Shown: piece by piece, positions 1 through 44,545 of the stretch | Layout: each line of letters begins with the position of its first letter | How positions within the stretch are numbered: the first letter of the stretch is position 1 | Virus record (IMG/VR): IMGVR_UViG_2737471829_000005 | DNA: 44,545 nucleotides | From: a virus | Lineage: Duplodnaviria > Heunggongvirae > Uroviricota > Caudoviricetes | Direction: 5' to 3' (one strand) | Program-made: the position numbers and the translations under genes | Notes under the pieces: generated by a model | Database searches by the model: none | Told to the model about the DNA's origin: nothing | What the model saw: the letters and a program-made list of their open reading frames with translations, nothing else

Positions 1-22
1 GATTTATAGAATTATATAACCA
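1..22 (+). promoter_or_regulatory. Copy of the recurrent AT-rich motif (ATAGAATTATATAA-like) just upstream of the ParA-like gene; cut by the window start
   Basis: gatttatagaattatataacc matches the core motif seen upstream of several other operons. Confidence 0.35.
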
Positions 23-27
23 AACAC

Positions 28-696
28 ATGGAGTCTCGACAAATGACTATCTCTGTAGGTATTTTCAACGGAAAAGGCGGCGTAACCAAATCAACAATTG
101 CCCGTGCTTTAGCAGTTGCTTATGCAAAGGCTGGCTGGAATGTATGCCTGATCGATATGGATGTGCTTAACGGAACGGTAACGCGTTGGGTACAACGCAG
201 AATGGCCAACAATATCGAACCAGCAATCGCGGCGCAGCCGTGCGGCACACCATCACAAGTCCAGAAAATCATCGAATCAGAAATATACGACCTGGTTATC
301 GTCGATGGCGGTGCCTACGCATCTGAATCAGTACCGAAGCTCTCTGAATTTCTGGATATGGTTATTTTGCCAACCAGATTCTCTACCGATGACCTGGAAA
401 CCACCGTTAACACAGCTCACGGCATCGTTAAAAAGGGTGTACCAATCAAGAAAATTTGCATGGTGTTTTCCGGCGCGGCTGAAAACGAAGCTGACTATAT
501 TGAAGCCCAAGAGTACCTGGCTAATACGCCATACTTTGTTGTCGATAAGTACATTCCCCACAAGCCAGCTCTGAGCAAAGCTCAGGATAAGGGCTTAAGC
601 CTCATTGAGTGCTCATACGTTGCGCCACGCAAAAAGGCAGACGACGTTATTCAGGGGATTATCAACCAGCTTGAGGCTCTGACTACTGCCGCGTAA
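28..696 (+). CDS. ParA/ParF-like partition ATPase; true start may be the Met at 43
   Basis: 222-aa ORF with deviant Walker A GIFNGKGGVTKST; followed by a small RHH-like ORF; GGAG lies 9 nt before the Met at 43. Confidence 0.8.
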   Translation: MESRQMTISVGIFNGKGGVTKSTIARALAVAYAKAGWNVCLIDMDVLNGTVTRWVQRRMANNIEPAIAAQPCGTPSQVQKIIESEIYDLVIVDGGAYASESVPKLSEFLDMVILPTRFSTDDLETTVNTAHGIVKKGVPIKKICMVFSGAAENEADYIEAQEYLANTPYFVVDKYIPHKPALSKAQDKGLSLIECSYVAPRKKADDVIQGIINQLEALTTAA

Positions 697-728
697 TATA
701 TAATTATAGTTTTATAGATTTATATAAG
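696..728 (+). promoter_or_regulatory. AT-rich repeat block between the ParA-like and ParG-like genes; candidate operator or centromere-like site
   Basis: atatataattatag ... tatagatttatataag, two motif-like half sites. Confidence 0.3.
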
Positions 729-739
729 AGGGGATACAC

Positions 740-988
740 ATGGCCGCACCATCAAAACCACCAAAGAAGAACAGCAAAGGCGTACCGCCATCGATCGAAC
801 AACCGCAGGTTTTCGACCCGACTGAAACGCCAACCAGAACCAAATCAGGTGGGGCACAAATGGCGTTTAACGTCGACCCTGAATTTAAACGCGAGTACAA
901 AACGTTCGCCAGCTCAATGGATATGTCATTGAAAGAAGTGCTGACAAAATCTTTTGAGTTACTCAAGGCTCAATACAACCAGAAGTAA
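740..988 (+). CDS. ParG-like small ribbon-helix-helix DNA-binding protein, partner of the ParA-like ATPase
   Basis: 82-aa ORF directly after the ATPase; basic unstructured N-terminus and RHH-like C-terminus. Confidence 0.55.
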   Translation: MAAPSKPPKKNSKGVPPSIEQPQVFDPTETPTRTKSGGAQMAFNVDPEFKREYKTFASSMDMSLKEVLTKSFELLKAQYNQK

Positions 989-1208
989 GAGAAGGTGACG
1001 GCCTCCAGCGCCAACTGTTGGCCGTCGCGACACAACAAGGGGAATTTGTTATGTCCGAGCAACAATATACACGGTTACTAAAAACTCGTCTAATAGACCT
1101 CAAACGGCTGCAAGCTGGTCGCTTATTTGCCCTGCTATCCACCAGGCCAGAATGGGTACGTGAAGCAGTTCTGAAAGGCTTAATGCGCTCAAGCGTTTAA
1201 ATTCAACC

Positions 1209-1233
1209 ATAAAAAAGGCCCCCGAAGGGGCCT
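1209..1233 (-). terminator. Intrinsic terminator; functional on the minus strand, hairpin also present on plus
   Basis: aggcccc-cgaa-ggggcct, 7-bp GC stem, preceded by A6 on plus, giving a U-run on minus. Confidence 0.55.
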
Positions 1234-1238
1234 AATCG

Positions 1239-1361
1239 CTACTTGCTGCTAATGTTTATCGTCACATTCAGAGCGTTATCAGTAATCTTCCAACCCTCCC
1301 CATGTGGCGTAAACAAAGCTCCAGTAACAACGATAAAAATACACATGTAGTATTTTTTCAT
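1239..1361 (-). CDS. Small hydrophobic peptide of about 40 aa (MKKYYMCIFIVVTGALFT...); possible membrane peptide or type I toxin candidate
   Basis: Internal ATG at 1361 with AAGGG RBS 7 nt upstream; hydrophobic N-terminus; terminator directly downstream. Confidence 0.25.
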   Translation of the reverse strand: MKKYYMCIFIVVTGALFTPHGEGWKITDNALNVTINISSK

Positions 1362-1425
1362 TGTGTGGCCCTTACAGGCCGTTTCACGGCATCCCCACCG
1401 ACGAAAATGACGCGAGAGCAAGCAC

Positions 1426-1445
1426 GCTGTTTGTGCCTGCGTGGT
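1426..1445 (+). repeat. Direct repeat copy 1 (gctgtttgtgcctgcgtggt)
   Basis: 19/20 identical to 1676-1695, 250 bp apart, in an ORF-poor region. Confidence 0.5.
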
Positions 1446-1633
1446 ACGGCAAGTGGATAATCCTTTCCTGAAAGTCAGTGCCCGGGTGCGAATCGGCGGA
1501 AAGGCCCCAAGCCATATTACACGTCATACCCTTCATAATGAAGGAATAAAAAACGCTTTTATTACATAAGATTACACGTAAATAAGTTAAAAACCTTCAT
1601 TTTGCATGAGCTAATGAGCTAAATTTTTTTATA

Positions 1634-1651
1634 TGAATAGTGGACTATTCA
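1634..1651. promoter_or_regulatory. Perfect 8-bp inverted repeat tgaatagt-gg-actattca; operator-like
   Basis: Palindrome lying between the two direct repeats. Confidence 0.35.
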
Positions 1652-1675
1652 CCTCAGTTGGGTAAGAATGTAGTT

Positions 1676-1695
1676 GCTGTTTGTGCTTGCGTGGT
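1676..1695 (+). repeat. Direct repeat copy 2 (gctgtttgtgcttgcgtggt)
   Basis: 19/20 identical to 1426-1445. Confidence 0.5.
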
Positions 1696-1751
1696 TGTAT
1701 TAGTACAACGACGTTATGCTGAAAGGACCGCGAATCCGATCAGCACGAAAG

Positions 1752-1779
1752 AACCGTCCTCAAAAGGACGGTTTTTTTG
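1752..1779. terminator. Intrinsic terminator; strong on plus, overlaps the stop of the minus-strand HTH gene
   Basis: aaccgtcc-tcaaaa-ggacggtt followed by T7. Confidence 0.6.
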
Positions 1780-2332
1780 TTTCTCCCCCTTCCTTCCCAA
1801 ATGATTCAAATGTTAATGAGAGTGAATCATTTGATATGTTCGATTTAGCGCCGTTATCGACCCAATTTCTGTATGCTTCATCACAACAGTACCTTACAGC
1901 AGTTGGAGTAACAGGGATGCCGCCCCCAAATGAGAATCCCATTGAGCTAATGCTAACTCTTTCGAATGGCCTATTTCTCAATGCTTCAAACCCCTTGCTA
2001 TTAAAGTAACGCAGCATCAGAGGTAAAAGGTTATCCTCGTCCTGACTGATTGTTCCAGGGAAAAAGTAGTAACCATAACGGTTAAATTCGGGAATAAGAT
2101 TTTCTACCAATGACATGAAATTCACTGGAGTAATATTAAGGGCTGTGAAAGCACCAAAAAGGGCGTCAACTGTTAATACAGACTGCCCGTTCTCTATCTT
2201 TGTCCATGCGTTTGGTGTTTTTCCAGCAGCTTGAGCCAGCACTCCTTGATGCACACCTCTTTCTAGCCTAAGTTCTTTTATGATCATTAGGTGAATTGTT
2301 GAAAAACATGAGTTTTTTGACTGTTCAATCAT
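1760..2332 (-). CDS. HTH (XRE-like) transcriptional regulator with C-terminal domain, divergent from the antirepressor operon; candidate immunity repressor
   Basis: 190-aa ORF; N-terminal helix-turn-helix-like segment LAQAAGKTPNAWTKIENGQS. Confidence 0.55.
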   Translation of the reverse strand: MIEQSKNSCFSTIHLMIIKELRLERGVHQGVLAQAAGKTPNAWTKIENGQSVLTVDALFGAFTALNITPVNFMSLVENLIPEFNRYGYYFFPGTISQDEDNLLPLMLRYFNSKGFEALRNRPFERVSISSMGFSFGGGIPVTPTAVRYCCDEAYRNWVDNGAKSNISNDSLSLTFESFGKEGGETKKPSF

Positions 2333-2514
2333 TTTTTATCCCCATACTGAATTTTTTCTTGTTCCCGAATTTAACAAAATTCCACAACTCAGGACTGATT
2401 GATTCCTTACAGGAACTATACATTCCCATTTTTAGCATATCAAGAAAATTAAAAGCCCCGCATTCAAACCCACACTATGTGGTTGTCTCTGTTAAAATCC
2501 CGCCGTATTGACAT

Positions 2515-2616
2515 AAATGCGCCATTGGTGGACACTTTCCGAGCCGTAGCAAAATCTACGGCCGGGATTAGCCTCCTGAATAACACGATGGCGCATACCG
2601 CGTTAGCGGTTTTTTT
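2515..2616 (+). ncRNA. Candidate small regulatory RNA upstream of the small ORF and antirepressor (P1 c4-like position)
   Basis: TTGACA at 2508-2513; internal hairpin gccgtag...ctacggc; terminator-like hairpin plus T-run at 2597-2616; the -10 is poor. Confidence 0.25.
2597..2616 (+). terminator. Short intrinsic-terminator-like hairpin with T-run
   Basis: accgc-gtta-gcggt followed by T6. Confidence 0.4.
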
Positions 2617-2778
2617 ATGCGTAGAGCACTGTTACGCCCAAATTATGGTGGGTCGTACAGGGGCGGAGAAATCCGCGCCGGTTCGTCATTGTGTCCGGTA
2701 AGGCTAACCCTGTACGGCTCACCACCATTTGATTAGCCTCGAATGGCGGTGATAGTTCCATATACTGGAGATATCACA

Positions 2779-2970
2779 ATGACAAACCTACCCCATGACT
2801 ATTACGTCAACCTCGTAAAGATCCTTCTCAAGAAAGCCTCATACGCCGATAAATTCCGCCTGGCTGAAATCATCGAGCGCGAAGCTATGCGCATCGCCAG
2901 CAACGATAACGCTGTTTCTGACGCAAAAATCTCCCTCGTAACCAAAGTAGTTATGGGAGGTGCAAAATGA
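2779..2970 (+). CDS. Small protein (63 aa) overlapping the antirepressor start; Icd-like position
   Basis: ATG at 2779 with GGAG 8 nt upstream; stop overlaps the antirepressor ATG (ATGA). Confidence 0.45.
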   Translation: MTNLPHDYYVNLVKILLKKASYADKFRLAEIIEREAMRIASNDNAVSDAKISLVTKVVMGGAK

Positions 2971-4112
2971 AAACGCTTCCGACCGTTAACACCCTACAGC
3001 CTATCCTGCATAACCAAATCCCTGTCATTACTACCGAGTTACTAGCACAGCTTTACGGCACTGAGCCGGTGCGTATTCGCCAGAATCATCATGAGAACAA
3101 AGCACGTTTCGTTGAAGGGAAACACTTTTTCAAAGTTGTTGGTAATGACCTTAAAGAATTGCGGGTAGCTTTAAACTACTCTCAAAATCCAGTTTCACCT
3201 AAAGTCCGCTCCCTCATCCTCTGGACAGAACGCGGGGCTGCACGTCACGCTAAAATGCTCGAAACCGATCAGGCGTGGGATGTATTCGAACGGCTGGAAG
3301 ACTGCTACTTCAACCAGAACGCGCAAACGGCCGCGACCGTAACCGTCTCACCAAACAATGCTCGTGAGGTTGTCGATACGCTCAACGCTAAACCAATGTA
3401 TTACATTAAGGTGTGCAACAACGAGCCACTCACAACCTCAGCCGATGTTGCCCAGGCATTCAGCACCACAAACAATTCCATCGTTATGGCCATCGATGCG
3501 TTACGCATTCCTCGCACAGCTGCGGCGCGTCACTTCTTTAAAGAGCAACGACCGCTGGAAGGAAGCGACCGCGAAATAACAATCTATCGCATGACAAAAG
3601 ACGGATTTACCTTGCTCATGGAGAGCATCGACGGTCCAAGCGTGAAAGATATCAAGCTGGCCTACATTGAAGCCTTTAACGCTATCAGCAGCGTGTTAAA
3701 AACACAGTACGAGCGTGATCTGGCTAAACGACTATACCAGGAAAAAACGATTATCCGCGCGGCAACAGAGCATAATCGGCTATTAACGGAACCGAACTAC
3801 AGGAAGGAACTAATCAAGGAGTTTGACAAGGCAACAGGGAAAACCAAAGCGGCGCTAAGTCTGCCAGCAATGACTCAGGAAAATGTGATATCAGCCTTAC
3901 TTCTTGATCTGCTCAGAAACGCCAGAGCACTTATCAGCTTTGACGAAAACCTGAATCCTCAGCTCAAGCTACTACCACCGACAGGCAAAGTAGTCGACCA
4001 AGCAGATCACAACAGCATACTCAGCGTACTGGATGCAAACCTGCCAGCCAGGACACTACAGGATCTGATAAAAACATGTGCTGATAAGCTGGCACAGAAA
4101 AGCAGACCATAA
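2967..4112 (+). CDS. Phage antirepressor (Ant-like; ORF6N/AntA-type N-terminal domain)
   Basis: 381-aa ORF; N-terminal region typical of antirepressor/Rha-type proteins; terminator directly downstream. Confidence 0.65.
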   Translation: MKTLPTVNTLQPILHNQIPVITTELLAQLYGTEPVRIRQNHHENKARFVEGKHFFKVVGNDLKELRVALNYSQNPVSPKVRSLILWTERGAARHAKMLETDQAWDVFERLEDCYFNQNAQTAATVTVSPNNAREVVDTLNAKPMYYIKVCNNEPLTTSADVAQAFSTTNNSIVMAIDALRIPRTAAARHFFKEQRPLEGSDREITIYRMTKDGFTLLMESIDGPSVKDIKLAYIEAFNAISSVLKTQYERDLAKRLYQEKTIIRAATEHNRLLTEPNYRKELIKEFDKATGKTKAALSLPAMTQENVISALLLDLLRNARALISFDENLNPQLKLLPPTGKVVDQADHNSILSVLDANLPARTLQDLIKTCADKLAQKSRP

Positions 4113-4116
4113 CTAC

Positions 4117-4149
4117 AAGGGGCTACGGCCCCTTACTCTTTTCTCTCTT
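4117..4149 (+). terminator. Intrinsic terminator ending the antirepressor operon
   Basis: aaggggc-tacg-gcccctt followed by a T-rich tract. Confidence 0.6.
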
Positions 4150-4850
4150 ATCAACACCAGAGACTTTCTGAAAATCCTTTCGAATAGCGTCAGCGTCACG
4201 CGCCAAGCCCATACTCGAACGTGTCGCCATATGACGAAAATGATCAACTGCCGGAAACAAAGAAATAATGGACCCAATAGCTTGCAGCAAACTCGCTTTT
4301 CTACGCATCATAATTCCACCATAACCGATAGCCACCCTTCAGACACAACCCCCCCTCCCCCCATACAGGGTGCCCTTTACCGGAGTTCCGGCCCCTTCTC
4401 AAAAGCATCAAAAAAAGCTCGAGATCGAGTACCGGAACTCATGCCACCAGATAGCTCCACATCGTTTCCAATGCTTCGCCGCCGTGTGCGCCCTGTGGCC
4501 CACAATCATGCCATTGGTCGTCTGATATACCTTCTTCTGCTCATTGAGCACAGGCGAGTTGTCGCACTCCTGCCTTTCTCAGACTCGACTTAGTTTAGAT
4601 CGCTGTTCCTAGCTTGCGTCAGCACACTTTCCCCTTGTACGCATACCCGCGCGCCACTCCGCCCAAAAACACCGAACCCAACGAAGTGGCAAAGACAACG
4701 ACGCGAGCGTGAGTCTGAAACAGGCACCAGTAAAAAAGGGGTTGCAGGCGCAAAAAGATTTGATTATCTTTAGACGCAAGAAAGCCGCCCCAATCAAGAG
4801 GTGTCTTTTTAAATCCAGCCTACCAAGCAAGATTTAAATTTCAGACTGAA

Positions 4851-4880
4851 AACCGCCCGGCAAGGCGGTTTTTGTCTTTC
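4851..4880. terminator. Intrinsic terminator, likely bidirectional
   Basis: aaccgcc-cggcaa-ggcggtt with T-run on plus and A-run upstream. Confidence 0.6.
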
Positions 4881-4921
4881 TGGCGCTTACATTACACCAC
4901 CATAAAACGATCCGTAAAGGA

Positions 4922-5194
4922 TCATTTGATCCCTTGTTCCAATTCTGACGACACTTTAACCTTTTCCCATACAAGGGTTTGCAGCCTTAACAGAATCGCA
5001 TCTTTATCAAGGTGTGAAAGATCCTTAACCATATCGTCAAACGACAGAACGCGAATGGCCATCTCAATGACCCTCGGCGGCTCCCCCTTCTCATATCGCT
5101 TATATGTAGCCAACGATATCCCAAATTCTTCGGCGGCTCGCTCCTGCGTCCAGTTCATCCCACGACGCCATAATTTCAATTCATAACCCGTCAT
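4922..5194 (-). CDS. HTH (XRE-family) DNA-binding protein
   Basis: ATG at 5194 with AGGAGG RBS; HTH motif WTQERAAEEFGISLATYKRYEKG. Confidence 0.65.
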   Translation of the reverse strand: MTGYELKLWRRGMNWTQERAAEEFGISLATYKRYEKGEPPRVIEMAIRVLSFDDMVKDLSHLDKDAILLRLQTLVWEKVKVSSELEQGIK

Positions 5195-5222
5195 AGCATC
5201 CTCCTCGCACAATATTAACACT

Positions 5223-5249
5223 CGCAAAGTGTCAAAATGACACTTTGCG
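5223..5249. promoter_or_regulatory. Perfect 12-bp inverted repeat cgcaaagtgtca-aaa-tgacactttgcg between the 126-aa gene and the HTH gene; operator or attenuator hairpin
   Basis: Palindrome read directly; sits in a 60-bp intergenic gap. Confidence 0.5.
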
Positions 5250-5257
5250 CATTGTGT

Positions 5258-5638
5258 TTACTTAACGAGGAATAAAAATGGTTTATTGTTCGGCGGTGTA
5301 ATCGGGGCTGGCTCGCTTTTGCTCATGCGATCAGTGTACCAGGCCAGCTCCTTGTCAAAGTAAGCCTGATTAAAATAGGCCATGAATGTAGTTTCAAATC
5401 CATAACGACCGCTAATACGCAGCATCTGATTGCCGTTCTCTGTTTCCAGATATACCTGGGCACGTTCCTGATTCTCCTTCAGCCAGGTTAAAGCCTCATC
5501 GCACGAGGACACACGGTACTCATCATCGTAGCCGTCATCGATGCGGCTTGAAGAAGAACGGCAAATCACGCCAACAGAACCAGCCAGGATAGTTTGAATT
5601 TTAAGGAAAGCATTTTTGCGGATTTTAATCATGCTCAT
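5258..5638 (-). CDS. Hypothetical protein (126 aa), first gene behind conserved leader cassette A
   Basis: ORF begins directly at the conserved leader RBS. Confidence 0.5.
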   Translation of the reverse strand: MSMIKIRKNAFLKIQTILAGSVGVICRSSSSRIDDGYDDEYRVSSCDEALTWLKENQERAQVYLETENGNQMLRISGRYGFETTFMAYFNQAYFDKELAWYTDRMSKSEPAPITPPNNKPFLFLVK

Positions 5639-5755
5639 CGGGTTATCTCCGGTTTAACCAGGGCGGGTATCGCTCGGTTTCGGTTATAACCTTAGGAAAT
5701 TTTTTCCCACCTGTAAAGCATTTTTTATATAAATATATAATTATATAATTCTATG
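5639..5755 (-). repeat. Conserved promoter-leader cassette, copy A
   Basis: More than 90% identical to 37715-37823 and 44444-44545; holds the AT-rich motif, a TTTACA hexamer, GGGAAAAAATTTCC, and a leader ending at GGAG and ATG. Confidence 0.8.
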
Positions 5756-5801
5756 AGCACAAAAAAGCCCCTTTGCAACAGGGGCTTATCATTCGTTCTG
5801 A

Positions 5802-6101
5802 TCAGATGTTAAACGCTATTCGTTTTCCTGTGGGAAGCTCAACATCCAGGCTTAATTTGCCTCCCATAGCTTCAACGTAACGCTTTAATGTCGCCAGCTT
5901 TAAATCATTTCCGCGCTGCTCCAGCTTTGTTACTGCTGGCTGGCTTATACCCATCGCCTCAGCAACCTGTTTTTGTGATAACTGGAGTTCTTCACGCATC
6001 ATCTGCAAGCCGACCTCAAGAATCATCTCATCTGCCATTTCTTTAATTCGCGCCTGGCTTTCAGGTGAACGGCTGGCAATCACCTCATCTAATGTTCTCA
6101 T
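5802..6101 (-). CDS. HTH (XRE-type) antitoxin, HigA-like
   Basis: 99-aa ORF with HTH motif; overlaps the upstream toxin-like gene by 1 nt. Confidence 0.7.
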   Translation of the reverse strand: MRTLDEVIASRSPESQARIKEMADEMILEVGLQMMREELQLSQKQVAEAMGISQPAVTKLEQRGNDLKLATLKRYVEAMGGKLSLDVELPTGKRIAFNI

Positions 6102-6448
6102 TACTTGCTCTCCAGTGTGTTCAGATGTGCTGCAAACTCATCCTCAGCTATACGCACCAGTTTTTCATAAAACCGTTTATCGTTACTTTTGTCTCCTGCA
6201 CAAAGAACGATGGCCCGGCGAATCGGATCGAACGCATAAAAGGCTCTTATCGGACGGCCAGAAAACTGAACGCGAAGCTCTTTCATATTTTTGTACCGAG
6301 AACCTTTTACGGTATCGGCATATGGCCTGGGTAACTCAGGTCCGTAAACCTGTAGCTTTTTCAAATCAGCCAAAACCTTTTCCTGAAGAGCGTCTTCTTG
6401 CTCATTTAGCCAGTCGTCAAATCGCTGGCTAAAAAGTACCGTCCACAT
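6101..6448 (-). CDS. RelE/HigB-superfamily toxin (Gp49-like addiction-module killer)
   Basis: About 115 aa; toxin-first order with HTH antitoxin downstream; ATG at 6448 (the ORF track start at 6454 is TTG). Confidence 0.65.
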   Translation of the reverse strand: MWTVLFSQRFDDWLNEQEDALQEKVLADLKKLQVYGPELPRPYADTVKGSRYKNMKELRVQFSGRPIRAFYAFDPIRRAIVLCAGDKSNDKRFYEKLVRIAEDEFAAHLNTLESK

Positions 6449-6456
6449 GCTCAATC

Positions 6457-6503
6457 CTATAACCTGTAGTTTATATCACTAACTATATAACCTGTGGGTT
6501 ATA
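6457..6503. promoter_or_regulatory. Operator-like repeats upstream of the toxin-antitoxin operon
   Basis: Direct repeat tataacctgt twice plus inverted repeat tataacc-tgtg-ggttata, overlapping the toxin RBS region. Confidence 0.45.
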
Positions 6504-6692
6504 ATTTCAAGAAAAACGGGGCTATTTAACATAATGGACGTTATCGGCACCACCGGATCACCGTTCATTGTCGGATCTAAAAAATCCGCTCAAAAGATCA
6601 TGTTTTCCTGGGCGTTTTCCACCGTTTTTTATGTTGCTTATTTGTTAATGAAATCTCGTTTTCAGTTTCGCCTCATTTTCGACGCGAAAGCC

Positions 6693-6968
6693 CTATTTTT
6701 GTGACTTTACTCCTGGCATATGGACTTCCCAGCGACGAATCCCCATAGCTGCGCAAAAATCAGCCACATAATTCAATCCCGCCCATTCGCGGATACCACC
6801 ACGGGCTTTTTCAATGAAAACGGCAATCCCTTTTTTATTGAGAGCAAAAAGCCGCCAGCTTTTTGTCACTTCGTCCTGGGTAGCCACAACACAAGTGAAA
6901 GCTCCCATGCGATACAGGTCCAAGAACTCTTTGCGTGTTTTGCGTACAAGTTCCATAACAAACCTCAT
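6693..6968 (-). CDS. Hypothetical protein; start ambiguous (6968 or 6956)
   Basis: ORF coupled to the upstream gene. Confidence 0.4.
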   Translation of the reverse strand: MRFVMELVRKTRKEFLDLYRMGAFTCVVATQDEVTKSWRLFALNKKGIAVFIEKARGGIREWAGLNYVADFCAAMGIRRWEVHMPGVKSQK

Positions 6969-6979
6969 ATTTGCATGTT

Positions 6980-7267
6980 TCAAACATCTGTTTTGTTATC
7001 AATGAAGATTAACCCTAACCCAGCGAAGTAACACAGCAGCGCCCAGGCTGCATACGGAATGCTGGATCTGGATGTGGACTCCTTTAACATCTGCCAATTG
7101 CGAACATTGCGACTATCTTTTAAGCCAAGTTTTTTGGCCAACTGCGAGCCGCTCATTCCGGTCAGGCCAATGACTGCCCGAACTTCTCCACATGTAGGAG
7201 ACTCCCATTCATCCGCTTTTTTTAAACAAGCCGGATTCAACATTTTTAAAACAGTATCTTTATCCAT
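6980..7267 (-). CDS. Small HTH-like protein with C-terminal hydrophobic segment (candidate membrane-anchored DNA-binding protein)
   Basis: HTH-like LTGMSGSQLAKKLGL and C-terminal IPYAAWALLCYFAGLGLIF; ATG at 7267 with GGAGA RBS. Confidence 0.4.
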   Translation of the reverse strand: MDKDTVLKMLNPACLKKADEWESPTCGEVRAVIGLTGMSGSQLAKKLGLKDSRNVRNWQMLKESTSRSSIPYAAWALLCYFAGLGLIFIDNKTDV

Positions 7268-7513
7268 AACCATCTCCATTTATTATATCTACGATGGTAG
7301 GAAATCTTTTCCTATGTGGCAATAGAAATTTACTACATTGCGTATAAGACAACTTTTCTATGTCTAATAGGAAATGATGTTTCTTACGTTTTATCGCGTT
7401 CTGATGGCTACTGTGTGCGTATTTATCGACGTTTATTGATAAGGCTCCCCCTTCCTCCTGCAAAGCCCGGCCGTAGGCCTTATTTCGTCCTTATATAAAT
7501 TGATTTTGTATAG

Positions 7514-7625
7514 TTCGAAACGTGCCGTTTCGAAAAGGATGATCAGGCTACTCCATGCCTCCGGCAAGTGCCGGAGGAGGTATATTTGAGCGTAGCGACT
7601 CGAACCGGCGCGAGCTTTAGCTCGC
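7514..7625. other. Cluster of three palindromic hairpins downstream of repA
   Basis: ttcgaaacg-tgc-cgtttcgaa (7514-7534), cctccggc-aagt-gccggagg (7558-7577), gcgagct-tt-agctcgc (7610-7625). Confidence 0.4.
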
Positions 7626-7629
7626 TGCA

Positions 7630-7909
7630 AGGGCGAACATATTCACAGGCAAAGCCTGCGTAAGTTAAATAAAGAAAGTTTTAATAAAAGAAAGTGATTT
7701 TGCATTTATTTGTTTAGTGCATCTATTATAAAAAACCATTTGCATATACATATCAAAACTGTGGATAACTTGATTAGTTGATACCTGTAAAGGCGATATT
7801 TTTGCTGAGTTCAGGTTTAGAGAAAATTAATTTAGCTTGTTTTTTGAACAGCTATTTTTTTGCGACGTAGATAATCCTCCGGTAAAACCGGATTCATCAT
7901 TCAGGTGAG
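7630..7909. other. Candidate vegetative origin (oriV) of the IncFII-type replicon
   Basis: AT-rich ORF-free tract just downstream of repA with a perfect DnaA box and repeated ttgcat elements. Confidence 0.45.
7760..7768 (-). promoter_or_regulatory. DnaA box, perfect consensus TTATCCACA on the minus strand
   Basis: tgtggataa on plus. Confidence 0.5.
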
Positions 7910-8887
7910 TTAATGTTGGAGTGATTTCCAGGTCTTTCTTAGCCTGTTATAACGCTGCTCAACGAGGGATCGTAAATATGCAAGGTCAGCACCAGGATAC
8001 ATGCCATCAGCAAATTCCTGGCTAACCTCTCTAGTGATTTGATGACGAAGTTCGGCCTCTCCCTTTTCCTGAACAAGACGCGCAGCTCTCTCCGCTGCTT
8101 TCTGTTTTGCCTTTATCTCTCTGGCCGTCTTCCTCTGACGCCATACATTCTCCATCTGCTCCTGAATAACAATACGCTTATAATCAGCCTCCGTTATCGC
8201 TTTTTTAAGCCGTTCGCTATTCTTCGCATTGAAGTAATTAAGTTTCTGGCTAACCGCACGTCTCCATGCTTGTTCAGTAATACCAACGGTTTCCAGCAGT
8301 TGATCACGAATCTCTATTTTCGCTGGCCAATACTGTTTATTCACCCGATCCCAGCGACGTTCATAATCAATAAAACCTAACGCTTTCAGTTGCGACAACG
8401 CCCTTGTACAGCGCGTTATAGACTTGTTCCCAGCTTCGGATACGGTAGACAGGCCGCAAAAATCAGCCAACGCCTCAGCACTAGCCAGAACCCGCTTAGA
8501 AATGATGTTTACATGGTGCAAAATCGCAGCGATCACAGCATTAATCGCCCGACGACGATGCTCGTTTATCCGGCGCTTCCGCTCTGACGGTTGATTAACG
8601 TAGAACGCAACCTCACACGTAAGATCACGCCCATTAATGCGCTGTAAAGCATCAGATAACACCAGCGGCAGCTTGTGCGTATGGTGCTTTGGAGGCTGGA
8701 ACTCCGGCGACAAATTACAAACGTAAGCTGAACGTAGAGACGGCATTGGTCTATCCATATGTTCGCTCTTGCGTCCACGGAAAACCAACGTATAATGGGA
8801 GTTGTCGAGGCGCCCATGGTTAATTGTTGGTTTTCCGTGGATGTCGCAAGAAGCCCGCAGATTTATCTGCGGGCTTTTTGTTTCCAT
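7910..8887 (-). CDS. repA: Replication initiator RepA, IncFII (RepA1) family; true start may be internal near 8758
   Basis: Central block CGLSTVSEAGNKSITRCTRALSQLKALGFIDY matches the conserved core of IncFII RepA1 as recalled; basic coiled C-terminus. Confidence 0.75.
   Translation of the reverse strand: METKSPQINLRASCDIHGKPTINHGRLDNSHYTLVFRGRKSEHMDRPMPSLRSAYVCNLSPEFQPPKHHTHKLPLVLSDALQRINGRDLTCEVAFYVNQPSERKRRINEHRRRAINAVIAAILHHVNIISKRVLASAEALADFCGLSTVSEAGNKSITRCTRALSQLKALGFIDYERRWDRVNKQYWPAKIEIRDQLLETVGITEQAWRRAVSQKLNYFNAKNSERLKKAITEADYKRIVIQEQMENVWRQRKTAREIKAKQKAAERAARLVQEKGEAELRHQITREVSQEFADGMYPGADLAYLRSLVEQRYNRLRKTWKSLQH
8769..8796 (+). promoter_or_regulatory. Near-consensus sigma70 promoter antisense to the repA 5' region
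   Basis: TTGCGT, 16-bp spacer, TATAAT. Confidence 0.55.
8803..8880 (+). ncRNA. Candidate CopA-like antisense RNA of about 78 nt
   Basis: Promoter 8769-8796 and strong terminator 8853-8883 bracket a short plus-strand transcript antisense to the repA 5' end. Confidence 0.5.
8853..8883 (+). terminator. Intrinsic terminator of the candidate antisense RNA
   Basis: gcccgcag-atttat-ctgcgggc followed by TTTTTGTTT. Confidence 0.65.
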
Positions 8888-8922
8888 ATCTGGTCACTTT
8901 CCAACCAGACACCCACAATCAT

Positions 8923-8939
8923 AACCACGTTACGTGGTT
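8923..8939. promoter_or_regulatory. Perfect 8-bp inverted repeat aaccacgt-t-acgtggtt upstream of repA; operator candidate
   Basis: Palindrome read directly; two GATC sites nearby at 8982-9000. Confidence 0.35.
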
Positions 8940-9068
8940 TTAAGAGAACTCTACCACAACACTTTCGGTCATGCACGAAGTCTCTCACTGATCGAACGAT
9001 AATCCACCAGTAAAAGGATCTAAATTGGATCTCGTTTTGCGAGCATCATACTACTGGCCTAACTCCAG

Positions 9069-9623
9069 TCAATGATTCCCAGCCGGAAACCTGCGGTAAA
9101 GCGTGGATAAGGTAACATCGAAGATAATCGCTATCCGCTTACGTGAAACACCATTCGCAATAAGCCTTCCGATCTGTTCCCATTGCTCTGGTGCCAGCTT
9201 TGAGCGACGTCCTCCTATCCTGCCGTTAGCCCTTGCCACCGCCAATCCTGCACGCGTTCTTTCAATCATATTTTCCCGCTCCATCTCTGCGACTGCACTC
9301 AGCATCGTGTAGGCAAAGCGGCCAATTGAAGTGCTAATTTTTATCCCTTCCGTAATCGAAATAAACTCAATGTTGTTTGATAAAAAATGGTTAAGTAAAT
9401 CAACAAGATGAATCAGAGAACGCCCCATTCGATCCAGCTTCCAGACAATAACCGTATCGCCCGGCCGTAGCACCTTAAGTAGCTTATCAAGCCCTGGCCG
9501 TTTTGATTTAGCACCGGATATTTTATCTTCAAAAATCCGGTCACATCCTGAACTCCTGAGCGCCTCCAGTTGTAATTCCAAATTCTGGTCAAAAGTTGAC
9601 ACCCTCGCATAACCATATTGCAT
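9069..9623 (-). CDS. Serine DNA invertase of the Cin/Gin/Hin/Pin family
   Basis: 184-aa ORF starting MQYGYARVSTFDQ with catalytic serine context and C-terminal HTH; lies next to an inverted-repeat-flanked tail-fibre segment. Confidence 0.9.
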   Translation of the reverse strand: MQYGYARVSTFDQNLELQLEALRSSGCDRIFEDKISGAKSKRPGLDKLLKVLRPGDTVIVWKLDRMGRSLIHLVDLLNHFLSNNIEFISITEGIKISTSIGRFAYTMLSAVAEMERENMIERTRAGLAVARANGRIGGRRSKLAPEQWEQIGRLIANGVSRKRIAIIFDVTLSTLYRRFPAGNH

Positions 9624-9696
9624 ACTTTCTAAACCGCGATTGTTGCTAAAAGCGGGAAAAAATATCGTTCAGACGACACAGAGGCAATTCGCAAAA

Positions 9697-9769
9697 ACCT
9701 CGGTTTACAGGAAACGGTAAATCAGGCTTCTGGTGCGTTGCAGAAAAACCAGAATGGCGCAGATATTCC
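9697..9769. repeat. Left inverted repeat of the invertible segment; contains the crossover site
   Basis: 73 bp, reverse complement identical to 12679-12751. Confidence 0.85.
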
Positions 9770-10658
9770 GGGAAAAGATACCTTCACCAAAAATATTGGG
9801 GCCTGCCGCGCATATAGCGCATGGCTGAATATTGGTGGCGATAGTCAGGTCTGGACAACCGCGCAATTTATTTCGTGGCTGGAGAGTCAGGGAGCATTTA
9901 ACCATCCTTACTGGATGTGCAAAGGCTCATGGGCTTATGCAAATAATAAGGTCATTACAGATACAGGTTGCGGAAATATTTGTCTTGCAGGTGCTGTGGT
10001 GGAAGTTATTGGCACTCGCGGCGCAATGACCATACGCGTTACCACGCCGAGCACGTCCAGCGGTGGCGGAATTACTAACGCTCAATTCACTTATATTAAT
10101 CATGGTGATGCTTATGCTCCTGGCTGGCGACGAGACTACAACACGAAAAATCAACAACCTGCATTTGCTTTAGGGCAAACAGGAAGCACTGTCGGAAATG
10201 ATAAAGCTGTTGGCTGGAACTGGAATAGCGGGGTCTATAACGCAAACATTGGTGGCGCATCGACATTAATCCTCCACTTCAATATGAATGCGGGGAGCTG
10301 CCCTGCTGTACAGTTCCGCGTGAATTACAGGAACGGCGGCATTTTTTATCGTTCAGCGCGTGATGGTTATGGATTTGAGGCTGACTGGTCAGAGTTTTAC
10401 ACCACGACCCGCAAACCCTCTGCGGGAGATGTTGGTGCATACACGCAGGCAGAATGTAACTCAAGGTTTATTACAGGTATTCGCCTTGGCGGTCTGTCAT
10501 CTGTTCAGACATGGAATGGCCCCGGCTGGTCTGACAGGTCAGGTTATGTCGTTACGGGTTCAGTTAACGGAAACCGTGATGAATTAATTGATACAACACA
10601 GGCAAGGCCAATTCAGTATTGCATTAATGGGACGTGGTATAACGCGGGGAGTATTTAA
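9738..10658 (+). CDS. Alternative tail-fibre C-terminal variable segment (Sv'); silent in this orientation
   Basis: Shares the junction peptide ASGALQKNQNGADIP and a similar C-terminus (PIQ.YINGTWYN) with the expressed fibre; no own promoter or start. Confidence 0.75.
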   Translation: MQKNQNGADIPGKDTFTKNIGACRAYSAWLNIGGDSQVWTTAQFISWLESQGAFNHPYWMCKGSWAYANNKVITDTGCGNICLAGAVVEVIGTRGAMTIRVTTPSTSSGGGITNAQFTYINHGDAYAPGWRRDYNTKNQQPAFALGQTGSTVGNDKAVGWNWNSGVYNANIGGASTLILHFNMNAGSCPAVQFRVNYRNGGIFYRSARDGYGFEADWSEFYTTTRKPSAGDVGAYTQAECNSRFITGIRLGGLSSVQTWNGPGWSDRSGYVVTGSVNGNRDELIDTTQARPIQYCINGTWYNAGSI

Positions 10659-10660
10659 CG

Positions 10661-11194
10661 ATGATGCACTTAAAAAACATTACTGCTGGCAACCCTAAAA
10701 CAAAAGAGCAATACCAGCTAACAAAGCAATTTAACATCAAATGGCTTTATTCAGATGATGGAAAAAACTGGTATGAGGAACAAAAGAATTTCCAGCCAGA
10801 CACTTTGAAAATGGTCTATGACCATAACGGCGTTATTATTTGTATTGAAAAGGATGTTTCAGCAATTAATCCGGAAGGCGCAAGCGTCGTTGAATTACCT
10901 GATATTACAGCAAATCGCCGGGCTGATATTTCGGGGAAATGGTTGTTCAAAGATGGCGTAGTGATAAAGCGAACTTATACCGAGGAAGAGCAGAGGCAAC
11001 AAGCGGAAAATGAAAAGCAAAGCCTGCTACAGCTCGTCAGGGATAAAACCCAGCTATGGGACTCACAGCTACGGCTGGGTATCATTTCCAACGAGAATAA
11101 ACAAAAATTAACCGAGTGGATGCTCTATGCGCAGAAGGTCGAATCCACAGACACCTCCAGCCTGCCAGTAACGTTTCCAGAACAACCAGAATGA
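10661..11194 (+). CDS. Tail-fibre assembly chaperone (U'), alternative copy
   Basis: 177 aa; paralogue of 11223-11750. Confidence 0.8.
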   Translation: MMHLKNITAGNPKTKEQYQLTKQFNIKWLYSDDGKNWYEEQKNFQPDTLKMVYDHNGVIICIEKDVSAINPEGASVVELPDITANRRADISGKWLFKDGVVIKRTYTEEEQRQQAENEKQSLLQLVRDKTQLWDSQLRLGIISNENKQKLTEWMLYAQKVESTDTSSLPVTFPEQPE

Positions 11195-11197
11195 AAC

Positions 11198-11226
11198 AAG
11201 GCCCGCTATCGGGCCTTAATTTTTAT
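11198..11226. terminator. Bidirectional terminator between the convergent chaperone genes
   Basis: aaggcccg-ctat-cgggcctt followed by a T-rich run. Confidence 0.55.
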
Positions 11227-11750
11227 TCAGGCTTTTGTGGCCATTCAGGATTTGCCGTATCCACACGGCTGACCAGAACGCTGTAGCGTTCCCATGCTTC
11301 CAGTCGTGTGCGTTCCTCGTCTGTTGCCATATTCAGCCTGACAGCGCGTTCCAGCGGCTGGATGACTGATTCAGCTTCGGAAATCAACGCGGCCTTTTGT
11401 GATTCGGCCTGTTGTTGCTGTTCGTCAGCCGTATAAATCCGCTTAATCACAGCACCATCCTTAAACATCCATTTACCTGAGTCATCAGCACGTCGGTTGG
11501 CGGTAATATCAGGAACCTCGACAACGCTAAAACCTTCAGGGTTAAGCGTGGAGGCATCTTTGGTGATGGCGGCAATAATATTATTTTCGTCGTATACAAT
11601 CTTTATGGTGTCGTCCTGAAAGTTATTTACTTCCTCATACCAGTTTTTACCGTCTTCTGTATATAACCAGATAACATCAAAATTCTTTGTTAGCTGATAT
11701 TGCTCTTTTGTTTTTGGATTTCCTGACTTAATATTTTTTAAATGCTGCAT
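11223..11750 (-). CDS. Tail-fibre assembly chaperone (U), expressed copy
   Basis: 175 aa; paralogue of U'; directly downstream of the tail-fibre gene. Confidence 0.8.
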
Positions 11751-11753
11751 AAT

Positions 11754-14108
11754 TTACACCTGTGCGACGTTATACCATGTGCCATTGATGTATTTTTGTA
11801 TTGGTCTGAAGATGGCTTCATCATCGCCATCTACTTCACCAATGATTCTTAATCCGGTAATTGCGTGTCCGGCTTTTTCATAACGACCACCACGCGCCAT
11901 CAATTGAACAACACGCGTACCCAGGCGAACATCTTTCACATAACGGGAATCAAAGTTACCGTAATCCGAGGGGTTAACACGCCCTGTAATATTTATGGTT
12001 TTATTACTTTGAATGCTGCCGGAGACAAAGCGCATAACATGGACGTTATTAGCATAAACGTCCAGATTACCGTCGCCATTTTGTTTAAAGCCCGTGTCAT
12101 TATCACCCAAAACAATCGAGTTACCGCCAAGAGCACTGGATGTTCCGATGCCCAGTGCACCATTCAATTGACCTCCAGATAATGACAACGCCCCAACATC
12201 AGCAGCAGTCGGTTTAATGTGCGAACTGTAAATTACATATACAGTTCCATCTGTCAGGCCTTTTGGTTTATTCGCTGTATAAGTTGGTGATGTATGAATC
12301 GTTACGCTGGCGTTACTGGTATAATCCCACTGAATATTAACACCTGTGGCGTAATTACCTATTTCAACATAAACATCATAGGTATCACCGGATGTATTCA
12401 CCCATGCAAAATTAGTAAATCCAACCGATGTCCGTCGCCATAACGCACCAGTAAGACCTTTTGGATTTCCATTTCCCGCACGAAGAACAAGTTCAGATAT
12501 ACCAGCCTGCATAGGGGAGTTAACATTATATCCAGCACCACCAATCAGGCTTATGTAAACCACGGAACTGGCCTGGGGCATGGTTACAGTTGCCAGCCTG
12601 AACCATCCTGTACCACCACTAAAAGACATGGTTGTTGAATTTGTTGCTCCAATATTGCGCAGGAATAATCTTTTATCAGGAATATCTGCGCCATTCTGGT
12701 TTTTCTGCAACGCACCAGAAGCCTGATTTACCGTTTCCTGTAAACCGAGGTATTCGATAACGGCGGCAACGGTCGATTTCGCAAGAATATCCCGCCCGAC
12801 TTTTGTCAGAGTTGCCAGGCTGGCGACATCATTCCCCGTAAAATACGGAAACCTGTCTGCCGCAGTAGCAAGCCCGGCCAGCGCCGTCAGGGTGGCATCT
12901 TTCGGTTGCTTACCCGCAAGCGCGTTAGTCATGGTGGTCGCAAAATTCGGGTCGTTGCCCAACGCCGCAGCCAGCTCGTTCAGCGTATTTAGTGCGTCAG
13001 GCGACGAGTCCACGAGGGCAGCGATCGCAGCCATAACATAAGCCGTGCTTGCGATCTGAGTATTGTTAGTACCTTTTGGCGCAGTTGGTGTTGTTGGTGT
13101 TCCGGTCAGCGCAGGACTGTTTAAGGGCGCTTTCTTGTTCGTTTCATCCATTACCGCCTTAACAGCTTTTGGTGTCGCAGCCAGCGTTTCAGACGTGCTG
13201 TTAGTGGCACTACTGAGCTGAGTTATTCCCCTTACAGTCAGTGAAGCTACAGGCACATTTGTTATCTGCTCCCACGAATGCGTGTGATTGGACGGAGCCT
13301 TTCCGGCCGCAAGATCATACGCTGCCTTAACAGCCTTTGGTGTTGCTGCTAGCGTTTCAGACGTGCTGTTGGTGGCACTACTGAGCTGAACAATCCCTTT
13401 TCGCGCTGTGGTAGCGTCCTGTGCGGTGTATTTAGCGTTAGCAAGGTCATATGCTGCCTTAACAGCCTTAGGCGTCGCAGCAAGCGTTTCAGACGCGCTA
13501 TTGGTGGCGCTGCTAAGTTGAACAAAGCCTTTTGAGGTTAAAGTTGCATCAGGATGATTACGTGATTGCTCATGTTTCACAATGGCTTGCTTAAGCCGCT
13601 TTGCTGAAACAGCAAGGGAATCATCTGTACCTGCCTCAATTTCTTGTTCATTAGCAAATCTTGCCACCCCAACAACAGTTTCGGTCGCGGGAGGATTAAT
13701 AAACTCAATATCACCAAATGTAATATTTTTAGTATCAAGAGTCTTAATTGCTATATCACTTGATATTAAAGCGATAGTAGATGATGCTTTATTTATTATT
13801 GCTTGTTCTTGTGAGTATACAGCAAACAACGCCCCCTTATTCGTATACAATCCTATTGTATGGACAACATACTCATCTTTACTATCATCCTTCGCTGTTA
13901 CATGAATTGTATCAGGGGAAACAACTTTGCCACCTATTGTGGTAAGTCGTTTTATTTCGTTTGTTATATTTGTTTGTGAGGTTGACGTGACATAATATCT
14001 ACTACCTAAACCAACAGAAACAATCTCAACTTTATTTGTTCCTGTTTTGTTGGCATTAACCAGCTCCTGACGCCCGGCGTCAGTCATCGTAAATAATAAT
14101 TTACTCAC
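11754..14108 (-). CDS. Tail fibre protein (S); constant N-terminal part outside, variable C-terminal part inside the invertible segment
   Basis: 784 aa; repeat-rich; crossover repeat lies inside the ORF at 12679-12751. Confidence 0.85.
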   Translation of the reverse strand: MSKLLFTMTDAGRQELVNANKTGTNKVEIVSVGLGSRYYVTSTSQTNITNEIKRLTTIGGKVVSPDTIHVTAKDDSKDEYVVHTIGLYTNKGALFAVYSQEQAIINKASSTIALISSDIAIKTLDTKNITFGDIEFINPPATETVVGVARFANEQEIEAGTDDSLAVSAKRLKQAIVKHEQSRNHPDATLTSKGFVQLSSATNSASETLAATPKAVKAAYDLANAKYTAQDATTARKGIVQLSSATNSTSETLAATPKAVKAAYDLAAGKAPSNHTHSWEQITNVPVASLTVRGITQLSSATNSTSETLAATPKAVKAVMDETNKKAPLNSPALTGTPTTPTAPKGTNNTQIASTAYVMAAIAALVDSSPDALNTLNELAAALGNDPNFATTMTNALAGKQPKDATLTALAGLATAADRFPYFTGNDVASLATLTKVGRDILAKSTVAAVIEYLGLQETVNQASGALQKNQNGADIPDKRLFLRNIGATNSTTMSFSGGTGWFRLATVTMPQASSVVYISLIGGAGYNVNSPMQAGISELVLRAGNGNPKGLTGALWRRTSVGFTNFAWVNTSGDTYDVYVEIGNYATGVNIQWDYTSNASVTIHTSPTYTANKPKGLTDGTVYVIYSSHIKPTAADVGALSLSGGQLNGALGIGTSSALGGNSIVLGDNDTGFKQNGDGNLDVYANNVHVMRFVSGSIQSNKTINITGRVNPSDYGNFDSRYVKDVRLGTRVVQLMARGGRYEKAGHAITGLRIIGEVDGDDEAIFRPIQKYINGTWYNVAQV
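12679..12751. repeat. Right inverted repeat of the invertible segment, inside the tail-fibre ORF
   Basis: Reverse complement identical to 9697-9769. Confidence 0.85.
13156..13527 (-). repeat. Three tandem coding repeats (about 70 nt conserved cores) inside the tail-fibre gene
   Basis: Encode the repeated peptide SSATNS.SETLAATPKAVKA. Confidence 0.7.
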
Positions 14109-14138
14109 GCTTAATTCCTTGAATTAACAAATTGCGAA

Positions 14139-14720
14139 TTAGCACTCGCCAATTAATCGTACATAAGACACAGGCTGACAAGCACCAACAATACCGACAC
14201 CACCAGAAACATTGGCTGCTTGCGAAAATGTAAATAATGTTCTTGCCGACTTTGCGCTCTTGATACTTCTTAACGTATCTTCCAACATTTCTTTCGAAGG
14301 AACGGCACCATCAAAAGAGTTAATCGAAGCAACAATTGAGGCTGTATATGGCTCGCCAGGTGGTGATGTTTCAAACCATTCTGTTATGTTTACCTCTCCA
14401 CCCAAGCTATTTACTACATCTTCAACCGCTGCCCTTGTACCCTTTATTCGCTTTGTTCGTATTATTGATTTAAAAACAGAACGCTTTAACGATACAGGCC
14501 AACTATCCCTCCATGTATCAGCATTCCATTGCCAAGCTAAATGATCGAGAACAACTGAGTCCAGGTTATCAACAACGCTATATATTTCTGTCTTATATAT
14601 TAAATTGTTAATTGCTTGTAGTTCATCATCGATAGCTTTCGACATAGCTATCACGTTCGGATCTCTAGCTAAGTTAGGAGGTAAAACATCCAACAAGCTA
14701 ACATTAAAGATATCAGCCAT
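14139..14720 (-). CDS. Baseplate/tail protein, P2 gpI family
   Basis: 193 aa; LAWQWNADTWRDSWP and ITEWFETSPPG resemble conserved gpI blocks. Confidence 0.8.
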   Translation of the reverse strand: MADIFNVSLLDVLPPNLARDPNVIAMSKAIDDELQAINNLIYKTEIYSVVDNLDSVVLDHLAWQWNADTWRDSWPVSLKRSVFKSIIRTKRIKGTRAAVEDVVNSLGGEVNITEWFETSPPGEPYTASIVASINSFDGAVPSKEMLEDTLRSIKSAKSARTLFTFSQAANVSGGVGIVGACQPVSYVRLIGEC

Positions 14721-15837
14721 CCTCTAACCCCGCATACTGGCAATTTATATTTCTCTCTCTGGCGACCTGCGTCTCTCCAACCACAGTAAATACAGGACTT
14801 GATATTTCTAATCTTTTAGCCCCAGCATTTTTTAAACGTTGAATAATTTCATCTGGATTTATATCTCTTCCCATAACCGAACGTTGCCATTGTTTATACT
14901 CATCAATAGCTTTCTCAACCTCACTTTGAATTAATGTTGTTCTGTTTTTGTCCGATGAGTTAATCCAGTATTTAATTACTATATCGTATTCAATGCTCTC
15001 TGGTTTCTTAACAAGAACTTTATCTGTGAATGGTCGAATATTAGTTGCAGAGAGAACGCTATTTATCTGCTCCAATAGTTCATCAGAAGGTATATCTCCG
15101 TTCTCTAACAAAGAACGGATTTCTACAGTTCCGGGCGATGGTGTATATACATTCACATCTTTTATATTCTGATTGGCTGTTCTTGTCCAATATTTATAAG
15201 AATCCTCCGGCCCTGCTGTAGACAGTTTTTCCGGCGACAGTTTTATTCTTTCAGCATAATTATCATCTGACTCTGTATCAGCACCAGAATTAGATGTTGT
15301 TAGATTCCTTACGCTGGAAACATACGGCAACGGAGTCACCAACTCATTTATTTGCCCTGGTAAAAAGCCATTCCCCGATAAACCAGGTATAACAGCATAT
15401 CCTGAGACTGTACCAACTGTTTTCCCAGCAGGTATTTCCAACAAAACATCTGTTTGGAAAATAACACCATTTCCAGTTGAAACTTGAGTGCCAGAAGGTA
15501 TTGTATATATCCCCGATAATTTTGTTGACAGATTAAACTCAAATGTAGTCAAGGCAGATTGAGCTTCCAGCCTAGGCGTATCCGTCAGATAGCCTATATG
15601 GTCGAGATATTCACCTTCACCATATGTAAGAAGGTTTTGTTTTGCAGAAAAATCGATAGCTTTTCTTTGCTGTATAATAATCTCACACAATGATAAGATG
15701 AATAATCTACGTGGATCAGCAGGTGCTAATGTTTCACCTGTTATACTCTCAAAAGCCCTGATTGAACGAGTTGTTATATCAGTCGGGTTAGAATCTGCGA
15801 AAGTAATATCTGGCAAACCACCACGCGGCAACGTCAT
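14713..15837 (-). CDS. Baseplate J-like protein (P2 gpJ / Mu gp47 family)
   Basis: 374 aa; position between W-like and I-like genes. Confidence 0.75.
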   Translation of the reverse strand: MTLPRGGLPDITFADSNPTDITTRSIRAFESITGETLAPADPRRLFILSLCEIIIQQRKAIDFSAKQNLLTYGEGEYLDHIGYLTDTPRLEAQSALTTFEFNLSTKLSGIYTIPSGTQVSTGNGVIFQTDVLLEIPAGKTVGTVSGYAVIPGLSGNGFLPGQINELVTPLPYVSSVRNLTTSNSGADTESDDNYAERIKLSPEKLSTAGPEDSYKYWTRTANQNIKDVNVYTPSPGTVEIRSLLENGDIPSDELLEQINSVLSATNIRPFTDKVLVKKPESIEYDIVIKYWINSSDKNRTTLIQSEVEKAIDEYKQWQRSVMGRDINPDEIIQRLKNAGAKRLEISSPVFTVVGETQVARERNINCQYAGLEDG

Positions 15838-16154
15838 TCTCTAACTCCTATCACAAGTTTTGGCCTAATAAAACCATCAGAAACGTCCGTTCTTTCAAAA
15901 GTAACAGAATGGATAATCGCTCTAGGCTCAAACTCACTAATTTTTTGAATTATTTCTCGTGTTGCTGTAGCAATAAAAATTGGACTGGGGCTATCAACAA
16001 GACTTGAATTAACTCCTAATTTTCTGGCATATGGTACAGTGCCAATCTGAGTATTAATAATAGTAGAGACATTTTGCAAAACTTCTTCTACAACTGTTTT
16101 GGGCGACCAATCAATCGAGTAAGAAGGTGATGATATGGTAAACGTATTATTCAT
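15834..16154 (-). CDS. Baseplate wedge protein (gpW / gp25-like)
   Basis: 106 aa; conserved position. Confidence 0.65.
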   Translation of the reverse strand: MNNTFTISSPSYSIDWSPKTVVEEVLQNVSTIINTQIGTVPYARKLGVNSSLVDSPSPIFIATATREIIQKISEFEPRAIIHSVTFERTDVSDGFIRPKLVIGVRE

Positions 16155-16618
16155 AATAATTTACCTAACGCACTTCTAGTTTTTGACTCTATATTGCCAG
16201 CAATATCAACTAATGCTTCTTTCAGAGAGGTCTGTCCGACTTCCTGTAATTTAATGCCGACGATAATCACTCGCGGATTCCCAGTTGGACCGAAATAAGT
16301 CCATGATTCCTCTATATCTGTAATTATAAAATTACCAAAATACTGAATACCAATTACAACAGGATTTACTTCCTGAATTGATTGCATTGTCCTAAGTAAT
16401 GAAAGCGCAGCCAATGGAACAATGCCAAGTGTTGTATCCAACCGCATATTAAAACTAACTTCATCCAGATCTGGACCTATATCCTCCAGAACAGGTTTAA
16501 GCCCAATAACATCATGGCGCGCTACACGACGCTTTGACGTCCTTTTAAAATTGTTGAACGTATTCACTACTATTGATGAGGCAACAAAAGGCATTGTACC
16601 AAGCATACCCACAATCAT
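16151..16618 (-). CDS. Baseplate/tail-associated protein, family uncertain
   Basis: 155 aa; coupled between V-like and W-like genes. Confidence 0.5.
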   Translation of the reverse strand: MIVGMLGTMPFVASSIVVNTFNNFKRTSKRRVARHDVIGLKPVLEDIGPDLDEVSFNMRLDTTLGIVPLAALSLLRTMQSIQEVNPVVIGIQYFGNFIITDIEESWTYFGPTGNPRVIIVGIKLQEVGQTSLKEALVDIAGNIESKTRSALGKLL

Positions 16619-17235
16619 GCCTGAGCCTCCGTTGTCGAAGCGTATTCCCCCTGAGCTGTGTGATGGTGGCCTTTAGATTTAATCCCATCAACATCTATAT
16701 CACCACCAACAACCTTAACATTCCCAGAAATTGTAGCTGCGACACCTCCAGCAGAAGATCCTTTCATTCCACCTTTGAAGGTTAGTAATCCTTCAACTGT
16801 AGCATTTCCGGTAATGATGGTTTCTGGAGCATCAATAGTTACGGTTCCTGTAGCCTTAACGGTTACATCTCCGACAGCATCAACAAGGAGTAAATTAGAT
16901 TCTCTGTCTATCTCAATACGAGTTCCGTTATTAAATCTAATGACGCGTTTATTAACAGTATTAGATGGCGGCTTCTGTGTTTCATCATAAAAACTACCAA
17001 GAATAAAACCTTGTTGCGGCCCTGCGGGATGAAAGATACACAAAACTTGCTCACCAATATCTGGCATCCAGTAATCAGCATTCTTATCTGTATTTTTCAC
17101 AATAACTGATAACTTTGCCGAAGTGACGTTATCCTGATCATCGAAAGTAACTCTTGCTGTAACATCACCATCATCAATATCAGAAACAACGCCAACTCTT
17201 ATAGTCTGACGTAATAATGTTTCTAAATCATTCAT
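16615..17235 (-). CDS. Baseplate assembly protein V-like (spike/hub)
   Basis: 206 aa; Gly-rich C-terminus typical of gpV-type spikes. Confidence 0.7.
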   Translation of the reverse strand: MNDLETLLRQTIRVGVVSDIDDGDVTARVTFDDQDNVTSAKLSVIVKNTDKNADYWMPDIGEQVLCIFHPAGPQQGFILGSFYDETQKPPSNTVNKRVIRFNNGTRIEIDRESNLLLVDAVGDVTVKATGTVTIDAPETIITGNATVEGLLTFKGGMKGSSAGGVAATISGNVKVVGGDIDVDGIKSKGHHHTAQGEYASTTEAQA

Positions 17236-17237
17236 AA

Positions 17238-18239
17238 TTAATACCCATTAATTACTCTTCGGACATCAATCGAGGTGGTATAACCACTAGCCCCAATTGA
17301 ATGCACAGCTTTCGATATAAGATATTTTCCAGAAAATAAACCGAATCCGTCCAGATTTATAGTTACACCAGCTACCAATCTGGTGTCTCCAACCAATACT
17401 AAAGATCCGGTATTTTGATATCTATTTTTAAGCCGCAAAGCAGCCTTTGCCTTACGTTTTGCTTCATCTAAATTAGCTACCAGTTTTCTTATCTTAAGAT
17501 TCGACCCTTCTTCTACGGATGGATCTACCCAAGTATACGAAAGCGACTTTCTTTTTTTAGGTACGCGATATTTGCACGTGCAACTTTTATACAAATCTGT
17601 AGATTGTGTGCTAAAGCTATATCTGATTATCTCATCAATACCTAACGTAAGCGTAGCGATAGGATCTTTTTGCTCAAACATCTCTTGAGCAAATATTATT
17701 AATTGGCTATCAGTGACCTTTAACGACAACCCTTCATCCTGGCAAAGTCGATGGAGAAATTTTAAATCGCTTTCCTCCATTTGATCTTCACGCGCATAAT
17801 ATGGATTACTATCACCATCAATAAGAAACAACAGTTCAAGGTTAGCTAATTTAGCTATAGAAGTTGCTATATCTTTAAGAGTTGTTTTTTCCCATGCATT
17901 ACTTTTTAAATCACGTCTAATGCCTGATGAAACAGGAACAGAAACAGCAGTCACCTCAACAACAGAAGGTGGTCCAGAGCAAGTTATGCCATCCACCTGG
18001 AATTTCCCGCACTCAAGGACGATTTGATTTATAGGCTTAAAGCTCAAATCAATAAAATCACCCTTTTTAGGTGTCCAGTCTCCAGACCATTTCCCATCAT
18101 CATTTTTTAATATAATAGAAATATCATCGACCTGACCATCTTCATTATCTGTATAAGACATTGACAAAACATCAGGTGACATATGAGCGGTAATATTTAC
18201 ATTCTGATATATAACATCAAAAAGCGTTTTACGTAACAC
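17238..18239 (-). CDS. Tail protein, P2 gpD (late control D) family
   Basis: 333 aa; C-terminal GFGLFSGKYLISKAVHSIGASGYTT pattern. Confidence 0.7.
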   Translation of the reverse strand: MLRKTLFDVIYQNVNITAHMSPDVLSMSYTDNEDGQVDDISIILKNDDGKWSGDWTPKKGDFIDLSFKPINQIVLECGKFQVDGITCSGPPSVVEVTAVSVPVSSGIRRDLKSNAWEKTTLKDIATSIAKLANLELLFLIDGDSNPYYAREDQMEESDLKFLHRLCQDEGLSLKVTDSQLIIFAQEMFEQKDPIATLTLGIDEIIRYSFSTQSTDLYKSCTCKYRVPKKRKSLSYTWVDPSVEEGSNLKIRKLVANLDEAKRKAKAALRLKNRYQNTGSLVLVGDTRLVAGVTINLDGFGLFSGKYLISKAVHSIGASGYTTSIDVRRVINGY

Positions 18240-18447
18240 TATTGCGTCTCCACGGAGGCAAATTGTTTACTGATATTGGCATAACCGGAGCATCAGGAAC
18301 TTTAAGAATAATTCCCGCAGAAAAAAGCACCGTAAAGCGGTGCTCAGTATTAGCATCAATAAGAAGATAAGACAGGTACTCATTACCATACAACTTTAAC
18401 GCGATACTATCCCATGAGTCCCCTTGAACCGTTCTATAATCATCCAA
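18229..18447 (-). CDS. Tail protein X-like (LysM-like)
   Basis: 72 aa; between tape measure and gpD-like gene. Confidence 0.65.
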   Translation of the reverse strand: MDDYRTVQGDSWDSIALKLYGNEYLSYLLIDANTEHRFTVLFSAGIILKVPDAPVMPISVNNLPPWRRNSVT

Positions 18448-21232
18448 AACTTAATCTCCGTTGTTGGAACATATGAGCACTCAATTTCTTCTCAAAATCA
18501 GAATATCCCGCATCTAATGCTCTTTTAGCTGCCGCCTCAGTTTCCTTTGGTGAACCAGCCGGAAGATTGATTACAGGTGAATAGGTTATTCCACCAGTCA
18601 CAGCGTTAACGTTCTGGCGAGGTCCAGAAGTCCCGGCGGCAGATATCCCGTGAGGTGATAAATTTGATTGCCCGAACTTGGTTGCTATTGCATTCTGTAA
18701 GCTGTTATTCCTGCTAACACCTGATGCCAGAGTAGTCATTATTGCACCACCTGACTTTGTTAGCTGTGAGAATGGACCTTTTTTCGCGTCAGAGAACGGT
18801 AAATACTCACGTACAGAAGAAAAAACGCCTTTCACTTCATTAATTAAAGCATTTGCTTTTGATTTTATCCCAATGATTAACGTCTCAATTATTTTTGCAC
18901 CTGACTCACTCCAGTTTATTCCAGATAAATAAGCCGTTACAGATTGGAATGCTCTTATAAAGAGTCCAACTGGCGAAAAACGCATAAAAACAGATACCAG
19001 TGTATCTATGATTTTCTTTCCTGTTTCGCTCCAGTTAATGCCAGAAAGGTAATTTGTTGTAAGTTTAAATGCTTTAATTAAGAACGGAAGCGGAGACATC
19101 CATTTAAAAGCACTAATTAATGTACTGTAAATTCTTACTCCTGCCGAACTCCAGTTTATGTTGGAAAGATAATCCCATGCTTTACCAAATATAGATATAA
19201 TCCATCCATTGAGATCAAAGTTTAAGATAAAGTTTTTTATAGTCTCAAACGATTTAACTGTATATTCCTTAACAGAAGGCCAAACTCTGACAGCATAATC
19301 TCTGATCTTATCCCAGTTCTGATAGAGCAATATTCCTGCGGCAACCAGCGCAGATATAGCCATCTGAATCCACCCGAAGGGTGTTAGCTTTGTCGCTACA
19401 GATAAAGCCAGCATAGCTACCCTACACGCTATAACCACACTTTTCATGGTTAGAAACGCACCTGCCGCCATCACTATCTGAGACACAAAATTGGGGTTGT
19501 TAGCTACAAATTCACTAATTTTTGTAATCAGCGGAACCAAAACACTAAGCGCGGCATTCAAAGCAGGTTGCAAGGCCTGACCAAAACTTAATGATGCATT
19601 GCTAGCCTGAATACGTAATTGTTTCAATCGCTCCGCATTATCTTTCGTTATGTTGGCAAAATCGCGGTCAATAACAGCACTTCCAGCTCCAAGAGATGTT
19701 GCTTTGATTCTCTGGTATTCCTTCCAGTTTTGAATCATCGGACGAACAAAGTTCTGAACCTGCATATCGCCAAATAGTTCACCAAGTAACTTCTGATCTC
19801 CGTTCTTAGTCATTTTCATGACAGAATGCATTGCAGCTTCGAATGGATTCTTCCCTTTTTTCTGCGCTGTTGTGACAATTTTATATAAATCTACACCGAA
19901 ATTTTTCTTTGCTTTTTTTAGTGTTTCAGGGGAAAGTATTTTTGCCAAAAAGTTGTTCATATTATTAGCAGCCTCATCCGAAGTTGCAGCACCTTTGCGA
20001 GCTATCTGCAAAGCTGCCCCCATCGTCGCGGCGGCTTCTTTACCTCCCATTTTTAATGCCTGGAACTGAGCACCAAGCACAGGAAGATTTTTGGCCATAT
20101 CTTTAAATTCAAAGTTTCCCTCTTTCCCTGCCTGAACCAGAATCCCCATTGCAGACTTCATTTGAGATGGATCAATCTTCAATGAGTCACTTAATGTAAA
20201 TGATGCTTTCGAGACATCGAGGATATCAGAGCCAGTAGCTGTAGCTGTTCGCCCAATAGTTAGTAGATTCGCCTGAGCCTCTTTATAATCCTGCCCAGCA
20301 GCGACGAGAAAACCCTGAGCGGCCTGAATATCAGATGCAAACTGGTTGGTGGCCGTTCCGGTAACAAGCATCGCCTGCCCCATCGCCTGAACTTCTTCCG
20401 GCTTCATATCTGCCGTAAGACCAATCATTTTGTTTTCACGATTGAAATTTGCTGCATTGTTAGCAGCAGCAAATGCACCAGCCGCTACAGCACCAGTTTG
20501 TAATCCTGACCTTACAAGTTGACTCTTTGCCTCACCAAGATGCTCTCGCTTCAATTCACGCTGCCTTTCCAACGCGCGGTTTAACTCCTCCTGAGCACGT
20601 TTTACTGCAAGAACATTTTTCCGTGCTTCAGCCAACGCATTTTTATAACTGTTAATTTTATCAATACGTTGTTTTTCTAATGCCCGGTTAAGTTCCTCCT
20701 GCTGTTTTTTCACTTGCTGAACATTTGCTCTGGCTAAAGCCAAAGCCGTTCTGTAGCGGTTAACCTGCTCAACGCTACGGGCCTGAGCCTCACGATTACG
20801 ATCAATGCTTGCTTTAAGCTCTTTCTCTCTTGAGGCCAAAGCTCTGGCAGATGTATCAGCTCCCTGATACGCAGACTTTAAAGCGGCCAGTTCTTCACGC
20901 TGAGAACGTAGTGATGCTCGTAAATTTGATGAATGTGTTTTTGCCTTCTCAAAGTCACGAAGCATCGCTCTGGTTGGATTGGCCGTGTTTTTTATTTGCT
21001 TCTGTAACTCTTCAACGCGAGCGGCAGCTTTATGATATTCGAGGGCAGTCTGTCCAACCTTTACTTTTACAGATTGTAGCTTTTGAATTTCCCCATGTTC
21101 TTTCGTTAATCCAGCAAGCTCGGCATTTAATTTAGCAACAGCCTGATTAGCTGTAGTAAAACTTTTGGGGAGAGAGGCGGCAACTTTGCCGCCAATTTCA
21201 AAAGCCAGCTTAAAGTTCTTATTGCTGGCCAT
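18440..21232 (-). CDS. Tail tape measure protein
   Basis: 930 aa; coiled-coil-rich N-terminal half and hydrophobic segments; follows the frameshifted chaperone pair. Confidence 0.85.
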   Translation of the reverse strand: MASNKNFKLAFEIGGKVAASLPKSFTTANQAVAKLNAELAGLTKEHGEIQKLQSVKVKVGQTALEYHKAAARVEELQKQIKNTANPTRAMLRDFEKAKTHSSNLRASLRSQREELAALKSAYQGADTSARALASREKELKASIDRNREAQARSVEQVNRYRTALALARANVQQVKKQQEELNRALEKQRIDKINSYKNALAEARKNVLAVKRAQEELNRALERQRELKREHLGEAKSQLVRSGLQTGAVAAGAFAAANNAANFNRENKMIGLTADMKPEEVQAMGQAMLVTGTATNQFASDIQAAQGFLVAAGQDYKEAQANLLTIGRTATATGSDILDVSKASFTLSDSLKIDPSQMKSAMGILVQAGKEGNFEFKDMAKNLPVLGAQFQALKMGGKEAAATMGAALQIARKGAATSDEAANNMNNFLAKILSPETLKKAKKNFGVDLYKIVTTAQKKGKNPFEAAMHSVMKMTKNGDQKLLGELFGDMQVQNFVRPMIQNWKEYQRIKATSLGAGSAVIDRDFANITKDNAERLKQLRIQASNASLSFGQALQPALNAALSVLVPLITKISEFVANNPNFVSQIVMAAGAFLTMKSVVIACRVAMLALSVATKLTPFGWIQMAISALVAAGILLYQNWDKIRDYAVRVWPSVKEYTVKSFETIKNFILNFDLNGWIISIFGKAWDYLSNINWSSAGVRIYSTLISAFKWMSPLPFLIKAFKLTTNYLSGINWSETGKKIIDTLVSVFMRFSPVGLFIRAFQSVTAYLSGINWSESGAKIIETLIIGIKSKANALINEVKGVFSSVREYLPFSDAKKGPFSQLTKSGGAIMTTLASGVSRNNSLQNAIATKFGQSNLSPHGISAAGTSGPRQNVNAVTGGITYSPVINLPAGSPKETEAAAKRALDAGYSDFEKKLSAHMFQQRRLSFG

Positions 21233-21237
21233 TAGTA

Positions 21238-21420
21238 TTAATCCTCATTAAACACATCAATCCATGCGACGATTCGCCTCAACCGAAGCGAAAGCCAGTA
21301 GGATATAGGTGTTGATTGAGATGATTGAGATAGAGAACTCGCGGCCCTCATTATTTGCTTATCAATAGGTTTTTGCTCATCAAAACCTACGAGAGCAAAA
21401 AATTCTGTACCTTTTGACAA
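21238..21420 (-). CDS. Tail assembly chaperone extension (E' part of a predicted E+E' frameshift product)
   Basis: ORF in the -1 frame overlapping the 3' end of the gpE-like gene; slippery T TTT TTG at 21396-21402. Confidence 0.55.
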   Translation of the reverse strand: MSKGTEFFALVGFDEQKPIDKQIMRAASSLSQSSQSTPISYWLSLRLRRIVAWIDVFNED

Positions 21421-21668
21421 ACTTTAACAAAGTCTTTCGCTGGCAATCCATTCAGATACTCTATTGGACGGCCAATACAGCGAGCAGCCAAGGCTGCATG
21501 GACTTTATTATCAAGTGATGTTTGAACTGAAACATGCCCTTGAGATTGCAGTAAGTCCGATACCTCTAAAATATCACTGCCTTTTAGGTTGTCTAAATCA
21601 AGGTTGAGTTCAGTCACCGGCTCAAAGTCTTCAAAACGATATTCTTTACTTAATTTAACGGTTTCCAT
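21387..21668 (-). CDS. Tail assembly chaperone (P2 gpE-like)
   Basis: 93 aa; acidic; just upstream of the tape measure gene. Confidence 0.7.
   Translation of the reverse strand: METVKLSKEYRFEDFEPVTELNLDLDNLKGSDILEVSDLLQSQGHVSVQTSLDNKVHAALAARCIGRPIEYLNGLPAKDFVKVCQKVQNFLLS
21396..21402 (-). other. Predicted -1 programmed frameshift slippery heptamer (T TTT TTG on minus)
   Basis: Heptamer in the 34-nt overlap between the gpE-like ORF and the downstream -1-frame ORF. Confidence 0.5.
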
Positions 21669-21677
21669 TTTGTCACC

Positions 21678-22199
21678 TTATAAACCTAAATCATCACGAA
21701 CGCTTTTTAATATATCTTCACCATCAAAGATACAAATAAAGTTCAACTTATCAATTTCCAAGACTTCTTTTCCATCAATAAATAATTTGATATAGAGAAC
21801 TTCAAATTCATTCTCTGAATCAGTAGCCTTTGCCACCTGTAGCGAACCTAAATCCAGTTTTTTAGGGTTTAGCTTCATTGAAGCCCGAATAGGAACCGTT
21901 TTATATTTTCCTGTTCCTGCATCATAAACCTGCTGGCTACCGCGAAAATCTACCTGATGAGATGAGGATAGAAATAATTTTGTACCAGCAGAGGTCAGAG
22001 TTCGCCATTTAAGAGAGACGGTCATTGGTTTGAAATGCCCCAGCGTTCCGCTCTCAAGCTCTCCAGCGATACCTGCACCACTAACTGTCTCTGTCATCAT
22101 CTCAATTGATGGCAGCTTTGCGTCAGCAACACCGATAATACGGTTTCCTTCACCGTATACTGTAAAGTTAATAAGTCTCTCAGGAATTTGATTGCTCAA
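21678..22199 (-). CDS. Tail tube protein
   Basis: 173 aa, directly downstream of the sheath gene. Confidence 0.7.
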   Translation of the reverse strand: MSNQIPERLINFTVYGEGNRIIGVADAKLPSIEMMTETVSGAGIAGELESGTLGHFKPMTVSLKWRTLTSAGTKLFLSSSHQVDFRGSQQVYDAGTGKYKTVPIRASMKLNPKKLDLGSLQVAKATDSENEFEVLYIKLFIDGKEVLEIDKLNFICIFDGEDILKSVRDDLGL

Positions 22200-22215
22200 A
22201 GCAACCTCCTATTAT

Positions 22216-23679
22216 TTATTCAGAAAACAAGTTCAGCAGATAATCAGGATTATATTCCATGACGAACTCTATATCTCTGGCAGGTGAGAATGGTGTCATT
22301 TTCACATGGAATTTAACAATCCCGTCCATCAATGACGTAATCGTGTTTTCAGACTGATCAAAGGTAACAACACCACCTGCAATATCCTGATTACCTGTGA
22401 GGCCGTTAAGCCAAATATTCGCACTAGTAACAATCGATTCAATTAATCGACGGTTTGCAGGATTGTCTATTTTTGACCAATGCGAAAGAATTAACGTATT
22501 ACCCACCCAGTTAAACATACGTCGGCAAACACGAAATGCGTCTTTGGGGTCTGTAGATGTTGGATAAATAGCATTACGGTTTCCCCATGATTTCCAACCA
22601 TCAAAATTAAGGCTTGTTACAATCCCCTGTCCATTTAAGTAGTTTGCCTGGCTAATGTTAAGCCATACCTCACTGCCATCTTTACGTACAGCACCGTCCA
22701 TCTGTAGTTTTATATTTGACGGAGAACGTGATGGAATATCACCATACTGACTATCCAGCAAGCATGTTGCGGCCGCTAAATGGGTTGAGTGATGGTAAAT
22801 ATTGTCACCAAGTTTCACCATCGGCCAGCACACTGTCTGGTTAGCTGCCATATGATTATTGTTCTGCTTCCATTCAGGAACAGCAGAATAATCACTGATA
22901 GTAGATTTATCAGTCGGCGCATCGGTGATAGCTTCTGCTTTGAACAATTCACTAATCAGCGCAGCTTTAGCCGCCATTAGCTGGCCAACTTCACTATCAG
23001 AACTAAATCCAGGCGCAATCACTTGTCCTGGAACTAGTTTGAAGCGGGGATAAACATCCGACAGTAACTCAAGCCCCGTATTCGCTTTAGTGTTGGAATC
23101 CACACCACCAATAATATCGTTTTTAGTTACAGCCCCGGGATCAAGATGCGTATAACTAACCTTAAGAGTGGCGTCTTTTTCAGTAATTTTTCCTCCGCTA
23201 ATAGCGGTAATGACCGTATAGCCATTATCATCCAGCGCCAGTACATAATCTGTATCAACCGTTAACCCTGGAGAATCACCATCTGCTTTTTTCACAACAA
23301 CAGATTTATATAAGACACCATCGTTAGAGAGCGTACCTTTCCCGCCAGAAAGTTTTACTACCTCATCAGTTACGTCTTTCTTATGCTTTGCTGGATCAAG
23401 CACATTGATAAATACAACTGGCGCAATACCATATATTCCAAATGCGACTTTAATTACTTCGCTTAAAGTATATTTCTCGAAGTTTGTGCTATATCCTATT
23501 TTAGATACGGCCTCTGCGTATGTATAAGCAATGATAGGTTTATTTACCGCTGAGGCTGGATCTTCTAACTGATTAACAGGAGCTGTACCAAATGCGACAA
23601 TCAACCCAGCACTAACTTGTACTGGAGGAGTTATAGATGTAGCCAGCTCAGATATATAAATACCGTGGCGATATCCCAT
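22216..23679 (-). CDS. Contractile tail sheath protein
   Basis: 487 aa; size and position; N-terminus MGYRHGIYISE typical of sheath proteins. Confidence 0.85.
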   Translation of the reverse strand: MGYRHGIYISELATSITPPVQVSAGLIVAFGTAPVNQLEDPASAVNKPIIAYTYAEAVSKIGYSTNFEKYTLSEVIKVAFGIYGIAPVVFINVLDPAKHKKDVTDEVVKLSGGKGTLSNDGVLYKSVVVKKADGDSPGLTVDTDYVLALDDNGYTVITAISGGKITEKDATLKVSYTHLDPGAVTKNDIIGGVDSNTKANTGLELLSDVYPRFKLVPGQVIAPGFSSDSEVGQLMAAKAALISELFKAEAITDAPTDKSTISDYSAVPEWKQNNNHMAANQTVCWPMVKLGDNIYHHSTHLAAATCLLDSQYGDIPSRSPSNIKLQMDGAVRKDGSEVWLNISQANYLNGQGIVTSLNFDGWKSWGNRNAIYPTSTDPKDAFRVCRRMFNWVGNTLILSHWSKIDNPANRRLIESIVTSANIWLNGLTGNQDIAGGVVTFDQSENTITSLMDGIVKFHVKMTPFSPARDIEFVMEYNPDYLLNLFSE

Positions 23680-23969
23680 TATTTAATCTCCATGATAGAA
23701 GAAGAAACTCTAGAGTACATTACATACTCGACACTGGTTTTATCAGAAAGTCTTTTTGCTGCATCTGCAAAATCACTGGTTGCCACAAACAAACACTTTG
23801 CACCAGGAATATGTGATATTAATTTTTTACACTCTGGAGATAAGCCATTCTTAAATAGTTTATGCTTCAAAATTGAGAGTTGAGGGATTGTTGGTCCTAT
23901 ATATACAAATGTTTGAGCAACATCTTCCTTCTTTTCTATATCTTCTTTACTACTTTTCTTATTAGCCAT
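23679..23969 (-). CDS. Hypothetical protein between head and tail modules
   Basis: 96-aa ORF, coupled. Confidence 0.45.
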   Translation of the reverse strand: MANKKSSKEDIEKKEDVAQTFVYIGPTIPQLSILKHKLFKNGLSPECKKLISHIPGAKCLFVATSDFADAAKRLSDKTSVEYVMYSRVSSSIMEIK

Positions 23970-24455
23970 TTAGATAAACTCCTGAGACTGAATATTCTGA
24001 GGCTTTAATACTAGCCACGTTCCAGTTGCTTCCGTTATCCAATATGGATATGGTTGATCATCAAACATTCGCCATCTGATATCACCCTGAAAGAGAAATT
24101 TCTCTTCAAGTAAAGGCTTCTCCTGAAAATGAAACATCATCCTTTCAAGAAGAGCCATTACCCATTCATATCCAGTATGGTCCTCACAAAAACCACCTAG
24201 AAGAAACTTAACCTTAACTTCATCCGTTTCAGGCTGCATTCCTCCTTCCGTGGGCCTGATAATCACATGAGGAAATTCTGGCGGTTTATCTGGAGATGGT
24301 TGTGATTTAGGAGGCAAGTACCCTTTAAATATTGTTGGAACAAACAATTTAATATCGCTGTCTGTTTCATCATAAGGAGGCCCCTGCACTAATAAATCAT
24401 GGAAAACCTCATGTTCCAACCGATTTTTTATTGCATCTATCAAAAGATTAATCAA
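23970..24455 (-). CDS. Hypothetical structural protein (possible tail completion or neck)
   Basis: 161-aa ORF in structural operon. Confidence 0.5.
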   Translation of the reverse strand: MINLLIDAIKNRLEHEVFHDLLVQGPPYDETDSDIKLFVPTIFKGYLPPKSQPSPDKPPEFPHVIIRPTEGGMQPETDEVKVKFLLGGFCEDHTGYEWVMALLERMMFHFQEKPLLEEKFLFQGDIRWRMFDDQPYPYWITEATGTWLVLKPQNIQSQEFI

Positions 24456-24796
24456 ATCGGCATTCCTCTGTTAGTATTAACAGTGAGAGTTATTTCCAAT
24501 ACACCAACATTATCTGATACTTCATCAACAATATAATTTTTACCGTTGATTTTCATTGACTGGTCTTTGACAGGGAGAACAGGAAAATCTTTTCTTGAAA
24601 CAAATAATATTATTTGCCCCTGATTTATTCCCTCTGCAAACTCAGCATATGAGCGTTTATTCCGCTCATGAATAAGGTCTGTATCAATAACGGCAAGGAT
24701 ATCCTTGCCGTCTATGTTATATGTATCGGCAAACTCTTTTTCATTGAGGAATATTGCAGAAATGTCTTGCGCTATAACCTCTTTGAAGGAGTTCAT
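24452..24796 (-). CDS. Hypothetical structural protein (possible head-tail connector)
   Basis: 114-aa ORF, coupled. Confidence 0.5.
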   Translation of the reverse strand: MNSFKEVIAQDISAIFLNEKEFADTYNIDGKDILAVIDTDLIHERNKRSYAEFAEGINQGQIILFVSRKDFPVLPVKDQSMKINGKNYIVDEVSDNVGVLEITLTVNTNRGMPI

Positions 24797-25188
24797 TACT
24801 TCTTATTACCTTTTTTTTGCGTTGATTTTTTCGCATTACTGGTATCAGAAGTAGCTACAGATTCAGATGAATCATCAGCAACCATTTCCTCATTGCCGCC
24901 ATCATCCTCAAACTCAACCTCGAATACACAGCTACCCGCCTCCGTTCGCGTAATCAACCCCGCGTCCACAGCATCATTAACAGCAGATGCGTATCCATGC
25001 TCAAAAGCTAACTTAGCAGCATCATAGCCCCCAGCCGATGCCAAATCACCATCCTCTTTGGTGGCAATAGCATGTCCTGACGCAATCAGTTCGGCAATTC
25101 TGGAGTTATCCATTAGCCCATTAAGCAAACGGCCCGCTTTTAGCGAGCCGTGGCTTATCGTATCAATGTTTTTAATCAGTCTGGCCAT
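24796..25188 (-). CDS. Hypothetical structural protein with acidic C-terminus
   Basis: 130-aa ORF just downstream of the capsid gene. Confidence 0.5.
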   Translation of the reverse strand: MARLIKNIDTISHGSLKAGRLLNGLMDNSRIAELIASGHAIATKEDGDLASAGGYDAAKLAFEHGYASAVNDAVDAGLITRTEAGSCVFEVEFEDDGGNEEMVADDSSESVATSDTSNAKKSTQKKGNKK

Positions 25189-26232
25189 TTAAACCACCTT
25201 AGCCACCAGATAGGCATCAGCCACACCAGGATTAGGCAGTGGAGATGACTTCATGGCAACATAACGGCCAGCCGGCTTACGAGTTACCCAAGTGTCTGGA
25301 ACTCGTGGTGACTCAACAATCGTTAGAGTCTTTTCGGCGTCATCTACAAGCTCTACAGCACCATACAGCATCGTTCCTCGACCAGGAGAGCCAAAGAGGA
25401 TCTTATCTTCCGGTACTAATGGTTCAGGTTTTCCTGTTTTATCATTGCGAATAAGTTCGTCGTAACCATAAAAATCGACACCTTCAAGATTGCCATAATG
25501 AGTTACGCCTTCTTCTAACTCTTTAGGCTCAATATACCCAAGCTCTTTTCGGCGATTATCAAGATATTTAGTTACTGCTTCATTTTTAACGAAGGCATCA
25601 ACAACTTTTGCGCCCATTACGGCAACACGAGGTGTAAAACCTGAAGTTAGTGATACCCGACGTTTCCAGTTGCGAACATTGACCAACGGATCTGATTTTG
25701 CTGCACTCCATAAATCATCACCTGTCAGCTCAAGATATGGTTTATCTCCTTCCTCTTCAGGCCAAAAATAAACTGTGTCATCCACTCCTTCACCAACAAT
25801 ATCAACCTGCCCCGTAAACAAGACTTGTGCACACATCCATTCTTCACGGCGGTTAACCATTTCATCAAGCTCAAGCAAATCTTTACCTAATTGCTCGGCG
25901 GCTCGTTCTTCTGGCGATTTTGCGTTGTAAATATTCTCACCCGGAAGCCTGTTTAAAAGCAGCTCTGCTGTTGTTACCAAATCAGGTGCAACAAGCGGCG
26001 GCTCCAGAGTTCTCGTTACAAAGCCGCGTCGCTCAACGGTTTTTGAACCAAAACCTTTACCAACAAACGGAGCCATAGTACGGCCACCGCGAACAAAATC
26101 CAGATCAACTTTCTTTGTATTAAAGGTCTGAACACCAGGAAAAAAGGTACGAAGAAGAAAACGACGAGCCTTGAAATTCTGAATAACAGGCTCAAGCATC
26201 GTACGTCGTTCAAAAATATCAATATTCGGCAT
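25189..26232 (-). CDS. Major capsid protein, lambda gpE-like family
   Basis: 347 aa; FLLRTFF and other blocks resemble lambda E; position after protease and decoration genes. Confidence 0.85.
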   Translation of the reverse strand: MPNIDIFERRTMLEPVIQNFKARRFLLRTFFPGVQTFNTKKVDLDFVRGGRTMAPFVGKGFGSKTVERRGFVTRTLEPPLVAPDLVTTAELLLNRLPGENIYNAKSPEERAAEQLGKDLLELDEMVNRREEWMCAQVLFTGQVDIVGEGVDDTVYFWPEEEGDKPYLELTGDDLWSAAKSDPLVNVRNWKRRVSLTSGFTPRVAVMGAKVVDAFVKNEAVTKYLDNRRKELGYIEPKELEEGVTHYGNLEGVDFYGYDELIRNDKTGKPEPLVPEDKILFGSPGRGTMLYGAVELVDDAEKTLTIVESPRVPDTWVTRKPAGRYVAMKSSPLPNPGVADAYLVAKVV

Positions 26233-26252
26233 AAAAATACGACCTCTTTATA

Positions 26253-26636
26253 TTATGCAGATGGATTTTGTTGTGCGGTATTAAGGAATATTCCAACCTT
26301 CCGGCAAGCCAGATATACATCGGCAACTTTTGCTGATTCAGGAAGTATAACCGCATGTGCATTGAACATTCCGGTCAGCCATGCTGTTCCGACTTGCGCT
26401 GAATCAGTCGCATCAATATTGTGTTGAGCGATACAATACGGTTCTTTTGCCTCCCCTTCACCAGAGAGATTTATTGGCGCCACAGTGACAACATTTGTTG
26501 TCTGATCAATACTGACAAAAGCAAGTAACTCACCCCGTTTTACTTTACCGCTGGCAAGTTTAATACTTGTTGGAATTGCTGGCATACCACCAGAAATAAT
26601 CAGATTATCTGGTTCAAATGAAAAAGACTCTCGCAT
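26253..26636 (-). CDS. Head decoration protein (gpD-like)
   Basis: 127 aa between protease and capsid genes. Confidence 0.6.
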   Translation of the reverse strand: MRESFSFEPDNLIISGGMPAIPTSIKLASGKVKRGELLAFVSIDQTTNVVTVAPINLSGEGEAKEPYCIAQHNIDATDSAQVGTAWLTGMFNAHAVILPESAKVADVYLACRKVGIFLNTAQQNPSA

Positions 26637-26645
26637 AAACTCACC

Positions 26646-27734
26646 TTAATTTTTATCGCGGTTTTTAAATACTGACCCAATAACATTTTTTACTGCTTCA
26701 GCCTGTTTGTTACCGTTGTTTTCTGGTTGATTAACATCAACTGAATCATTCACCTCACTTGCGTCTTCTTGCCGTTGATTAAGAAAGTTTTTGTTACGCG
26801 CTCGCTCTGCATTCATAATTTCCAAAGCAAGTTCAGCCGCAGAAACTCCTGTTTTGAATTTTGCATTCTTAACCAGGTCGTCATGACCAGGAATCACGCT
26901 ATTCTCGATTGTTTCAATGCGCTCGCGTTCTGATTTAACGCCCTCGTCTTTACCAGCATTAAAAACCTGATTGTATAATTCTGGATATTTATTTTTTAAT
27001 TCATCAAGAGTCACAATATCGTCCTCATTTTGTTCATTTGATTCAGTAGATAACTCATTTTTATTTTGCGGCAACTTTGCGAGTGAATCAGGTAATTTTG
27101 AAAACCTTGATGCTTCAAAAGTTATTCCATTAAGAGAAAGCATCCCTTCTTTTATAGAAGCGGATAAGCGTATTGGTTTTTCAACTTCGTCAGCAAATCC
27201 AAGCTCTACAGCCTCTTCTGCATTTAGCCATGTTTCCTGATCCATTAGTTCAATTAATTTATCCTCAGAAAGCCCTGTTTTCTCCTTATATGCAGATAAA
27301 ATACTATTGCGTATCTTATCCATCATCTCAGCAATATCACGCAATTCATCCGCATCGCCAGCAGCAAATGTCCACGGATTATGGATCATCATCATAGCAT
27401 TAGATGGGATAATAATTTTATCACCCGCCATTGCAATAATAGTTGCAGCCGATGCAGCAATCCCGTCGATATAAACCGTAATATTCGCCTTATGACGCTT
27501 TAATGATGAAAGAATAGCTTGAGCAGTAAAAACAGAACCACCATAACTATTAATTTTTACGTTGATAGTATTTGATGAAATATCATTTAATTTATTAACT
27601 ATGTCAGAAGAAGAAACCTCATCAAATTCACCAATATACCCGTAAATTAAAAGTTCAGCCGGAGAGTCATCTTCACCCGTGCTATTTTTTATTTCCCACC
27701 AATTAGGCATCATCAGTCTCCATATTTTGTTCAT
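26646..27734 (-). CDS. Head maturation protease / scaffold (S49/ClpP-like, lambda gpC-like)
   Basis: 362 aa; ClpP/SppA-like core GGSVFTAQAI...IDGIAASAATIIAMAGD. Confidence 0.8.
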   Translation of the reverse strand: MNKIWRLMMPNWWEIKNSTGEDDSPAELLIYGYIGEFDEVSSSDIVNKLNDISSNTINVKINSYGGSVFTAQAILSSLKRHKANITVYIDGIAASAATIIAMAGDKIIIPSNAMMMIHNPWTFAAGDADELRDIAEMMDKIRNSILSAYKEKTGLSEDKLIELMDQETWLNAEEAVELGFADEVEKPIRLSASIKEGMLSLNGITFEASRFSKLPDSLAKLPQNKNELSTESNEQNEDDIVTLDELKNKYPELYNQVFNAGKDEGVKSERERIETIENSVIPGHDDLVKNAKFKTGVSAAELALEIMNAERARNKNFLNQRQEDASEVNDSVDVNQPENNGNKQAEAVKNVIGSVFKNRDKN

Positions 27735-29277
27735 TTACCTCAGAAACAGGAGGTGTAATAAGCCCCAACTCACGGCGAGCATTCTCTTCTCTGCCACAGA
27801 TTTGTGCGGTTTCTTCCCAGTTAAGACCTGACATTTCAGCCGCTTCCTTTTCACGGGTAGAGAATGTTTCCTCAACACGCAGTTTTGCAGCTTTAACTTC
27901 TTTAAGGGGATCTAATTGGCCTTGTGATGGGCCATACCATTGGGCACCGCTCCATGCAGCGCGATATTCAGGACCATAAAAAAAACCAGGGGCAATAACA
28001 CGGCCTTTTGCAACGGCTTCGGCCAACCATTCCTCATAGATCGGTTGGCAAAATGACTGAACCATCCAGTCACGTCGCATACGGAACATTTTCCAGGCTT
28101 CAAGTAATGCGGCCCTGCTAGCGCTATAACTTGCTGTAAAATGCTTTACCAAGAGTTCGTAAGGGAGTTCTAAAGCAGCCCCAATTTGACGGCATATGGC
28201 GACAACAAAACCATCAAATGCCGTATTTGGTCGCCCGGGATTTGCTGTATCTATCGACTCACCTTCACCCAAACTTACTATGGAGCCATTCCCCATTTCT
28301 TGGGTGTTATCATCATGGTTATCGATCTGCTCGTACTGAGGGATACCTGATTCACCTACTGGTCCATCAGGAGCGTCTGTTTTAATAAAGACTGTAAACA
28401 TCCCTGACACAACCGCAGCAACCAATTCAGCATCGGTGTATCGTCCTAACTGCTTCAATGCTTCAATTACAGGAGCAAGGACAGGAACGCCACGACGTTG
28501 CCCAGGCCTTTCAAAATCCTGCATGACATGCAGAATATTTCTTCTTCCTGTTTTACTCCCATATGCGGGAATACGTTCCCACTTGCGGGTTACAAAACCA
28601 GAAGTCCCGGCTGGGTGATGTTTTGCAACCCAGTACGCCACAGGCTCGCTAAATTCACCAACCTCTACGCCACCGTAAAGATTTGGTATAAAACGATCCT
28701 CTGGATTGCAAACACGATCACCTTCAATTAAATAGACGCACAAATCATATATAACACCCTTACGCTTAATAACTGGTAGCGCAGCAAATATATCGCCAGA
28801 TGTTAACGCAGATATTTGGACCAATGATTGCAATTGTCCAAAAGTACACATTCTTGATGCATCACAATTTGGAGAATCAGCCCATAATCTAAACTCACGC
28901 TCAACATGCTTTTCCCATGCTCGCGCTTCTTCCTGCGTCATCCCCAAAAAATCGGCATCAATGTTCGCATTTAGTTTTAAACCGGAACCAACAACGTTTG
29001 TCCTGATAGTTTTTATTGCGCCAACCGATAGCGGGTTTCCCATGAAGAGATCACGAGAACGCTCACGCAATTTATCTATATTTTTAACAATATCATCATC
29101 AGGAGAACCAGCTTTACTAAACCAACCCCTTAATGATTTTTTATGAGTGCTTGCACCATGACGTGAATATCCAAGGTTATTAATACCTTCAAGTGCTTCT
29201 AACCGTTTTCTTGCCAAAGCTCGATTTAATGCCCTCTGAGGTGAAAACGGCGCAATAACTCGATCAAGAATATTCAT
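27703..29277 (-). CDS. Portal protein (lambda gpB-like)
   Basis: 524 aa; position between gpW-like and protease genes. Confidence 0.85.
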   Translation of the reverse strand: MNILDRVIAPFSPQRALNRALARKRLEALEGINNLGYSRHGASTHKKSLRGWFSKAGSPDDDIVKNIDKLRERSRDLFMGNPLSVGAIKTIRTNVVGSGLKLNANIDADFLGMTQEEARAWEKHVEREFRLWADSPNCDASRMCTFGQLQSLVQISALTSGDIFAALPVIKRKGVIYDLCVYLIEGDRVCNPEDRFIPNLYGGVEVGEFSEPVAYWVAKHHPAGTSGFVTRKWERIPAYGSKTGRRNILHVMQDFERPGQRRGVPVLAPVIEALKQLGRYTDAELVAAVVSGMFTVFIKTDAPDGPVGESGIPQYEQIDNHDDNTQEMGNGSIVSLGEGESIDTANPGRPNTAFDGFVVAICRQIGAALELPYELLVKHFTASYSASRAALLEAWKMFRMRRDWMVQSFCQPIYEEWLAEAVAKGRVIAPGFFYGPEYRAAWSGAQWYGPSQGQLDPLKEVKAAKLRVEETFSTREKEAAEMSGLNWEETAQICGREENARRELGLITPPVSEVNEQNMETDDA

Positions 29278-29513
29278 AAATCTCTTATCACCACTCGTTT
29301 AATTCGTGGGCCTCGGCGTATACCTGCTGATAATCTTTCTACTTCATTACGCCAGTAATCCATCTCTTTTCTGACTTCTGATAAATCCGCACGAGTTAAC
29401 TGCCGCGTACCAAATTTATATGACTGACCGCCAATAGCAATAGCGCGATATGCTTCCCGCCAGACAGATAACATCTCTCTGGCTTCAGTCAGAGAAAATG
29501 CTTCATTGTTCAT
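29274..29513 (-). CDS. Head-tail joining protein (lambda gpW-like)
   Basis: 79 aa between TerL and portal. Confidence 0.7.
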   Translation of the reverse strand: MNNEAFSLTEAREMLSVWREAYRAIAIGGQSYKFGTRQLTRADLSEVRKEMDYWRNEVERLSAGIRRGPRIKRVVIRDL

Positions 29514-29524
29514 TTATATTTCCT

Positions 29525-31381
29525 CTATATGGTTACGCCTTTACTTATAACTCTACGGCGTCTTCTACGTATACCTGACGAGTTCTGCACATACACATTA
29601 CCTCGCATTTCCTGTTCGGCAAGCCAGTTAAAATTAGGGTTCAGAATTTCCATCGCGGCAGTTGCATAGTTACGGCAATCAAGAGGCTCGTTACGCTCGT
29701 AGACTTTCACCCACTTTTCTTTTGTCTGCCCATTTTTATATTCAAATATTTTTTTCTCTGATAATAGTCCTTTAAAGTATTCAGTATCATATCCTCTGTC
29801 AGAATCTAATGGGAAATGCATATAACCAGGACCAGGATCATGTAGTTTAATTCTTGCCATGATGGTCCCTTTACCATCATCAACCCCCAAATTAAACAAC
29901 ATAGCACCCACACGGTTATTATTACTTGGCTTTCCTATAAATGGTAAACCTACCCCACCACGCCCCCTGATAGAGTATATTCGCCTTGATTCTCTCGGCT
30001 TAGTAAAACGATATACCTCTGTCGTAAAATGCCCACCAGAGTCAATACAAACAGAAGAAATCTGTAATTTTCGACCGTCACGGAATGACCAGCTACGGAG
30101 TAAGTATTCATCAAGTTGTTTCCAGACAACATCTTGTGCGGGATCACCTGGGAATATTTTATATTCTATCCCCCATGACTCCTTACCTTTTCCCCAACCG
30201 ACCAATTCACAAACTAAATACGTGTCCTGTACGTCAACACCAGCACTTAACAATAAAACATCATCTGGTAAAAACTCTTCAAACCTTATTCTGCGTTGCA
30301 ACAAGTATTCAGGATCGATATCGTCTTTAGCATCCTCTTTCCATGGCTCACCCAGCTTAAGGTTAATAAACTCCATTAATCCATTTTTATCGCGGTTTCT
30401 GGTTGCTTCCGTAAATTCTTCAACCAGCTCTGACAATGCAACCCACGGGGAGTAAAGACTGTTAATATGAAAACCAACAATACCTTTAACTCCAGTATGT
30501 TCAGCTATCCATACCCCCTTTGCCAACCAATCAACGTCTGGTTTACCAGATCCGCGCATAATCCCGCCGCACTCACAGCACTCATATCTGGCCGTTTCCG
30601 GTAACGCCTCACCTGAATCGCTCTTATCCCATCTGACTTGCGACCATTTCATCACCTGCATGGTGCCACAACATGGACAAGGAACATGGTAGTAACGCTG
30701 ATCGGAGAGCTTAAACCACTTGTGGATTTTGCTCGTTTCCTCCAAAACAGGAGTAGAAACAAAAACTTTCTTACGATTATGAAAGTTGGTAGTACGCTGA
30801 ATACCTAGTTTTAGTGGGTCGCCCTCCTGCGTCACACCATAACGATCAATCTCATCAGCTAACAGTATTCGAATTGGCCTGGATGCAAGACCTGCTGGGG
30901 AATTAGCACCAACAAGTGCTATATATCCACCAGCGTAATGCTTCATACGTATAGTCGTGCTGGACTTTTTGGCTGCACCGCGCCCCTCTTTCCCTTCATG
31001 CAGCTTGTGTTTCAAACCAGGGGAATATTTGAACGTCGGATCAATACGCTCCTTTGAAAAAGCCTCAGCCGCCTCTACCGTTGGATAAATCATCAACTGA
31101 GGAGATGGCTCCTGATCTGCAAAGTAACCCATAACATTTAGCTGTAATTCGGATTTACCAATTTGCGAGCTACATTGCATCACTACTGTTTCTGTATCAG
31201 CGTCACCAATAACATCCATTGGTTCACGCAAATATGGCACTCGGCTTGTACGCCACGGCCCTGGCTCTGGAGACGTTCCCGGCGCTACATGACGATACTT
31301 ATCAGCCCATTCGGAAACAGTTAGCCGTGATTTAGGGCGAAGCGCACGGAAAAAAGCGGTGCTCCATACTGTTTCGCCCAT
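29525..31381 (-). CDS. Terminase large subunit (lambda gpA-like)
   Basis: 618 aa; Cys-cluster region CPCCGT...CCECG and ATPase/nuclease architecture. Confidence 0.9.
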   Translation of the reverse strand: MGETVWSTAFFRALRPKSRLTVSEWADKYRHVAPGTSPEPGPWRTSRVPYLREPMDVIGDADTETVVMQCSSQIGKSELQLNVMGYFADQEPSPQLMIYPTVEAAEAFSKERIDPTFKYSPGLKHKLHEGKEGRGAAKKSSTTIRMKHYAGGYIALVGANSPAGLASRPIRILLADEIDRYGVTQEGDPLKLGIQRTTNFHNRKKVFVSTPVLEETSKIHKWFKLSDQRYYHVPCPCCGTMQVMKWSQVRWDKSDSGEALPETARYECCECGGIMRGSGKPDVDWLAKGVWIAEHTGVKGIVGFHINSLYSPWVALSELVEEFTEATRNRDKNGLMEFINLKLGEPWKEDAKDDIDPEYLLQRRIRFEEFLPDDVLLLSAGVDVQDTYLVCELVGWGKGKESWGIEYKIFPGDPAQDVVWKQLDEYLLRSWSFRDGRKLQISSVCIDSGGHFTTEVYRFTKPRESRRIYSIRGRGGVGLPFIGKPSNNNRVGAMLFNLGVDDGKGTIMARIKLHDPGPGYMHFPLDSDRGYDTEYFKGLLSEKKIFEYKNGQTKEKWVKVYERNEPLDCRNYATAAMEILNPNFNWLAEQEMRGNVYVQNSSGIRRRRRRVISKGVTI

Positions 31382-31386
31382 GAGGT

Positions 31387-31947
31387 TTATTCTTCCTGCT
31401 TAATAAATCGGGATTCCTGGAGCGCCTGGAGCGCAAAATTAATCTCGTCTTCAATAATGCGTTCGATCTCCCTAGCTGTTTTGCCTTCACAACGGGGAGC
31501 TGCTCTTGGAGCAATACTAAATAAGCGGCTACGCAATTCATTAGCTGCCAGAAATGCATCATCCCTGACCGCATCTTTAGCGATGAGAGAGCCTTCCTTT
31601 TCTTCAAATTCAAGGCGTTTCAGCTTTGCCTGATAAATTTTTTCTGCGGTCTTAGCCTTGTTGAATTGCACCGCAACACCGGAAGTACCACCAGCTAATC
31701 CGGCATCATCAGCGGGTAACTCTGGTTGTTCCGAAGATATCCCATGCCCTCTTTTTCCGTTTTCAGCAGATACCTCACGACCAACCTGTCGGCTCGCTTC
31801 ATAAGCCGCACTTGCTTTATCAAAATCCAGCTTGCCGCTTTTCAGCACTGGAATGCGACCGGAACGACAGAGCTTCGTAACCATTGCCGGAGAAATACCT
31901 TTCCGGCGGGCAAACTCTGACTTACTGACGATGGCCATTACTTGCAA
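31387..31947 (-). CDS. Terminase small subunit (Nu1-like, N-terminal HTH)
   Basis: 186 aa; N-terminal HTH SKSEFARRKGISPAMVTKL; immediately upstream of TerL. Confidence 0.75.
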   Translation of the reverse strand: MQVMAIVSKSEFARRKGISPAMVTKLCRSGRIPVLKSGKLDFDKASAAYEASRQVGREVSAENGKRGHGISSEQPELPADDAGLAGGTSGVAVQFNKAKTAEKIYQAKLKRLEFEEKEGSLIAKDAVRDDAFLAANELRSRLFSIAPRAAPRCEGKTAREIERIIEDEINFALQALQESRFIKQEE

Positions 31948-32528
31948 CCATTAGCAAGATACTGAACAAATCCCTCATGCGTTTCATGCGCGTCGTGGTA
32001 CTGACGATAAACATCCAGCAACAATGCAATTTCCATATCCGTCGCGGGAATACGTTCTTTATCAATAGCCAGGTACTTAATTTGAACAACAGGGGAAGAA
32101 TTATCGTCTTCTTCCTGCGGCTGTTCATCGCTTAACATTTCGTCAAGCTCTGCATCATTAAACCCAAGCAGATCAATATCAAAATCATCATCCATTAACT
32201 CTTTGACTTCTTCGGCCAGAAGCTGCATATCCCAGCCAGCATTTAAGGCCAGCTTGTTATCTGCAATCCTGTAAGCCTTCTTCTGTTTTTCAGAAAGGTT
32301 ACTCAACCGAATCGCCGGAACTTTATCCATTTCAAGAATTTCGGCTGCTGCAAGCCGACCATGCCCCGCAATCAGTTCATTCTTTTCATCGATCAGCACA
32401 GGATTAGTGAAACCGAACTCACGGATACTGTTCACCAACTGTTCAACCTGCTCATCTGAATGAGTCCGTGAATTTTTGGCGTATCTGAGCAGCTTACCGA
32501 CTGGTAAATATTCGATTTTTAGAGCCAT
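31938..32528 (-). CDS. ParB/Srx-like N-terminal domain protein (paralogue of 35195-35818)
   Basis: 196 aa; GHGR motif AGHGRLAAA; full-length paralogy with the third ParB-like protein. Confidence 0.75.
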   Translation of the reverse strand: MALKIEYLPVGKLLRYAKNSRTHSDEQVEQLVNSIREFGFTNPVLIDEKNELIAGHGRLAAAEILEMDKVPAIRLSNLSEKQKKAYRIADNKLALNAGWDMQLLAEEVKELMDDDFDIDLLGFNDAELDEMLSDEQPQEEDDNSSPVVQIKYLAIDKERIPATDMEIALLLDVYRQYHDAHETHEGFVQYLANGCK

Positions 32529-33085
32529 TTTTTAACCGCCATAACACAACAGGTTAAAGAAAACTGTTTAACTTATTGATACTAAAAGAGAAAAATGACG
32601 ATCTTTTTACTCATAAAAAATCACACAAACCAGCATAATCATCTGATTTTATTAAGTTTTTATAAGTGAAAAGGATCTTGAGATGGTGTTTTGGTTAAAA
32701 GATTGGATGTATTTGCATGATTTATAACGATTTTTATCAGAACAACATCACATTGGTTAAAGATCTGCGCGTATCTTGATGATCTAAAAGAAAATTCTCT
32801 ACTTTCTTTTCACCATCACAAGCACAGCAAAAAATCACGTTTTCCCAATATTTTTCAATGAGATGGGTAAATTTCTTTTACCGCAACTTTTAACCTAACT
32901 TTTTTCACGTTTAGCTAGCCGAATATCGGGGTTCGAATGACCCGCATCCAACGCTTTTGGCCAGAAGGACCCAATTCTGCCGGACGATGAAACGATGCTC
33001 GTGCTCCCCCACAGACAGCCAGCGAGCGACGCTACAGAACACAGTGAATACACCCTGCATAACAACACCATCAACCACACGATGA
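32529..33085. other. AT-rich ORF-free intergenic region with four GATC sites upstream of the packaging genes; candidate late promoter or packaging-site region
   Basis: No credible ORF; GATC at 32600, 32674, 32762 and 32781. Confidence 0.3.
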
Positions 33086-33805
33086 TTAACGAGAGAACGT
33101 CTTAGAAAGGATGTCATCAATAGCCTTTGTGACTTCATCAGCAAACGCATCCTCACCAGCACGCAGCGCCACGCCATGCCAATCAAGACGCTGCGAATAG
33201 TTAGGTTGCTGGATGAACGTAAGGATCAACGTAGGACGCCGCCCAACGCGCTGCCAGACGCCTGGTTGAAGCGGGTTACTTGTACCAGGTCGAACAACAA
33301 AAAACTCCGTAGGCTTGCCCTGACGGCGATTTTGATGCGCATCTCGCTGAACTCTTAGGCCAGATAAGACCTGCTGTAATTGCCCCCGCGAAATATTCCC
33401 GTATTTGTCCAGCTTTGCGCCGGGACCAGGAGCAAGCTGCCAGCCGTTAGGCAAATATCCACCAGCCCTTAGCGCCCCTTCTGAGCGTTTGTACTGTCGT
33501 TGGCCACCTTCGATTTGCGGAGTCAACGTTACAGGGGCTGGCGTTCCTCCCCATTCACGAGCATACACAATGGCTGTAGGATCACTCTTCTTTGCGGCCA
33601 AAACGTAAGTAGAGTTCTGAATCCACGGCGTGGGCCTGTCAAATACCCGATTAATTTCATTCTTAATCGCAGCCTGAGAAGCCTTTGCCGTTCTGGTTGC
33701 CGCAAGCGCCATTGCGAACGGCAATTCGCGTTCTTCAAGGCGCTGGAGTTGTCGTTGAATATCCTGAGAAGAAAAATCCATCTTTATCTCAATTCTGTCA
33801 GCCAC
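33086..33805 (-). CDS. Hypothetical protein (239 aa)
   Basis: Long ORF downstream of the ParB-methyltransferase fusion. Confidence 0.55.
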   Translation of the reverse strand: MADRIEIKMDFSSQDIQRQLQRLEERELPFAMALAATRTAKASQAAIKNEINRVFDRPTPWIQNSTYVLAAKKSDPTAIVYAREWGGTPAPVTLTPQIEGGQRQYKRSEGALRAGGYLPNGWQLAPGPGAKLDKYGNISRGQLQQVLSGLRVQRDAHQNRRQGKPTEFFVVRPGTSNPLQPGVWQRVGRRPTLILTFIQQPNYSQRLDWHGVALRAGEDAFADEVTKAIDDILSKTFSR

Positions 33806-33821
33806 CAGCGCCTCCTACACA

Positions 33822-35201
33822 CTACTTAATCAACGGCCGGAAAGCCGCCAGCACATCATCAGATCGTCCGATTGTTGAACCACCAGGCAACGGCAACTCA
33901 AACTCAAAACGAACAGCTTTCTCCAGACTCGCCCAACTAAGGGAATCATCGTTAATGACGTGCAAATACCAGCTCTTACAGTTGAATATTGACCGCTTAA
34001 TCCTGAAACCATGTACACAACACAACTGCTTCACTTCATCATCAGAGTGAAACTTCTGGTAAAACCAGTGCCCCTTCCGGTACAACGCGGTAAAACCGTT
34101 ATGATCAATAAAATAAAGCCGGCTTTTGGAACTCGCCGCTTGTGTTTGCTTCAGGACTGTTTCCAGCTCTCCACGGCTACGACCAGAAAAGAATATTGAC
34201 CCACCAGCTTTACACAGGCCTTTCAGAACCGTCAGAACGGACCATTCAGCCTCAACACTATCGACCGAGTTCAAAACGCTATCGCAAATCACGTAGTCGT
34301 AACGCCCTCGCGTTTTTAAGTCGTCCACCAGCGTATCAATCATCCGGTTTGTTGCGGTCCTATCCAGAGTGTTTCCAGCGCCCTTACGGCGGAAAAGCTC
34401 GAGATCATGCAGGTTATATCCCTTTGCCCTGAGCATTCGCGCGTAGTCTCCCTGCCCCGAACCAAAATCAATTCCTCTTGGAGTCTTGGCAATGATCGGG
34501 AGGATCAACGACTCATACAGGTTTGATTTCAGGCTGCCACCATTACGCAACCGCATAAGCTGCGCATACGTCTGGATGTATGTTGTTTTCTCCAGATGAG
34601 AATACTCAAATACACCATAAGTTTTATTCAGATAACTTTGGTATTTTTCCTTCTCAACATCAGGGATCACAAACACCGTTAGCGGTGTGCGCGTCATCTT
34701 CGCTGCTAATGCATACTGAGCACAGTGAATAACCTCGCCAGACTGAGTAGCAACACAACCACCCCACGGACCATACTTGATAACCAGTTCCGCTATGTTC
34801 TTTCGAACATATGCCATTTTCGCGCGCATATTGCCTGAGATCTGGCTTGCCGATACCTGAACAAAACCATGCTTATCTTCCAGACCGGACACCCTGCAAC
34901 GCTCATCTCCGCTATCAAAATCCGTTCCGTTATGCAGTTGGTTAAACCGTACTTCGTCGTATACCGTCGTTTCACAGGGCAACACATACACCGCAGCACG
35001 CGTTATTCCCAACTTACGTAGCGCCTTCGTCCTTTGGTGTCCCGCCACCAGCAAATCGCCGCGCACTATCAATGGCTTCACAAGCCCTAGCTCCCTGACG
35101 CTTTCCGCCAGCCTCGCAAGATCATCCTCACCGATAAAACGCGGGTTATATTCCGCACCGCGTAGGTGCGTTATGTCGTAATTGAGGTGAAGCATCAGCA
35201 C
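33822..35201 (-). CDS. Fusion protein: N-terminal ParB/Srx-like domain plus C-terminal class I SAM-dependent methyltransferase
   Basis: 459 aa; N-terminal GHQRTKA; C-terminal IDFGSGQG and YDYVICDSVL Rossmann motifs; no DPPY-type amino-methyltransferase motif seen. Confidence 0.7.
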   Translation of the reverse strand: MLMLHLNYDITHLRGAEYNPRFIGEDDLARLAESVRELGLVKPLIVRGDLLVAGHQRTKALRKLGITRAAVYVLPCETTVYDEVRFNQLHNGTDFDSGDERCRVSGLEDKHGFVQVSASQISGNMRAKMAYVRKNIAELVIKYGPWGGCVATQSGEVIHCAQYALAAKMTRTPLTVFVIPDVEKEKYQSYLNKTYGVFEYSHLEKTTYIQTYAQLMRLRNGGSLKSNLYESLILPIIAKTPRGIDFGSGQGDYARMLRAKGYNLHDLELFRRKGAGNTLDRTATNRMIDTLVDDLKTRGRYDYVICDSVLNSVDSVEAEWSVLTVLKGLCKAGGSIFFSGRSRGELETVLKQTQAASSKSRLYFIDHNGFTALYRKGHWFYQKFHSDDEVKQLCCVHGFRIKRSIFNCKSWYLHVINDDSLSWASLEKAVRFEFELPLPGGSTIGRSDDVLAAFRPLIK

Positions 35202-35818
35202 ACCTCCCCAGCCAGCAATGCGGATACAAATCCGATATAGCTGCCATTATCATCAACATAACGAGACACCGCGCAGTCAAAACGATCCGCTTCCTCATCC
35301 GTTGCCGGGATTTTATGACCTCCAAATGACAGGTACTGAACTTTTACGCCTGATTTGGCCTCATCCTTCTCAAATGGGATATCCATACCCTCTGTGTCAT
35401 CGTAGACCGCCGCACTCAATAAGTTATCCAGTTCGCGCTGAGTAAAACCAATTGAGTCCAGAGCAAAATCATCGGCCGCAAGATCTGCAAGCTCCGCGCT
35501 TAACAACTCTTCATCCCAACCAGCATTCAGCGGAATACGGTTGTCGGCCAGACGATATGCCTTCTTCTGATTCTCCGTTAGCCCTTCCAGAACAATGCAG
35601 GGAACATCATCCATCCCCAACTGAGTGGCCGCAGCAATTCGACCATGACCAGCAATTACAACGTTGTTCTCGTCTATCAGGATCGGATTAGTCCATCCGT
35701 ACTCCTGTATGCTGGCAACAATCTGATCTACCTGCTCCACGGAGTGTGTGCGAGCGTTCTTTTCATAACCAATCAACACAGAAAGTGGTAAAGAAACCAC
35801 ATTAAGATGTTTTGTCAT
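35195..35818 (-). CDS. ParB/Srx-like N-terminal domain protein (paralogue of 31938-32528)
   Basis: 207 aa; AGHGRIAAA; conserved C-terminal IPATDEE block shared with its paralogue. Confidence 0.75.
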   Translation of the reverse strand: MTKHLNVVSLPLSVLIGYEKNARTHSVEQVDQIVASIQEYGWTNPILIDENNVVIAGHGRIAAATQLGMDDVPCIVLEGLTENQKKAYRLADNRIPLNAGWDEELLSAELADLAADDFALDSIGFTQRELDNLLSAAVYDDTEGMDIPFEKDEAKSGVKVQYLSFGGHKIPATDEEADRFDCAVSRYVDDNGSYIGFVSALLAGEVC

Positions 35819-35963
35819 GCCGTTTATCCGCTAAAATCCCCTCGCTTGTGCAAGCAAGTGGGCCTCGGTTTGTATCCACGGCACCCTGTGGGTATGAATG
35901 ACTGTCGTCAGGTCGCAACTGACGGCGGTCGCCCACCTTCCAGTAATAAAAAAGCCACCAGCA

Positions 35964-35989
35964 TTAACTCCACAGCGAGCTGGAGTTAA
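35964..35989. promoter_or_regulatory. 9-bp inverted repeat ttaactcca-N8-tggagttaa upstream of the ParB-like/late gene block
   Basis: Perfect palindrome in the 235-bp intergenic region. Confidence 0.35.
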
Positions 35990-36052
35990 TGAGGCAGCTT
36001 TGGTTTGCGCATTATCGCAGCCCCTGGTAAGCACAAGAGCTGCTGTAATGCT

Positions 36053-36084
36053 AAAAAAACAAAACCACCCGCAGGTGGTTTTAT
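36053..36084. terminator. Bidirectional intrinsic terminator at the end of accessory operon B
   Basis: aaaaccacc-cgca-ggtggtttt. Confidence 0.6.
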
Positions 36085-36110
36085 AAATAAATAGCAAACA
36101 GGTATCTGCA

Positions 36111-36518
36111 CTAATCAGATAAACCAAACTTCTTCTTTGCCAATGACTTGAGAAGTTCTACACCAACATCCTTCATAACAGCCAATGGCTCATTGCTAAT
36201 TTCTTTTAGTCTAGCGAAAACATCTTTGCTCTCTAGTGCACAGGCAAAATCCTGTCCCTCTGTAGTCAATCTAATATCTACATCAACAGTCCTCATTCCT
36301 GCAAAAAAATTAACATAGCCAAGACGCAGAGGATCACGCGTTTCCATCTTCATATTGCTGATAAAACCTTGCTCAATCAATTGCATATAATGAAACATGC
36401 CCTTTTCTGAGGCTATATCAAACCCCGCATCTCTTAGTTGATTTACTGTTATGAACGTGCTTTCTGAATCCAAAAACACAGTCAGCATCTTTTTTAGATA
36501 ATCTAGATCGGTGCGCAT
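36111..36518 (-). CDS. Hypothetical protein (about 135 aa)
   Basis: ATG at 36518 with AAGGAGG RBS. Confidence 0.55.
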   Translation of the reverse strand: MRTDLDYLKKMLTVFLDSESTFITVNQLRDAGFDIASEKGMFHYMQLIEQGFISNMKMETRDPLRLGYVNFFAGMRTVDVDIRLTTEGQDFACALESKDVFARLKEISNEPLAVMKDVGVELLKSLAKKKFGLSD

Positions 36519-36604
36519 TTTACCCTCCTTAAATGGAACGCAAATGTTACACAACCTTTAAAAAAGACACATTGTTTTATTTATGCCTCATTTTAATCGA
36601 CCAA

Positions 36605-36757
36605 TTACTGCCTAAATTTATCAATCAATAATTGCTCCCGCTTACGCCGAAAAGCTCTCTGCGCCACTAAGATGCGCCACAGAACACCAGCGATAACCAC
36701 CAGCGAGATACAAAAACACACGGCCACAACCATCAGAAAAATGCCAACACCATTCAT
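36605..36757 (-). CDS. Small membrane protein (50 aa; MNGVGIFLMVVAVCFCISLVVIAGVLW...)
   Basis: Not in the ORF track (under 60 aa); ATGA overlap with the upstream ORF; single transmembrane segment and basic C-terminus. Confidence 0.4.
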   Translation of the reverse strand: MNGVGIFLMVVAVCFCISLVVIAGVLWRILVAQRAFRRKREQLLIDKFRQ

Positions 36758-36960
36758 GAAACTATCCATTCTTCAATGAATATCTCCAGTAATGTCAAGA
36801 GATACGCCATCCCCAGCGCGGTTCCTACCGATATAGCTAAGACAAACCTCAAAGATAACGAGGTGTCTTTCGCTTTTCTCCAGACGTAAGCGCCAGCCAG
36901 AAATACCAACAAATCTCTTATTGGAAGCGGAAACCAGAACAAATCACTCGGCAAGTCCAC
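36754..36960 (-). CDS. Small membrane protein (68 aa)
   Basis: Two hydrophobic segments; coupled to neighbours. Confidence 0.45.
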   Translation of the reverse strand: MDLPSDLFWFPLPIRDLLVFLAGAYVWRKAKDTSLSLRFVLAISVGTALGMAYLLTLLEIFIEEWIVS

Positions 36961-36962
36961 GG

Positions 36963-37418
36963 TTATATCCTTCCATTCATTTTTATCGGATGACCAGATA
37001 GCCTTACGCAGTTGAGCTGTAAAGCTCCGGTATCAACTAACTGATCAACTAACATGATTAGAGCTTCATATTCAGACTGATAGCTAACCTGACGCATTCG
37101 ACCGCCGTTGTTCTCCAGAATGTCGGCCACCTTTGCAGCCAACTCGCTTAGACAGGAGAACTTATTCCCATATATCGTTTTATACTCGCGCTTCTGGCAT
37201 TCTTCGGCTTGCGGCTGGTTATCGAGAGCTATCAGCGACCGATGGCTATCAAGGAAGTCCACAATCTCATTCAGGCACTCTTTGGCTGCCTCATCGTGAC
37301 TTTTTCCGTATGCTTCATGGAGGACTTTCATCCTCATCATTGCTCCGTCACACATAATCGAAAGCGCGTAAAGCACATCACTAATCGCCATTTCTTTTTT
37401 GGTGCTTGTCGAAGGCAT
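36963..37418 (-). CDS. Hypothetical protein (151 aa)
   Basis: ATG at 37418 with AAGGAGA RBS, just after an internal terminator. Confidence 0.55.
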   Translation of the reverse strand: MPSTSTKKEMAISDVLYALSIMCDGAMMRMKVLHEAYGKSHDEAAKECLNEIVDFLDSHRSLIALDNQPQAEECQKREYKTIYGNKFSCLSELAAKVADILENNGGRMRQVSYQSEYEALIMLVDQLVDTGALQLNCVRLSGHPIKMNGRI

Positions 37419-37443
37419 CCCATGTTCTCCTTTGTCTGGATGT

Positions 37444-37469
37444 AAAAAAGCCCCGGCAATTGCCGAGGC
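37444..37469 (-). terminator. Intrinsic terminator inside operon B, between its first and second genes
   Basis: Minus-sense gcctcggc-aauu-gccggggc (8-bp stem) followed by U6. Confidence 0.6.
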
Positions 37470-37492
37470 TCGTTGTTCGTTATCGTTACGGT

Positions 37493-37714
37493 TTAATGCT
37501 CGCGTCGTCCGGCGACAACTTCGGATTTGTATTTCAGGTCGCCCAGCAAGAATTGCAGCTTAAGCATCTTTGCCGCCGTGTAGTTCCCTGATTCCACAAC
37601 CTCTTTCATGAGGTCATAAACGGCCGCTACATCATCAGCCAGGAACTCTTTGCGTTGCTGATCAGTCGCACGTTTGAAGGAAATACGCATTACTTTACGG
37701 TCTTGTTCTTTCAT
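37493..37714 (-). CDS. Hypothetical small protein (73 aa), first gene behind leader cassette B
   Basis: ATG directly at the conserved leader RBS. Confidence 0.55.
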   Translation of the reverse strand: MKEQDRKVMRISFKRATDQQRKEFLADDVAAVYDLMKEVVESGNYTAAKMLKLQFLLGDLKYKSEVVAGRREH

Positions 37715-37823
37715 CGGGTTATCTCCGGTTTAACCAGGGCGGGTATCGCTCGGTTTCGGGTATAACATTAGGAAATTTTTTCCCACCTGTAAAGTACTTT
37801 TTATATAAATATATAATTCTATG
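37715..37823 (-). repeat. Conserved promoter-leader cassette, copy B
   Basis: More than 90% identical to copies A and C. Confidence 0.8.
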
Positions 37824-38406
37824 ACACTTGCCAGAGAGCATCATGCAACTGGATACCTCCGTTGCACTGGTTGCCCCAGCCATGCCAGCCATCAGGTAAA
37901 TCACCGCGAGCAAACAGCTCAATACGAGGAACATCACCTAACAGTCTTACCAGCTTGTCACGAACCACATCAGGCTTCCGTGAATGTTCCAGACGAGGCG
38001 ATGTAAACGACTGAATGATCCCCGCATCAAGGCGGGTCGGCAGTTTGCCTTTTACCGCAAACAAGCAATCTTCACTGTTCGCACGAGTCATATGCCCCAT
38101 CCCCATCACCAGCTTATCTGGCTGTCGGCTACCACATTTGTTCCATGTGAAGCCCTTCATGGTCATCAGCCTGAACCCCCATGCTTTCACCACCAGCAAC
38201 GCTTCTTCTGGCTGAGTCGGAACCCACCACATGGCCAACAAACACGATTCAGGATTAGCAAGCTGCCAGACAGGAATACGAGCAATCTCCTCAGCTTTCA
38301 TCGTTGGATACTTAAAACCAGCTCCACGATTCCCATCCTTACACTTGTCTTTGTATTCCCAGGGGGGATCTGCATAAATCAGATTAAACAATGCAATTGC
38401 CTCCAT
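37819..38406 (-). CDS. MT-A70 family N6-adenine DNA methyltransferase
   Basis: 195 aa; DPPW catalytic motif near the N-terminus (LIYADPPWEY). Confidence 0.8.
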   Translation of the reverse strand: MEAIALFNLIYADPPWEYKDKCKDGNRGAGFKYPTMKAEEIARIPVWQLANPESCLLAMWWVPTQPEEALLVVKAWGFRLMTMKGFTWNKCGSRQPDKLVMGMGHMTRANSEDCLFAVKGKLPTRLDAGIIQSFTSPRLEHSRKPDVVRDKLVRLLGDVPRIELFARGDLPDGWHGWGNQCNGGIQLHDALWQVS

Positions 38407-38462
38407 GTTAGTTGTGCCTCCGGCGCTTATCTCCGGCAGTCATAACGCTGGCCAGCTCTACA

Positions 38463-38507
38463 GCAAACACAACGAAAAGGGCACTAACCAGACTGATTAA
38501 TGCCCTT
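38463..38507 (-). terminator. Intrinsic terminator about 200 nt downstream of the tRNA
   Basis: Minus-sense aagggcauuaauc-agucu-gguuagugcccuu (13-bp stem, two G-U) followed by a U-rich tract. Confidence 0.5.
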
Positions 38508-38714
38508 GCCTGTTGTGTGCCGGATATCGCCCGACAACGCTGTTTTGGTAACACGGCTACAGTTCCGTGCCGCTCCAGCTTTTACCCCTTTGCGGATAAC
38601 AGGCCCTGCCTGTACTCACTAACCAACGGCTTCCCGAAATGTGCACCAGGCACGCATAAAGATGAGCACGAAGAAGTAACTCCACCGCGCTTATCTTTAT
38701 GTGTGAGGGTGAAT

Positions 38715-38790
38715 TGGTGGCCCCTACCGGATTTGAACCGATGACCGTGCGATTATGAGTCGCCTGCTCTAACCACTAAGCTAAGGGGCC
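38715..38790 (-). tRNA. tRNA with CAU anticodon (Ile2-like or Met elongator; not distinguishable by eye)
   Basis: Reverse complement is GGCCCCTTAGCTTAGTGGTTAGAGCAGGCGACTCATAATCGCACGGTCATCGGTTCAAATCCGGTAGGGGCCACCA: 7-bp acceptor stem, D-arm, CTCATAA anticodon loop, GGTTCAAATCC T-arm, encoded CCA. Confidence 0.85.
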
Positions 38791-38801
38791 ATATTTGATT
38801 T

Positions 38802-38882
38802 GTTTGTCTGGTGTGGCGCCGCGCACGAAAATCCCAGCCAATAAATTCAGGATTTTTGGGCGCGGCGGCATATCAGACAAAC
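38802..38882. repeat. Long imperfect palindrome (33-nt arms, 28/33 matching, 15-nt centre) just upstream of the tRNA
   Basis: gtttgtctggtgtggcgccgcgcacgaaaatcc / ggatttttgggcgcggcggcatatcagacaaac. Confidence 0.6.
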
Positions 38883-38929
38883 ATGGTTGATGCGTGCGCC
38901 CATGAGAAAAGCGCATAGAATGTTGTAAC

Positions 38930-38965
38930 TATATATTTATATAATTATAGAAATATATATTACTT
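38930..38965. promoter_or_regulatory. AT-rich recurrent motif copy; candidate promoter for the tRNA unit
   Basis: ctatatatttatataattatagaaatatatattac. Confidence 0.35.
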
Positions 38966-39169
38966 TCGGCAGTTGATTTCCCATGCCCTGTTATGAGCCA
39001 GAATATCTTTCTTTGTCTGGCGGTCCATAACATCGATATCGTGATCAGTCAGGTAGATGGGCTTTACCCAATCACAGGCGGTATCAACCACCACCGGGAC
39101 GCTTCCATGACTCCCGCAGCTCGCGATCAACATCGTCATCAGCCATATGGTTAACACTCTGCTGTACAT
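38960..39169 (-). CDS. Outer-membrane spanin (Rz1-like lipoprotein)
   Basis: 69 aa; signal peptide with lipobox LIASC; overlaps the 3' end of the Rz-like gene in another frame. Confidence 0.55.
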   Translation of the reverse strand: MYSRVLTIWLMTMLIASCGSHGSVPVVVDTACDWVKPIYLTDHDIDVMDRQTKKDILAHNRAWEINCRK

Positions 39170-39362
39170 TCCCCACCTCTTTTGTCACTTCTATACGCCG
39201 CTCCGCAGTGGCTTTTACGGCGGCTGCATTCTCATTAATGCGCTGCTTTTCAGCTTCATCTTCGGCCTTTTCTCGCCCCTTCATACGACCAAAACCAAAT
39301 GCGCCGAATGCAACCAATATAATGGTGCCGATAAATGACAAAACGGCTTTCAAACCAGTCAT
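39084..39362 (-). CDS. Inner-membrane spanin (Rz-like)
   Basis: 92 aa; N-terminal transmembrane segment then charged coiled region; follows the endolysin gene. Confidence 0.5.
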   Translation of the reverse strand: MTGLKAVLSFIGTIILVAFGAFGFGRMKGREKAEDEAEKQRINENAAAVKATAERRIEVTKEVGNVQQSVNHMADDDVDRELRESWKRPGGG

Positions 39363-39901
39363 ACCACCACTCGCTCTTTCATCCAGCCATAGACAAACGA
39401 CTCATTTGCTTCGCGTTTCTCCGCCAGGTCCAGATAACGGTCGCCCTGCGTACAGTTAAGGGCCGTCAGCATTACCCGTTCGCCGTCTTTTCCCCGATTC
39501 CCAAGATAAGCACGTAATGCCGCAATGGTGCGCGGGCCGATTCGCCCATCCACATCCATATCTGGATACAACTTCCCGCCACGGTTGAAAACATTCAGCC
39601 AACGTTGAAGCATCTTCGTAGCCACAGTCGGCCCCATGTTGACGCCCGTATCGCACATCTCAGCCGCAATATCAGGGGAAAATTGCGCCACCTGGTCAAA
39701 ACGAGGCCCATACCAATAATCACCTTCAAGAATCATCAGAGCCTGTTCTCGCGTCAGATCTCGCATATCGCCACGGTATCCGTGAGCACGGGCAGTATTC
39801 TGAGTGATGCCCCACATTGTTGGGCCTCCCTTGTCGTCAGGGTGATCAACATAACCACCCTCTTTTCCAAGAATGCTGTTAAAAATCTCATCTTTGGTCA
39901 T
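39359..39901 (-). CDS. Endolysin, GH108-type muramidase with C-terminal peptidoglycan-binding domain
   Basis: 180 aa; N-terminal GKEGGYVDHPDDKGGPTMWGIT block characteristic of GH108. Confidence 0.8.
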   Translation of the reverse strand: MTKDEIFNSILGKEGGYVDHPDDKGGPTMWGITQNTARAHGYRGDMRDLTREQALMILEGDYWYGPRFDQVAQFSPDIAAEMCDTGVNMGPTVATKMLQRWLNVFNRGGKLYPDMDVDGRIGPRTIAALRAYLGNRGKDGERVMLTALNCTQGDRYLDLAEKREANESFVYGWMKERVVV

Positions 39902-40220
39902 GATTAAATCCTAATGCGTCAACTATCCGCGCCAGATTGCCCCTGAAATACAGAACAACGATGCAGATAATCAGATTTCCAATAACCACCAGCCAGTGGG
40001 ATTCTTGATAAAGACCGAACACATAACGGAAGGGAACATTGGCGTATACAATGACGTAGATATAAGCCAGAAAGGAAACAAATGGACGATGCCTGGAGTC
40101 TTTCCGTCGATAAAGCATCAGCGCCATTACTATTACTGTGCAAAGCACCGCATTAATCAGTGCTGACGGGTCACTGCTTACCATTTGAACCCCCTCCACG
40201 TAAGCGGGAAAGCATTCCAA
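39888..40220 (-). CDS. Membrane protein of the lysis cassette (holin or antiholin candidate)
   Basis: About 100-110 aa with hydrophobic helices; between holin-like gene and endolysin. Confidence 0.5.
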   Translation of the reverse strand: MECFPAYVEGVQMVSSDPSALINAVLCTVIVMALMLYRRKDSRHRPFVSFLAYIYVIVYANVPFRYVFGLYQESHWLVVIGNLIICIVVLYFRGNLARIVDALGFNHDQR

Positions 40221-40566
40221 AGATGCTACCGAGATCCTGGCTGTTTACGAACGTGAGGATTTTAATGGTCAATGCAGCCACAATAACCGCACCAAGCGCA
40301 TCCAGAGGACGATCGTTGTAGCTGGTCCATTTGGCAAGAAATGAGCCAACTAACGGCGCTCCAATCACTCCAACAATGAACGATGTAAAGAAATAGCCAA
40401 TCAGCTTGAGACGGCTAATATTCACCGCTGTAGCAACATAGAAAACAGCGCCAGCAAATGCCCCGAATACAACGCCGTAATCAATACCAGTTGCAATACC
40501 AAAAACGCTGGCACCCATCAGGCCACCAGCAGCAACGGCCGTACCGGAAATTGGTTCTGCTGACAT
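40171..40566 (-). CDS. Holin-like membrane protein
   Basis: 131 aa; several Gly/Ala-rich transmembrane segments and charged C-terminus; first gene of the lysis cassette. Confidence 0.55.
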   Translation of the reverse strand: MSAEPISGTAVAAGGLMGASVFGIATGIDYGVVFGAFAGAVFYVATAVNISRLKLIGYFFTSFIVGVIGAPLVGSFLAKWTSYNDRPLDALGAVIVAALTIKILTFVNSQDLGSIFGMLSRLRGGGSNGKQ

Positions 40567-40580
40567 TGAAATCCTCGTTA

Positions 40581-40610
40581 AAAAAAAAGCCCCGCCGAAA
40601 AAGGCAGGGC
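40581..40610 (-). terminator. Intrinsic terminator immediately upstream of the holin RBS (lambda tR'-like placement)
   Basis: Minus-sense gcccugcc-uuuuuc-ggcggggc (one mismatch) followed by U8, then GAGGA RBS and ATG. Confidence 0.55.
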
Positions 40611-40952
40611 TTCATAAAGCAACAAATTACGCGGTAATCGCTTAACGCAGTTTTACTACGTTAAATGAAACACTACACCCAGTTACCACCTAAAACAAGG
40701 TTTTCTCATAAAAAAACCTTCAAATCGTGGTTAATCGATCAATAAAAAAACAATACTCAACTTTTTGCCAAACGAACATCCCGGCCAGGACTTCCATAAT
40801 ATTCGCCGATATGCCACTGCTTAAGTTGAGTAATCTTCTCCAACTTAACTCCCATAGAGTCCAGTTTCTGCCATGTTTTCGGTTGTATGTGCTTCATTAT
40901 CCGCTCTGAATATCTGAATACTGCTCGTAATCGCATGGCTTCTCACTACAGC

Positions 40953-41396
40953 TTATATATGTTCACGACTGGACTTCCAGAATATCCACGCCAGATCAAC
41001 ATTCGGGTCCTGGTAATTCATCCCTTCGTTGGCACGAAGCAATAATGTTTCATGGTCTTTATCACCCGCATGAAACCTGACAAGTGCTTCGAACTTTTCG
41101 CGACCATCATCCGGCACTACCGGCTCTGGTTGGATAGTGACGTTGGCAAAGGCAGCACGCAAACCGGCCTTAATTTCCTCTACTTCATCAGCGCCTAGCG
41201 ATGAATCTGACAATGCGTGATGGAATGCGTAAGCCATGTCGTCGTTTACTGCAACCGGCTCGACTTCCAGCGCTGCCAGAGCAATTCGTGCCAGTTCTTC
41301 CGCTTCTTCTGCTGGCAGTACAACGTTGCTACCAGGTCCGTATGTTTCGCGCCACTGCTTGATTGTCAGCAGTCGCTCTTTGGTAATAGTGGTCAT
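40953..41396 (-). CDS. Hypothetical acidic protein (147 aa)
   Basis: ORF coupled to the upstream Cys-rich ORF. Confidence 0.5.
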   Translation of the reverse strand: MTTITKERLLTIKQWRETYGPGSNVVLPAEEAEELARIALAALEVEPVAVNDDMAYAFHHALSDSSLGADEVEEIKAGLRAAFANVTIQPEPVVPDDGREKFEALVRFHAGDKDHETLLLRANEGMNYQDPNVDLAWIFWKSSREHI

Positions 41397-41602
41397 TTGT
41401 TAATCCTCAAAACTTTATGCCCGGGCGCAAAAGCACGCGTTTTGTCTTTGCTTATTCGCCAGCCATCCTTGCGCGCCTCTTTTGCACAACCAGACCATGA
41501 CGTACCGATATACTCACCGAAGTCTGGCACTGGATATACACCTTCCGTACACTGGCGGCAGTCACAATAGAGATGCATGGTGTAACTTGCGGCAATAGCC
41601 AT
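41393..41602 (-). CDS. Small Cys-rich protein (69 aa; C-x-C-x2-C ... C), possible zinc-binding regulator
   Basis: ATG at 41602 with AAGGAGA RBS; motif YCDCRQC...SGC. Confidence 0.45.
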   Translation of the reverse strand: MAIAASYTMHLYCDCRQCTEGVYPVPDFGEYIGTSWSGCAKEARKDGWRISKDKTRAFAPGHKVLRINK

Positions 41603-42028
41603 ATCACTCTCCTTTAGTGCGCAAATGGTTTTTCCAGCGGTTTTGCGCCGCGCTGGGCTTTTTGCAAAAACCACAATCCATCATCCCGTAATGTTTCATT
41701 AACCCCATCCGTCGGTTGCTGAGTCTCACCCACTGCCAGACGCCAGGAGCGTTTCTACGAACTAACAGAATCTTTGCTTTACGGTTTTTCATCGTTTGCC
41801 CCCTGCTTTTCTGCCCTTAACACCATGCGAGAACCATCATCCAGCTCCCAATTGATTTCACCGCCTTCTGCCATGACAAGATGCCAAACGAGTTGTGCGG
41901 CCTCGTTGGTTACATCACGACCGCGATCATTGCCTACACGGCGTTTTGTTCCGTCACCTAAATCGCGCATTTTGGCCAACACGATGGTTTTTGATAGCGG
42001 TGAAAAACCAAGCTGTAGCCGTGCGGAA

Positions 42029-42649
42029 TTACTCACTGTTTGCCCCCTGAATACGTTTAAACTCAATTACCCATACCCACGGGTTAGATAGCCAGTTCTC
42101 TTGCCCGTAAATACCGCGCCAGATATCACCAAAACCAACGCGATAAACAGCTTCCGGCGGTGTAATCTTGTACGTCGCCGGAGATGCGCCTTCCGCTTTA
42201 GCATCTGCCTCGCTCATGTCATGCAGCCGTTCCACACGCACGTCGATTATTTCCAACAGAATGCGGCTGGCCCAACGTGGCATGTGAATTGACGGGGTCC
42301 AGCCCTCAGCTGGCTTGCTACTATCTGAATAATCAGCCTTGTAATCACACAGTTCAGAAGCCAGAGAGACACCATCTTTGATTTCCTGAATGACATCGTT
42401 ATCCAGCCAAAAAGCGTTGAATGTTTCACGTACCCATATGCGATCACCAACGTTACCGAACGGGCATAAACCATGTTCAGGTGCATCCATAACGTGGGTA
42501 TAGACACCATTGCGTTTCTTTGTCGGTTTACGGATAACCAGGCAGTTATCGGCCCTGACATTTTTTACAGGTCGACGAGTCTGCGTCTTCCTGCCTTCGA
42601 GGATGGCCCTGACCATCGCATCATTAAAAATCATGCCGCGCTCTTTCAT
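42029..42649 (-). CDS. Conserved phage protein with ASCH-like N-terminus (MIFNDAMVRAILEGRKTQTRR)
   Basis: ORF track 42029-42721; start moved to an internal Met to remove overlap with the upstream gene. Confidence 0.45.
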   Translation of the reverse strand: MKERGMIFNDAMVRAILEGRKTQTRRPVKNVRADNCLVIRKPTKKRNGVYTHVMDAPEHGLCPFGNVGDRIWVRETFNAFWLDNDVIQEIKDGVSLASELCDYKADYSDSSKPAEGWTPSIHMPRWASRILLEIIDVRVERLHDMSEADAKAEGASPATYKITPPEAVYRVGFGDIWRGIYGQENWLSNPWVWVIEFKRIQGANSE

Positions 42650-42654
42650 CTTGC

Positions 42655-43020
42655 TCACTTCAACTCCTCCCGACGACGTTCCTGAAGCTCTAGCATTGCG
42701 GCTCGGAAATCCTGCCACCATTCCTCATCTGCAACGGGGGTGTTCCGCTCCAGCACCTTGTCCGCATCGGCGATCAGGTTTGCCAGACTCTTGTCTGAAA
42801 TCTTCGTTACCGGAGTCGTTGGTTGCTCAACCTGCCCGATAGGTTTTATCGTGCTCAAAAGGAGGCGACGGCGGGAAAGTGGTGCCCCACAACGACGGCC
42901 ATCTTCCTTGCGATATGTTTCTTTCGGACCAACACACCAGGTTGTCGGCGTTTCGCGCAACTTCACTCTTTTCTCACCATCATTGGTAATGATTATTCCG
43001 GTATGGGTTTGGATGCTCAT
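42655..43020 (-). CDS. Hypothetical protein (121 aa)
   Basis: Coupled (ATGA overlap) to the upstream winged-helix gene. Confidence 0.5.
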   Translation of the reverse strand: MSIQTHTGIIITNDGEKRVKLRETPTTWCVGPKETYRKEDGRRCGAPLSRRRLLLSTIKPIGQVEQPTTPVTKISDKSLANLIADADKVLERNTPVADEEWWQDFRAAMLELQERRREELK

Positions 43021-43319
43021 GCCACAGCCCCTCTCAACGGCTTAACTTTGGCTAATAAGGTGTTAAACAACATGGAGTTAGGGTTCATGCCAAATGGCAA
43101 TTCCGGTTTAGCGGAGTAGTACAGGCAACCATTTATTTTCCTGGTTGTTATCTGTCCTTCGGCAACCATGCTTCTCAGTCTGCAACGCATAGAGTTCTGC
43201 GACACACCAATGTGCTCCGCGATTACGTCCACTTTTGAACATGGGTGATCGGTCAGGAAATTAATCACATCTTGGGGGTTAATAATTTTGCGTTTCATTG
43301 TCGAGGCGTCCTTATACAT
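43017..43319 (-). CDS. Winged-helix / HTH DNA-binding protein, first gene of an operon headed by the AT-rich motif
   Basis: 100 aa; DVIAEHIGVSQNSMRCRLRSMVAEGQI resembles MarR/GntR-like wHTH. Confidence 0.55.
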   Translation of the reverse strand: MYKDASTMKRKIINPQDVINFLTDHPCSKVDVIAEHIGVSQNSMRCRLRSMVAEGQITTRKINGCLYYSAKPELPFGMNPNSMLFNTLLAKVKPLRGAVA

Positions 43320-43345
43320 TTATATAAATATATAATTCTATATAC
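43319..43345 (-). promoter_or_regulatory. AT-rich recurrent motif copy upstream of the winged-helix operon
   Basis: tttatataaatatataattctatatac. Confidence 0.4.
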
Positions 43346-43365
43346 GGCGGGAGACATCCCGCCGT
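43344..43365. other. Perfect 9-bp stem hairpin downstream of the DUF3560-like gene; terminator candidate without a clean U-run
   Basis: acggcggga-gaca-tcccgccgt. Confidence 0.4.
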
Positions 43366-43375
43366 AGGCTTACTG

Positions 43376-44443
43376 TCAGGCTTTCAATAGCGATTCTTTC
43401 AGATATCGGGCATCAGCCAGGGCATTTGGAGTAATCTTGCGAACCCATGCATTACGGGTTGGACTCCACTTAAAGGCGCGTGATTTAAGCAGCGAACGAA
43501 TGTTTGCCTCTGGTTTGCCAGGGAAATAAAACAGGATGCGGTTATCCTCTGGATCTATCTCCATAGAAAAGTCGTCGTATTCTTCGCGCTGTGCTCCTGT
43601 TACAGACTTGACCGATTCAAGCTCCTTAATACGGCTCTGTAGTCGTTTGATCTCGGCGTTATTGTTGCTCAGTACGTATGAAGGGAATCCGATGCGCCCA
43701 CAGAAATCTCCGGCCAGTAACTCTTTGGCTTCGCTTTCTGTAAACCTGAGATCGATTAATGCAGAAAGCACCTGTAATTGGTCTTTTTTGTATTTGCGAA
43801 TGGCCTTATTTGCGGCCTTCATTTTGACGTGTGACTTCATGCAGCCTTGCAGCTTACGAAGCAACTTAAATAGCGCATCAGGATCATCAGACGAAATTCC
43901 ATTACGACCAACACCTGCGGCTTTGCTCTCGTAGTGTGATGCTTTACTTTCGCATTCAACAAACGCTTTTCTTAATAACGCATCAGCTTTAGACAAACGG
44001 CGGCGATGGCCTTTCGCGCTATAATGGTCAACTAAAATCGGCTGGCCTAACGGGATCACATCCAACAGGTCATGCGCTCGCTTATGCGCTACCGCACCTT
44101 CTTTTCTGGCTTTTTCTGCACGAGCAATATATCGGGCAAGACGCGCGTTCTGGCGTTCCTGATAGGTGTTTACGTAATCATCTCCGCGCTGCTGCTGTTC
44201 AAGCCATGCTTTGCGCAGATCTTCTGTTACGTCCACCAGCTCCGCAGGGATACAACCAGTTTGGGCTTCATAAGAGTAACCATCCTCATAGATACGCCCA
44301 TCATCTTCAACAAAGAAAAAGGTTTCGTGCTCATCGCTTTTGACCATACGACCATTAACATGGCGTAATAGGTAGCCAGTATCAGTGCTTAACAGGCTGT
44401 TAGGGTTGTTGATCCAGTCAGAAATAATTACTTGTTTATTCAT
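43376..44443 (-). CDS. DUF3560-like protein (355 aa), single gene behind leader cassette C
   Basis: LGQPILVDHYSAKGHRRRL and C-terminal FKWSPTRNAWVRK resemble conserved DUF3560 blocks as recalled. Confidence 0.55.
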   Translation of the reverse strand: MNKQVIISDWINNPNSLLSTDTGYLLRHVNGRMVKSDEHETFFFVEDDGRIYEDGYSYEAQTGCIPAELVDVTEDLRKAWLEQQQRGDDYVNTYQERQNARLARYIARAEKARKEGAVAHKRAHDLLDVIPLGQPILVDHYSAKGHRRRLSKADALLRKAFVECESKASHYESKAAGVGRNGISSDDPDALFKLLRKLQGCMKSHVKMKAANKAIRKYKKDQLQVLSALIDLRFTESEAKELLAGDFCGRIGFPSYVLSNNNAEIKRLQSRIKELESVKSVTGAQREEYDDFSMEIDPEDNRILFYFPGKPEANIRSLLKSRAFKWSPTRNAWVRKITPNALADARYLKESLLKA

Positions 44444-44545
44444 CAGATTTCTCCGGTTTAACCAGGGCGGGTATCGCTCGGTTTCGGTTATAACCTTAGG
44501 AAATTTTTTCCCACCTGTAAAGCACTTTTTATATAAATCTATAAT
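44444..44545 (-). repeat. Conserved promoter-leader cassette, copy C; its promoter end is cut by the window end
   Basis: More than 90% identical to copies A and B. Confidence 0.8.

Follow-up and report, generated by a model that had tools for sequence, protein, structure and literature searches.

A plasmid-type replicon of the IncFII/IncL-M RepA superfamily with a predicted antisense control RNA in a ∼48-kb phage-plasmid

In plasmids of the IncB (pMU720), IncL-M (pMU604) and IncI groups, the replication initiator, RepA or RepZ, is under the control of an antisense RNA, RNAI (Inc RNA), a leader peptide and a pseudoknot. The classical IncFII replicons of the R1/R100 type have the antisense RNA CopA, along with CopB and Tap, and the cleavage by RNase III of the fully paired antisense duplex is established for CopA and its target CopT. 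In the plasmid prophage P1, replication is controlled by the handcuffing of iterons rather than by an antisense RNA. Phage-plasmids spread genes, including resistance genes, both via infection and via plasmid inheritance, and, P1 and N15 apart, there has been little study of how the individual groups set copy number and incompatibility.

The DNA analyzed here (hereafter, the window) is a stretch of 44 545 nucleotides from a tailed phage (IMG/VR record IMGVR_UViG_2737471829_000005). The element to which it belongs is a ∼48-kb myovirus-type phage-plasmid. The window encodes the terminase, portal, head, sheath and tape measure proteins, with a P2/Mu-like tail module, as well as ParA (28-696) and a P1/P7-type module consisting of a C4 RNA and an anti-repressor. 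Its replicon is 99.9% identical to that of Yersinia phage vB_YpM_39, and the same element has been deposited both as phages (three records, isolated on Y. pestis) and as ∼60 plasmids of Escherichia coli, 47-52 kb in size (60 records with at least 80% of the replicon query covered). The group is common: 71 of the 5426 complete E. coli genomes (1.3%) carry it, with many clinical strains among the carriers, and it is able to plate on Yersinia pestis as well. All 82 locations in E. coli are on plasmids and none is chromosomal. A full set of virion genes is combined with replication and partition genes in an element that occurs in phage form as well as in the form of an extrachromosomal circle, so that the plasmid-style maintenance proposed in the first-pass annotation of this DNA, partition module included, is borne out: the RepA replicon resides in a genuine phage genome. 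Its persistence in E. coli in the free plasmid state is explained by a complete plasmid-type replication unit, with an initiator gene, an origin and a small antisense RNA that probably sets the copy number. As a tailed phage that is also maintained in circular form as a low-copy plasmid, by means of an initiator of its own and ParA partition, the element resembles the plasmid prophages P1 and SSU5/pHCM2; P1, however, has an IncY RepA with iterons, whereas the ∼48-kb genome described here has a replicon of the IncFII/IncL-M superfamily with predicted antisense control. Among the papers searched, none mentions these phages or plasmids by name or accession, and a general literature search returned nothing on this replicon.

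The initiator gene, repA, occupies 7910-8758 on the minus strand and encodes 282 amino acids from the ATG at 8758 or 278 amino acids from an alternative ATG at 8746. The open reading frame at 7910-8887 (minus strand) matches the Pfam family PF02387 (IncFII_repA) with an E-value of 1e-43 and 150 bits (cut-off 22.9), across profile positions 2-272 of 275, and the NCBIfam model NF040977 (RepA_IncFII_LM), which spans IncFII and IncL-M, is matched over its entire length (positions 1-266 of 266) with 231.5 bits (cut-off 70). The strict model TIGR03474 (incFII_RepA), in contrast, yields only 78.2 bits vs a cut-off of 446.9, and in tblastn comparisons with annotated IncFII repA genes the identity is ∼31% across 45% of the protein. 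RepA is, then, a member of the IncFII/IncL-M RepA superfamily that lies outside strict IncFII, and its original assignment to the IncFII RepA1 family is valid at the level of the two broader models but not at that of the strict one. In public annotations, the gene appears merely as ‘RepA' or ‘hypothetical protein'.

The RepA proteins of the relatives consist of 274-284 amino acids and start at the position equivalent to the second ATG (8746). The annotated start at 8887 (325 amino acids) was rejected: the relatives lack this ATG, and indels of +2 and +5 disrupt the frame in 4 of the 10 close variants, so the in-frame extension to 8887 is not coding. This annotated start, which is probably wrong, would place the control RNA within the coding sequence. 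The Shine-Dalgarno sequence of repA, AAGAG, is at 8766-8770, and 310 bp separate the stop codon of the upstream invertase gene (9069) from the repA ATG at 8758. Within this interval, there is no CopB open reading frame, no Tap-like open reading frame and no conserved open reading frame. A conserved short leader frame was sought in the relatives of the first subclade, and none was found; two candidates, one starting at the loop ATG at 8817 and one at the ATG adjacent to the Shine-Dalgarno sequence of repA, were rejected as conserved features, given that 8817 has no Shine-Dalgarno sequence, that frames and stops vary among the relatives and that the ATG is missing from subclade 2. The ATG adjacent to the Shine-Dalgarno sequence shares the repA frame in the window; in the relatives L004-L006, the frames and lengths are different. 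The relative L008 has, as read from its sequence, a 15-codon frame ending in GUGA at the repA start, and in subclade 2, a frame of 158 amino acids is instead coupled to repA by ATGA. A promoter scan indicates a candidate repA promoter, P1 (TTGACT-16-TATGAT, 9045-9072, minus strand, 10 of 12 matches), which overlaps with the invertase stop codon, is kept in position in the relatives and is followed by a GATC cluster. A putative second repA promoter, GTGCAT-17-(TGg)TAGAGT at 8948-8976 on the minus strand, was read directly from the sequence, and GTGCAY-17-TAGAGT is kept in both subclades.

Downstream of repA, the elements of a probable origin begin with a CIS-type hairpin and a DnaA box and continue with three ATGCA repeats, an AT-rich tract and a block of three hairpins, and this layout is kept in relatives whose RepA proteins are 37-85% identical to that of the window, in support of the downstream origin that had been suggested for RepA. 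The CIS region, the DnaA box and the AT-rich segment on the 3′ side of repA make up an IncFII-like arrangement at the sequence level. The hairpin, CCGG-N5-CCGG followed by AGG (7879-7891, minus strand), lies just past the repA stop codon, that is, in the IncFII CIS position, and is kept in all relatives; it is included in the sole stretch that can be aligned locally with the classical IncFII plasmid pDM0133, by a weak gapped alignment that extends from just past the repA stop through an A-rich run. The claimed perfect DnaA box, TTATCCACA, is present on the minus strand at 7760-7768, and the window has no second copy. One box per window is expected by chance, with at least one in 48 of 100 shuffled windows. 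Its position is kept in relatives with RepA proteins 60-85% identical, at 135-146 nt past the repA stop in the window (∼145 nt), L004-L007 and L012; in pDM0133, the IncFII control, the distance is 179 nt. Three ATGCA(A/C) repeats at 7700-7745 (minus strand) are candidate RepA binding sites. They correspond to the ttgcat repeats noted initially (TTGCAT at 7700 and 7740, GTGCAT at 7717), and repeats of this type recur at the equivalent positions in every relative, even in L057 with a RepA only 37% identical. The AT-rich tract, also noted at the outset, is the probable unwinding region, with a GC content of 20.6% over 7664-7760 vs 44.2% for the window. The three GC-rich hairpins at 7558-7658, which have conserved spacers (z = -2.2 and -2.4 when folded as single-stranded DNA) and show compensatory changes in hairpins 1 and 2 among seven relatives, are possibly a single-strand priming signal. 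The segment 7601-7769, which includes the hairpin part 7601-7658, is the sole DNA-level similarity to subclade 2.

On the strand opposite to the repA leader, the window contains what appears to be a compact RNA gene. All sequence features that the first-pass annotation listed within 7500-8890 were recovered where it placed them, although its description of the promoter as ‘near-consensus' is overstated because the -35 element agrees with TTGACA in three of the six positions. The promoter (8769-8796, plus strand) consists of the -35 element TTGCGT (8769-8774), a 16-nt spacer and the -10 element TATAAT (8791-8796). The motif TTGNNN-N16-18-TATAAT occurs once in the window when both strands are considered (2.3 occurrences expected window-wide), and TATAAT with a TTGxxx element at 16-18 nt is kept in both subclades despite different spacer sequences; L008 has TTGAAA-16-TATAAT in the same place. 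The predicted transcript of ∼83 nt (8801-8884, plus strand) comprises an 8-nt 5′ tail, GUUGUCGA, stem-loop I, a terminator stem-loop II and a U tail. The 5′ end is probably at 8801, and the span from 8801/8804 to 8881-8884, that is, 78-84 nt, agrees with the ∼78-nt transcript proposed before. Stem-loop II (8846-8884, plus strand), with a core stem at 8853-8861/8866-8874 and a U tract at 8875-8884, acts as the predicted intrinsic terminator; the fold has a 16-bp stem at 8846-8881 followed by the U run, in line with the strong terminator of the earlier description. A simple promoter and terminator scan listed neither this promoter nor this terminator, the former probably because of its poor -35 match and the latter probably because the extension of the stem absorbs the T run. 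The RNA has a minimum free energy of -41.1 kcal/mol (z = -6.85), and for the 116-nt stretch 8769-8884, z = -10.7.

The architecture of tail, stem-loop I and terminator is found in 22 unique sequences that form two subclades (14 + 8), with subclade 2 likewise made up of phage-plasmids, its RepA ∼60% identical and its stem-loop I different in sequence. With a covariance model built from subclade 1, one site of the window is matched at full length (111 bits), and all copies of subclade 2 are retrieved, on the correct strand, with ∼34 bits and an E-value of ∼5e-7. In stem-loop II, a compensatory change from A-U to G-C is present in 3 of 14 sequences, and further pairs are changed in subclade 2. 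Covariation was counted within subclades, given that MAFFT fails to align stem-loop I between them and that the model-derived alignment mixes in partial matches on the opposite strand, and is thin, with one or two double changes within each subclade, among closely related sequences. A promoter and a terminator of its own opposite the target and a structured transcript, the properties of a cis-encoded antisense gene, are all present at the sequence level. Of the suggested CopA-like layout of a copy-number antisense RNA, the gene is well supported by the comparison with relatives; the identification with CopA is not. We infer the production of the RNA and its exact ends, like every step of the mechanism outlined below, from sequence.

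Stem-loop I (8809-8845, plus strand, apical loop at approximately 8820-8834) is weak when folded alone (z = -1.8). In each of the 22 unique sequences, its region folds more stably as antisense RNA than on the mRNA strand (mean difference, -6.5 kcal/mol), and its G.U pairs would become A.C mismatches on the opposite strand. The apical loop contains a hypervariable segment (8819-8831, plus strand) that is unpaired in the target too. Among 15 unique close variants, the diversity along the 1.77-kb replicon, taken in windows of 20 columns, peaks here at 0.22 vs a mean of 0.016, and the variation includes indels of GTT-type units. An equivalent variable apical loop is present in subclade 2. The variability, including the slippage of GTT units, could be mutational instead of selected.

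The nearest described control type emerges from the relatives. The mode of action of the Rfam element PK-repBA (RF01089) has been described (PMC8125031, PMC8053102), and this element is present in L008, with a RepA 63% identical to that of the window (49.3 bits; gathering score 45), and in L057, with the same type of origin (56.7 bits). Neither PK-repBA nor PK-repZ (RF01087) was matched in the window at 7300-9100 with E ≤ 10, or at the gathering score in L004-L006, L009, L012, L021 and L022, and a search of Rfam (the entire window at the gathering score, 7300-9100 at E ≤ 10) found no replication-control RNA; the best matches, Thr_leader (32 bits) and CsrC, reflect merely a hairpin with a terminator. 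Because closer non-phage relatives carry PK-repBA, the control element of the window looks like a derived variant of the IncB/IncL-M type. The likeness to IncB, IncL-M and IncI consists in a predicted antisense RNA of ∼80 nt whose -10 element (TATAAT) lies inside the leader and, as far as the predicted folds go, in a sequence adjoining the ribosome-binding site of repA on its 5′ side that could pair with the antisense target. The differences are as follows: there is no conserved leader peptide; the interaction between the loop and the distal element is a plain helix of 16 + 6 bp (22 bp) instead of a short pseudoknot; the hairpin that corresponds to the recognition stem-loop of RNAI has shrunk to no more than a terminator, the loop of which has 4 nt; and recognition appears to have shifted to a new 5′ stem-loop and the 5′ tail. 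The loop motif UUGGCG/CGCCAA is present in L008 and missing from the window.

The predicted fold of the repA mRNA leader offers a possible structural basis for control. Between 8826-8850 (minus strand), the 5′ arm within the antisense target, and the distal arm at 8768-8789 (minus strand), the last 3 nt of which overlap the Shine-Dalgarno sequence AAGAG, the fold contains a long-range helix of 16 + 6 bp, with the 16-bp part at 8826-8841/8774-8789. Its arms co-vary in L004-L007, and the helix is kept in subclade 2 with a wholly different sequence. Since the distal element complements the antisense target, it and the antisense RNA would compete for one site. The tip of the target hairpin is a 9-nt loop, CCUCGACAA (8802-8810, minus strand), which is complementary to the antisense 5′ tail and identical between both subclades. 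In the mRNA ensemble, this loop is unpaired with a probability of 0.9 or more, and the antisense tail is open to the same degree. In silico blocking of the target makes the distal arm refold onto the repA start region, and the probability of being unpaired drops from 0.86 to 0.02 for the ATG at 8746 and, modestly, from 0.42 to 0.26 for that at 8758. Similar shifts are seen in constrained folds of L004-L006 and, at the Shine-Dalgarno sequence, of three of the four subclade 2 loci, where the accessibility of the start codon itself is nearly unchanged; in L012, the shift is small (0.51 to 0.36).

Taken together, these observations suggest that 7540-9072 is probably a plasmid-maintenance replicon in which RepA acts on a downstream origin and an antisense RNA sets the copy number by refolding of the leader. 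RepA, made from the minus strand, would act on the origin directly downstream of its own gene, and the copy number would be set by a constitutive antisense RNA of ∼83 nt, complementary over its entire length to the leader of the repA mRNA. The 5′ tail (GUUGUCGA) and the apical loop of stem-loop I would engage two unpaired stretches in the tip of the long leader hairpin, complete pairing would take up the 5′ arm of this hairpin, and the freed distal arm would refold onto the repA translation start, with CGUUGGUU/GACCAAUG as the proposed inhibitory pairing, so that RepA synthesis is blocked. When the antisense RNA is absent, the long-range helix would form and the start codon would remain open. 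To judge by the folds, the long helix may activate translation. With the mRNA folded on its own, the initial 3 nt of the Shine-Dalgarno sequence are paired at the base of this helix, so that this state may be less than fully translatable. The proposed mechanism follows the same logic as the competition between antisense RNA and pseudoknot in IncB, IncI and IncL-M.

The modest refolding at the ATG at 8758 and its absence at the subclade 2 start codon also fit a different possibility, namely, that the antisense RNA is real but acts otherwise, through RNase III cleavage that leads to decay of the repA message or through premature termination at the leader hairpin. Full complementarity across ∼83 nt provides a substrate for RNase III, and the leader hairpin at 8853-8874 is GC-rich, with UUCUU next to it on the mRNA strand. 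The mRNA-strand tail past this hairpin (CUUCUUGCG) is, however, U-poor, which makes for a weak terminator, and the long-range helix is retained in subclade 2 despite wholly different sequences; because it is kept in this manner, like the pseudoknot in the PK-repBA systems, it can be argued to have a role of its own. We consider action by these other routes unlikely. Still less probable is the absence of any separate RNA gene, with the hairpins being a cis-acting operator in the repA leader or a bidirectional terminator for the invertase gene, and TATAAT kept for reasons that pertain to the mRNA strand. Every helix can fold on the mRNA strand too, only the mRNA forms the long helix, and the -35 element is weak, but several observations run counter to this explanation: the advantage of 6.5 kcal/mol of stem-loop I on the plus strand in all 22 sequences, the T run after the terminator on the plus strand only, the preservation of the -35 and -10 elements at 16-18 nt although the subclade 2 spacer has been replaced, and the presence of the element next to repA in L005 and L008, both of which lack an upstream invertase gene. 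Moreover, the same AUUAUA block is the -10 element of the antisense RNA in the related PK-repBA systems (PMC8125031).

A classical IncFII replicon of the R1/R100 type, with CopA, CopB and Tap, might be suspected from the name of the Pfam family (IncFII_repA) and from the layout of the origin with its CIS hairpin; the replicon indeed shares with R1 and R100 the Pfam family of RepA and the CIS-type hairpin, the DnaA box and the AT-rich origin after repA, in the same order, and the predicted antisense RNA resembles CopA in having two stem-loops and a comparable length. Set against this are the score of 78 bits with TIGR03474 (cut-off 447), the ∼31% identity over 45% of RepA, the 310-bp interval free of a CopB frame, the lack of a Tap-like frame and the failure of CopA (RF00042) to match 7300-9100 at E ≤ 10, whereas pDM0133, the positive control, in which tap and the upstream regulatory repA gene (the copB counterpart) are annotated, scores 99.4 bits with the same tool. 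In L008, the CopA score is 34.3 bits, under the gathering score of 60. Furthermore, the recognition loop is located on the terminator stem-loop in CopA but on the 5′ stem-loop in the predicted RNA of the window. At the level of family membership, a classical IncFII replicon is refuted by these comparisons and, overall, extremely improbable; neither the strict sense of the initial label ‘IncFII-type replicon' nor a ‘CopA-like' RNA in the sense of the Rfam family is tenable.

Rather than constituting a new kind of system, the replicon is related, in a rearranged and uncatalogued form, to familiar plasmid replicons, and the general principles of replication control are unchanged by it. As a tentative and more far-reaching interpretation, the control element might represent an uncatalogued RNA family in which an IncB/L-M-type system was rebuilt in four ways, with the hypervariable loop as an incompatibility switch. 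The leader peptide may have been lost, the 22-bp long-range helix, the apical loop of which contains the antisense -10 element, may have taken the place of the pseudoknot, the former recognition hairpin may have been cut down to a terminator, and recognition may proceed via the conserved contact between the 5′ tail and the tip loop together with a new stem-loop that bears the hypervariable loop. If this is the case, the hypervariable loop could let close phage-plasmids escape mutual copy control, so as to coexist or superinfect. The probable origin, the predicted antisense RNA and the variable loop provide a means of testing how the group controls its copy number and of typing its incompatibility, a new RNA family for annotation pipelines and a compact example of a rewired antisense/pseudoknot control circuit.

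A scan of one genome per species, with the RepA alignment and with a conserved 21-nt motif, gave no match, and three motif matches in metagenomes (L043, L049 and L050) come from GC-rich soil sequences without the surrounding element and were dropped as chance. Where the genomic context is readable, the control element is seen only beside phage tail genes or on viral contigs.

The replicon stretch of the window (7300-9060) shares 99.9% identity with Yersinia phage vB_YpM_39, a circular record of 49 kb, and 98.4% with two sister phages, and about 60 plasmid records from E. coli, Salmonella and Klebsiella (47-52 kb), every one typed non-mobilizable, match it with 98-99.8% identity. Among 5426 complete E. 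coli genomes, 71 carry the replicon, and all of its 82 places are on plasmids, with none chromosomal. Terminase, portal, major head, tail sheath, tape-measure, an anti-repressor and ParA are encoded in the window; the ParA gene belongs to the partition module that the first-pass annotation had cited. Given that virion genes and ParA are encoded together and that the replicon is shared with phages and with plasmids, the element is a phage-plasmid. Public records annotate nothing within the replicon other than ‘repA' or ‘hypothetical protein'. Relative to the window (7300-7365), the vB_YpM_39 record (OR545053) has about 270 additional bases towards the replicon's far end, and its match comes in two pieces (2030 versus 1761 bases).

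The ORF at 7910..8887 (minus strand) matches the Pfam family IncFII_repA over residues 52-318 (E 1e-43) and scores 231 bits against NCBIfam NF040977, RepA_IncFII_LM (cut-off 70), which places it in the IncFII/IncL-M RepA superfamily. The IncFII label itself is, however, too narrow: against the strict IncFII equivalog TIGR03474, this RepA scores 78 bits where 447 are required, and classical IncFII repA genes in PLSDB align with 45% of the protein, at about 31% identity. The closer homologues, which are 81-85% and about 60% identical and consist of 274-284 amino acids, begin where the window has the second internal ATG. In the public annotation, both by PGAP and in the phage record, RepA begins at 8887 and has 325 amino acids; the coding sequence would then enclose, in 8759-8887 (minus strand), all of the antisense RNA gene together with the leader hairpins. 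This 43-codon extension was rejected as non-coding because the ATG at 8887 is absent from the relatives and +2 or +5 indels break the frame in 4 of 10 near-identical variants. Start assignment at 8887 is thus probably a mis-annotation, and the homologue starts and variant frames place the start of repA at 8758 (with AAGAG seven nucleotides upstream) or at 8746.

Past the repA stop, the minus strand carries, in this order, a CCGG-N5-CCGG hairpin and then AGG (7879-7891), an A-rich run, the DnaA box TTATCCACA (7768-7760), three ATGCA(A/C) repeats (7745-7700), an AT tract with 20.6% GC and three GC-rich hairpins (7658-7558). The DnaA box noticed in the first pass is present, but a single perfect box in 44.5 kb is by itself non-significant; what counts is its conserved position, 135-146 nucleotides past the stop in relatives with 60-85% identical RepA. 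The repeats, AT tract and hairpins are also found in a Klebsiella plasmid with a 37% identical RepA, hairpins 1 and 2 show compensatory changes among seven relatives, and 7601-7769 is the only region of DNA-level similarity between the window and subclade 2, a second phage-plasmid group with RepA about 60% identical. The classical IncFII plasmid pDM0133 has its origin elements in the same order, with the DnaA box at 179 nucleotides and a weak gapped local alignment to the window over the post-stop hairpin and the adjoining A-rich run. The layout and conservation make a well-supported case for a replication origin, in which the ATGCA repeats would be candidate RepA binding sites and the hairpins a candidate priming signal. 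Beyond these hairpins lie a perfect palindrome, TTCGAAACG-N3-CGTTTCGAA (7515-7535), and a GGCC-loop-GGCC hairpin (7465-7482), both conserved in the relatives L004-L007 and both candidates for a protein-binding site or a terminator.

The features listed in the first-pass annotation opposite the repA leader are all present. The promoter TTGCGT-16-TATAAT (8769-8796, plus strand) is the only TTGNNN-N16-18-TATAAT in the window, although ‘near-consensus' overstates its −35, which matches at 3 of 6 positions. The predicted antisense RNA runs from ∼8801 to the U tract at 8875-8884 and folds at −41.1 kcal/mol (z = −6.85) into an unpaired 5' tail of 8 nucleotides, stem-loop I (8809-8845) and a 16-bp terminator (8846-8881). 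The G.U pairs of stem-loop I correspond to A.C mismatches on the mRNA strand, and in all 22 of the unique sequences the antisense strand gives this region the more stable fold, by a mean of 6.5 kcal/mol. These sequences, 14 from subclade 1, the group of the window, and 8 from subclade 2, were collected by exact-protein look-up, a RepA scan of viral contigs and a motif scan with the conserved block GCCTCGACA-N-CTCC-N-ATTATA across contigs from viruses and metagenomes, with duplicates and three chance matches removed; where flanks are readable, subclade 2 replicons lie beside phage tail genes or on viral contigs.

Every sequence of both subclades folds into the tail, stem-loop I and terminator, even though stem-loop I of subclade 2 has an unrelated sequence. 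The relatives retain TATAAT and a TTGxxx at 16-18 nucleotides, but the spacer, which doubles as one arm of the mRNA helix, is replaced. A covariance model built solely from subclade 1 finds a single full-length match in the window (8801-8883, 111 bits) and all subclade 2 copies, full-length and on the expected strand (∼34 bits, E ∼5e-7). Among 15 unique near-identical replicons, diversity in the 1.77 kb replicon peaks in the apical loop of stem-loop I (8819-8831; 0.22 compared with a mean of 0.016), with the rest of the antisense RNA nearly invariant, and the same pattern is repeated in subclade 2. GTT-unit slippage could account for part of this variation. As antisense RNA variation tells apart the IncL, IncM1 and IncM2 plasmid lines (PMC8125031), a role of the loop in incompatibility is plausible by analogy.

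The repA mRNA leader is predicted to form a long hairpin whose two arms, 5' (8850-8826) and distal (8789-8768), are joined by 16 + 6 bp, the outer pairs taking in the first three nucleotides of the Shine-Dalgarno sequence. The arms co-vary in L004-L007, and subclade 2 forms the helix with other sequence; the distal arm has no complement in the antisense RNA, so that the covariation is a property of the mRNA. The 9-nt tip loop of the target hairpin, CCUCGACAA, is identical in both subclades, is unpaired with a probability of 0.9 or more and complements the antisense tail, which is equally unpaired; both predicted folds also leave the hypervariable segment unpaired. When pairing of the antisense target was forbidden in silico and the mRNA refolded, the freed distal arm paired with the repA start region: the unpaired probability of the ATG at 8746 fell from 0.86 to 0.02 in the window, and that of the Shine-Dalgarno-adjacent ATG from 0.40-0.85 to at most 0.01 in L004-L006. 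In subclade 2, the Shine-Dalgarno sequence of the first gene closed in 3 of 4 loci, the fourth, L012, shifting slightly (0.51 to 0.36). On the best reading of these thermodynamic predictions, the antisense RNA would keep the activating long-range helix from forming, and the default inhibitory fold would then shut off RepA translation; RNase III-triggered decay and attenuation are possible alternative mechanisms.

The candidate antisense RNA had been called CopA-like, but it lies outside the Rfam CopA family: the window gives no Rfam match to a replication-control RNA, CopA included, even at E <= 10 (7300-9100), compared with 99 bits for CopA in pDM0133 under the same search, and pDM0133 also has tap and an upstream regulatory gene. 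Rfam PK-repBA exceeds its gathering score in two non-phage relatives, L008 (RepA 63% identical; its contig includes a trbC gene of conjugation type) and L057, a KPC plasmid that is mobilizable and has a 37% identical RepA and an origin of the same type. In L008, a CopA-like match below threshold lies on the strand opposite PK-repBA, a leader ORF of 15 codons ends in GUGA where repA starts, and a loop, UUGGCGG, is complementary to the CCGCCA immediately 5' of the repA Shine-Dalgarno sequence. This is the IncB/IncL-M/IncI design, in which the antisense RNA blocks translation of a leader peptide and a pseudoknot that RepA translation requires (PMC8125031, PMC8053102). The window retains an A run followed in the same place by a GCCCGC hairpin, the AUUAUA (−10) block and a distal element that complements the target of the antisense RNA, but the leader peptide is lost, the recognition hairpin has been cut down to a terminator alone, a long helix replaces the short pseudoknot and a 5' stem-loop is added. 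Given the shared parts and these four differences, the predicted control element is a derived form of a known control type, outside CopA and PK-repBA as currently defined. The original proposal of a phage maintained by an antisense-controlled plasmid-type replicon appears sound in substance. Predicted from sequence and folds, the finding is solid and useful, if unsurprising in principle; what is new is the rearrangement of the control RNA, along with its hypervariable loop.

In L009-L011 of subclade 2, an extra ORF with a partial IncFII_repA Pfam match lies between the control RNA and repA (158 amino acids in L009, 2528-3004, and L010, 1236-1712; cut at the contig end in L011), its stop overlapping the repA start (ATGA). 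L012 has an uncalled ORF of ∼60 codons in the same place (∼2835-3010), with a similarly close junction on a putative reading of the stop. In this subclade, the antisense RNA would control repA via a larger coupled gene rather than a leader peptide.

TTGACT-16-TATGAT, a candidate promoter for repA, overlaps the stop codon of a Cin/Hin-type invertase gene (9069-9623) and is followed by two GATC sites (9028-9031 and 9017-9020; whole region 9017-9072, minus strand). The GATC cluster is retained at the same place in both subclades and L008, a pattern that suggests repA transcription is under Dam/SeqA-linked control. GTGCAT-17-(TGg)TAGAGT (8948-8976, minus strand), conserved as GTGCAY-17-TAGAGT in both subclades, is a possible second repA promoter. 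The similarity of its −35 to the ATGCA repeats in the origin makes RepA autoregulation conceivable. The invertase gene, missing from this position upstream of repA in some relatives, adjoins oppositely oriented pairs of tail-fibre and tail-fibre-assembly genes (9738-11194, plus; 11223-14108, minus), and the stretch 9069-14108 has the gene content of an invertible host-range segment of the Mu/P1 type, directly beside the replicon.

On the origin side, the replicon is flanked by a HigB/Gp49-type toxin with an HTH antitoxin and two small ORFs (5802-6454 and 6693-7279, minus strand), one weakly similar to ‘mobile mystery protein A'; relatives have HicAB in the place of this toxin-antitoxin pair. 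Genes for an isrK-like RNA (68 bits) and C4 antisense RNA (70.8 bits), both above Rfam gathering scores, lie directly upstream of an ORF matching PHROG anti-repressor families (2543-2729 and 2967-4112, plus strand), a predicted P1/P7-type immI immunity module and second antisense-RNA system of the phage. A full-length ryfA-family RNA match (1211-1509, minus strand; 134.6 bits, gathering score 80) has the partition genes on one side and an HTH gene on the other, and a single tRNA gene (38718-38790, minus strand; 65.8 bits) lies among early-region ORFs.

Follow-up and report, generated by a model that had tools for sequence, protein, structure and literature searches.

Does the tail-fibre region of this phage work as a host-range switch, in which a resident recombinase flips a block of fibre genes? 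The question is raised by a gene for a small serine recombinase that sits beside fibre genes facing each other between inverted repeats, in the 44,545-nucleotide stretch of Caudoviricetes DNA analysed here (IMG/VR record IMGVR_UViG_2737471829_000005, called the window). The carrier is a myovirus phage-plasmid of approximately 49 kb with an IncFII-type RepA. The element in the window is complete, with genes for head, tail, lysis, and packaging. It is approximately 99% identical to and collinear with the Yersinia phage vB_YpM_39, whose deposited record is that of a phage and names Y. pestis EV76-CN as the host. The backbone is mostly 96–99% identical to that of the phage-plasmid of E. coli ATCC 25922 (48,488 bp, approximately 48.5 kb). 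In the deposited relatives, the segment carries no label as invertible, and its silent part is named a hypothetical or incomplete protein. Our search of the literature found no description of vB_YpM_39 or of the switch in the ATCC 25922 plasmid. Two papers were considered as sources and set aside: the one on vB_YpM_HQ103 concerns an unrelated 32-kb phage, and the one on phage-plasmids of ETEC covers the P1 and SSU5 types only. We conclude that the region is very probably a working host-range switch of the Mu G-segment type on a phage-plasmid. The anatomy of the segment, the in-frame fusion, the homologies, the location of the crossover, and inversion in a near-identical relative are established directly.

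Anatomy of the segment

The two arms of the repeat (left, 9697–9769; right, 12679–12751) are exact reverse complements over 73 of 73 bp, and they bound a segment of 3055 bp with both arms counted. When a few flanking mismatches are allowed, the repeat reaches 83 nt at 95% identity. No other repeat comparable to the 73-bp pair was found when positions 8000–14500 were scanned, and a chance origin of the pair is therefore excluded. A sequence-only reading of this DNA had proposed a 3055-bp segment with perfect 73-bp inverted repeats next to an invertase gene, and all of its coordinates were confirmed. The arms have also exchanged sequence through conversion: four clustered changes relative to vB_YpM_39 render the two arms of the window identical.

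The segment holds two opposed sets of a variable fibre part and a chaperone, as that reading had also claimed: S′v and U′ on the plus strand, and U and Sv on the minus strand. The constant N-terminal part of the fibre, Sc, lies outside the segment (12752–14108, minus strand) as an open reading frame with three Phage_fiber_2 repeats (1.7e-59). In the present orientation, it is continued by the variable C-terminal part Sv (11754–12678, minus strand), and the full expressed fibre gene spans 11754–14108 on the minus strand and encodes 784 aa. Sv is similar to the fibres of phage P88 and its relatives, with DNA that is 96% identical to that of Escherichia phage P88, and over its last 72 aa it shares 90% identity with P1 Sv. 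We considered whether Sv could be Mu Sv and rejected this assignment, as the resemblance to Mu S is confined to the last ~77 aa (49%). The chaperone of the expressed set, U (11223–11750, minus strand), is a tail-fibre assembly protein (Pfam Caudo_TAP, 8.4e-37) with 94.3% aa identity to Mu U, and it matches PDB entry 5yvq_B with E = 3e-109.

In the silent set, S′v (9699–10658, plus strand), a variable C-terminal part that reads in frame from the repeat for 319 aa, is homologous to Mu S′v. It shows 99.1% aa identity to that protein, that is, to S′ of the Mu G(−) fibre, and it matches residues 170–488 of PDB entry 8ju3 (Mu S/S′) with E = 1.9e-220. The DNA of the S′v cassette is 94% identical to the Mu G segment. 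Its partner U′ (10661–11194, plus strand) is the assembly chaperone of the silent set (Caudo_TAP, 3.3e-36; 96.6% aa identity to Mu U′). S′v, U′, and U all match solved structures of Mu fibre and chaperone proteins. The silent cassette is essentially the Mu G(−) cassette. Its first possible start codon is a TTG at 9738, and it is, as expected, a promoterless and N-terminally incomplete part of a gene.

Between the two chaperone genes lies a G+C-rich hairpin (11197–11218), a possible terminator for both convergent cassettes. It has 8–9 pairs, six of them G–C, with folding energies of −21.9 and −21.1 kcal mol−1 and z scores of −4.7 and −4.3 (one pair of values per strand). A bidirectional terminator had been claimed at the centre of the segment. 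The hairpin is indeed terminator-like on both strands, with a T-tract that is good on the plus strand and weaker on the minus strand.

When the segment was inverted in silico, an uninterrupted fibre of 772 aa replaced the native one of 784 aa. The two proteins have the first 477 aa in common, with the repeat-encoded residues counted. The alternative in-frame fusion suggested earlier is thus borne out, and both junctions are in frame. The peptide that had been given for the junctions was too short; the left arm encodes LGLQETVNQASGALQKNQNGADIP, and this repeat-encoded peptide has a length of 24 aa.

Invertase, crossover sites, and candidate enhancer

The invertase gene (9069–9623, minus strand) encodes a small serine recombinase of 184 aa with a Resolvase domain (residues 3–135, Pfam 2.6e-44) and an HTH_7 domain (residues 138–181, 2.9e-13). 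This fits the build of the family, in which a protein of about 190 aa combines a catalytic domain of the resolvase type at the N-terminus with a helix-turn-helix at the C-terminus. The open reading frame is separated from the left arm by 73 bp, and its transcription points away from the invertible segment, like that of gin in Mu. The best match among solved structures is Mu Gin (3uj3/4m6f, E ~1e-61), compared with 1e-31 for gamma-delta resolvase, and the alignment with Gin is free of gaps over residues 2–181. NCBIfam has no equivalog for this protein; every match is far below its cut-off, and the database therefore adds nothing beyond Pfam. The protein is a serine recombinase of the resolvase/invertase type in which Ser9 and the other invariant catalytic residues are intact; in the alignment, Gin, Cin, and PinE all share its Y5, R7, S9, D33, R42, D64, R65, and R68. 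The identity is 54–55% to Gin, 55% to Cin, and 60% to PinE, and these three are 75–82% identical to one another. The invertase of the window thus appears to be a divergent branch of the Gin/Cin/Pin/Hin subclass.

Two regions of the protein are of interest for its control. Residues Q150, R153, and L154 are the same in all of Gin, Cin, and PinE. They correspond to the Fis-contact patch, which in Hin consists of Gln151, Arg154, and Leu155 in helix 1 of the DNA-binding domain and is kept in invertases and not in resolvases (PMC3798978). The second region is helix B, with the residues that face the enhancer. Position 47 of Hin is always lysine in 15 invertases, and positions 48 and 51 are lysine or arginine (PMC3798978). 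Helix B reads D46-K47-...-K50 in the window, K46-R47-...-K50 in Gin, and K-K-...-R in both Cin and PinE. The protein of the window deviates from the rule: it has a basic residue at two of these three positions, and Asp at the one that is otherwise always lysine. The invertase of the ATCC 25922 plasmid, which is identical to that of the window at 183 of 184 aa, carries the same Asp46. The 54–60% identity to Gin, Cin, and PinE, together with the Asp in place of the enhancer-contacting lysine of helix B, is the basis of a further reading that we regard as unlikely: a separate, divergent branch of invertases may have taken over Mu-type gix sites and may rely on the Fis-bound enhancer less, or in a modified way. 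If this were true, such an invertase in a plasmid prophage could switch at a different rate, which would result in mixed fibre populations within one lysogenic culture.

The functional boundaries of the segment are two gix-like sites of 26 bp, imperfectly palindromic and in inverted orientation, each of which spans the outer end of a repeat arm. The left site (9688–9713, plus strand) reads TTCGCAAAAACC TC GGTTTACAGGAA, with the central TC at 9700–9701. The right site (12735–12760, minus strand) reads TTATCGAATACC TC GGTTTACAGGAA on the minus strand, with the central TC at 12747–12748. Both sites have the same core dinucleotide, TC, in the same relative orientation, and the exchange points given by these pairs are 3047 bp apart. 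Over the inner half-site and core, 13 of 14 bases are identical across the sites aligned and match Mu gixR; in the alignment of the left site with Mu gixR, part of the outer half is also identical. The 19-nt core pattern has two matches in the whole window, with 0.02 expected. A system with multiple sites, such as a shufflon or the Min type of p15B, was rejected, as there are just two sites in the window at ≤3 mismatches. The end of U′ (11175–11193) resembles the repeat over 19 nt. We do not consider this stretch a crossover site; it has no gix core, and a resemblance of this extent is expected by chance in a region this large.

Hin acts at 26-bp sites with a 2-bp core, and its enhancer, with two Fis sites, lies within the recombinase gene itself, at its 5′ end (PMC3798978). 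A candidate recombinational enhancer in the window (9534–9605, minus strand) corresponds to nucleotides 19–90 of the invertase coding sequence, the same position as the annotated enhancer of P1 cin. Within it, we infer two candidate 15-bp Fis cores, GTGTCAACTTTTGAC (9588–9602) and GTTCAGGATGTGACC (9539–9553), both of which are G...C 15-mers that align with Mu and P1. Among residues identical to those of Gin, the codon is also identical to that of gin in 8 of 14 cases in the candidate enhancer and in 24 of 83 elsewhere in the gene, a comparison in which coding constraint and enhancer constraint are inseparable. The assignment of this stretch as an enhancer is suggestive only. By analogy with the family, inversion would be expected to depend on Fis and on an enhancer within the invertase gene.

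A promoter scan found no consensus sigma-70 site between the start of the invertase gene and the left crossover site. A weak candidate read by eye, TTGCCT-N17-TATTTT, agrees at 8 of 12 positions and falls under the scan threshold; no claim is made for it.

Inversion in a near-identical plasmid

Two independent assemblies of the ATCC 25922 plasmid, CP009073 and CP158444, are both circular with a length of 48,488 bp. What sets them apart is a clean 3071-bp inversion, and their flanks are ~99.95% identical. A single record, CP032086, has two copies, one in each orientation. In all the ATCC 25922 assemblies compared, a G/A polymorphism located 6 nt inside the core moves with its cassette, and the flank-specific bases stay in place. 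The exchange therefore lies within the 10 bp ACCTCGGTTT, which contain the core.

This position bears on the possibility that the segment is inverted by homologous recombination of the host, with RecA acting on the 73-bp repeats and the invertase being irrelevant. Perfect identity over 73 bp can support a rare RecA-dependent exchange, and the conversion between the arms described above would fit such a history. However, homologous exchange would be favoured in the 41-bp perfect stretch further in, and the exchange in ATCC 25922 maps instead to the outermost 10 bp with the gix core. An intact invertase and gix-like sites are present exactly where the exchange occurs. We consider the RecA route very improbable.

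The window and vB_YpM_39 are found in one and the same orientation only. Together with Asp46 at the conserved helix-B lysine and the result of the promoter scan, this could mean that the parts were inherited from an active ancestor and that the element of the window no longer switches, owing to poor expression of the invertase or a weakened contact with the enhancer. Yet the invertase of ATCC 25922, which differs by one residue, also has Asp46, and its plasmid occurs in both orientations. The window also retains both crossover sites, both cassettes, and the full set of catalytic residues in intact form. A frozen relic is thus improbable, although slightly less so than the RecA route. The sequence-only reading had named a single orientation combined with an inactive invertase as the outcome that would speak against a switch; the finding was the opposite, with Ser9 intact here and both orientations present in the near-identical relative. 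From this relative, we infer that the element of the window itself switches.

The working switch that we favour would operate as follows. Late transcription would arrive from Sc on the minus strand, pass the right crossover site, enter the variable part that happens to face it, continue through the chaperone gene of that part, and end at the central hairpin. In the present orientation, the products would be Sc–Sv (784 aa) and U. Dimers of the invertase would occupy the two 26-bp gix-like sites and cleave at the central TC through Ser9; one pair of subunits would then rotate by 180 degrees and the DNA would be rejoined, flipping the 3047 bp between the cores. This chemistry is that of the family and is assigned here by analogy. 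After the flip, Sc–S′v (772 aa) and U′ would be made, with a tip that is essentially that of Mu G(−). As the fibre tips of the two states differ, their particles should differ in the lipopolysaccharide cores to which they adsorb and in the enterobacteria that they infect. Different host ranges for the two orientations are predicted from the 99% identity of S′v to the Mu G(−) fibre and from the unrelated Sv, and the consequence is again one known from the family.

It is also conceivable that inversion serves mainly the lysogen, by yielding products derived from the fibre that shield the carrier cell against attack by other phages. A precedent comes from PinQ and PinR, serine recombinases of cryptic prophages in E. 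coli; inversion by these enzymes is reported to block phage adsorption (PMC12529663; bioRxiv 10.1101/2025.03.28.646004). The element studied here, however, is a complete phage, and the database entry of its 99% relative is a phage genome for which Y. pestis EV76-CN is given as the host. Each cassette encodes a full fibre tip and a chaperone, and one of the two tips is that of Mu G(−). Protection of the lysogen would be at most an additional effect, and as the main function we give it very little credence, about as little as the RecA route.

Relation to known switches

The locus is an ordinary member of the family of the Mu G segment and the P1 C segment, and its mechanism is already known. There is little conceptual gain, as the mechanism of invertible segments has been in the textbooks from the 1980s onwards and Mu itself carries essentially one of the two cassettes. 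The value is practical, for annotation and for phage work. The differences in the segment region between assemblies of ATCC 25922, a reference strain, have a biological cause and are not errors. Those who use phages like vB_YpM_39 against Yersinia or E. coli should expect two host-range types per lysate.

The flagellar switch of Salmonella, Hin/hix, shares the subclass of invertase, but there a promoter is flipped and not coding cassettes. The P segment of e14 in E. coli K-12 is encoded next to PinE, the closest classical invertase (60% identity), and PinE likewise adjoins opposed fibre and chaperone genes (stf/tfa). The element here is complete, whereas e14 resides in the chromosome as a defective prophage whose fibre genes have decayed, stfE being a pseudogene.

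The C segment of P1, P7, and D6, with the invertase Cin, is also an invertible S/U tail-fibre segment of plasmid prophages. The P1 repeats are ~0.6 kb long, and the P1 segment measures 4.2 kb, compared with 3055 bp here. The proteins U and U′ show 95% aa identity to those of P1, and S′v shows 86%. The enhancer of P1 is annotated at nucleotides 19–90 of cin, and the homologous stretch is present here. Whereas the invertase gene of the window points away from its segment, transcription of P1 cin runs towards the C segment, and the 3′ end of cin overlaps cixL. The backbones of P1, P7, and D6 are unrelated and larger (90–100 kb, compared with ~49 kb). A fibre inversion region has been described for D6-like plasmids (PMC6799933).

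The Mu G segment with Gin has the same layout, with the order Sc – gix – Sv – U – hairpin – U′ – S′v – gix – invertase and a segment of ~3 kb. The repeats of Mu measure 34 bp, compared with the perfect 73 bp here. Mu is a transposing phage, whereas the element here is a plasmid prophage with RepA, and Sc and Sv are unrelated to their Mu counterparts over most of their length. The fibre tip after inversion is predictable from Mu G(−).

Architecture and reading frame of the segment

When the region 8000–14500 was searched for repeats, a single outstanding inverted repeat was found, with 83-nt arms at 9694–9776 and 12672–12754 that are 95% identical. Compared directly, 9697–9769 and 12679–12751 are reverse complements of each other without mismatch for 73 bp. 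The segment measures 3055 bp with both arms counted, as the sequence-only reading had it. An invertase ORF (9069–9623, − strand, 184 aa) lies beside the segment, and two opposed sets of fibre part and chaperone lie within it. These assignments, proposed earlier, agree with the ORF list and the Pfam domains. The expressed set consists of the variable C-terminal fibre part, Sv, and its chaperone U (11223–11750, −, 175 aa). The silent set consists of S'v (9738–10658, +, with an in-frame opening already from 9699) and U' (10661–11194, +, 177 aa). Both U and U' are Caudo_TAP tail-fibre assembly proteins. The full fibre ORF (11754–14108, −, 784 aa) joins Sv to Sc, the constant N-terminal part outside the segment, and carries three Phage_fiber_2 repeats. 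At the DNA level these correspond to a 93-nt unit present in Sc in three diverged copies (13141–13533), spaced by 168 and 132 nt. Upstream of the fibre gene on the minus strand are P2-type baseplate genes (I and J homologues), and the invertase is flanked on its far side by an IncFII-type RepA replication initiator (7910–8887, −).

Inverting 9697–12751 in silico kept the long fibre ORF open, giving an alternative fibre of 772 aa against the native 784 aa. Their common part is 477 aa long and has at its end ...LGLQETVNQASGALQKNQNGADIP, encoded by the repeat; the predicted in-frame fusion of the constant part to the other C-terminus therefore holds. The hairpin at 11197–11218, between the chaperone genes, satisfies the terminator rule on both strands (−21.9 and −21.1 kcal/mol; z = −4.7 and −4.3). 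The bidirectional terminator noted at the segment center is thereby borne out; its T-tract is clearly better on the plus strand. Every point of the earlier description of the segment proved correct, and the anatomy and reading frame of the switch can be read directly. By the ORF list and our reading of the sequence, neither a start codon nor a promoter belongs to the silent S'v cassette itself; a relative's copy carries the RefSeq label 'incomplete; missing N-terminus'. Late transcripts that start upstream of Sc would run over the right site, through the cassette facing them and its chaperone gene, as far as the central hairpin, and the opposed cassette would remain silent for want of a start codon and promoter. 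The last 19 nt of U' (11175–11193, TTCCAGAACAACCAGAATG) match the repeat (TTGCAGAAAAACCAGAATG) at 17 of 19 positions. This stretch was rejected as a site; it is without the gix core, and the resemblance is about chance level for a region of this size.

Crossover sites and inversion in relatives

Two 26-bp gix-like sites lie at the segment ends. Read outward to inward, the left site (9688–9713) is TTCGCAAAAACC TC GGTTTACAGGAA and the right site (12735–12760, −) is TTATCGAATACC TC GGTTTACAGGAA. Mu gixR is TTATCCAAAACC TC GGTTTACAGGAA, and the alignment shows it to agree base for base with the window sites throughout the inner half-site and the TC core and over part of the outer half. Searching the whole 44.5-kb window for a 19-nt core pattern, three mismatches being allowed, gave only these two sites, where 0.02 were expected. 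The gix match and the two unique core matches place the real exchange points at the central dinucleotides 9700–9701 and 12747–12748. The perfect repeat is the portion of shared coding sequence inside them.

Since one sequence cannot show a change of orientation, we examined relatives. Native (invertase flank, repeat, and S'v) and synthetic inverted (invertase flank, repeat, and Sv) junction queries were run against plasmid and E. coli collections. The invertase adjoins Sv in CP009073, CP117232, CP101926, CP149501, and the same-length plasmids of strains ZLWT and NE88. It adjoins S'v in CP158444, CP037450, and the plasmid of strain 25POL (CP081011). Both orientations occur in the two copies of CP032086. 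This E. coli ATCC 25922 record (NZ_CP032086.1) is linear, 94,204 bp long, and holds two phage-plasmid copies of ~48.5 kb with opposite fibre segments; it is more likely a concatenated assembly from a mixed-orientation population than a real dimer. CP158444 and CP009073, both circular and 48,488 bp, have flanks ~99.95% identical on the same strand, whereas a block of 3071 bp is 99.97% identical on the opposite strand. The two CP032086 copies show the same pattern.

The repeats of the ATCC 25922 plasmid are polymorphic at two places. One, a G/A difference 6 nt to the inner side of the core, moves with its cassette in all the assemblies; the other, the arm-specific bases 5 nt outside the core, remains with the flank. 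The exchange therefore falls inside ACCTCGGTTT, which contains the TC core, and this is the behavior of a serine invertase. This position argues against inversion driven by RecA, since homologous recombination would be expected to take place preferentially in the perfect 41-bp stretch that lies deeper in the repeat. Inversion and the interval of its crossover are thus observed directly in a near-identical relative.

The invertase and a candidate enhancer

The invertase has Resolvase and HTH_7 domains. Its closest solved structure is Mu Gin (E ~1e-61; γδ resolvase, 1e-31), and the enzyme shares Y5, R7, S9, D33, R42, D64, R65, and R68 with Gin, Cin, and PinE alike. Overall it is 54% identical to Gin, 55% to Cin, and 60% to PinE, which are 75–82% identical among themselves; it is the divergent component of the system. 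Fis-dependent invertases are characterized by Gln151, Arg154, and Leu155 of Hin (McLean et al., PMC3798978), all conserved here (Q150, R153, L154). They also have basic residues at Hin 47, 48, and 51, position 47 being 'always a lysine', and this helix-B lysine is reported to be invariant in 15 DNA invertases (PMC3798978). The equivalents here are Asp46, Lys47, and Lys50, with Asp replacing the helix-B lysine at codon 46 (9486–9488). The ATCC 25922 invertase, which differs at one residue of 184, also has Asp46. Because that plasmid inverts, Asp46 is compatible with function. That this element is a frozen relic which no longer switches is unlikely, given the ATCC 25922 orientations and the intact parts.

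The P1 record annotates the Cin enhancer at nt 19–90 of cin, and the homologous stretch here is 9534–9605. It contains two G-N13-C 15-mers, GTGTCAACTTTTGAC (9588–9602) and GTTCAGGATGTGACC (9539–9553), which both have aligned 15-mer counterparts in gin and cin and are candidate Fis cores. Where the residue is the same as in Gin, the codon is also the same in 8 of 14 cases within this stretch versus 24 of 83 elsewhere; in so small a sample the rise is suggestive. By analogy, the invertase is probably Fis-dependent. It would bind both sites, probably together with an enhancer occupied by Fis and on supercoiled plasmid DNA, cleave at TC, rotate, and rejoin, and the cassettes would exchange places. 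This chemistry, the role of Fis, and the presumed effect on host range are carried over from the invertase family.

The carrier and its kinship with known systems

Yersinia phage vB_YpM_39 (OR545053, 49,027 bp; deposited host Y. pestis EV76-CN) is collinear with the window and ~99% identical. Its invertase is annotated 'hin' and its four segment genes 'hypothetical'. The 48,488-bp ATCC 25922 plasmid is 96–99% identical to most of the backbone and encodes full head, contractile tail, lysis, and packaging functions together with RepA, ParA, and a toxin–antitoxin pair. By its gene content the element is classed as a phage-plasmid. Protection of lysogens is reported for PinQ and PinR of cryptic prophages (PMC12529663; bioRxiv 10.1101/2025.03.28.646004). 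Here such a role would be an extra effect at most, because the element is a complete phage and a close relative of it was deposited as a phage genome for which a host is named.

Several further features of the carrier were seen. The left arm differs from vB_YpM_39 by four clustered changes (9734, 9737, 9740, 9755), where the S'v-side arm of vB_YpM_39 has the Mu-like bases C, A, A, and C and the window bases all equal the Sv-side arm. The perfection of the window repeat is due to these changes, which point to gene conversion between the arms; counted from the sequences, the perfect stretch in vB_YpM_39 ends at the first difference, after ~37 bp. Matches at Rfam gathering level were found to isrK (2543–2616, +), C4 antisense RNA (2641–2729, +; 'Gene; antisense'), and ryfA (1211–1509, −), and in the ATCC 25922 relative the corresponding region has an ORF6N-domain gene nearby. 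As C4 is the immunity RNA of P1 and P7, this may be an antisense-RNA immunity module. Hairpins inside the 5' end of repA (8774–8841, 8847–8880), comprising a perfect 16-nt inverted repeat and a G+C-rich hairpin with a T-tract, may be part of antisense-RNA copy-number control. Two small overlapping ORFs (5802–6454, −) are labeled in relatives as a HigB2 or RelE/ParE-family toxin, then a helix-turn-helix protein, likely the antitoxin. A tRNA-Met (CAT) gene (38715–38790, −) is also annotated in vB_YpM_39.

The stretch 9694–11753 (S'v, U', U) has 94% DNA identity to the G segments of Mu and D108 and 90–95% to the C segments of P1, P7, and D6. The proteins are 99.1% (S'v), 96.6% (U'), and 94.3% (U) identical to those of Mu. 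S'v matches residues 170–488 of the solved Mu S/S' fibre (8ju3, E = 1.9e-220), and U matches 5yvq_B. The expressed Sv resembles Mu S over the last ~77 residues only (49%); P1 Sv is 90% identical to its last 72 residues, and phage P88 is 96% identical to it in DNA. Mu has the same order, Sc-gix-Sv-U-hairpin-U'-S'v-gix-invertase, and in both the invertase points away from the segment. In P1, by contrast, transcription of cin runs towards the segment, and the end of cin is overlapped by cixL. The element is a mosaic in which the Mu G(−) cassette, a P88-like Sv, an Sc whose surroundings are of the P2 baseplate type, and a divergent invertase are all carried on an IncFII-RepA phage-plasmid. In Mu, G(+) and G(−) are states with their own host ranges. 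Tail-fibre gene inversion is documented in D6-like plasmids (PMC6799933), and a systematic survey confirmed such inversions by long reads, including a Mu fibre homologue (PMC9881135). The value of the present finding lies mainly in annotation, the reading of assembly differences, and phage host range. Programmed tail-fibre inversion is already well documented in Mu, P1, P7, D6, and e14, and the switch described here is a new, unannotated case.

Follow-up and report, generated by a model that had tools for sequence, protein, structure and literature searches.

Do three ParB-like genes clustered upstream of the packaging genes of a phage form one system, and what might such a system do? ParB-fold proteins are increasingly seen as general nucleotide-gated helpers beyond chromosome segregation; the only phage case tested so far, to our knowledge, is that of a DNA dioxygenase activated by a ParB. 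The locus lies in the window, by which we mean the whole stretch of 44,545 nucleotides that was analysed. The element carrying it is a myovirus-type phage-plasmid of 48–50 kb, present in 74 of 5,426 complete E. coli genomes and also known as three Yersinia phages. The original prediction had grouped the three genes with that of a 239-aa protein, as a possible DNA modification or anti-restriction module or a packaging-linked nuclease system. Its four open reading frames were all recovered on the minus strand, and the placement upstream of packaging genes held, with terS and a GpA-type terL (GpA ATPase and nuclease domains, E 1e-76 and 1e-85) following directly (Table 1).

Table 1. Features in and around the ParB-like gene region, with positions in the window.
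Feature	Position	Strand	Remark
ParA	43-696		adjoins 82-aa gene
terL	29525-31381		GpA-type; directly after terS
terS	31387-31938	-	PHROG 57
ParB196	31938-32528	-	ParB207 paralogue
Non-coding gap, 557 nt	32529-33085		contains probable cos site
AT-rich region, cosN to ParB196	32531-32895		GGTTAAA repeats
Probable cosN	32931-32942		record-end offset of Yersinia phages
p239	33086-33805	-	very basic protein, PHROG 1924
MT459	33822-35195 (ATG) or to 35201 (upstream GTG)	-	ParB-methyltransferase fusion
ParB207	35195-35818	-	small acidic ParB
Terminator-like hairpin	36059-36084	-	11 pairs + T-run
MT-A70 adenine methyltransferase	37819-38406	-	DPPW

The two small ParBs are indeed paralogues (48% identity over the full length, E 1e-61), and both carry GHGR, at residue 57 in ParB207 and residue 55 in ParB196. 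The C-terminal block thought to be common to them was found in both, but it reads IPATDEE in ParB207 and IPATDME in ParB196. Pfam ParB_N (PF02195, gathering cut-off 26.3 bits) was matched by ParB196 at 33.7 bits, whilst ParB207 (24.8 bits) and the fusion MT459 (24.3 bits) scored slightly under the cut-off; their ParB identity was backed by PHROG (E 1e-74), by Foldseek and by hhalign of MT459 against the ParB207 family (97.8%, E 1e-12). In the structure model of ParB207, residues 1–95 form the ParB nucleotide-binding fold, followed by three acidic helices (103–139), a disordered linker (140–158) and a small C-terminal domain of a beta-hairpin and two helices that includes IPATDEE. The sequence of ParB196 matches this layout. 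Both proteins are acidic (pI 4.3 for ParB207 and 4.5 for ParB196; small-ParB family median 4.4), and an HTH DNA-binding domain is absent from the AF2 model of ParB207, for which Foldseek alignments span about 140 residues.

Some database annotations call these genes partitioning proteins, and we asked whether they could be ordinary plasmid-partition ParBs that act on parS-like repeats and serve the phage-plasmid lifestyle. The prophage form of the element is a circular plasmid (79 of 82 matches to it have a plasmid location), and GGTTAAA repeats cluster beside ParB196. Canonical ParB, Noc and KorB were the best structural matches to residues 1–140 of ParB207 (Foldseek to Noc and ParB, E ~1e-6). 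The ParB-like proteins of the window have the N-terminal fold of these CTP clamps in common, and the Box I, II and III positions correspond, YNPR to QPR, GHGR or GHQR to the GERR of Spo0J/ParB, and an N in Box III. However, the catalytic Glu is replaced by His, the small ParBs have no HTH domain, and scores against the canonical partition family TIGR00180 were 31.0 bits for ParB207, 16.4 for MT459 and 40.1 for ParB196, against a cut-off of 58.45. No ParA adjoins any of the three, whose neighbors are the methyltransferase, p239 and terS; the element's own and only ParA lies with its 82-aa partner 31 kb away. The same genes also occur in integrated prophages and beside the terminases of many non-plasmid phages, and the repeats are located where cosB is expected. 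The partition ParB of the plasmid is not among the three, and in this analysis a partition role is effectively refuted, with a negligible probability left to it.

The genes do not form one cluster either, as they are split by a non-coding gap that contains a probable cos site. Within it lies GGTCATTCGAAC (minus-strand reading), exactly the 12 nt by which the record ends of Yersinia phages vB_YpM_44 and vB_YpM_41 are offset, and it sits in CGGGTCATTCGAACCCCG, the most conserved island of the gap; on these sequence grounds we place the probable cosN here, between p239 and ParB196. The AT-rich interval from cosN to ParB196 holds five of the window's 14 GGTTAAA copies, where about 0.07 would be expected, and these are candidate cosB or terS-binding repeats. 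On the other side of cosN, p239 (pI 10.1; family median 10.5) found no counterpart in Pfam or PDB. In phages with lambda-like GpA terminases its gene immediately precedes cos, and its occurrence tracks GpA-type terminases independently of ParB genes; this basic protein goes with GpA-type terminase/cos units and stands apart from the other genes. The stop codon of ParB196 overlaps the start of terS (TAATG), which couples the two translationally. Close relatives whose cos, terS and terL are near-identical, and which also have p239 and ParB196, are without ParB207 and MT459, which showed that the latter two are a separable unit, or cassette, and are not required for packaging. The idea of a single four-gene module thus fails, and the cluster is composite, a mosaic around the cos site of the phage-plasmid made up of the ParB207+MT459 cassette, p239, the probable cos, and ParB196 with terS. 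ParB196 may be a small ParB that goes with the terminase, or may have been left behind by a cassette since lost.

ParB207 and MT459 make up a two-gene cassette that is widespread. A ParB207-like reading frame ended at or overlapped the start of the MT459 homolog in 63 of the 64 related loci with enough upstream DNA. In the window the overlap reads TGATG, with a GGGGAGG Shine-Dalgarno sequence upstream, and the conserved start of MT459 is the ATG at 35195 (457 aa) and not the upstream GTG at 35201, which had given 459 aa. The two families co-diversify (r = 0.79, Mantel p <= 0.001, n = 58). With about 270–390 clusters at 50% identity, the cassette ranges from phages of Enterobacteria to those of Bacteroides, and is also found in Brochothrix phages; Bacteroides phage BS-TP3 keeps the same ParB-MT-terS-terL order at 36% identity. 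Among cultured-phage records it is rare (7 of 50,697). It usually lies directly upstream of terminase genes: in about 59 of 69 loci the first large downstream reading frame encodes a terminase large subunit, and these subunits belong to at least five families. About 240 nt before ParB207, a strong, intrinsic-terminator-like hairpin delimits the cassette transcription unit on its upstream side.

MT459 matched PHROG 5475 over positions 1–457 of 458 (E 9e-265), and its structure model had a pLDDT of 93.5. The ParB nucleotide-binding fold carries YNPR, AGHQR and RFNQLHNGTD, of which the first two align with QPR and GERR of ParB; a second ParB-like domain is possible at about residues 110–190. The class I Rossmann SAM methyltransferase domain, with the SAM motif DFGSGQGDY, matched Methyltransf_23 (PF13489) at 30.7 bits over residues 233–341 (cut-off 27 bits). 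As had been noted, a DPPY/NPPY motif is lacking: no [DNS]PP[YFWH] was found, and the loop after beta-4 reads DSVLNSVD, so that this is not a DPPY-type amino-methyltransferase. Neither PF01555 nor C5-methyltransferase motifs were found in MT459, nor any profile or structural similarity to DNA amino-methyltransferases (N6_N4_Mtase, MT-A70, Dam), and the nearest structures to this domain were all small-molecule or tRNA methyltransferases. Around 70 residues are invariant in the family, including YNPR, AGHQR, RFNQLHNGTD and SAM motif I (DFGxG), which marks MT459 as strongly constrained at the sequence level. Its methyltransferase half is almost confined to this architecture of about 460 aa (389 clusters, from 1.84 billion proteins). 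MT459 is basic (pI 9.1; family median 8.8).

This architecture was known already. Kaljevic et al. (PNAS 2025, PMC12704722) catalogued ParB-CTPase + Methyltransf_23 proteins (PF02195 + PF13489) as phage- and prophage-enriched, and in the available parts of that paper they are listed without an assigned function. That fusion family is PHROG 5475 (‘unknown function’), with the same domain architecture as MT459. According to the supplementary information of that paper, an ‘Mtase23’ protein with the P-motif GHQRTKA binds ATP rather than CTP, and this construct shares 41% identity with residues 11–96 of MT459 (E 1e-18). The same P-motif is present in MT459 and invariant in its family, with the Box II glutamate changed to histidine (GHQR), and by analogy the nucleotide bound by the ParB fold of MT459 is probably ATP. 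The upstream small-ParB gene, the possible second ParB-like domain and the terminase proximity are not described in the parts of PMC12704722 that were available.

For the small ParBs the closest functional parallel is ParB176, the required activator of the phage thymine dioxygenase 5mYOX176 on dsDNA (O'Toole et al., PNAS 2026, PMC13229309). It adjoins the gene of its DNA-modifying enzyme, is often near terminase genes and shows cognate-pair specificity. ParB207 and ParB196 share its layout of nucleotide-binding domain, short helices, disordered linker and C-terminal domain without a DNA-binding domain, a likeness drawn from the published description of ParB176; the adjacency to an enzyme gene is likewise common to both pairs. 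The enzymes differ, the partner of ParB176 being an Fe/2OG dioxygenase and that of ParB207 a SAM methyltransferase with a ParB fold of its own. By sequence, ParB207 and ParB196 are homologous to the N-terminal ~150 residues of ParB-fused DNA methyltransferases (PHROG 498, E 1e-51; PADLOC MTase_II PDLC03229, E 1e-38 to 1e-40), such as the ‘ParB-methylase’ Bce_0392. This homology to ParB-N6_N4 fusions (E 1e-38 to 1e-52) takes in the acidic helical segment, and where the fusions have a methyltransferase domain, the small ParBs have a C-terminal domain of about 45 residues. The methyltransferase of MT459, in contrast, lacks DPPY and belongs to another clade. Related small ParBs also sit beside other genes upstream of terminase genes, namely that of a putative DNA glucosyltransferase directly after cos in Lactobacillus phage c5 and that of an unknown 310-aa protein in vB_EcoS-673R7.

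From the conserved pairing, the homology to ParB-fused DNA methyltransferases and the ParB-activated dioxygenase precedent, DNA modification is the best-supported reading for ParB207+MT459, though not for all four genes. We propose, at slightly under an even chance, an NTP-gated, ParB-assisted nucleic-acid (probably DNA) methyltransferase that would modify phage DNA before packaging. The cassette is a mobile, late unit in which ParB207, translationally coupled to MT459, may act as its cognate activator or clamp partner by contacting it. MT459 itself combines a putatively NTP-binding ParB fold, probably loaded with ATP, with a private family of class I SAM methyltransferase; together the two proteins would let the methyltransferase act on the late dsDNA of the phage, just before packaging. 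The resulting methyl mark would be unlike the usual m6A/m4C of DPPY-type enzymes and may serve protection or epigenetic marking; an anti-restriction role is plausible. We counted in favor of this reading the pairing with its TGATG overlap and Shine-Dalgarno sequence, the co-diversification, the BS-TP3 gene order, the terminase proximity, and the constraint, high-scoring model and private architecture of MT459. The ATP-binding relative, the alignment of YNPR and AGHQR with ParB motifs, the homology and ParB176-like layout of the small ParBs, their occurrence beside other enzymes upstream of terminases, and the charge complementarity of the MT459 and small-ParB families also count for it. Against it, MT459 has no DNA methyltransferase signature, ParB/Srx folds occur in the non-DNA enzymes Srx and SerK, engagement of DNA is not evident from a strongly acidic ParB207 without a DNA-binding domain, close relatives do without the cassette, and few cultured phages carry it. 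Proximity to terminases could also arise if accessory genes often insert at this spot. The phage's own predicted MT-A70 adenine methylase, which was confirmed (profile E 2.4e-23, DPPW at residue 13), counts against DNA methylation by MT459 as well; it is a stand-alone protein, encoded in the accessory stretch that separates the lysis genes from the cassette, and was not found within 5 kb upstream of p239 in relatives with ParB196 and without the cassette.

A rather unlikely alternative is that MT459 methylates something other than DNA, be it RNA (e.g., tRNA), a protein, or a small molecule or signal derived from a nucleotide. The ParB/Srx half of MT459 would then be an ATP-dependent kinase or sensor like Srx or SerK, and the cassette a host-takeover or anti-defence module in an accessory hot spot between lysis and packaging genes. 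The small-molecule and tRNA enzymes among the closest structures and the missing DPPY fit this, as do the Glu to His change in Box II, as in the Srx/SerK-type transferases found among the structural and profile hits, the relative that binds ATP and not CTP, and the variable accessory stretch from which close relatives lack the cassette. However, homology links the small ParB of the pair to the N-terminal module of genuine DNA methyltransferases, the sole published partner of such a ParB is a DNA-modifying enzyme, the placement of the cassette immediately before terS/terL holds across phyla more tightly than expected of a generic accessory gene, and MT459 is basic.

The DNA-methylation reading also has a stronger form, which we consider doubtful: a new class of two-protein, ATP-gated, ParB-clamp-assisted, DPPY-less Methyltransf_23-type enzyme of temperate phages from Proteobacteria to Bacteroidota, leaving a mark other than m6A, m4C or m5C on the phage DNA shortly before it is packaged. 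As a corollary, ParB196 would assist the terminase small subunit in the same way.

The position of the genes suggests another role, in which ParB-like nucleases or NTPases work with terminase at cos/pac (nicking, end processing or site choice), in a position analogous to the HNH proteins of HK97-like phages, and the methyltransferase marks or regulates the packaging site. Most loci lie directly upstream of terS/terL, ParB196 is coupled to terS and is kept with it when the cassette is gone, a Cylindrospermopsis phage has a ParB-like gene immediately next to terL, p239 likewise tracks GpA terminase/cos units, and nicking nuclease activity has been reported for methylase-fused ParB-type domains (PMC5512222). 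Set against these, the five or more unrelated terminase families that accompany the cassette give no evidence of a specific terminase partnership, close relatives keep near-identical cos, terS and terL without it, the small ParBs, which are acidic, have no DNA-binding domain, and we found no paper tying ParB-like proteins to terminase function. We regard this role as improbable overall; it is disfavoured for the cassette, and may apply to ParB196.

Should MT459 act on DNA, it would represent a class of DNA methyltransferase not defined before, and perhaps a novel mark on phage DNA with relevance to restriction evasion; if it does not, ParB folds would regulate non-DNA chemistry in phages. If ParB-assisted, it would be a second such case, with a different enzyme and far more widespread than the ParB-dioxygenase pair. 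The automatic labels ‘partitioning protein’, ‘nuclease’ and, for the PHROG 1924 family of p239, ‘minor tail protein’ are unsupported for these genes. The cassette is within easy experimental reach, as it is located on a 48-kb plasmid prophage of E. coli ATCC 25922, a standard strain.

ParB207, a small ParB-like protein, and MT459, a fusion of a ParB-like fold with a SAM methyltransferase, form a cassette that is separable from the basic 239-aa protein p239, the probable cos site, the second small ParB-like paralogue ParB196 and the terminase gene terS. All four ORFs were found where the original prediction had placed them, and all genes of this finding lie on the minus strand, the direction common to the lysis and morphogenesis genes. 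The ParB-like assignment of three of the proteins held, as all match Pfam ParB_N, and the GHGR motif reported for both small ParBs is present in ParB207 and ParB196, which share 48% identity end to end. The supposedly shared IPATDEE block is a common block, IPATD(E/M)E, at which the paralogues differ by one residue. The fusion matched Methyltransf_23 above the gathering score and, as had been noted for DPPY/NPPY, it lacks a (D/N/S)PP(Y/F/W) motif; its conserved start is the ATG at 35195, giving 457 aa rather than 459. Clear profile matches were obtained for the nearby MT-A70 adenine methylase and for the GpA terminase domains. A 557-nt non-coding gap between p239 and ParB196 interrupts the cluster. 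In PHROG, both small ParBs belong to phrog_620, p239 to phrog_1924, and the fusion, over its full length, to phrog_5475 ('unknown function', E 9e-265).

Coordinates of the features discussed in the text (positions in the window)
Feature	Coordinates	Strand	Basis or remark
ParB207	35195-35818	-	small ParB-like protein
MT459	33822-35195	-	ParB-like fold plus SAM methyltransferase
p239	33086-33805	-	basic protein
Probable cohesive-end site	32931-32942, flanks 32920-32950		phage record ends and conservation
GGTTAAA cluster	32531-32895		between putative cosN and ParB196
ParB196	31938-32528	-	small ParB-like protein
terS	31387-31938		packaging gene
terL, GpA-type	29525-31381		packaging gene
MT-A70	37819-38406		adenine methylase
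Plasmid ParA	43-696		82-aa partner gene beside it
Terminator-like hairpin	36059-36084		strong
Second hairpin	~35950-36000		followed by a T-run
~115-nt repeat, three copies	5635-5746, 37711-37822, 44431-44545		one orientation
tRNA gene	38718-38790	-	Rfam, 65.8 bits
Tail-fibre segments	~9700-12750		matched in both orientations

At least 716 homologues of MT459, of ~460 aa, were detected in Enterobacteria, Bradyrhizobium, Hyphomicrobium and others, with identity down to ~45% among those listed. A ParB207-like ORF was present in 63 of the 64 genomic and viral loci with enough upstream sequence, overlapping the MT459 start in most and ending within 750 nt upstream in nine; at the junction in the window, TGATG is accompanied by a GGGGAGG Shine-Dalgarno sequence. 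The two proteins co-diversify (r = 0.79). Downstream of the cassette, the terminase large subunit was the first large ORF in ~59 of 69 loci, and these terminases fell into at least five families, including GpA, Terminase_6, Terminase_3 and TerL_ATPase/nuclease. This arrangement recurs in Bacteroides phage BS-TP3 (ParB - MT, 36% identity - terS - terL).

Relatives in which p239 is 83-85% identical carry the order lysis - 183-aa ORF - p239 - gap - ParB196 - terS - terL, and ParB207 and MT459 are absent from them. The single module of four genes originally proposed was rejected, as loci L092-L097 and L099 retain p239-cos-ParB196-terS without ParB207 or MT459 and p239 goes with GpA terminases (60/66 loci). 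A packaging-accessory role for the cassette is unlikely, since many terminase families are found with it and close relatives do without it.

Besides the strong terminator-like hairpin, a second one, TTAACTCCA...TGGAGTTAA, lies in the 240-nt spacer ahead of ParB207. A sigma-70 promoter scan gave no more matches than chance, and the intergenic stretch preceding ParB207 had none. In one close relative without the cassette (L092, 1157-1636), an ORF preceding the holin genes matched Pertussis_S1, the A subunit of an ADP-ribosylating toxin (E 8e-8); this ORF is possibly toxin cargo within the same accessory region.

In the confident MT459 model (pLDDT 93.5), a middle region connects the N-terminal ParB fold to a Rossmann methyltransferase, and helices form the C-terminus. 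Aligned motif by motif with Spo0J/ParB, its YNPR corresponds to QPR, AGHQR to AGERR and FNQLHN to ENLQR; the phosphate-binding arginine is retained and a His replaces the Glu used for CTP hydrolysis. In the middle region (~110-190) the modeled order of secondary structure repeats that of ParB, tentatively suggesting a second ParB-like domain, and hhalign of residues 99-200 against ParB profiles was non-significant (E 0.012, probability 3.6%). When the methyltransferase half alone was searched against 1.84 billion representatives, only 389 clusters were returned. Nearly all had lengths of ~455-490 aa and matched over positions 200-460, and the methyltransferase is therefore a closed family, found essentially only in the ParB fusion. 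The MT459 protein itself is basic, with a family median pI of 8.8.

The small ParBs are strongly acidic (family median pI 4.4). The ParB207 model (pLDDT 75) begins with a nucleotide-binding fold (1-95), followed by three helices and a disordered linker, all acidic, and by a small C-terminal domain; no HTH was found in it. Only ~140 residues aligned in Foldseek to Noc, ParB, KorB and PadC, and Srx and SerK were also among the matches. An ordinary partition ParB, the outcome that the original prediction had set against its own reading, was rejected: the TIGR00180 scores of all three ParB-like proteins fall well short of its cut-off, the HTH is absent, and the plasmid has a separate ParA locus 31 kb from the ParB-like genes. 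ParB196 and ParB207 are clearly homologous to the N-terminal ~150 residues of ParB-fused DNA methyltransferases. PADLOC matched only the N-terminal ParB part of its MTase_II model and assigned no defence system.

The fusion architecture is an already catalogued, uncharacterised family. In Kaljevic et al. (PMC12704722), ParB-CTPase fusions to Methyltransf_23 are enriched in prophages, with no function assigned ('perhaps anti-defense'). In their supplement, an ATP-binding protein named 'Mtase23' carries the P-motif GHQRTKA and corresponds to the gBlock 174 series. When translated, its R-to-A construct was 41% identical to residues 11-96 of MT459 and contained YNPR, AGHQ(A)TKA and RFNQVHNG; a relative of MT459 therefore binds ATP via its ParB fold. 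The 'bactMethyltransferase23' of the same supplement (gBlock 108) was rejected as the match, having GHQRHHV and being a more distant relative.

A phage thymine dioxygenase needs a small ParB in order to act on dsDNA, and this dependence is specific to the cognate pair (O'Toole et al., 2026; PMC13229309). In that ParB, a short helix-helix segment follows the nucleotide-binding domain and a disordered linker leads to the C-terminal domain; it has no DNA-binding domain. Such enzymes count ParBs and terminases among their most frequent neighbors (PMC13229309). ParB207 and ParB196 share the layout of that ParB. Elsewhere, related small ParBs adjoin different enzymes shortly ahead of terminase genes, suggesting that 'ParB plus variable enzyme' may be a general cassette type. 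In Escherichia phage vB_EcoS-673R7 (2989-4705) the small ParB gene overlaps that of an uncharacterised 310-aa protein just ahead of the terminase, and in Lactobacillus phage c5 (90-1713) it overlaps a putative DNA glucosyltransferase gene directly after the annotated cos.

The best-supported reading is that ParB207 and MT459 would constitute a nucleotide-gated methyltransferase module that is assisted by a ParB and acts on nucleic acid, most likely on phage DNA ahead of packaging, with ParB207 as the cognate activator or clamp partner of MT459. Pairing, motifs, synteny and separability come from the present analysis, and ATP binding and the ParB-activator principle from published work on relatives or analogues; the substrate, the contact of the two proteins and the biological role of the pair we infer. 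RNA, a small molecule or a protein as the substrate, which we hold to be rather unlikely, stays a serious rival because nothing in the methyltransferase domain is characteristic of known DNA methyltransferases, and this is the main weakness of the DNA reading. The proteins are near-identical to annotated ones in public plasmids and phages. The literature examined on these proteins yielded no mention of an obligatory small-ParB partner, a closed methyltransferase family, a terminase-adjacent position across phyla or a composite layout around cos. The cassette in ATCC 25922 (48-kb phage-plasmid, NZ_CP009073) offers an accessible test of whether the ParB-activator idea, based on a dioxygenase, extends to a methyltransferase.

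ParB196 overlaps terS (TAATG) and is retained with it in all close relatives. Its sole conserved partner is terS, and ParB196 may have a packaging-accessory role; we found no literature linking ParB-like proteins functionally to terminase or cos.

In 60 of 66 viral loci of the p239 family (L089-L168), p239 lies directly upstream of cos/terS and a GpA-type terL, the latter beginning less than 3 kb downstream, usually at 0.5-0.8 kb. No annotated gene follows it at the right end of the Pseudomonas phage MD8 record, and for several related Pseudomonas phages (F10, JBD68 and others) the match likewise falls at a record end. The protein is very basic (family median pI 10.5); it had no match in Pfam, NCBIfam or PADLOC, nor in PDB with a 30-sequence profile. 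Its PHROG 1924 label, 'minor tail protein', looks wrong, given a position outside the tail gene block, and an analogy to HK97 gp74 was unsupported, no HNH-like motif being found.

Both vB_YpM_44 and vB_YpM_41 have GenBank records whose ends fall inside the gap, exactly 12 nt apart, the offset being GGTCATTCGAAC. In an alignment of the gap with five relatives (overall mean identity 56%), the top invariant island was GGGTCATTCG-ACCCC, a partly two-fold-symmetric element; CGGGTCATTCGAACCCCG was the most conserved island of the gap across divergent relatives. Five of the 14 GGTTAAA copies in the window fall within 365 nt, where ~0.07 would be expected, and are candidate terS-binding (cosB) sites. 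A Serratia relative has many GTTAAC-type repeats at the equivalent position. Together with the GpA-type terminase, the gap looks like a putative cosN plus cosB, in which case ParB196 would be the first gene of the virion DNA and ParB207, MT459 and p239 the last three.

Region 31387-36000 was 99.2-99.7% identical to circular E. coli plasmids of 48-52 kb, including one of ATCC 25922, and 99.3-99.4% identical to Yersinia pestis phages vB_YpM_39, 41 and 44. It was matched in 74 of 5,426 complete E. coli genomes, 79 of the 82 matches being on plasmids. The ATCC 25922 record encodes a myovirus-type virion module (sheath, tube, baseplate) and a lambda-like head and packaging module, as well as RepA, ParA, a lysis cassette and a toxin-antitoxin pair, which identifies the element as a phage-plasmid. 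A paper on pseudolysogeny of vB_YpM_HQ103 was set aside, that phage being unrelated (32 kb).

An Rfam scan of 31000-39500 gave nothing besides a tRNA gene, which is flanked by the lysis genes and MT-A70. The E. coli plasmid record names it tRNA-Ile and the Yersinia phage records tRNA-Met, which suggests a CAU anticodon. The ~115-nt repeats, 92-96% identical, carry on the minus strand a promoter-like TTTACA-N17-TAATGT, a conserved leader and a terminal GGAGATAACCCG-ATG, and the ATG at 37714 starts a 73-aa ORF; they look like a reiterated promoter/leader unit. Reference plasmids match the tail-fibre and tail-fibre-assembly segments in both orientations and a recombinase/invertase gene adjoins, consistent with an invertible host-range segment.

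Follow-up and report, generated by a model that had tools for sequence, protein, structure and literature searches.

A terminator-divided, three-part locus in an Escherichia coli phage-plasmid with a near-core pair of small predicted membrane proteins

The locus described here belongs to a myovirus-type E. coli phage-plasmid of about 48 kb, temperate as had been implied, and consists of three independently recombining pieces that do not form a single coherent module, contrary to the preliminary description. It is divided by terminators into three parts, and for its orfC-orfD pair we tentatively consider the blocking of DNA entry from sibling phage-plasmids the single likeliest role; the reading as a whole is given a probability of roughly 0.4. 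As a whole it is an ordinary accessory locus. Its two small membrane-protein genes, which had also been called accessory, are as widespread in the family as the capsid gene: orfC-orfD DNA was found in 58 of the 59 related plasmids and the capsid gene in all 59.

The whole stretch of DNA that was analyzed, hereafter the window, is 44,545 nucleotides long, and the locus lies in it with the lysis genes on its upstream side and the packaging genes on its downstream side, all running in one direction. All the elements of the gene order given earlier were recovered on the minus strand, with the ORFs and two strong terminators located (Table 1), and the ORFs remain open in the related loci that were aligned. 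The lysis cassette upstream is complete, with two holin-family genes, a GH108 endolysin gene and two downstream ORFs that resemble spanins by sequence. The endolysin gene is about 2.4 kb away from orfC and orfD, and in between are a tRNA gene, the gene for a methyltransferase (MT-A70), a terminator and a promoter. The MT-A70 stop codon adjoins the leader, no terminator lying in between, and the co-directional stretch is punctuated by several terminators. We found no antiterminator domain in the PGAP annotation or in Pfam scans of the neighboring genes, several of which encode unclassified hypothetical proteins. The same element also carries a RelE/HTH pair and a ryfA-like RNA, which are addiction-type loci.

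Table 1. Features of the locus and their positions in the window.
Feature	Position	Strand	Details
Leader block copies	5646-5741; 37722-37817; 44450-44545		sequence identity 96-98%
AT-rich dyad of 8-bp units (TTATATAA ATATATAA)	37801..37816	.	directly upstream of the -35 hexamer
Candidate sigma-70 leader promoter	37765..37793	-	-35 TTTACA 37793..37788; -10 TAATGT 37770..37765; read from sequence
Shared 5'UTR, ~44 nt	37715..37758	-	ends in Shine-Dalgarno GGAGA 37726..37722; putative transcription start
orfA, 73 aa	37714..37493	-	Shine-Dalgarno GGAGA, 8 nt, ATG
Internal intrinsic terminator	37442..37471	-	GAGCCTCGGC-AATT-GCCGGGGCTT, then TTTTTT; hairpin 37471..37448, 10-bp stem with 7 G-C pairs, then T6
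orfB, 151 aa	37418..36963	-	Shine-Dalgarno AAGGAG, 8 nt, ATG
orfC, 68 aa	36960..36754	-	Shine-Dalgarno GGAAGGA, 7 nt, GTG
orfD, 50 aa	36757..36605	-	start overlaps orfC stop (ATGA)
orfE, 135 aa	36518..36111	-	Shine-Dalgarno AAGGAGG, 5 nt, ATG
Final intrinsic terminator	36052..36084	-	hairpin 36084..36059, 11-bp stem, A-run before, T7 after

The leader that had been noticed in front of orfA is one of three copies of a block of 96-112 nt shared within the window. Its candidate promoter has a 17-nt spacer holding the inverted repeat GGAAA-N3-TTTCC, and neither this spacer nor the -35 hexamer differs among the three copies; the -10 hexamer is TAATGT at the orfA copy, whereas relatives and the two remaining copies have TAAGGT. 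A consensus promoter scanner missed this putative promoter because its -10 matches at 3/6 positions only. The shared 5'UTR that follows has a modest predicted structure (z = -3.5, -2.5 and -1.9 across the three copies), matched no Rfam family, and no boxA/boxB motif was noticed on reading it. Pairing of C4-like or isrK-like RNAs of the element with this 5'UTR was considered and rejected, as the duplex energies did not surpass those of shuffled controls (z from +0.2 to -1.7). The exact leader pattern is absent from GTDB species-representative genomes, and among viral contigs it was found in the same lineage only, always at the same three positions. Leader copy C precedes a gene for a DUF3560 protein with primase-like similarity.

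The motif of the leader dyad, which is built of 8-bp units (TTATAKAW), occurs 12 times in the window where 0.10 would be expected. The units flank the parA promoter, lie just upstream of the -35 hexamer in all three leaders and occur at two other intergenic sites. Relatives have one extra unit at the leader dyad, and the number of units varies. These repeats are distinct from the operators of the cI/cro type. The 82-aa protein encoded downstream of parA, for which no Pfam match was found, might conceivably bind them.

The first gene, orfA, is present with the 73-aa product reported earlier, but it proved to be a deletion derivative. Comparison with three relatives showed that a 245-bp deletion had fused codons 1-8 of an 89-aa gene to a complete 65-aa gene, with the junction at 37691/37690; most relatives carry the 89-aa and 65-aa genes separately at this place, and the 89-aa protein has an HTH-like motif. 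Residues 8-73 of OrfA match phrog_6621 (E = 1.6e-48), and 73-aa forms were found on about 500 contigs and 65-aa forms on more than 1000. The terminator behind orfA is strong (MFE of -20.9 kcal/mol in an 81-nt segment, z = -3.1) and identical in the four aligned sequences, namely the window and the three relatives. On the minus strand between this terminator and orfB no promoter-like site was found, nor was any consensus promoter downstream of the terminator; therefore, the leader promoter would mainly serve orfA, and orfB to orfE probably need read-through.

OrfB is a soluble protein, predicted to be all-helical. Its N-terminal ~66 aa are common to a 99-aa short form, and the C-terminal half is a swappable, dimorphic segment whose long form occurs in 20/59 family plasmids. 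Deep homology searches returned 16 matches, all within this lineage. The structural model was of low confidence (pLDDT 55.9), too poor to justify a fold search.

As had been described, orfC and orfD encode two small coupled membrane peptides, as far as hydropathy can tell. The best 19-residue Kyte-Doolittle hydropathy (KD19) of OrfD is 3.13, corresponding to one predicted transmembrane helix, which is followed by a basic C-terminal tail (net charge +6). OrfC, which has an acidic end, shows one clear transmembrane segment (KD19 of 2.04 at residues 39-64) and a weaker N-terminal one; both proteins would thus insert in the membrane. The ATGA overlap between the orfC stop and the orfD start indicates translational coupling. 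An ATG further upstream, at 36769, would yield an OrfD of 54 aa. In relatives, orfC encodes 70 aa from an ATG start overlapping the stop codon of orfB, and it is this ATG-start form that GenBank submitters annotate; PGAP annotates the 50-aa orfD but misses the 68-aa orfC, which is a real gene all the same. The Shine-Dalgarno sequences are good and the ATGA overlaps are retained at both gene junctions.

Results of the comparison of orfC and orfD among relatives showed that amino-acid replacements in the hydrophobic segments mostly exchange one hydrophobic residue for another, and that the motif KAKDTSLSLRFVLAIS is invariant in every full-length form. The last 8-12 codons of orfD vary with the downstream cassette. 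In-frame dN/dS ratios ranged from 0.23 to 1.34, similar to those of the wrong frames, and are uninformative because substitutions are too few. One viral contig lacks orfD, the last gene and part of orfC at its 3' side, and frameshifted and in-frame-deleted forms of the pair also occur in public records; therefore, the pair is dispensable. Six relatives of OrfC were found, all in the lineage, and an exhaustive HMMER search of 1.84 billion representatives with OrfD found nothing but its own family and a single spurious repeat protein. Natural in-frame orfC-orfD fusions, looked for with a split holin in mind, were not found.

The last gene, orfE, is of a different kind. It is in a minority cassette present in 7/59 family plasmids, its GC content is 38.5% compared with 44-48% for orfA to orfD, and the slot that it occupies holds alternative genes in relatives. 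The preliminary description had seen no recognizable family in any of the proteins; this stands as far as structural or housekeeping families are concerned, none of which was matched by the scanned proteins, but OrfE is named DUF2513 by PGAP and matches phrog_585 (E = 9.5e-26). Against Pfam DUF2513 (PF10711) it scored 19.3 bits (E = 0.0015, model positions 3-96 of 100), below the cutoff of 29.6, and by its sequence it appears to be a peripheral DUF2513 member or to form a sister group. Its fold is a winged helix, with a three-helix bundle and a beta-hairpin wing that superpose on solved winged-helix proteins. A C-terminal helical extension follows, in which residues 112-130 form a strongly conserved basic amphipathic helix outside the aligned core. 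A BFVD fold search with OrfE returned only uncharacterized or generic DNA-binding proteins, PDB sequence searches with OrfB and OrfE profiles gave nothing below E = 0.28, and 'DUF2513' occurs in no searchable paper. Relatives of orfE lie between lysis and terminase genes in 6/7 contexts examined; in lambdoid prophages they directly follow the former and precede the latter. The bidirectional terminator described at the end of the locus was found just outside the segment first described, as a hairpin that is symmetric because an A-run precedes and T7 follows its stem (MFE of -24.3 kcal/mol in a 76-nt segment, z = -4.2).

We also looked at how these genes are distributed. In the family plasmids the three modules differ in frequency, orfC-orfD being almost universal and the long form of orfB and orfE being carried by 20 and 7 of the 59, and recombination breakpoints lie inside orfB and in the 3' end of orfD. 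With its variable presence, its differing composition and a terminator directly after it, orfE has the marks of a moron, which orfC-orfD, present in 58 of the 59, do not. The divergence within the family is only 2-8%. Even when billions of proteins were searched, relatives of OrfA to OrfD came from this lineage alone, and tblastn of OrfA and OrfC against 50,697 phage genomes gave matches only in three sister Yersinia phages. Phage vB_YpM_39 is a sibling of the element, and E. coli ATCC 25922 carries a family member of 48.5 kb (NZ_CP009073.1). The locus is missing from phage Rostov 7, the closest of the Vibrio relatives examined, which has ParB/Srx and terminase genes in common with the element (terminase 63% identical). 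Two other candidates for related elements, pSLy3 and vB_YpM_HQ103, proved unrelated and were rejected.

Family scans of all five proteins against Pfam, PHROGs, PADLOC and NCBIfam returned function-unknown PHROGs and sub-threshold matches (such as CcmD, Vpu and PtuB) that we treated as noise. PADLOC-DB 2.0 gave zero matches for four proteins and for the fifth, OrfB, a weak PtuB match (E = 0.014, 12.8 bits), so that no significant match emerged for any of the five and the defense role proposed earlier found no support there. No homology to characterized exclusion proteins was detected.

These data may be brought together as follows. The leader promoter and 5'UTR module would drive a short first unit (orfA here, the 89-aa and 65-aa genes in most relatives) that stops at the internal terminator. 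The genes orfB, orfC and orfD would form one translationally coupled unit, probably made only when transcription reads through this terminator, whether it began at the leader promoter or arrives on longer transcripts that run in the same direction from the lysis, tRNA and MT-A70 genes. Their products would be one helical protein of the cytoplasm and two small proteins of the inner membrane that may cooperate there; the tie of orfB to orfC and orfD is translational coupling only. As orfC and orfD are lineage-specific and almost universal in the lineage, their likeliest role is self-directed, and an exclusion role would parallel the entry-exclusion proteins of conjugative plasmids. Our leading guess for the function, offered as a tentative one, is an inner-membrane complex that keeps out DNA of related phages or else acts on some other process of the envelope. 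What counts against exclusion is that known proteins of this type usually have a promoter of their own, active in the lysogen. It seems improbable that orfB, orfC and orfD make up a new lineage-specific self-exclusion system dosed by read-through, with its promoter tied to partition by the 8-bp repeats shared with parA. The last gene, orfE, would be an independently acquired winged-helix DNA-binding protein in a swappable slot by the terminator.

Exclusion of siblings has to be weighed against a role in the envelope during the lytic cycle, which comes as a close second even if we hold it to be somewhat unlikely. OrfC and OrfD, together with OrfB, would then be made by mid or late read-through and would act on lysis timing in an antiholin- or holin-like manner, or would arrest the division of the host cell. 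The locus is co-directional with the lysis and packaging genes and lies between them, the several terminators of the stretch fit read-through or antitermination control, and relatives of orfE always come after spanin genes in Q-controlled late operons. Moreover, with at most two transmembrane segments in OrfC and one, followed by a basic tail, in OrfD, the two proteins taken together imitate a three-segment holin in their topology, and leader copy C, which would drive the DUF3560 gene, suggests that leader promoters serve lytic genes. Against this, neither protein matched any holin or antiholin family in Pfam or PHROGs at E <= 1, the lysis cassette of the element is already complete, the endolysin gene is distant and set apart by the intervening elements named above, and no antiterminator gene was found in the annotation or the Pfam scans of the neighbors.

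Considering that small membrane proteins of temperate elements are often used in defense or as toxins, we also asked whether the resident plasmid-prophage uses the locus against unrelated phages, either as a defense cassette acting by heterotypic exclusion or abortive infection or as a membrane toxin. At 50 aa, with a single transmembrane segment and a basic tail, OrfD resembles a type I toxin in size and shape, and the element bears other addiction-type loci. However, no HOK_GEF or other toxin profile was matched, no plus-strand promoter-like or terminator-like site that could give an antisense RNA lies around 36600-36800, orfD is coupled to orfC within an operon and does not stand alone, and PADLOC gave nothing significant. 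Defense cargo usually turns over, but in the 59 plasmids the pair is near-core and hardly variable, turnover being seen in the neighboring slots instead; we judge this explanation unlikely. Less likely still is that the locus has little or no function, being a junction scarred by recombination in which small ORFs have survived owing to linkage and to the young age of the lineage. In a family so little diverged, reading frames might stay open by chance alone, dN/dS cannot be told apart from neutral, public records often show deletions, fusions and frameshifts, and the model of OrfB is of low confidence. What argues against such a junction is the preservation of the ribosome-binding sites and of both ATGA overlaps, the mostly hydrophobic replacements in the hydrophobic segments with the invariant motif of the full-length forms, and the retention of the block in nearly all plasmids while its flanks are exchanged.

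Clinical E. coli commonly carry phage-plasmids, whose small genes mostly lack annotation; orfC is a case of a conserved membrane-protein gene that is systematically missed by a standard annotation pipeline. The locus also shows core and cargo genes adjoining in one short stretch, with recombination breakpoints within coding sequences. If confirmed, exclusion would explain how low-copy elements avoid incompatibility with incoming siblings; otherwise, the locus would be another set of orphan phage genes.

The position of the locus recalls the accessory slot of lambdoid phages, of which lambda bor, located after Rz, is an example. Here too, holin, endolysin and spanin genes lie ahead of the slot and packaging genes behind it, the direction is that of the late genes, and the cargo differs among close relatives; relatives of orfE sit exactly there in prophages of Citrobacter, E. 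coli, Pectobacterium and Serratia. Unlike the lambdoid slot, the locus follows a tRNA gene, the gene for the MT-A70 methyltransferase and a repeated promoter module dedicated to it, an internal terminator lies within it, and its middle part, orfC-orfD, is near-core and not variable cargo. As to OrfE, it is only 11-21% identical to the solved structures of winged-helix proteins such as MarR, PadR, TubR and F93. With T4 Imm and Sp, HK97 gp15 and the plasmid proteins TraS and TrbK, the middle genes share small size, a predicted inner-membrane location, lineage specificity and residence on a mobile element that a second copy of itself would harm; they differ in having no sequence similarity to these proteins and in combining two coupled membrane proteins with a coupled soluble one. 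Finally, regulators that act at dispersed sites have precedents in the P1 C1 operators, pSM19035 omega, RK2 KorB and the four scattered centromere sites of N15, and the TTATAKAW units are likewise scattered over the parA promoter, the leaders and the intergenic sites of this element.

All the open reading frames, both terminators and the leader that the preliminary description had placed at this locus are present on the minus strand, with their coordinates collected in the table. Upstream lie the lysis cassette, a tRNA gene and an MT-A70 methyltransferase gene, while three ParB/Srx-domain genes, one of them fused to a methyltransferase domain, and the terminase genes follow downstream. With its ParB/Srx and MT-A70 genes, this is a dense neighbourhood of DNA-modification or anti-restriction type. 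The counterpart of the tRNA in related plasmids is labelled tRNA-Ile by PGAP. We also observed a chain of long hairpins in the 240 nt that separate the final terminator from the first ParB/Srx gene (35819-36058), with predicted folding on either strand well beyond that of shuffled sequences (z = -4.1 and -4.5). This spacer may represent a non-coding RNA or a second terminator or, at the DNA level, a site close to the packaging genes.

Coordinates of the features of the locus, its surroundings and the rest of the window (window positions unless a relative's sequence, L005 to L007, is named)
Feature	Position	Strand	Details
orfA, 73 aa	37714..37493	-	SD GGAGA, 8 nt 5' of ATG
Internal terminator	37471..37448	-	10-bp stem, T6; 81-nt window MFE -20.9 kcal/mol, z = -3.1
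orfB, 151 aa	37418..36963	-	SD AAGGAG
orfC, 68 aa	36960..36754	-	GTG start, SD GGAAGGA
orfD, 50 aa	36757..36605	-	start overlaps orfC stop (ATGA)
orfE, 135 aa	36518..36111	-	SD AAGGAGG
Final terminator	36084..36059	-	11-bp stem, A-run 5', T7 3'; 76-nt window MFE -24.3 kcal/mol, z = -4.2
Leader block, three copies	5646-5741, 37722-37817, 44450-44545		96-112 nt, 96-98% identical
MT-A70 methyltransferase gene (orphan)	37819-38406		
tRNA gene, anticodon CAT	38715-38790	-	tRNA-Met by ARAGORN and in vB_YpM_39 record
ParB/Srx N-terminal-domain genes	35195-35818, 33822-35201, 31938-32528		three in a row before terminase genes
136-aa phrog_1935 protein (function-unknown family)	L005 1554-1964; L006 1734-2447		alternative last-slot gene
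AT repeats	4-19, 712-727, 5725-5756, 37801-37816, 38929-38960, 43312-43335, 44529-44544; L007 26800-26904		
ryfA Rfam match	1211-1509	-	134.6 bits, above gathering score
isrK Rfam match	2543-2616	+	68 bits, above gathering score
C4 antisense RNA Rfam match	2641-2729	+	70.8 bits, above gathering score
ORF6N/Rha antirepressor gene	2967-4112		ryfA, isrK and C4 matches lie before it
Repeats in 784-aa tail-fibre ORF	13141-13533		three direct 93-nt units, 77-84% identical to reference copy
Repeats in 930-aa tape-measure ORF	18891-19175		three direct 45-nt units, 120-nt spacing

The 1.9-kb region is 96-99.6% identical to the Yersinia myophages vB_YpM_39, 41 and 44 and is also matched by 59 plasmids, non-mobilizable and 46-52 kb in size, with Escherichia and one Klebsiella as hosts; among 5,426 complete genomes of E. 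coli, 72 contain related elements, which are nearly always plasmid-borne. The full-length relative pFDN11_2 (48,395 bp) carries plasmid maintenance genes (RepA, ParA and a RelE/HTH pair), immunity and regulation genes (a cI-like regulator and an ORF6N/Rha antirepressor), virion genes (P2-type tail, capsid, portal and terminase) and a holin-holin-GH108 lysis cassette. This gene content and these relatives identify the window as the greater part of a temperate phage-plasmid, in which the minus strand carries nearly all genes of the early, lysis, packaging and tail regions. Phage Rostov 7, the closest of the Vibrio relatives examined (63% terminase identity), has the ParB/Srx and terminase genes in common with it and lacks the locus.

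The proposal of a single operon module was not borne out, as plasmid distribution separates three modules. Among the 59 PLSDB plasmids with the family capsid gene, orfC-orfD were found in 58, the C-terminal half of long-form orfB in 20 and orfE in seven; "accessory" is thus the wrong word for the near-core membrane pair. The two forms of orfB (151 and 99 aa) have about 66 N-terminal residues in common and diverge completely at the DNA level beyond them; the predicted model of the protein is all-helical and unreliable (pLDDT 55.9). The last 8-12 codons of orfD vary with the downstream cassette (…LLIDKFRQ, …RLDFYRK or …RSGCVSFKSMR; window 36605-36640 and relatives L004, L005 and L014), and therefore a recombination breakpoint lies inside its coding sequence. 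The last slot is occupied by orfE, by the phrog_1935 protein, by the latter fused in some plasmids to a tail-fibre-assembly N-terminal part, or by a pseudogene. The G+C content of orfE is 38.5% (GC3 36%) versus 44-48% (GC3 about 50%) for orfA-D.

A further rearrangement concerns orfA, where alignment with three relatives revealed a 245-bp gap in the window. Most relatives carry an 89-aa gene followed by a 65-aa gene (phrog_6621), joined by a TGATG overlap; here the first eight codons of the former, with the leader SD and ATG kept, are in frame with the whole of the latter. The 65-aa gene has lost its own SD, so the 73-aa reading is the translatable one. Public data contain 73-aa forms in about 500 contigs and 65-aa forms in more than 1,000. 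The missing 89-aa protein has, judged from its sequence, an HTH-like motif (…NVTTVYRWENK…) and no Pfam match.

The membrane character ascribed to the two small proteins was supported, as was their coupling by the orfC-orfD overlap. Kyte-Doolittle hydropathy over the best 19 residues (KD19) gives orfC one clear transmembrane segment (residues ~39-64, KD19 2.04); the protein also has a less hydrophobic stretch at its N-terminus and an RKAK loop. In orfD, one strongly hydrophobic helix (KD19 3.13) is followed by a basic tail (net +6). The closest records have no PGAP annotation at 36759-36963; orfC is a real gene that is under-annotated. In relatives, GenBank submitters annotated a 70-aa form (MTVDLPSD…) whose ATG overlaps the orfB stop (ATGA). 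With orfB ending in TAA and not TGA in the window, this ATG becomes ATA here, and a GTG follows two codons on, behind a good SD. No stop interrupts the frame in any of the nine sequences aligned, those of the window and eight relatives. The motif KAKDTSLSLRFVLAIS does not vary among full-length forms, even in one only 80% identical, and replacements in the hydrophobic segments are mostly hydrophobic for hydrophobic; dN/dS was uninformative, with too few changes. Variants with a 10-aa deletion in frame, with orfB fused to orfC or with frameshifts also exist.

The statement that no family is recognisable holds for orfA-D, whose only matches are function-unknown PHROGs, and not for orfE. Outside the lineage, orfA-D have no relatives: a word-indexed search of 5.8 billion clusters returned 16 matches for orfB and six for orfC, all lineage members, an exhaustive HMMER search of 1.84 billion representatives yielded no family but that of orfD itself, and tblastn of orfA and orfC in 50,697 phage genomes matched the three sister phages alone. 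Pfam, NCBIfam and PADLOC gave nothing significant for the five proteins, and in those membership tests that could be run the locus did not qualify as a PADLOC system, as a holin (by family profile) or as a type I toxin. On the contrary, orfE is an independent winged-helix protein, putatively DNA-binding: it has the winged-helix fold, a sub-threshold relation to Pfam DUF2513 and a conserved basic C-terminal helix outside the winged-helix core. Its relatives (49-81% identical) are found in Citrobacter, Edwardsiella, Pantoea, Pectobacterium, Serratia and Hafnia. In six of the seven genomic contexts examined, the relative immediately follows the spanin gene in a lysis cassette of lambdoid type and precedes the terminase genes. 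The fetched stretch of four such prophages contains a Phage_antiter_Q antiterminator gene, with a faint Q-family match in a fifth, and the Serratia relative is followed by a ParB_N-methyltransferase gene, same as here.

The three leader copies head minus-strand units encoding a 126-aa protein with an HTH protein, this locus, and a DUF3560 protein with primase-like similarity; leader-containing relatives and viral contigs have copies at these same positions. Inspection of the block revealed AT-rich 8-bp units, a -35 TTTACA, a 17-nt spacer with GGAAA-N3-TTTCC, a -10 hexamer (TAATGT at this locus versus TAAGGT in the other copies) and a 5'UTR of about 44 nt ending in the SD. Its promoter activity is putative, since the consensus scanner makes no call (the -10 matches 3/6 positions only). 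The 5'UTR has modest predicted structure (z = -1.9 to -3.5) and belongs to no Rfam family. As the leader directly abuts the MT-A70 stop codon with no terminator between, upstream transcripts can enter. The promoter scan found no promoter-like site from the internal terminator to orfB; the leader promoter would serve mainly orfA, and orfB-E would rely on read-through. The genes behind the other copies would fit early or middle lytic use, short of proof.

Phased 8-bp AT repeats (TTATAKAW; 12 motif matches versus 0.1 expected) flank the parA promoter in two clusters and precede an 82-aa gene after parA, the three leader promoters, the tRNA gene (three repeats) and one further intergenic gap. They are distinct from the cI/cro-type operators (ACCAC-N6-GTGGT). 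Acting through them, the partition protein may also serve in global regulation, in the manner of omega, KorB and the N15 sop sites. Elsewhere in the window, the C4 and isrK RNAs with the antirepressor look like a P1-type immI antisense immunity circuit, and a ryfA-type small-toxin locus is possible; ORF 1239-1421 presumably contains a TimP-like peptide (MKKYYMCIF…).

Taken as a real and correctly described orphan gene set, the locus has a functional role at candidate level only. We suggest that orfB, orfC and orfD would act jointly at the inner membrane. The leading guess, at a probability of roughly 0.3, is homotypic exclusion of sibling phage-plasmid DNA, resembling the entry exclusion of conjugative plasmids; the membrane pair is lineage-specific, near-core and hardly variable. 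Nearly as likely as exclusion would be an envelope role in the lytic cycle, for instance in the timing of lysis or in arresting division. A defence or toxin cassette, as the preliminary description had it, appears rather improbable, because significant defence or toxin family matches and an antisense signal are both lacking and the turnover that typifies defence cargo was found in the neighbouring slots, not in the membrane pair. To known small membrane exclusion proteins, those of the locus are alike in size and predicted location only. The position of the locus corresponds to the accessory slot that lambdoid phages are well known to have between their lysis genes and the terminase genes.

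Follow-up and report, generated by a model that had tools for sequence, protein, structure and literature searches.

In phage lambda, the Q-pR'-6S RNA-tR'-S region holds a strong intrinsic terminator that lies well upstream of the holin gene. The morons of lambdoid phages, described by Hendrix and co-workers, are promoter-gene-terminator cassettes inside late operons, and intra-operon terminators are known in E. coli, for example between rplL and rpoB. In Shiga-toxin (Stx) phages, the PR' promoter is always active and is terminated immediately downstream during lysogeny, and a small RNA, StxS, is made from PR'-tR' (PMC7547250).

We analyzed a 44,545-nt stretch of DNA (hereafter, the window), which makes up ~44.5 kb of a ~48-kb circular myovirus-type phage-plasmid. 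The window is near-identical to a RefSeq-annotated plasmid, of which ~2.4 kb lie outside it. The phage-plasmid family is present in 72 of 5,426 complete E. coli genomes (~1.3%), ATCC 25922 with its 48,488-bp plasmid among them; its carriers include clinical and reference E. coli strains. Our literature searches found no study of the lysis/late-gene switch of this family. Two described groups were considered as descriptions of the family and rejected as different: the pSLy3 group (SSU5 supergroup) and the mEpimmI phages, which are integrated siphoviruses. Elements of the SSU5 supergroup are ~100 kb in size.

As in lambda, a strong intrinsic terminator ends a short non-coding leader directly before the first lysis gene, and the lysis and virion genes lie downstream in the same direction, so that they would depend on read-through. 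Unlike in lambda, we detected no Q-family protein (PF06530 and relatives) and recognized neither a strong constitutive sigma-70 promoter nor a Q-binding element; the terminator touches the holin ribosome-binding site (RBS), and the prophage is a plasmid whose immunity region is of a P1-like C4/antirepressor type. As at the E. coli rplL-rpoB attenuator, a terminator between co-transcribed genes would lower distal expression, although such intra-operon attenuators are not tied to a lysogeny/lysis switch or to cassette exchange. StxS, a short transcript ended by a terminator before late genes (PMC7547250), offers a possible model for the leader described here, which has a U-rich stretch and a U9 tail.

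Terminators adjoining ribosome-binding sites

The minus strand is the coding strand, from which nearly all transcription of the window comes, and the genes from ~44443 to 11223 are co-directional throughout. The initial annotation had reported a strong terminator at 37444-37469, before the RBS of the second gene of a leader-driven unit (unit B). The features at this site are:

37493..37714, minus strand: first gene of unit B, 73 aa
37444..37471, minus strand: terminator T2, between the 73-aa gene and the RBS of the 151-aa gene
36963..37418, minus strand: 151-aa gene, phrog_14707, no PHROG function

We confirmed this terminator, which has a G+C stem and a U6 tract, is on the coding strand and stands far above chance. 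It reads GAGCCUCGGC-AAUU-GCCGGGGCUU and continues into U6 (the stem spans 37471..37448 and the U run 37449..37444), with an 8-bp G+C core that includes one G.U pair and is extendable to 10 bp. Its folding energy is -18.2 kcal/mol for the hairpin alone and -20.9 in context (z = -3.9), with 0/200 shuffles as good. The hairpin lies 21 nt 3' of the stop codon of the 73-aa gene; an AAGGAG Shine-Dalgarno sequence (37432..37427) follows 11 nt 3' of the U run, ahead of the ATG of the 151-aa gene at 37418.

T2 is placed identically in every family variant examined, always directly 5' of an MPSTSTKKEMA-type gene whichever cassette precedes it, including in the Salmonella, Klebsiella and metagenome versions. 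Stem pairs are kept via one-sided changes (C-G to U.G, G-C to G.U); there is little covariation because all family members are close relatives. The U tract is U6 in the window and U5 in the Salmonella relative, and homology between the window and plasmid pMB9272_3 starts at T2. The 24-nt hairpin, GCCTCGGCA(N)TTGCCGGGGCTTTT, also occurs in >120 IMG/VR contigs. Many of these have a lambda-S-family holin gene (PF05106) ~89 nt downstream of it, and those inspected closely have a Phage_antitermQ gene ~100 nt upstream of it. In >100 Pseudomonas-type (lambdoid) prophage contigs the identical hairpin occupies the Q-to-holin interval. The tR'-position terminator of these prophages and the window thus have the 24-nt hairpin in common, whereas the window copy precedes the 151-aa gene rather than the holin and the flanks are not shared.

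The second site lies at the head of the lysis cassette:

40757..40936, minus strand: 59-aa gene, phrog_9594, no PHROG function, directly upstream of the leader
40613..40745, minus strand: conserved non-coding leader, upstream of the holin terminator
40580..40612, minus strand: holin-proximal terminator, a hairpin plus U9, 3 nt before the holin Shine-Dalgarno GAGGA
40171..40566, minus strand: holin gene (Phage_holin_8; annotated in RefSeq on the near-identical plasmid) that opens the lysis cassette, ATG at 40566

A terminator with a U8 tract had been noted here at 40581-40610, abutting the holin RBS. We found a strong terminator at that distance from GAGGA, but its tract is U9: it reads AAGCCCUGCC-UUUUUC-GGCGGGGCUU (40612..40587) then U9 (40588..40580), with an 11-bp stem and a folding energy of -18.7 to -24.3 kcal/mol (-24.3 in context, z = -4.2). 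The leader before it contains a 5' block that is conserved, TTATTGATCGATTAACCAC (40745..40727), the hairpin SL1 (40720..40697), which varies, and a 57-nt core (40700..40644) that includes the hairpin UUAACGUAG-UAAAA-CUGCGUUAA; a U-rich stretch precedes the terminator and the U9 tail follows it. The core is near-invariant in 12 variants with divergent flanks. Salmonella-type relatives keep the core and have, in the same place, a terminator of another sequence and another holin. The 59-aa gene is replaced by a different gene in some family members.

A consensus scan of 40567-40760 gave no promoter for the holin leader, and by eye we saw just weak candidates, none a convincing sigma-70 promoter. 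The window holds no second copy of the 5' block TTATTGATCGATTAACCAC that would mark a repeated late promoter, and a DNA-pattern scan of the species-representative genome collection for the leader core found nothing. A possible open reading frame in the leader, MRKPCFRW (40709..40683), was rejected as a leader peptide: it overlaps SL1, its variation is equally explained by upkeep of the hairpin, and it is startless in one complete plasmid.

As a chance control, we scanned for a hairpin plus U tract at <= -14 kcal/mol and compared the window with eight first-order Markov random sequences. The scan gave seven candidates on the minus strand and two on the plus strand, against ~0.9 per strand in random sequence; the best random hairpin reached -17.0 kcal/mol, and five real minus-strand candidates lie at or below -17.7. 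Co-directional terminators absent from the initial annotation were found at 36084..36059, 35998..35954, 38507..38477 and 5787..5765, the last of which insulates a promoter described below. The other three are:

38477..38507, minus strand: 14-bp hairpin with a weak U tract, between a tRNA gene and an MT-A70 methyltransferase gene
36059..36084, minus strand: intrinsic terminator after a DUF2513-like gene, AUAAAACCACCUGCGGGUGGUUUUGU plus a U run
35954..35998, minus strand: the window's strongest hairpin (-23.5 kcal/mol) plus U6, in a 240-nt non-coding stretch upstream of a ParB_N gene (35818)

The recurring layout proposed earlier holds at two sites, where real coding-strand terminators adjoin the next RBS in a position kept across diverged relatives.

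A repeated promoter and an exchangeable cassette

Unit B starts from one of three copies of a promoter/leader, which are 96-98% identical to one another:

5646..5741, minus strand: promoter/leader copy A, insulated by the intrinsic terminator 5787..5765 immediately upstream
37722..37817, minus strand: promoter/leader copy B, with -35 TTTACA (37793..37788), a 17-nt spacer, -10 TAATGT (37770..37765) and a 5' UTR of ~45 nt
44450..44545, minus strand: promoter/leader copy C, heading a DUF3560 gene (44443..43376) and genes running towards the holin leader

Among the relatives compared, A2 and T6 of the -10 are kept and the inner bases vary. The three units begin with unrelated genes, which encode 126 aa, 73 aa and a 355-aa DUF3560 protein. 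In the 73-aa gene, a deletion has joined, in frame, the first 8 codons of an 89-aa gene to a 65-aa gene (phrog_6621, no PHROG function). This 65-aa core is preceded by other genes in relatives; the 65-aa gene always precedes a terminator, of which there are three sequence forms.

The interval from the promoter to T2 holds at least five gene arrangements among otherwise collinear relatives. Variants 5' of T2 include the 73-aa fusion, genes of 89 and 66 aa, and genes of 86 and 65 aa with a second terminator and a 240-nt insert; in relatives, another cassette terminator adjoins another RBS. The insert is highly conserved and non-coding and lies between two terminators, the second being T2, in four relatives (L003, L006, L154 and L156). 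We rejected it as a structured RNA: its fold is no better than shuffles (z = -0.9, -1.9), four sequences offer two compensatory pairs, and the window lacks it.

Protein comparisons said little about function. The 73-aa product had no Pfam, NCBIfam, PHROG-function or PDB match, and the 151-aa gene had no wider relatives in the species-representative genome collection. For the small proteins, sequence searches of Pfam, NCBIfam, PHROGs and PDB were uninformative, and a homology search returned only 10 near-identical hypothetical proteins.

Unit B, labelled an operon in the initial annotation, is better described as a swappable promoter-small gene(s)-terminator cassette inside a long co-directional gene array. 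Like a moron, it has its own promoter (TTTACA-17-TAATGT) upstream, its own terminator (T2) downstream and variable content among collinear relatives. Its gene content is swapped while flanks and terminator remain constant, and it is co-directional with, and lies between, the lysis and packaging genes. Unlike in lambdoid morons, one promoter/leader is used three times per genome, and the genes after T2 lack a promoter.

The palindrome before the HTH gene

The unit headed by copy A contains a further inverted repeat:

5223..5249, minus strand: perfect 12-bp palindrome (3-nt loop), flanked by the 126-aa and HTH_3 genes
4922..5197, minus strand: HTH_3 gene, 91 aa, weak RstR-like match, downstream of the palindrome

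This palindrome had been thought to hold the same position before the HTH gene as T2 does in unit B. A perfect 12-bp palindrome is present there, with a folding energy of -18 to -22 kcal/mol, but it cannot be classed as a terminator alongside T2: the transcribed-strand tail, AGUGUUAAUAUUGUG, has no U tract, and it is therefore not a canonical intrinsic terminator. More probably it serves as an operator for the neighboring HTH gene or forms a stem-loop in the mRNA.

We put at a little below even the chance that the palindrome is the operator of the HTH_3 protein, overlapping the promoter of that gene and mediating autoregulation rather than termination. Apart from the missing U tract, several observations point this way. 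The adjacent gene product is a Cro/C1-type HTH protein; the core, AAAGTGTCA-N3-4-TGAYACTTT, is kept in a Salmonella-type relative in which the outer G+C part and the flanks have changed; and in both the window and that relative the palindrome core is followed, 12 nt further on, by a -10-like hexamer (TAATAT or TAAAAT). However, two relatives (L034 and L026) carry a 560-nt insertion between the palindrome and the HTH gene, with the palindrome staying by the 126-aa gene, an arrangement more easily explained by a stem-loop at the 3' end of the mRNA or by a bidirectional stop. A conserved C to U change also keeps RNA pairing (G.U), so that it is equally compatible with a role in DNA or in RNA. A palindrome half-site near promoter B (37822) was rejected, as one extra 8-mer is the chance expectation and it is not kept in relatives.

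Proposed regulated read-through and its alternatives

We hypothesized that T2 and the holin hairpin are functional Rho-independent terminators that gate the downstream genes, with antitermination during lytic growth permitting read-through, and we consider this somewhat more probable than otherwise. Both would end transcripts in vivo, which is indirectly favored by their constant placement in diverged relatives and by the T2 hairpin in the Q-to-holin interval of other phages, and read-through would be regulated rather than merely leaky; lambda-like gating via read-through is plausible, for lysis above all. No promoter fits between T2 or the holin terminator and the next gene, so the downstream genes would be transcribed only via read-through. 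In the model, each terminator would close a short promoter-proximal unit directly against the RBS of the next gene. One unit would comprise promoter copy B, one or two small genes and T2; the other would comprise the conserved non-coding leader, ~130-190 nt, and the terminator with U9. In the plasmid-prophage state, expression would be confined to these short units, with the holin and post-T2 genes silent or weakly expressed. In lytic growth, antitermination would carry transcription through T2, the holin terminator and the terminators at 38507..38477, 36084..36059 and 35998..35954. The logic would be that of lambda pR'-tR'-S and of terminator-bounded cassettes (morons) within late operons. 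A 560-nt A+T-rich gap (32528-33086) may hold a separate promoter for the structural genes, and a single long antiterminated late transcript is thus not required.

The analogy with lambda pR'-tR'-S drawn in the initial annotation stands at the holin site, where the terminator ends a conserved leader before the first lysis gene and a short leader plus terminator lies just upstream of the lysis/late genes, as in a lambda-type Q module. It falls short in that no Q/N-type family was detected. Pfam gave no Phage_antitermQ or related family among 30 window proteins; no antiterminator family appeared in 10 proteins rescanned with NCBIfam or in 10 scanned with PHROGs; no N-like protein family matched among the proteins scanned; and the RefSeq annotation of the ~2.4 kb of plasmid outside the window lists no Q-type antiterminator gene.

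The small first genes had been put forward as candidates for the missing factor, a proposal that our results do not favor. It is very improbable that the small first gene of each leader-driven unit is an antitermination or attenuation factor for the terminator behind it. All that speaks for it is that the 73-aa gene is small and suitably placed, and that its 65-aa core always lies ahead of a terminator. Against this, the three first genes are unrelated, that of unit B in the window is a deletion fusion, and its product lacks an arginine-rich motif, a family match or a solved-structure match. No small first gene of this sort accompanies the holin terminator, and the 59-aa gene upstream of that terminator is replaced in some members. 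Inspection by eye of the 45-nt leader of the repeated promoter revealed neither boxA/boxB nor anything resembling a nut or put element, and shuffled sequences fold comparably well (z = -1.7). Attenuation at T2 by a leader peptide found no footing in the window either, with no short open reading frame, no competing fold and just 21 nt between the first stop codon and the hairpin; an 8-codon frame, MFDEFDGF, that lies 5' of T2 in some relatives was rejected, being disrupted in L154 and absent from the window.

As termination at intrinsic sites is seldom complete, passive leakage might be enough to express the genes after T2. A constitutive attenuation, in which leaky terminators fix the ratio of high promoter-proximal to low downstream expression with no dedicated factor, is a possible though rather unlikely explanation of the layout. 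It agrees with the lack of an antiterminator homologue among the proteins scanned, and a tract of only U6 at T2, shortened to U5 in the Salmonella relative, would suit incomplete termination; with the stop codon 21 nt ahead of the hairpin, translation would be uncoupled from the forming terminator. It is a poor fit for the holin, whose timing is normally tightly controlled, and for an 11-bp stem with U9, and serial terminators (40612, 38507, 37471, 36084 and 35998) would multiply to very low read-through on one transcript. The terminators may instead be mainly the 3' ends of small regulatory RNAs, with downstream gating as a by-product; this is compatible with the gating model, and we regard it as unlikely. 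On this reading, the holin leader (~40740..40580) would be an Hfq-type trans-acting RNA like StxS and T2 would end the 240-nt element in relatives. The near-invariant 57-nt core between diverged flanks, the U-rich stretch with its U9 tail, the conserved insert between two terminators and the StxS precedent (PMC7547250) are all consistent with such RNAs. So is a match of the leader to the GcvB RNA (Rfam RF00022), which is statistically notable (E = 2e-5 for 5.4 kb) at 36.2 bits, below the gathering score of 42, and places a G/U-rich segment of the leader against the single-stranded G/U-rich segment of the GcvB model. We rejected the leader as GcvB itself on account of this sub-threshold score, the lack of a gathering-level match across the whole window, the lack of a match in the Salmonella version and the lack of BLAST similarity to chromosomal gcvB; the last two also weigh against a small RNA, as do the negative promoter search for the leader and an insert that folds like shuffles and is absent from the window. 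RNA duplex scans of the window for targets of the leader core yielded no duplex that could be interpreted, all being long and imperfect, and our literature searches found no paper on a phage- or plasmid-borne GcvB-like RNA.

Within the gating model, one improbable version is that antitermination unrelated to Q, N or put times the lysis/late genes via the 57-nt core as its cis-acting element, and that in the plasmid-prophage state the terminated leader doubles as an Hfq-type trans-acting small RNA targeting host mRNAs with a GcvB-like G/U-rich seed. The layout itself, with a terminator before the late genes and terminator-bounded cassettes, is textbook lambda biology, and what we describe is mainly a known principle in a new group. 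Should these terminators control expression of the holin and accessory genes, the lysis/late-gene switch of the family would be defined by the conserved leader together with the read-through factor; both would also account for exchangeable accessory cassettes lying within a late transcription unit without obstructing its transcription.

Terminators in a phage-plasmid gene array

Nearly all long ORFs in the window lie on the minus strand, so every element of the finding is read on that strand. The genes fall into three groups. Those of a plasmid are ParA, a RepA-type initiator, a resolvase and a HigB/HigA-like pair; immunity is represented by a P1-like region, in which isrK and C4 antisense RNAs occur together with an ORF6N/Rha antirepressor; and the phage part is a complete myovirus head, tail and lysis set. 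Near-identical DNA is carried by 72 of 5,426 complete E. coli genomes, in which 212 of the 215 matching places lie on plasmids of ~47-52 kb. The matches include the 48,488-bp plasmid of ATCC 25922, and further ones are three Yersinia-plated phages, vB_YpM_39, 41 and 44. Based on this gene content and the mainly plasmid matches, the element is a phage-plasmid, with the window forming most of its circle.

The initial annotation had called three intra-operon terminators, each directly before a downstream RBS. Two of these have the hairpin and U tract of an intrinsic terminator; the third, a palindrome, fails this class test. The claimed U6 at 37444-37469 was correct, and the claimed U8 at 40581-40610 is a U9.

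Terminator sites and palindrome (extra sites are from the hairpin-plus-U-tract scan)
37444-37469, minus: T2, GAGCCUCGGC-AAUU-GCCGGGGCUU, then U6; -20.9 kcal/mol in context, z = -3.9, 0/200 shuffles as good
40581-40610, minus: holin terminator, AAGCCCUGCC-UUUUUC-GGCGGGGCUU, then U9; -24.3 kcal/mol in context, z = -4.2
5223-5249, read on minus: perfect 12-bp palindrome; the transcribed strand goes on as AGUGUUAAUAUUGUG, with no U tract
36084..36059, minus: extra co-directional terminator
35998..35954, minus: extra co-directional terminator, the strongest of these (-23.5 kcal/mol, U6)
38507..38477, minus: extra co-directional terminator
5787..5765, minus: extra co-directional terminator, just upstream of promoter copy A
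4870..4851, minus: extra co-directional terminator, end of unit A

The placement before the RBS held at both confirmed sites. At T2, 21 nt separate the stop codon of the 73-aa gene from the hairpin, and the U run is followed by 11 nt, an AAGGAG Shine-Dalgarno and the ATG of the 151-aa gene at 37418. The U9 of the holin site is followed by AAC, GAGGA and the ATG of the Phage_holin_8 gene at 40566; since only 3 nt separate this U run from the Shine-Dalgarno, the holin can be transcribed only through the terminator. Scanning the window for hairpins with a U tract at or below -14 kcal/mol returned seven candidates on the minus strand and two on the plus strand; random sequences that kept the dinucleotide statistics gave ~0.9 per strand. 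With the additional co-directional terminators, which the original list had not included, the sites lie more densely than first described.

The T2 cassette and its hairpin in other phages

The stretch from promoter B (the repeated promoter copy at 37722-37817) to T2 differs among relatives.

Versions of the promoter B to T2 stretch
This window: one 73-aa gene
Most E. coli plasmids and Yersinia phages: 89-aa gene and 66-aa gene
pMB9272_3: 86-aa and 65-aa genes, a second terminator (T1) and a 240-nt non-coding insert
Salmonella Weltevreden plasmid 3, a Klebsiella aerogenes contig and a metagenome contig: further pMB9272_3-like versions

The 73-aa gene (37493-37714) is an in-frame deletion product in which codons 1-8 of the 89-aa gene are fused to the 65-aa gene; these two genes are separate in most relatives. 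A terminator stands behind the 65-aa gene in all versions, in three sequence forms. The Klebsiella version has T2-like hairpins at both terminator positions, and a deletion between such copies would therefore explain the arrangement in the window. Compared with pMB9272_3, homology begins at T2. In every version compared, T2 lies directly before the RBS of the MPSTSTKKEMA-type (151-aa) gene, and the few substitutions in its stem each affect one arm only and leave the base pair intact (C-G to U.G; G-C to G.U). T2 behaves as a fixed cassette boundary, matching the logic of a terminator-bounded cassette in a phage transcription unit. In several relatives a further cassette terminator (AGCCUCGCGGUGUCGCGGGGCU and a U run) adjoins the RBS of a different gene; together with T2 in every version, it shows that a terminator set against the next RBS is a consistent property of this accessory region.

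The 240-nt insert between two terminators is not present in the window. It shows almost no variation over about 100 nt, with strongly diverged neighbouring genes. Rfam gave no match to the insert, and its fold is no more stable than that of shuffles. An 8-codon ORF within it, MFDEFDGF, occurs in three lineages with three different stop codons and is disrupted in a fourth.

Loci with the 240-nt insert or example T2 hairpins (relatives or other viral contigs)
L003 3040-3320, minus: insert
L006 775-1050, minus: insert
L154 2735-3012, plus: insert
L156 1262-1532, plus: insert
L051 6380-6403: T2 hairpin
L096 7657-7680: T2 hairpin

The 24-nt pattern GCCTCGGCA(N)TTGCCGGGGCTTTT recurs in >120 IMG/VR contigs among the matches listed (L039-L153), most of them unrelated to the element, with ~58% G+C and Pseudomonas phages as nearest known relatives. 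Among these listed matches, many contigs, Pseudomonas-type lambdoid prophages, have a lambda-S-family holin gene (PF05106) ~89 nt downstream of the hairpin; a second terminator often precedes the hairpin, which in other contigs directly adjoins an RBS. In the contigs examined in detail, a Phage_antitermQ gene (PF06530) lies ~100 nt upstream of it, and in Enterobacter/phi80-like prophages the hairpin sits between the spanin genes and rha. These contexts show that the exact T2 hairpin is used where a Q-modified polymerase must pass a terminator, which does not in itself prove its function here. Because the hairpin alone is common to the window and the other phages, with different flanks, its copies would represent either a mobile terminator or a convergent one.

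The holin leader and the palindrome

The 59-aa gene and the holin gene are separated by 190 non-coding nt. We compared this leader across twelve variants, two of them Salmonella-type with neighbouring genes only ~70% identical. A 57-nt core, CCTTGTTTTAGGTGGTAACTGGGTGTAGTGTTTCATTTAACGTAGTAAAACTGCGTT (40700..40644), varies at only four positions. Upstream of it are a conserved block, TTATTGATCGATTAACCAC, and a variable hairpin (SL1, 40720..40697), in whose 3' arm purine transitions keep the pairing with the opposite U run. Downstream of the core, both the terminator (AAGCCUCGCUU...AAGCGGGGCUU plus U7-9) and the holin of the Salmonella-type relatives differ from those of the window; in some E. 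coli plasmids another gene replaces the 59-aa gene, and homology begins at the 5' edge of the block. A near-invariant core with exchanged terminator, holin and upstream gene shows that leader and terminator form a conserved module before the lysis genes, in which the terminator is conserved in position, not in sequence. The window holds no second copy of the 5' block, and neither a promoter scan nor reading of the aligned variants gave a convincing sigma-70 promoter for the leader. A possible 8-codon ORF, MRKPCFRW (40709..40683, minus), overlaps SL1, with a Shine-Dalgarno-like GAAGG 7 nt upstream; relatives show synonymous changes (AAA/AAG, GGA/GGG, AGG/AGA), and one complete plasmid is missing the start codon.

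For 40738..40581, the Rfam match to GcvB scored 36.2 bits, below the gathering score of 42 (E = 2e-5 in the 5.4 kb that was searched); in it, GGUGUAGUGUUUCA aligns with the single-stranded G/U-rich segment of the model. No RefSeq copy of the plasmid has an annotation on this stretch (40581-40738, minus). Given the score, the lack of a match in the Salmonella version of the leader and the lack of BLAST similarity to chromosomal gcvB, we rejected GcvB membership and kept the match as a lead. StxS is a small RNA at PR'-tR' of Stx phages (PMC7547250). By analogy, the terminated holin leader might itself be a small regulatory RNA, which is compatible with the terminator reading.

Other RNA features were observed in the window. 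A 240-nt non-coding stretch (35819-36058, minus), between terminator 36084..36059 and the ParB_N gene, holds hairpin 35998..35954, the strongest in the window with a U6, and may be a further small RNA. A full-length ryfA-family RNA (1211-1509, minus; 134.6 bits) on the plasmid may be a type I toxin-antitoxin maintenance module. The isrK and C4 antisense RNAs (2543-2616 and 2641-2729, plus), upstream of the ORF6N/Rha antirepressor gene, form an arrangement resembling the P1/P7 immI immunity region. A tRNA gene with anticodon CAT (38715-38790, minus; Met per ARAGORN, its homologue Ile in RefSeq) lies between the lysis genes and an MT-A70 methyltransferase gene; immediately before the latter there is a weak rydB-like match (38409-38464, minus), which is also seen in two relatives.

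The palindrome core, AAAGTGTCA-N3-4-TGAYACTTT, is kept in a Salmonella-type relative with altered outer G+C pairs and flanks, and a U tract follows it in neither version. Both have a -10-like hexamer (TAATAT or TAAAAT) 12 nt after the core, and the gene behind is a Cro/C1-type HTH gene. This conserved arrangement fits an autoregulatory operator of the HTH gene. However, in two relatives (L026, L034) a 560-nt insertion parts the palindrome from that gene and leaves it with the upstream gene, which would fit an mRNA 3' stem-loop. On either reading, the palindrome differs in kind from the two confirmed terminators. In one relative of this comparison its loop is inverted (TTTT to AAAA), with unchanged arms.

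Repeated promoters and read-through

Units A, B and C, three unrelated gene sets, are each headed by a 96-112-nt repeat (5646-5741, 37722-37817 and 44450-44545; all minus), 96-98% identical within the window. Its layout is TTTACA, 17 nt, TA(A/T)NNT and a ~45-nt 5'UTR. Relatives from E. coli, Salmonella, Klebsiella and metagenomes differ at the inner positions of the second hexamer and share a constant A2 and T6, which supports the identity of this hexamer as the real -10. The fold of the leader RNA is no stronger than in shuffles (z = -1.7), and no boxA/boxB-like motif was seen in it by eye. Within any one Salmonella or Klebsiella genome, all promoter copies are of one variant (e.g. AACCAGAAACCGAGCGATAGTCGCC), suggesting concerted evolution or co-variation with a trans-acting factor. 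A+T-rich TTATATAA-type repeats, which may be sites for a repressor, activator or partition protein, occur in several intergenic regions of the window (696-725, 38921-38966, 43312-43349) and directly upstream of all three promoters.

On the best-supported reading, the two confirmed hairpins work as terminators and close short promoter-proximal units in a long co-directional array, with the genes behind them dependent on read-through. Both would then terminate transcription in vivo, and read-through would presumably be switched on in lytic growth. The holin terminator follows the same logic as lambda pR'-tR'-S, and the lambda-like conditional read-through proposed initially stands in its layout of two terminators with genes behind them. 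It falls short in the protein component, where the window departs from the Q and N systems: no Q, N or other known antiterminator family is among the proteins scanned. The small first genes, put forward as the factor, are poor candidates; they are unrelated between units, and that of unit B is, in this window, a deletion fusion without an informative homologue. Passive leakage through the terminators is the main rival to switched read-through.

Literature searches found no study on regulation of this phage-plasmid family, and we give a new antitermination factor or phage-plasmid small RNA a minority chance. The closest known systems are lambda Q/pR'/tR', StxS, lambdoid morons and intra-operon attenuators; the layout is already known in kind, and occurs here in a phage-plasmid family.
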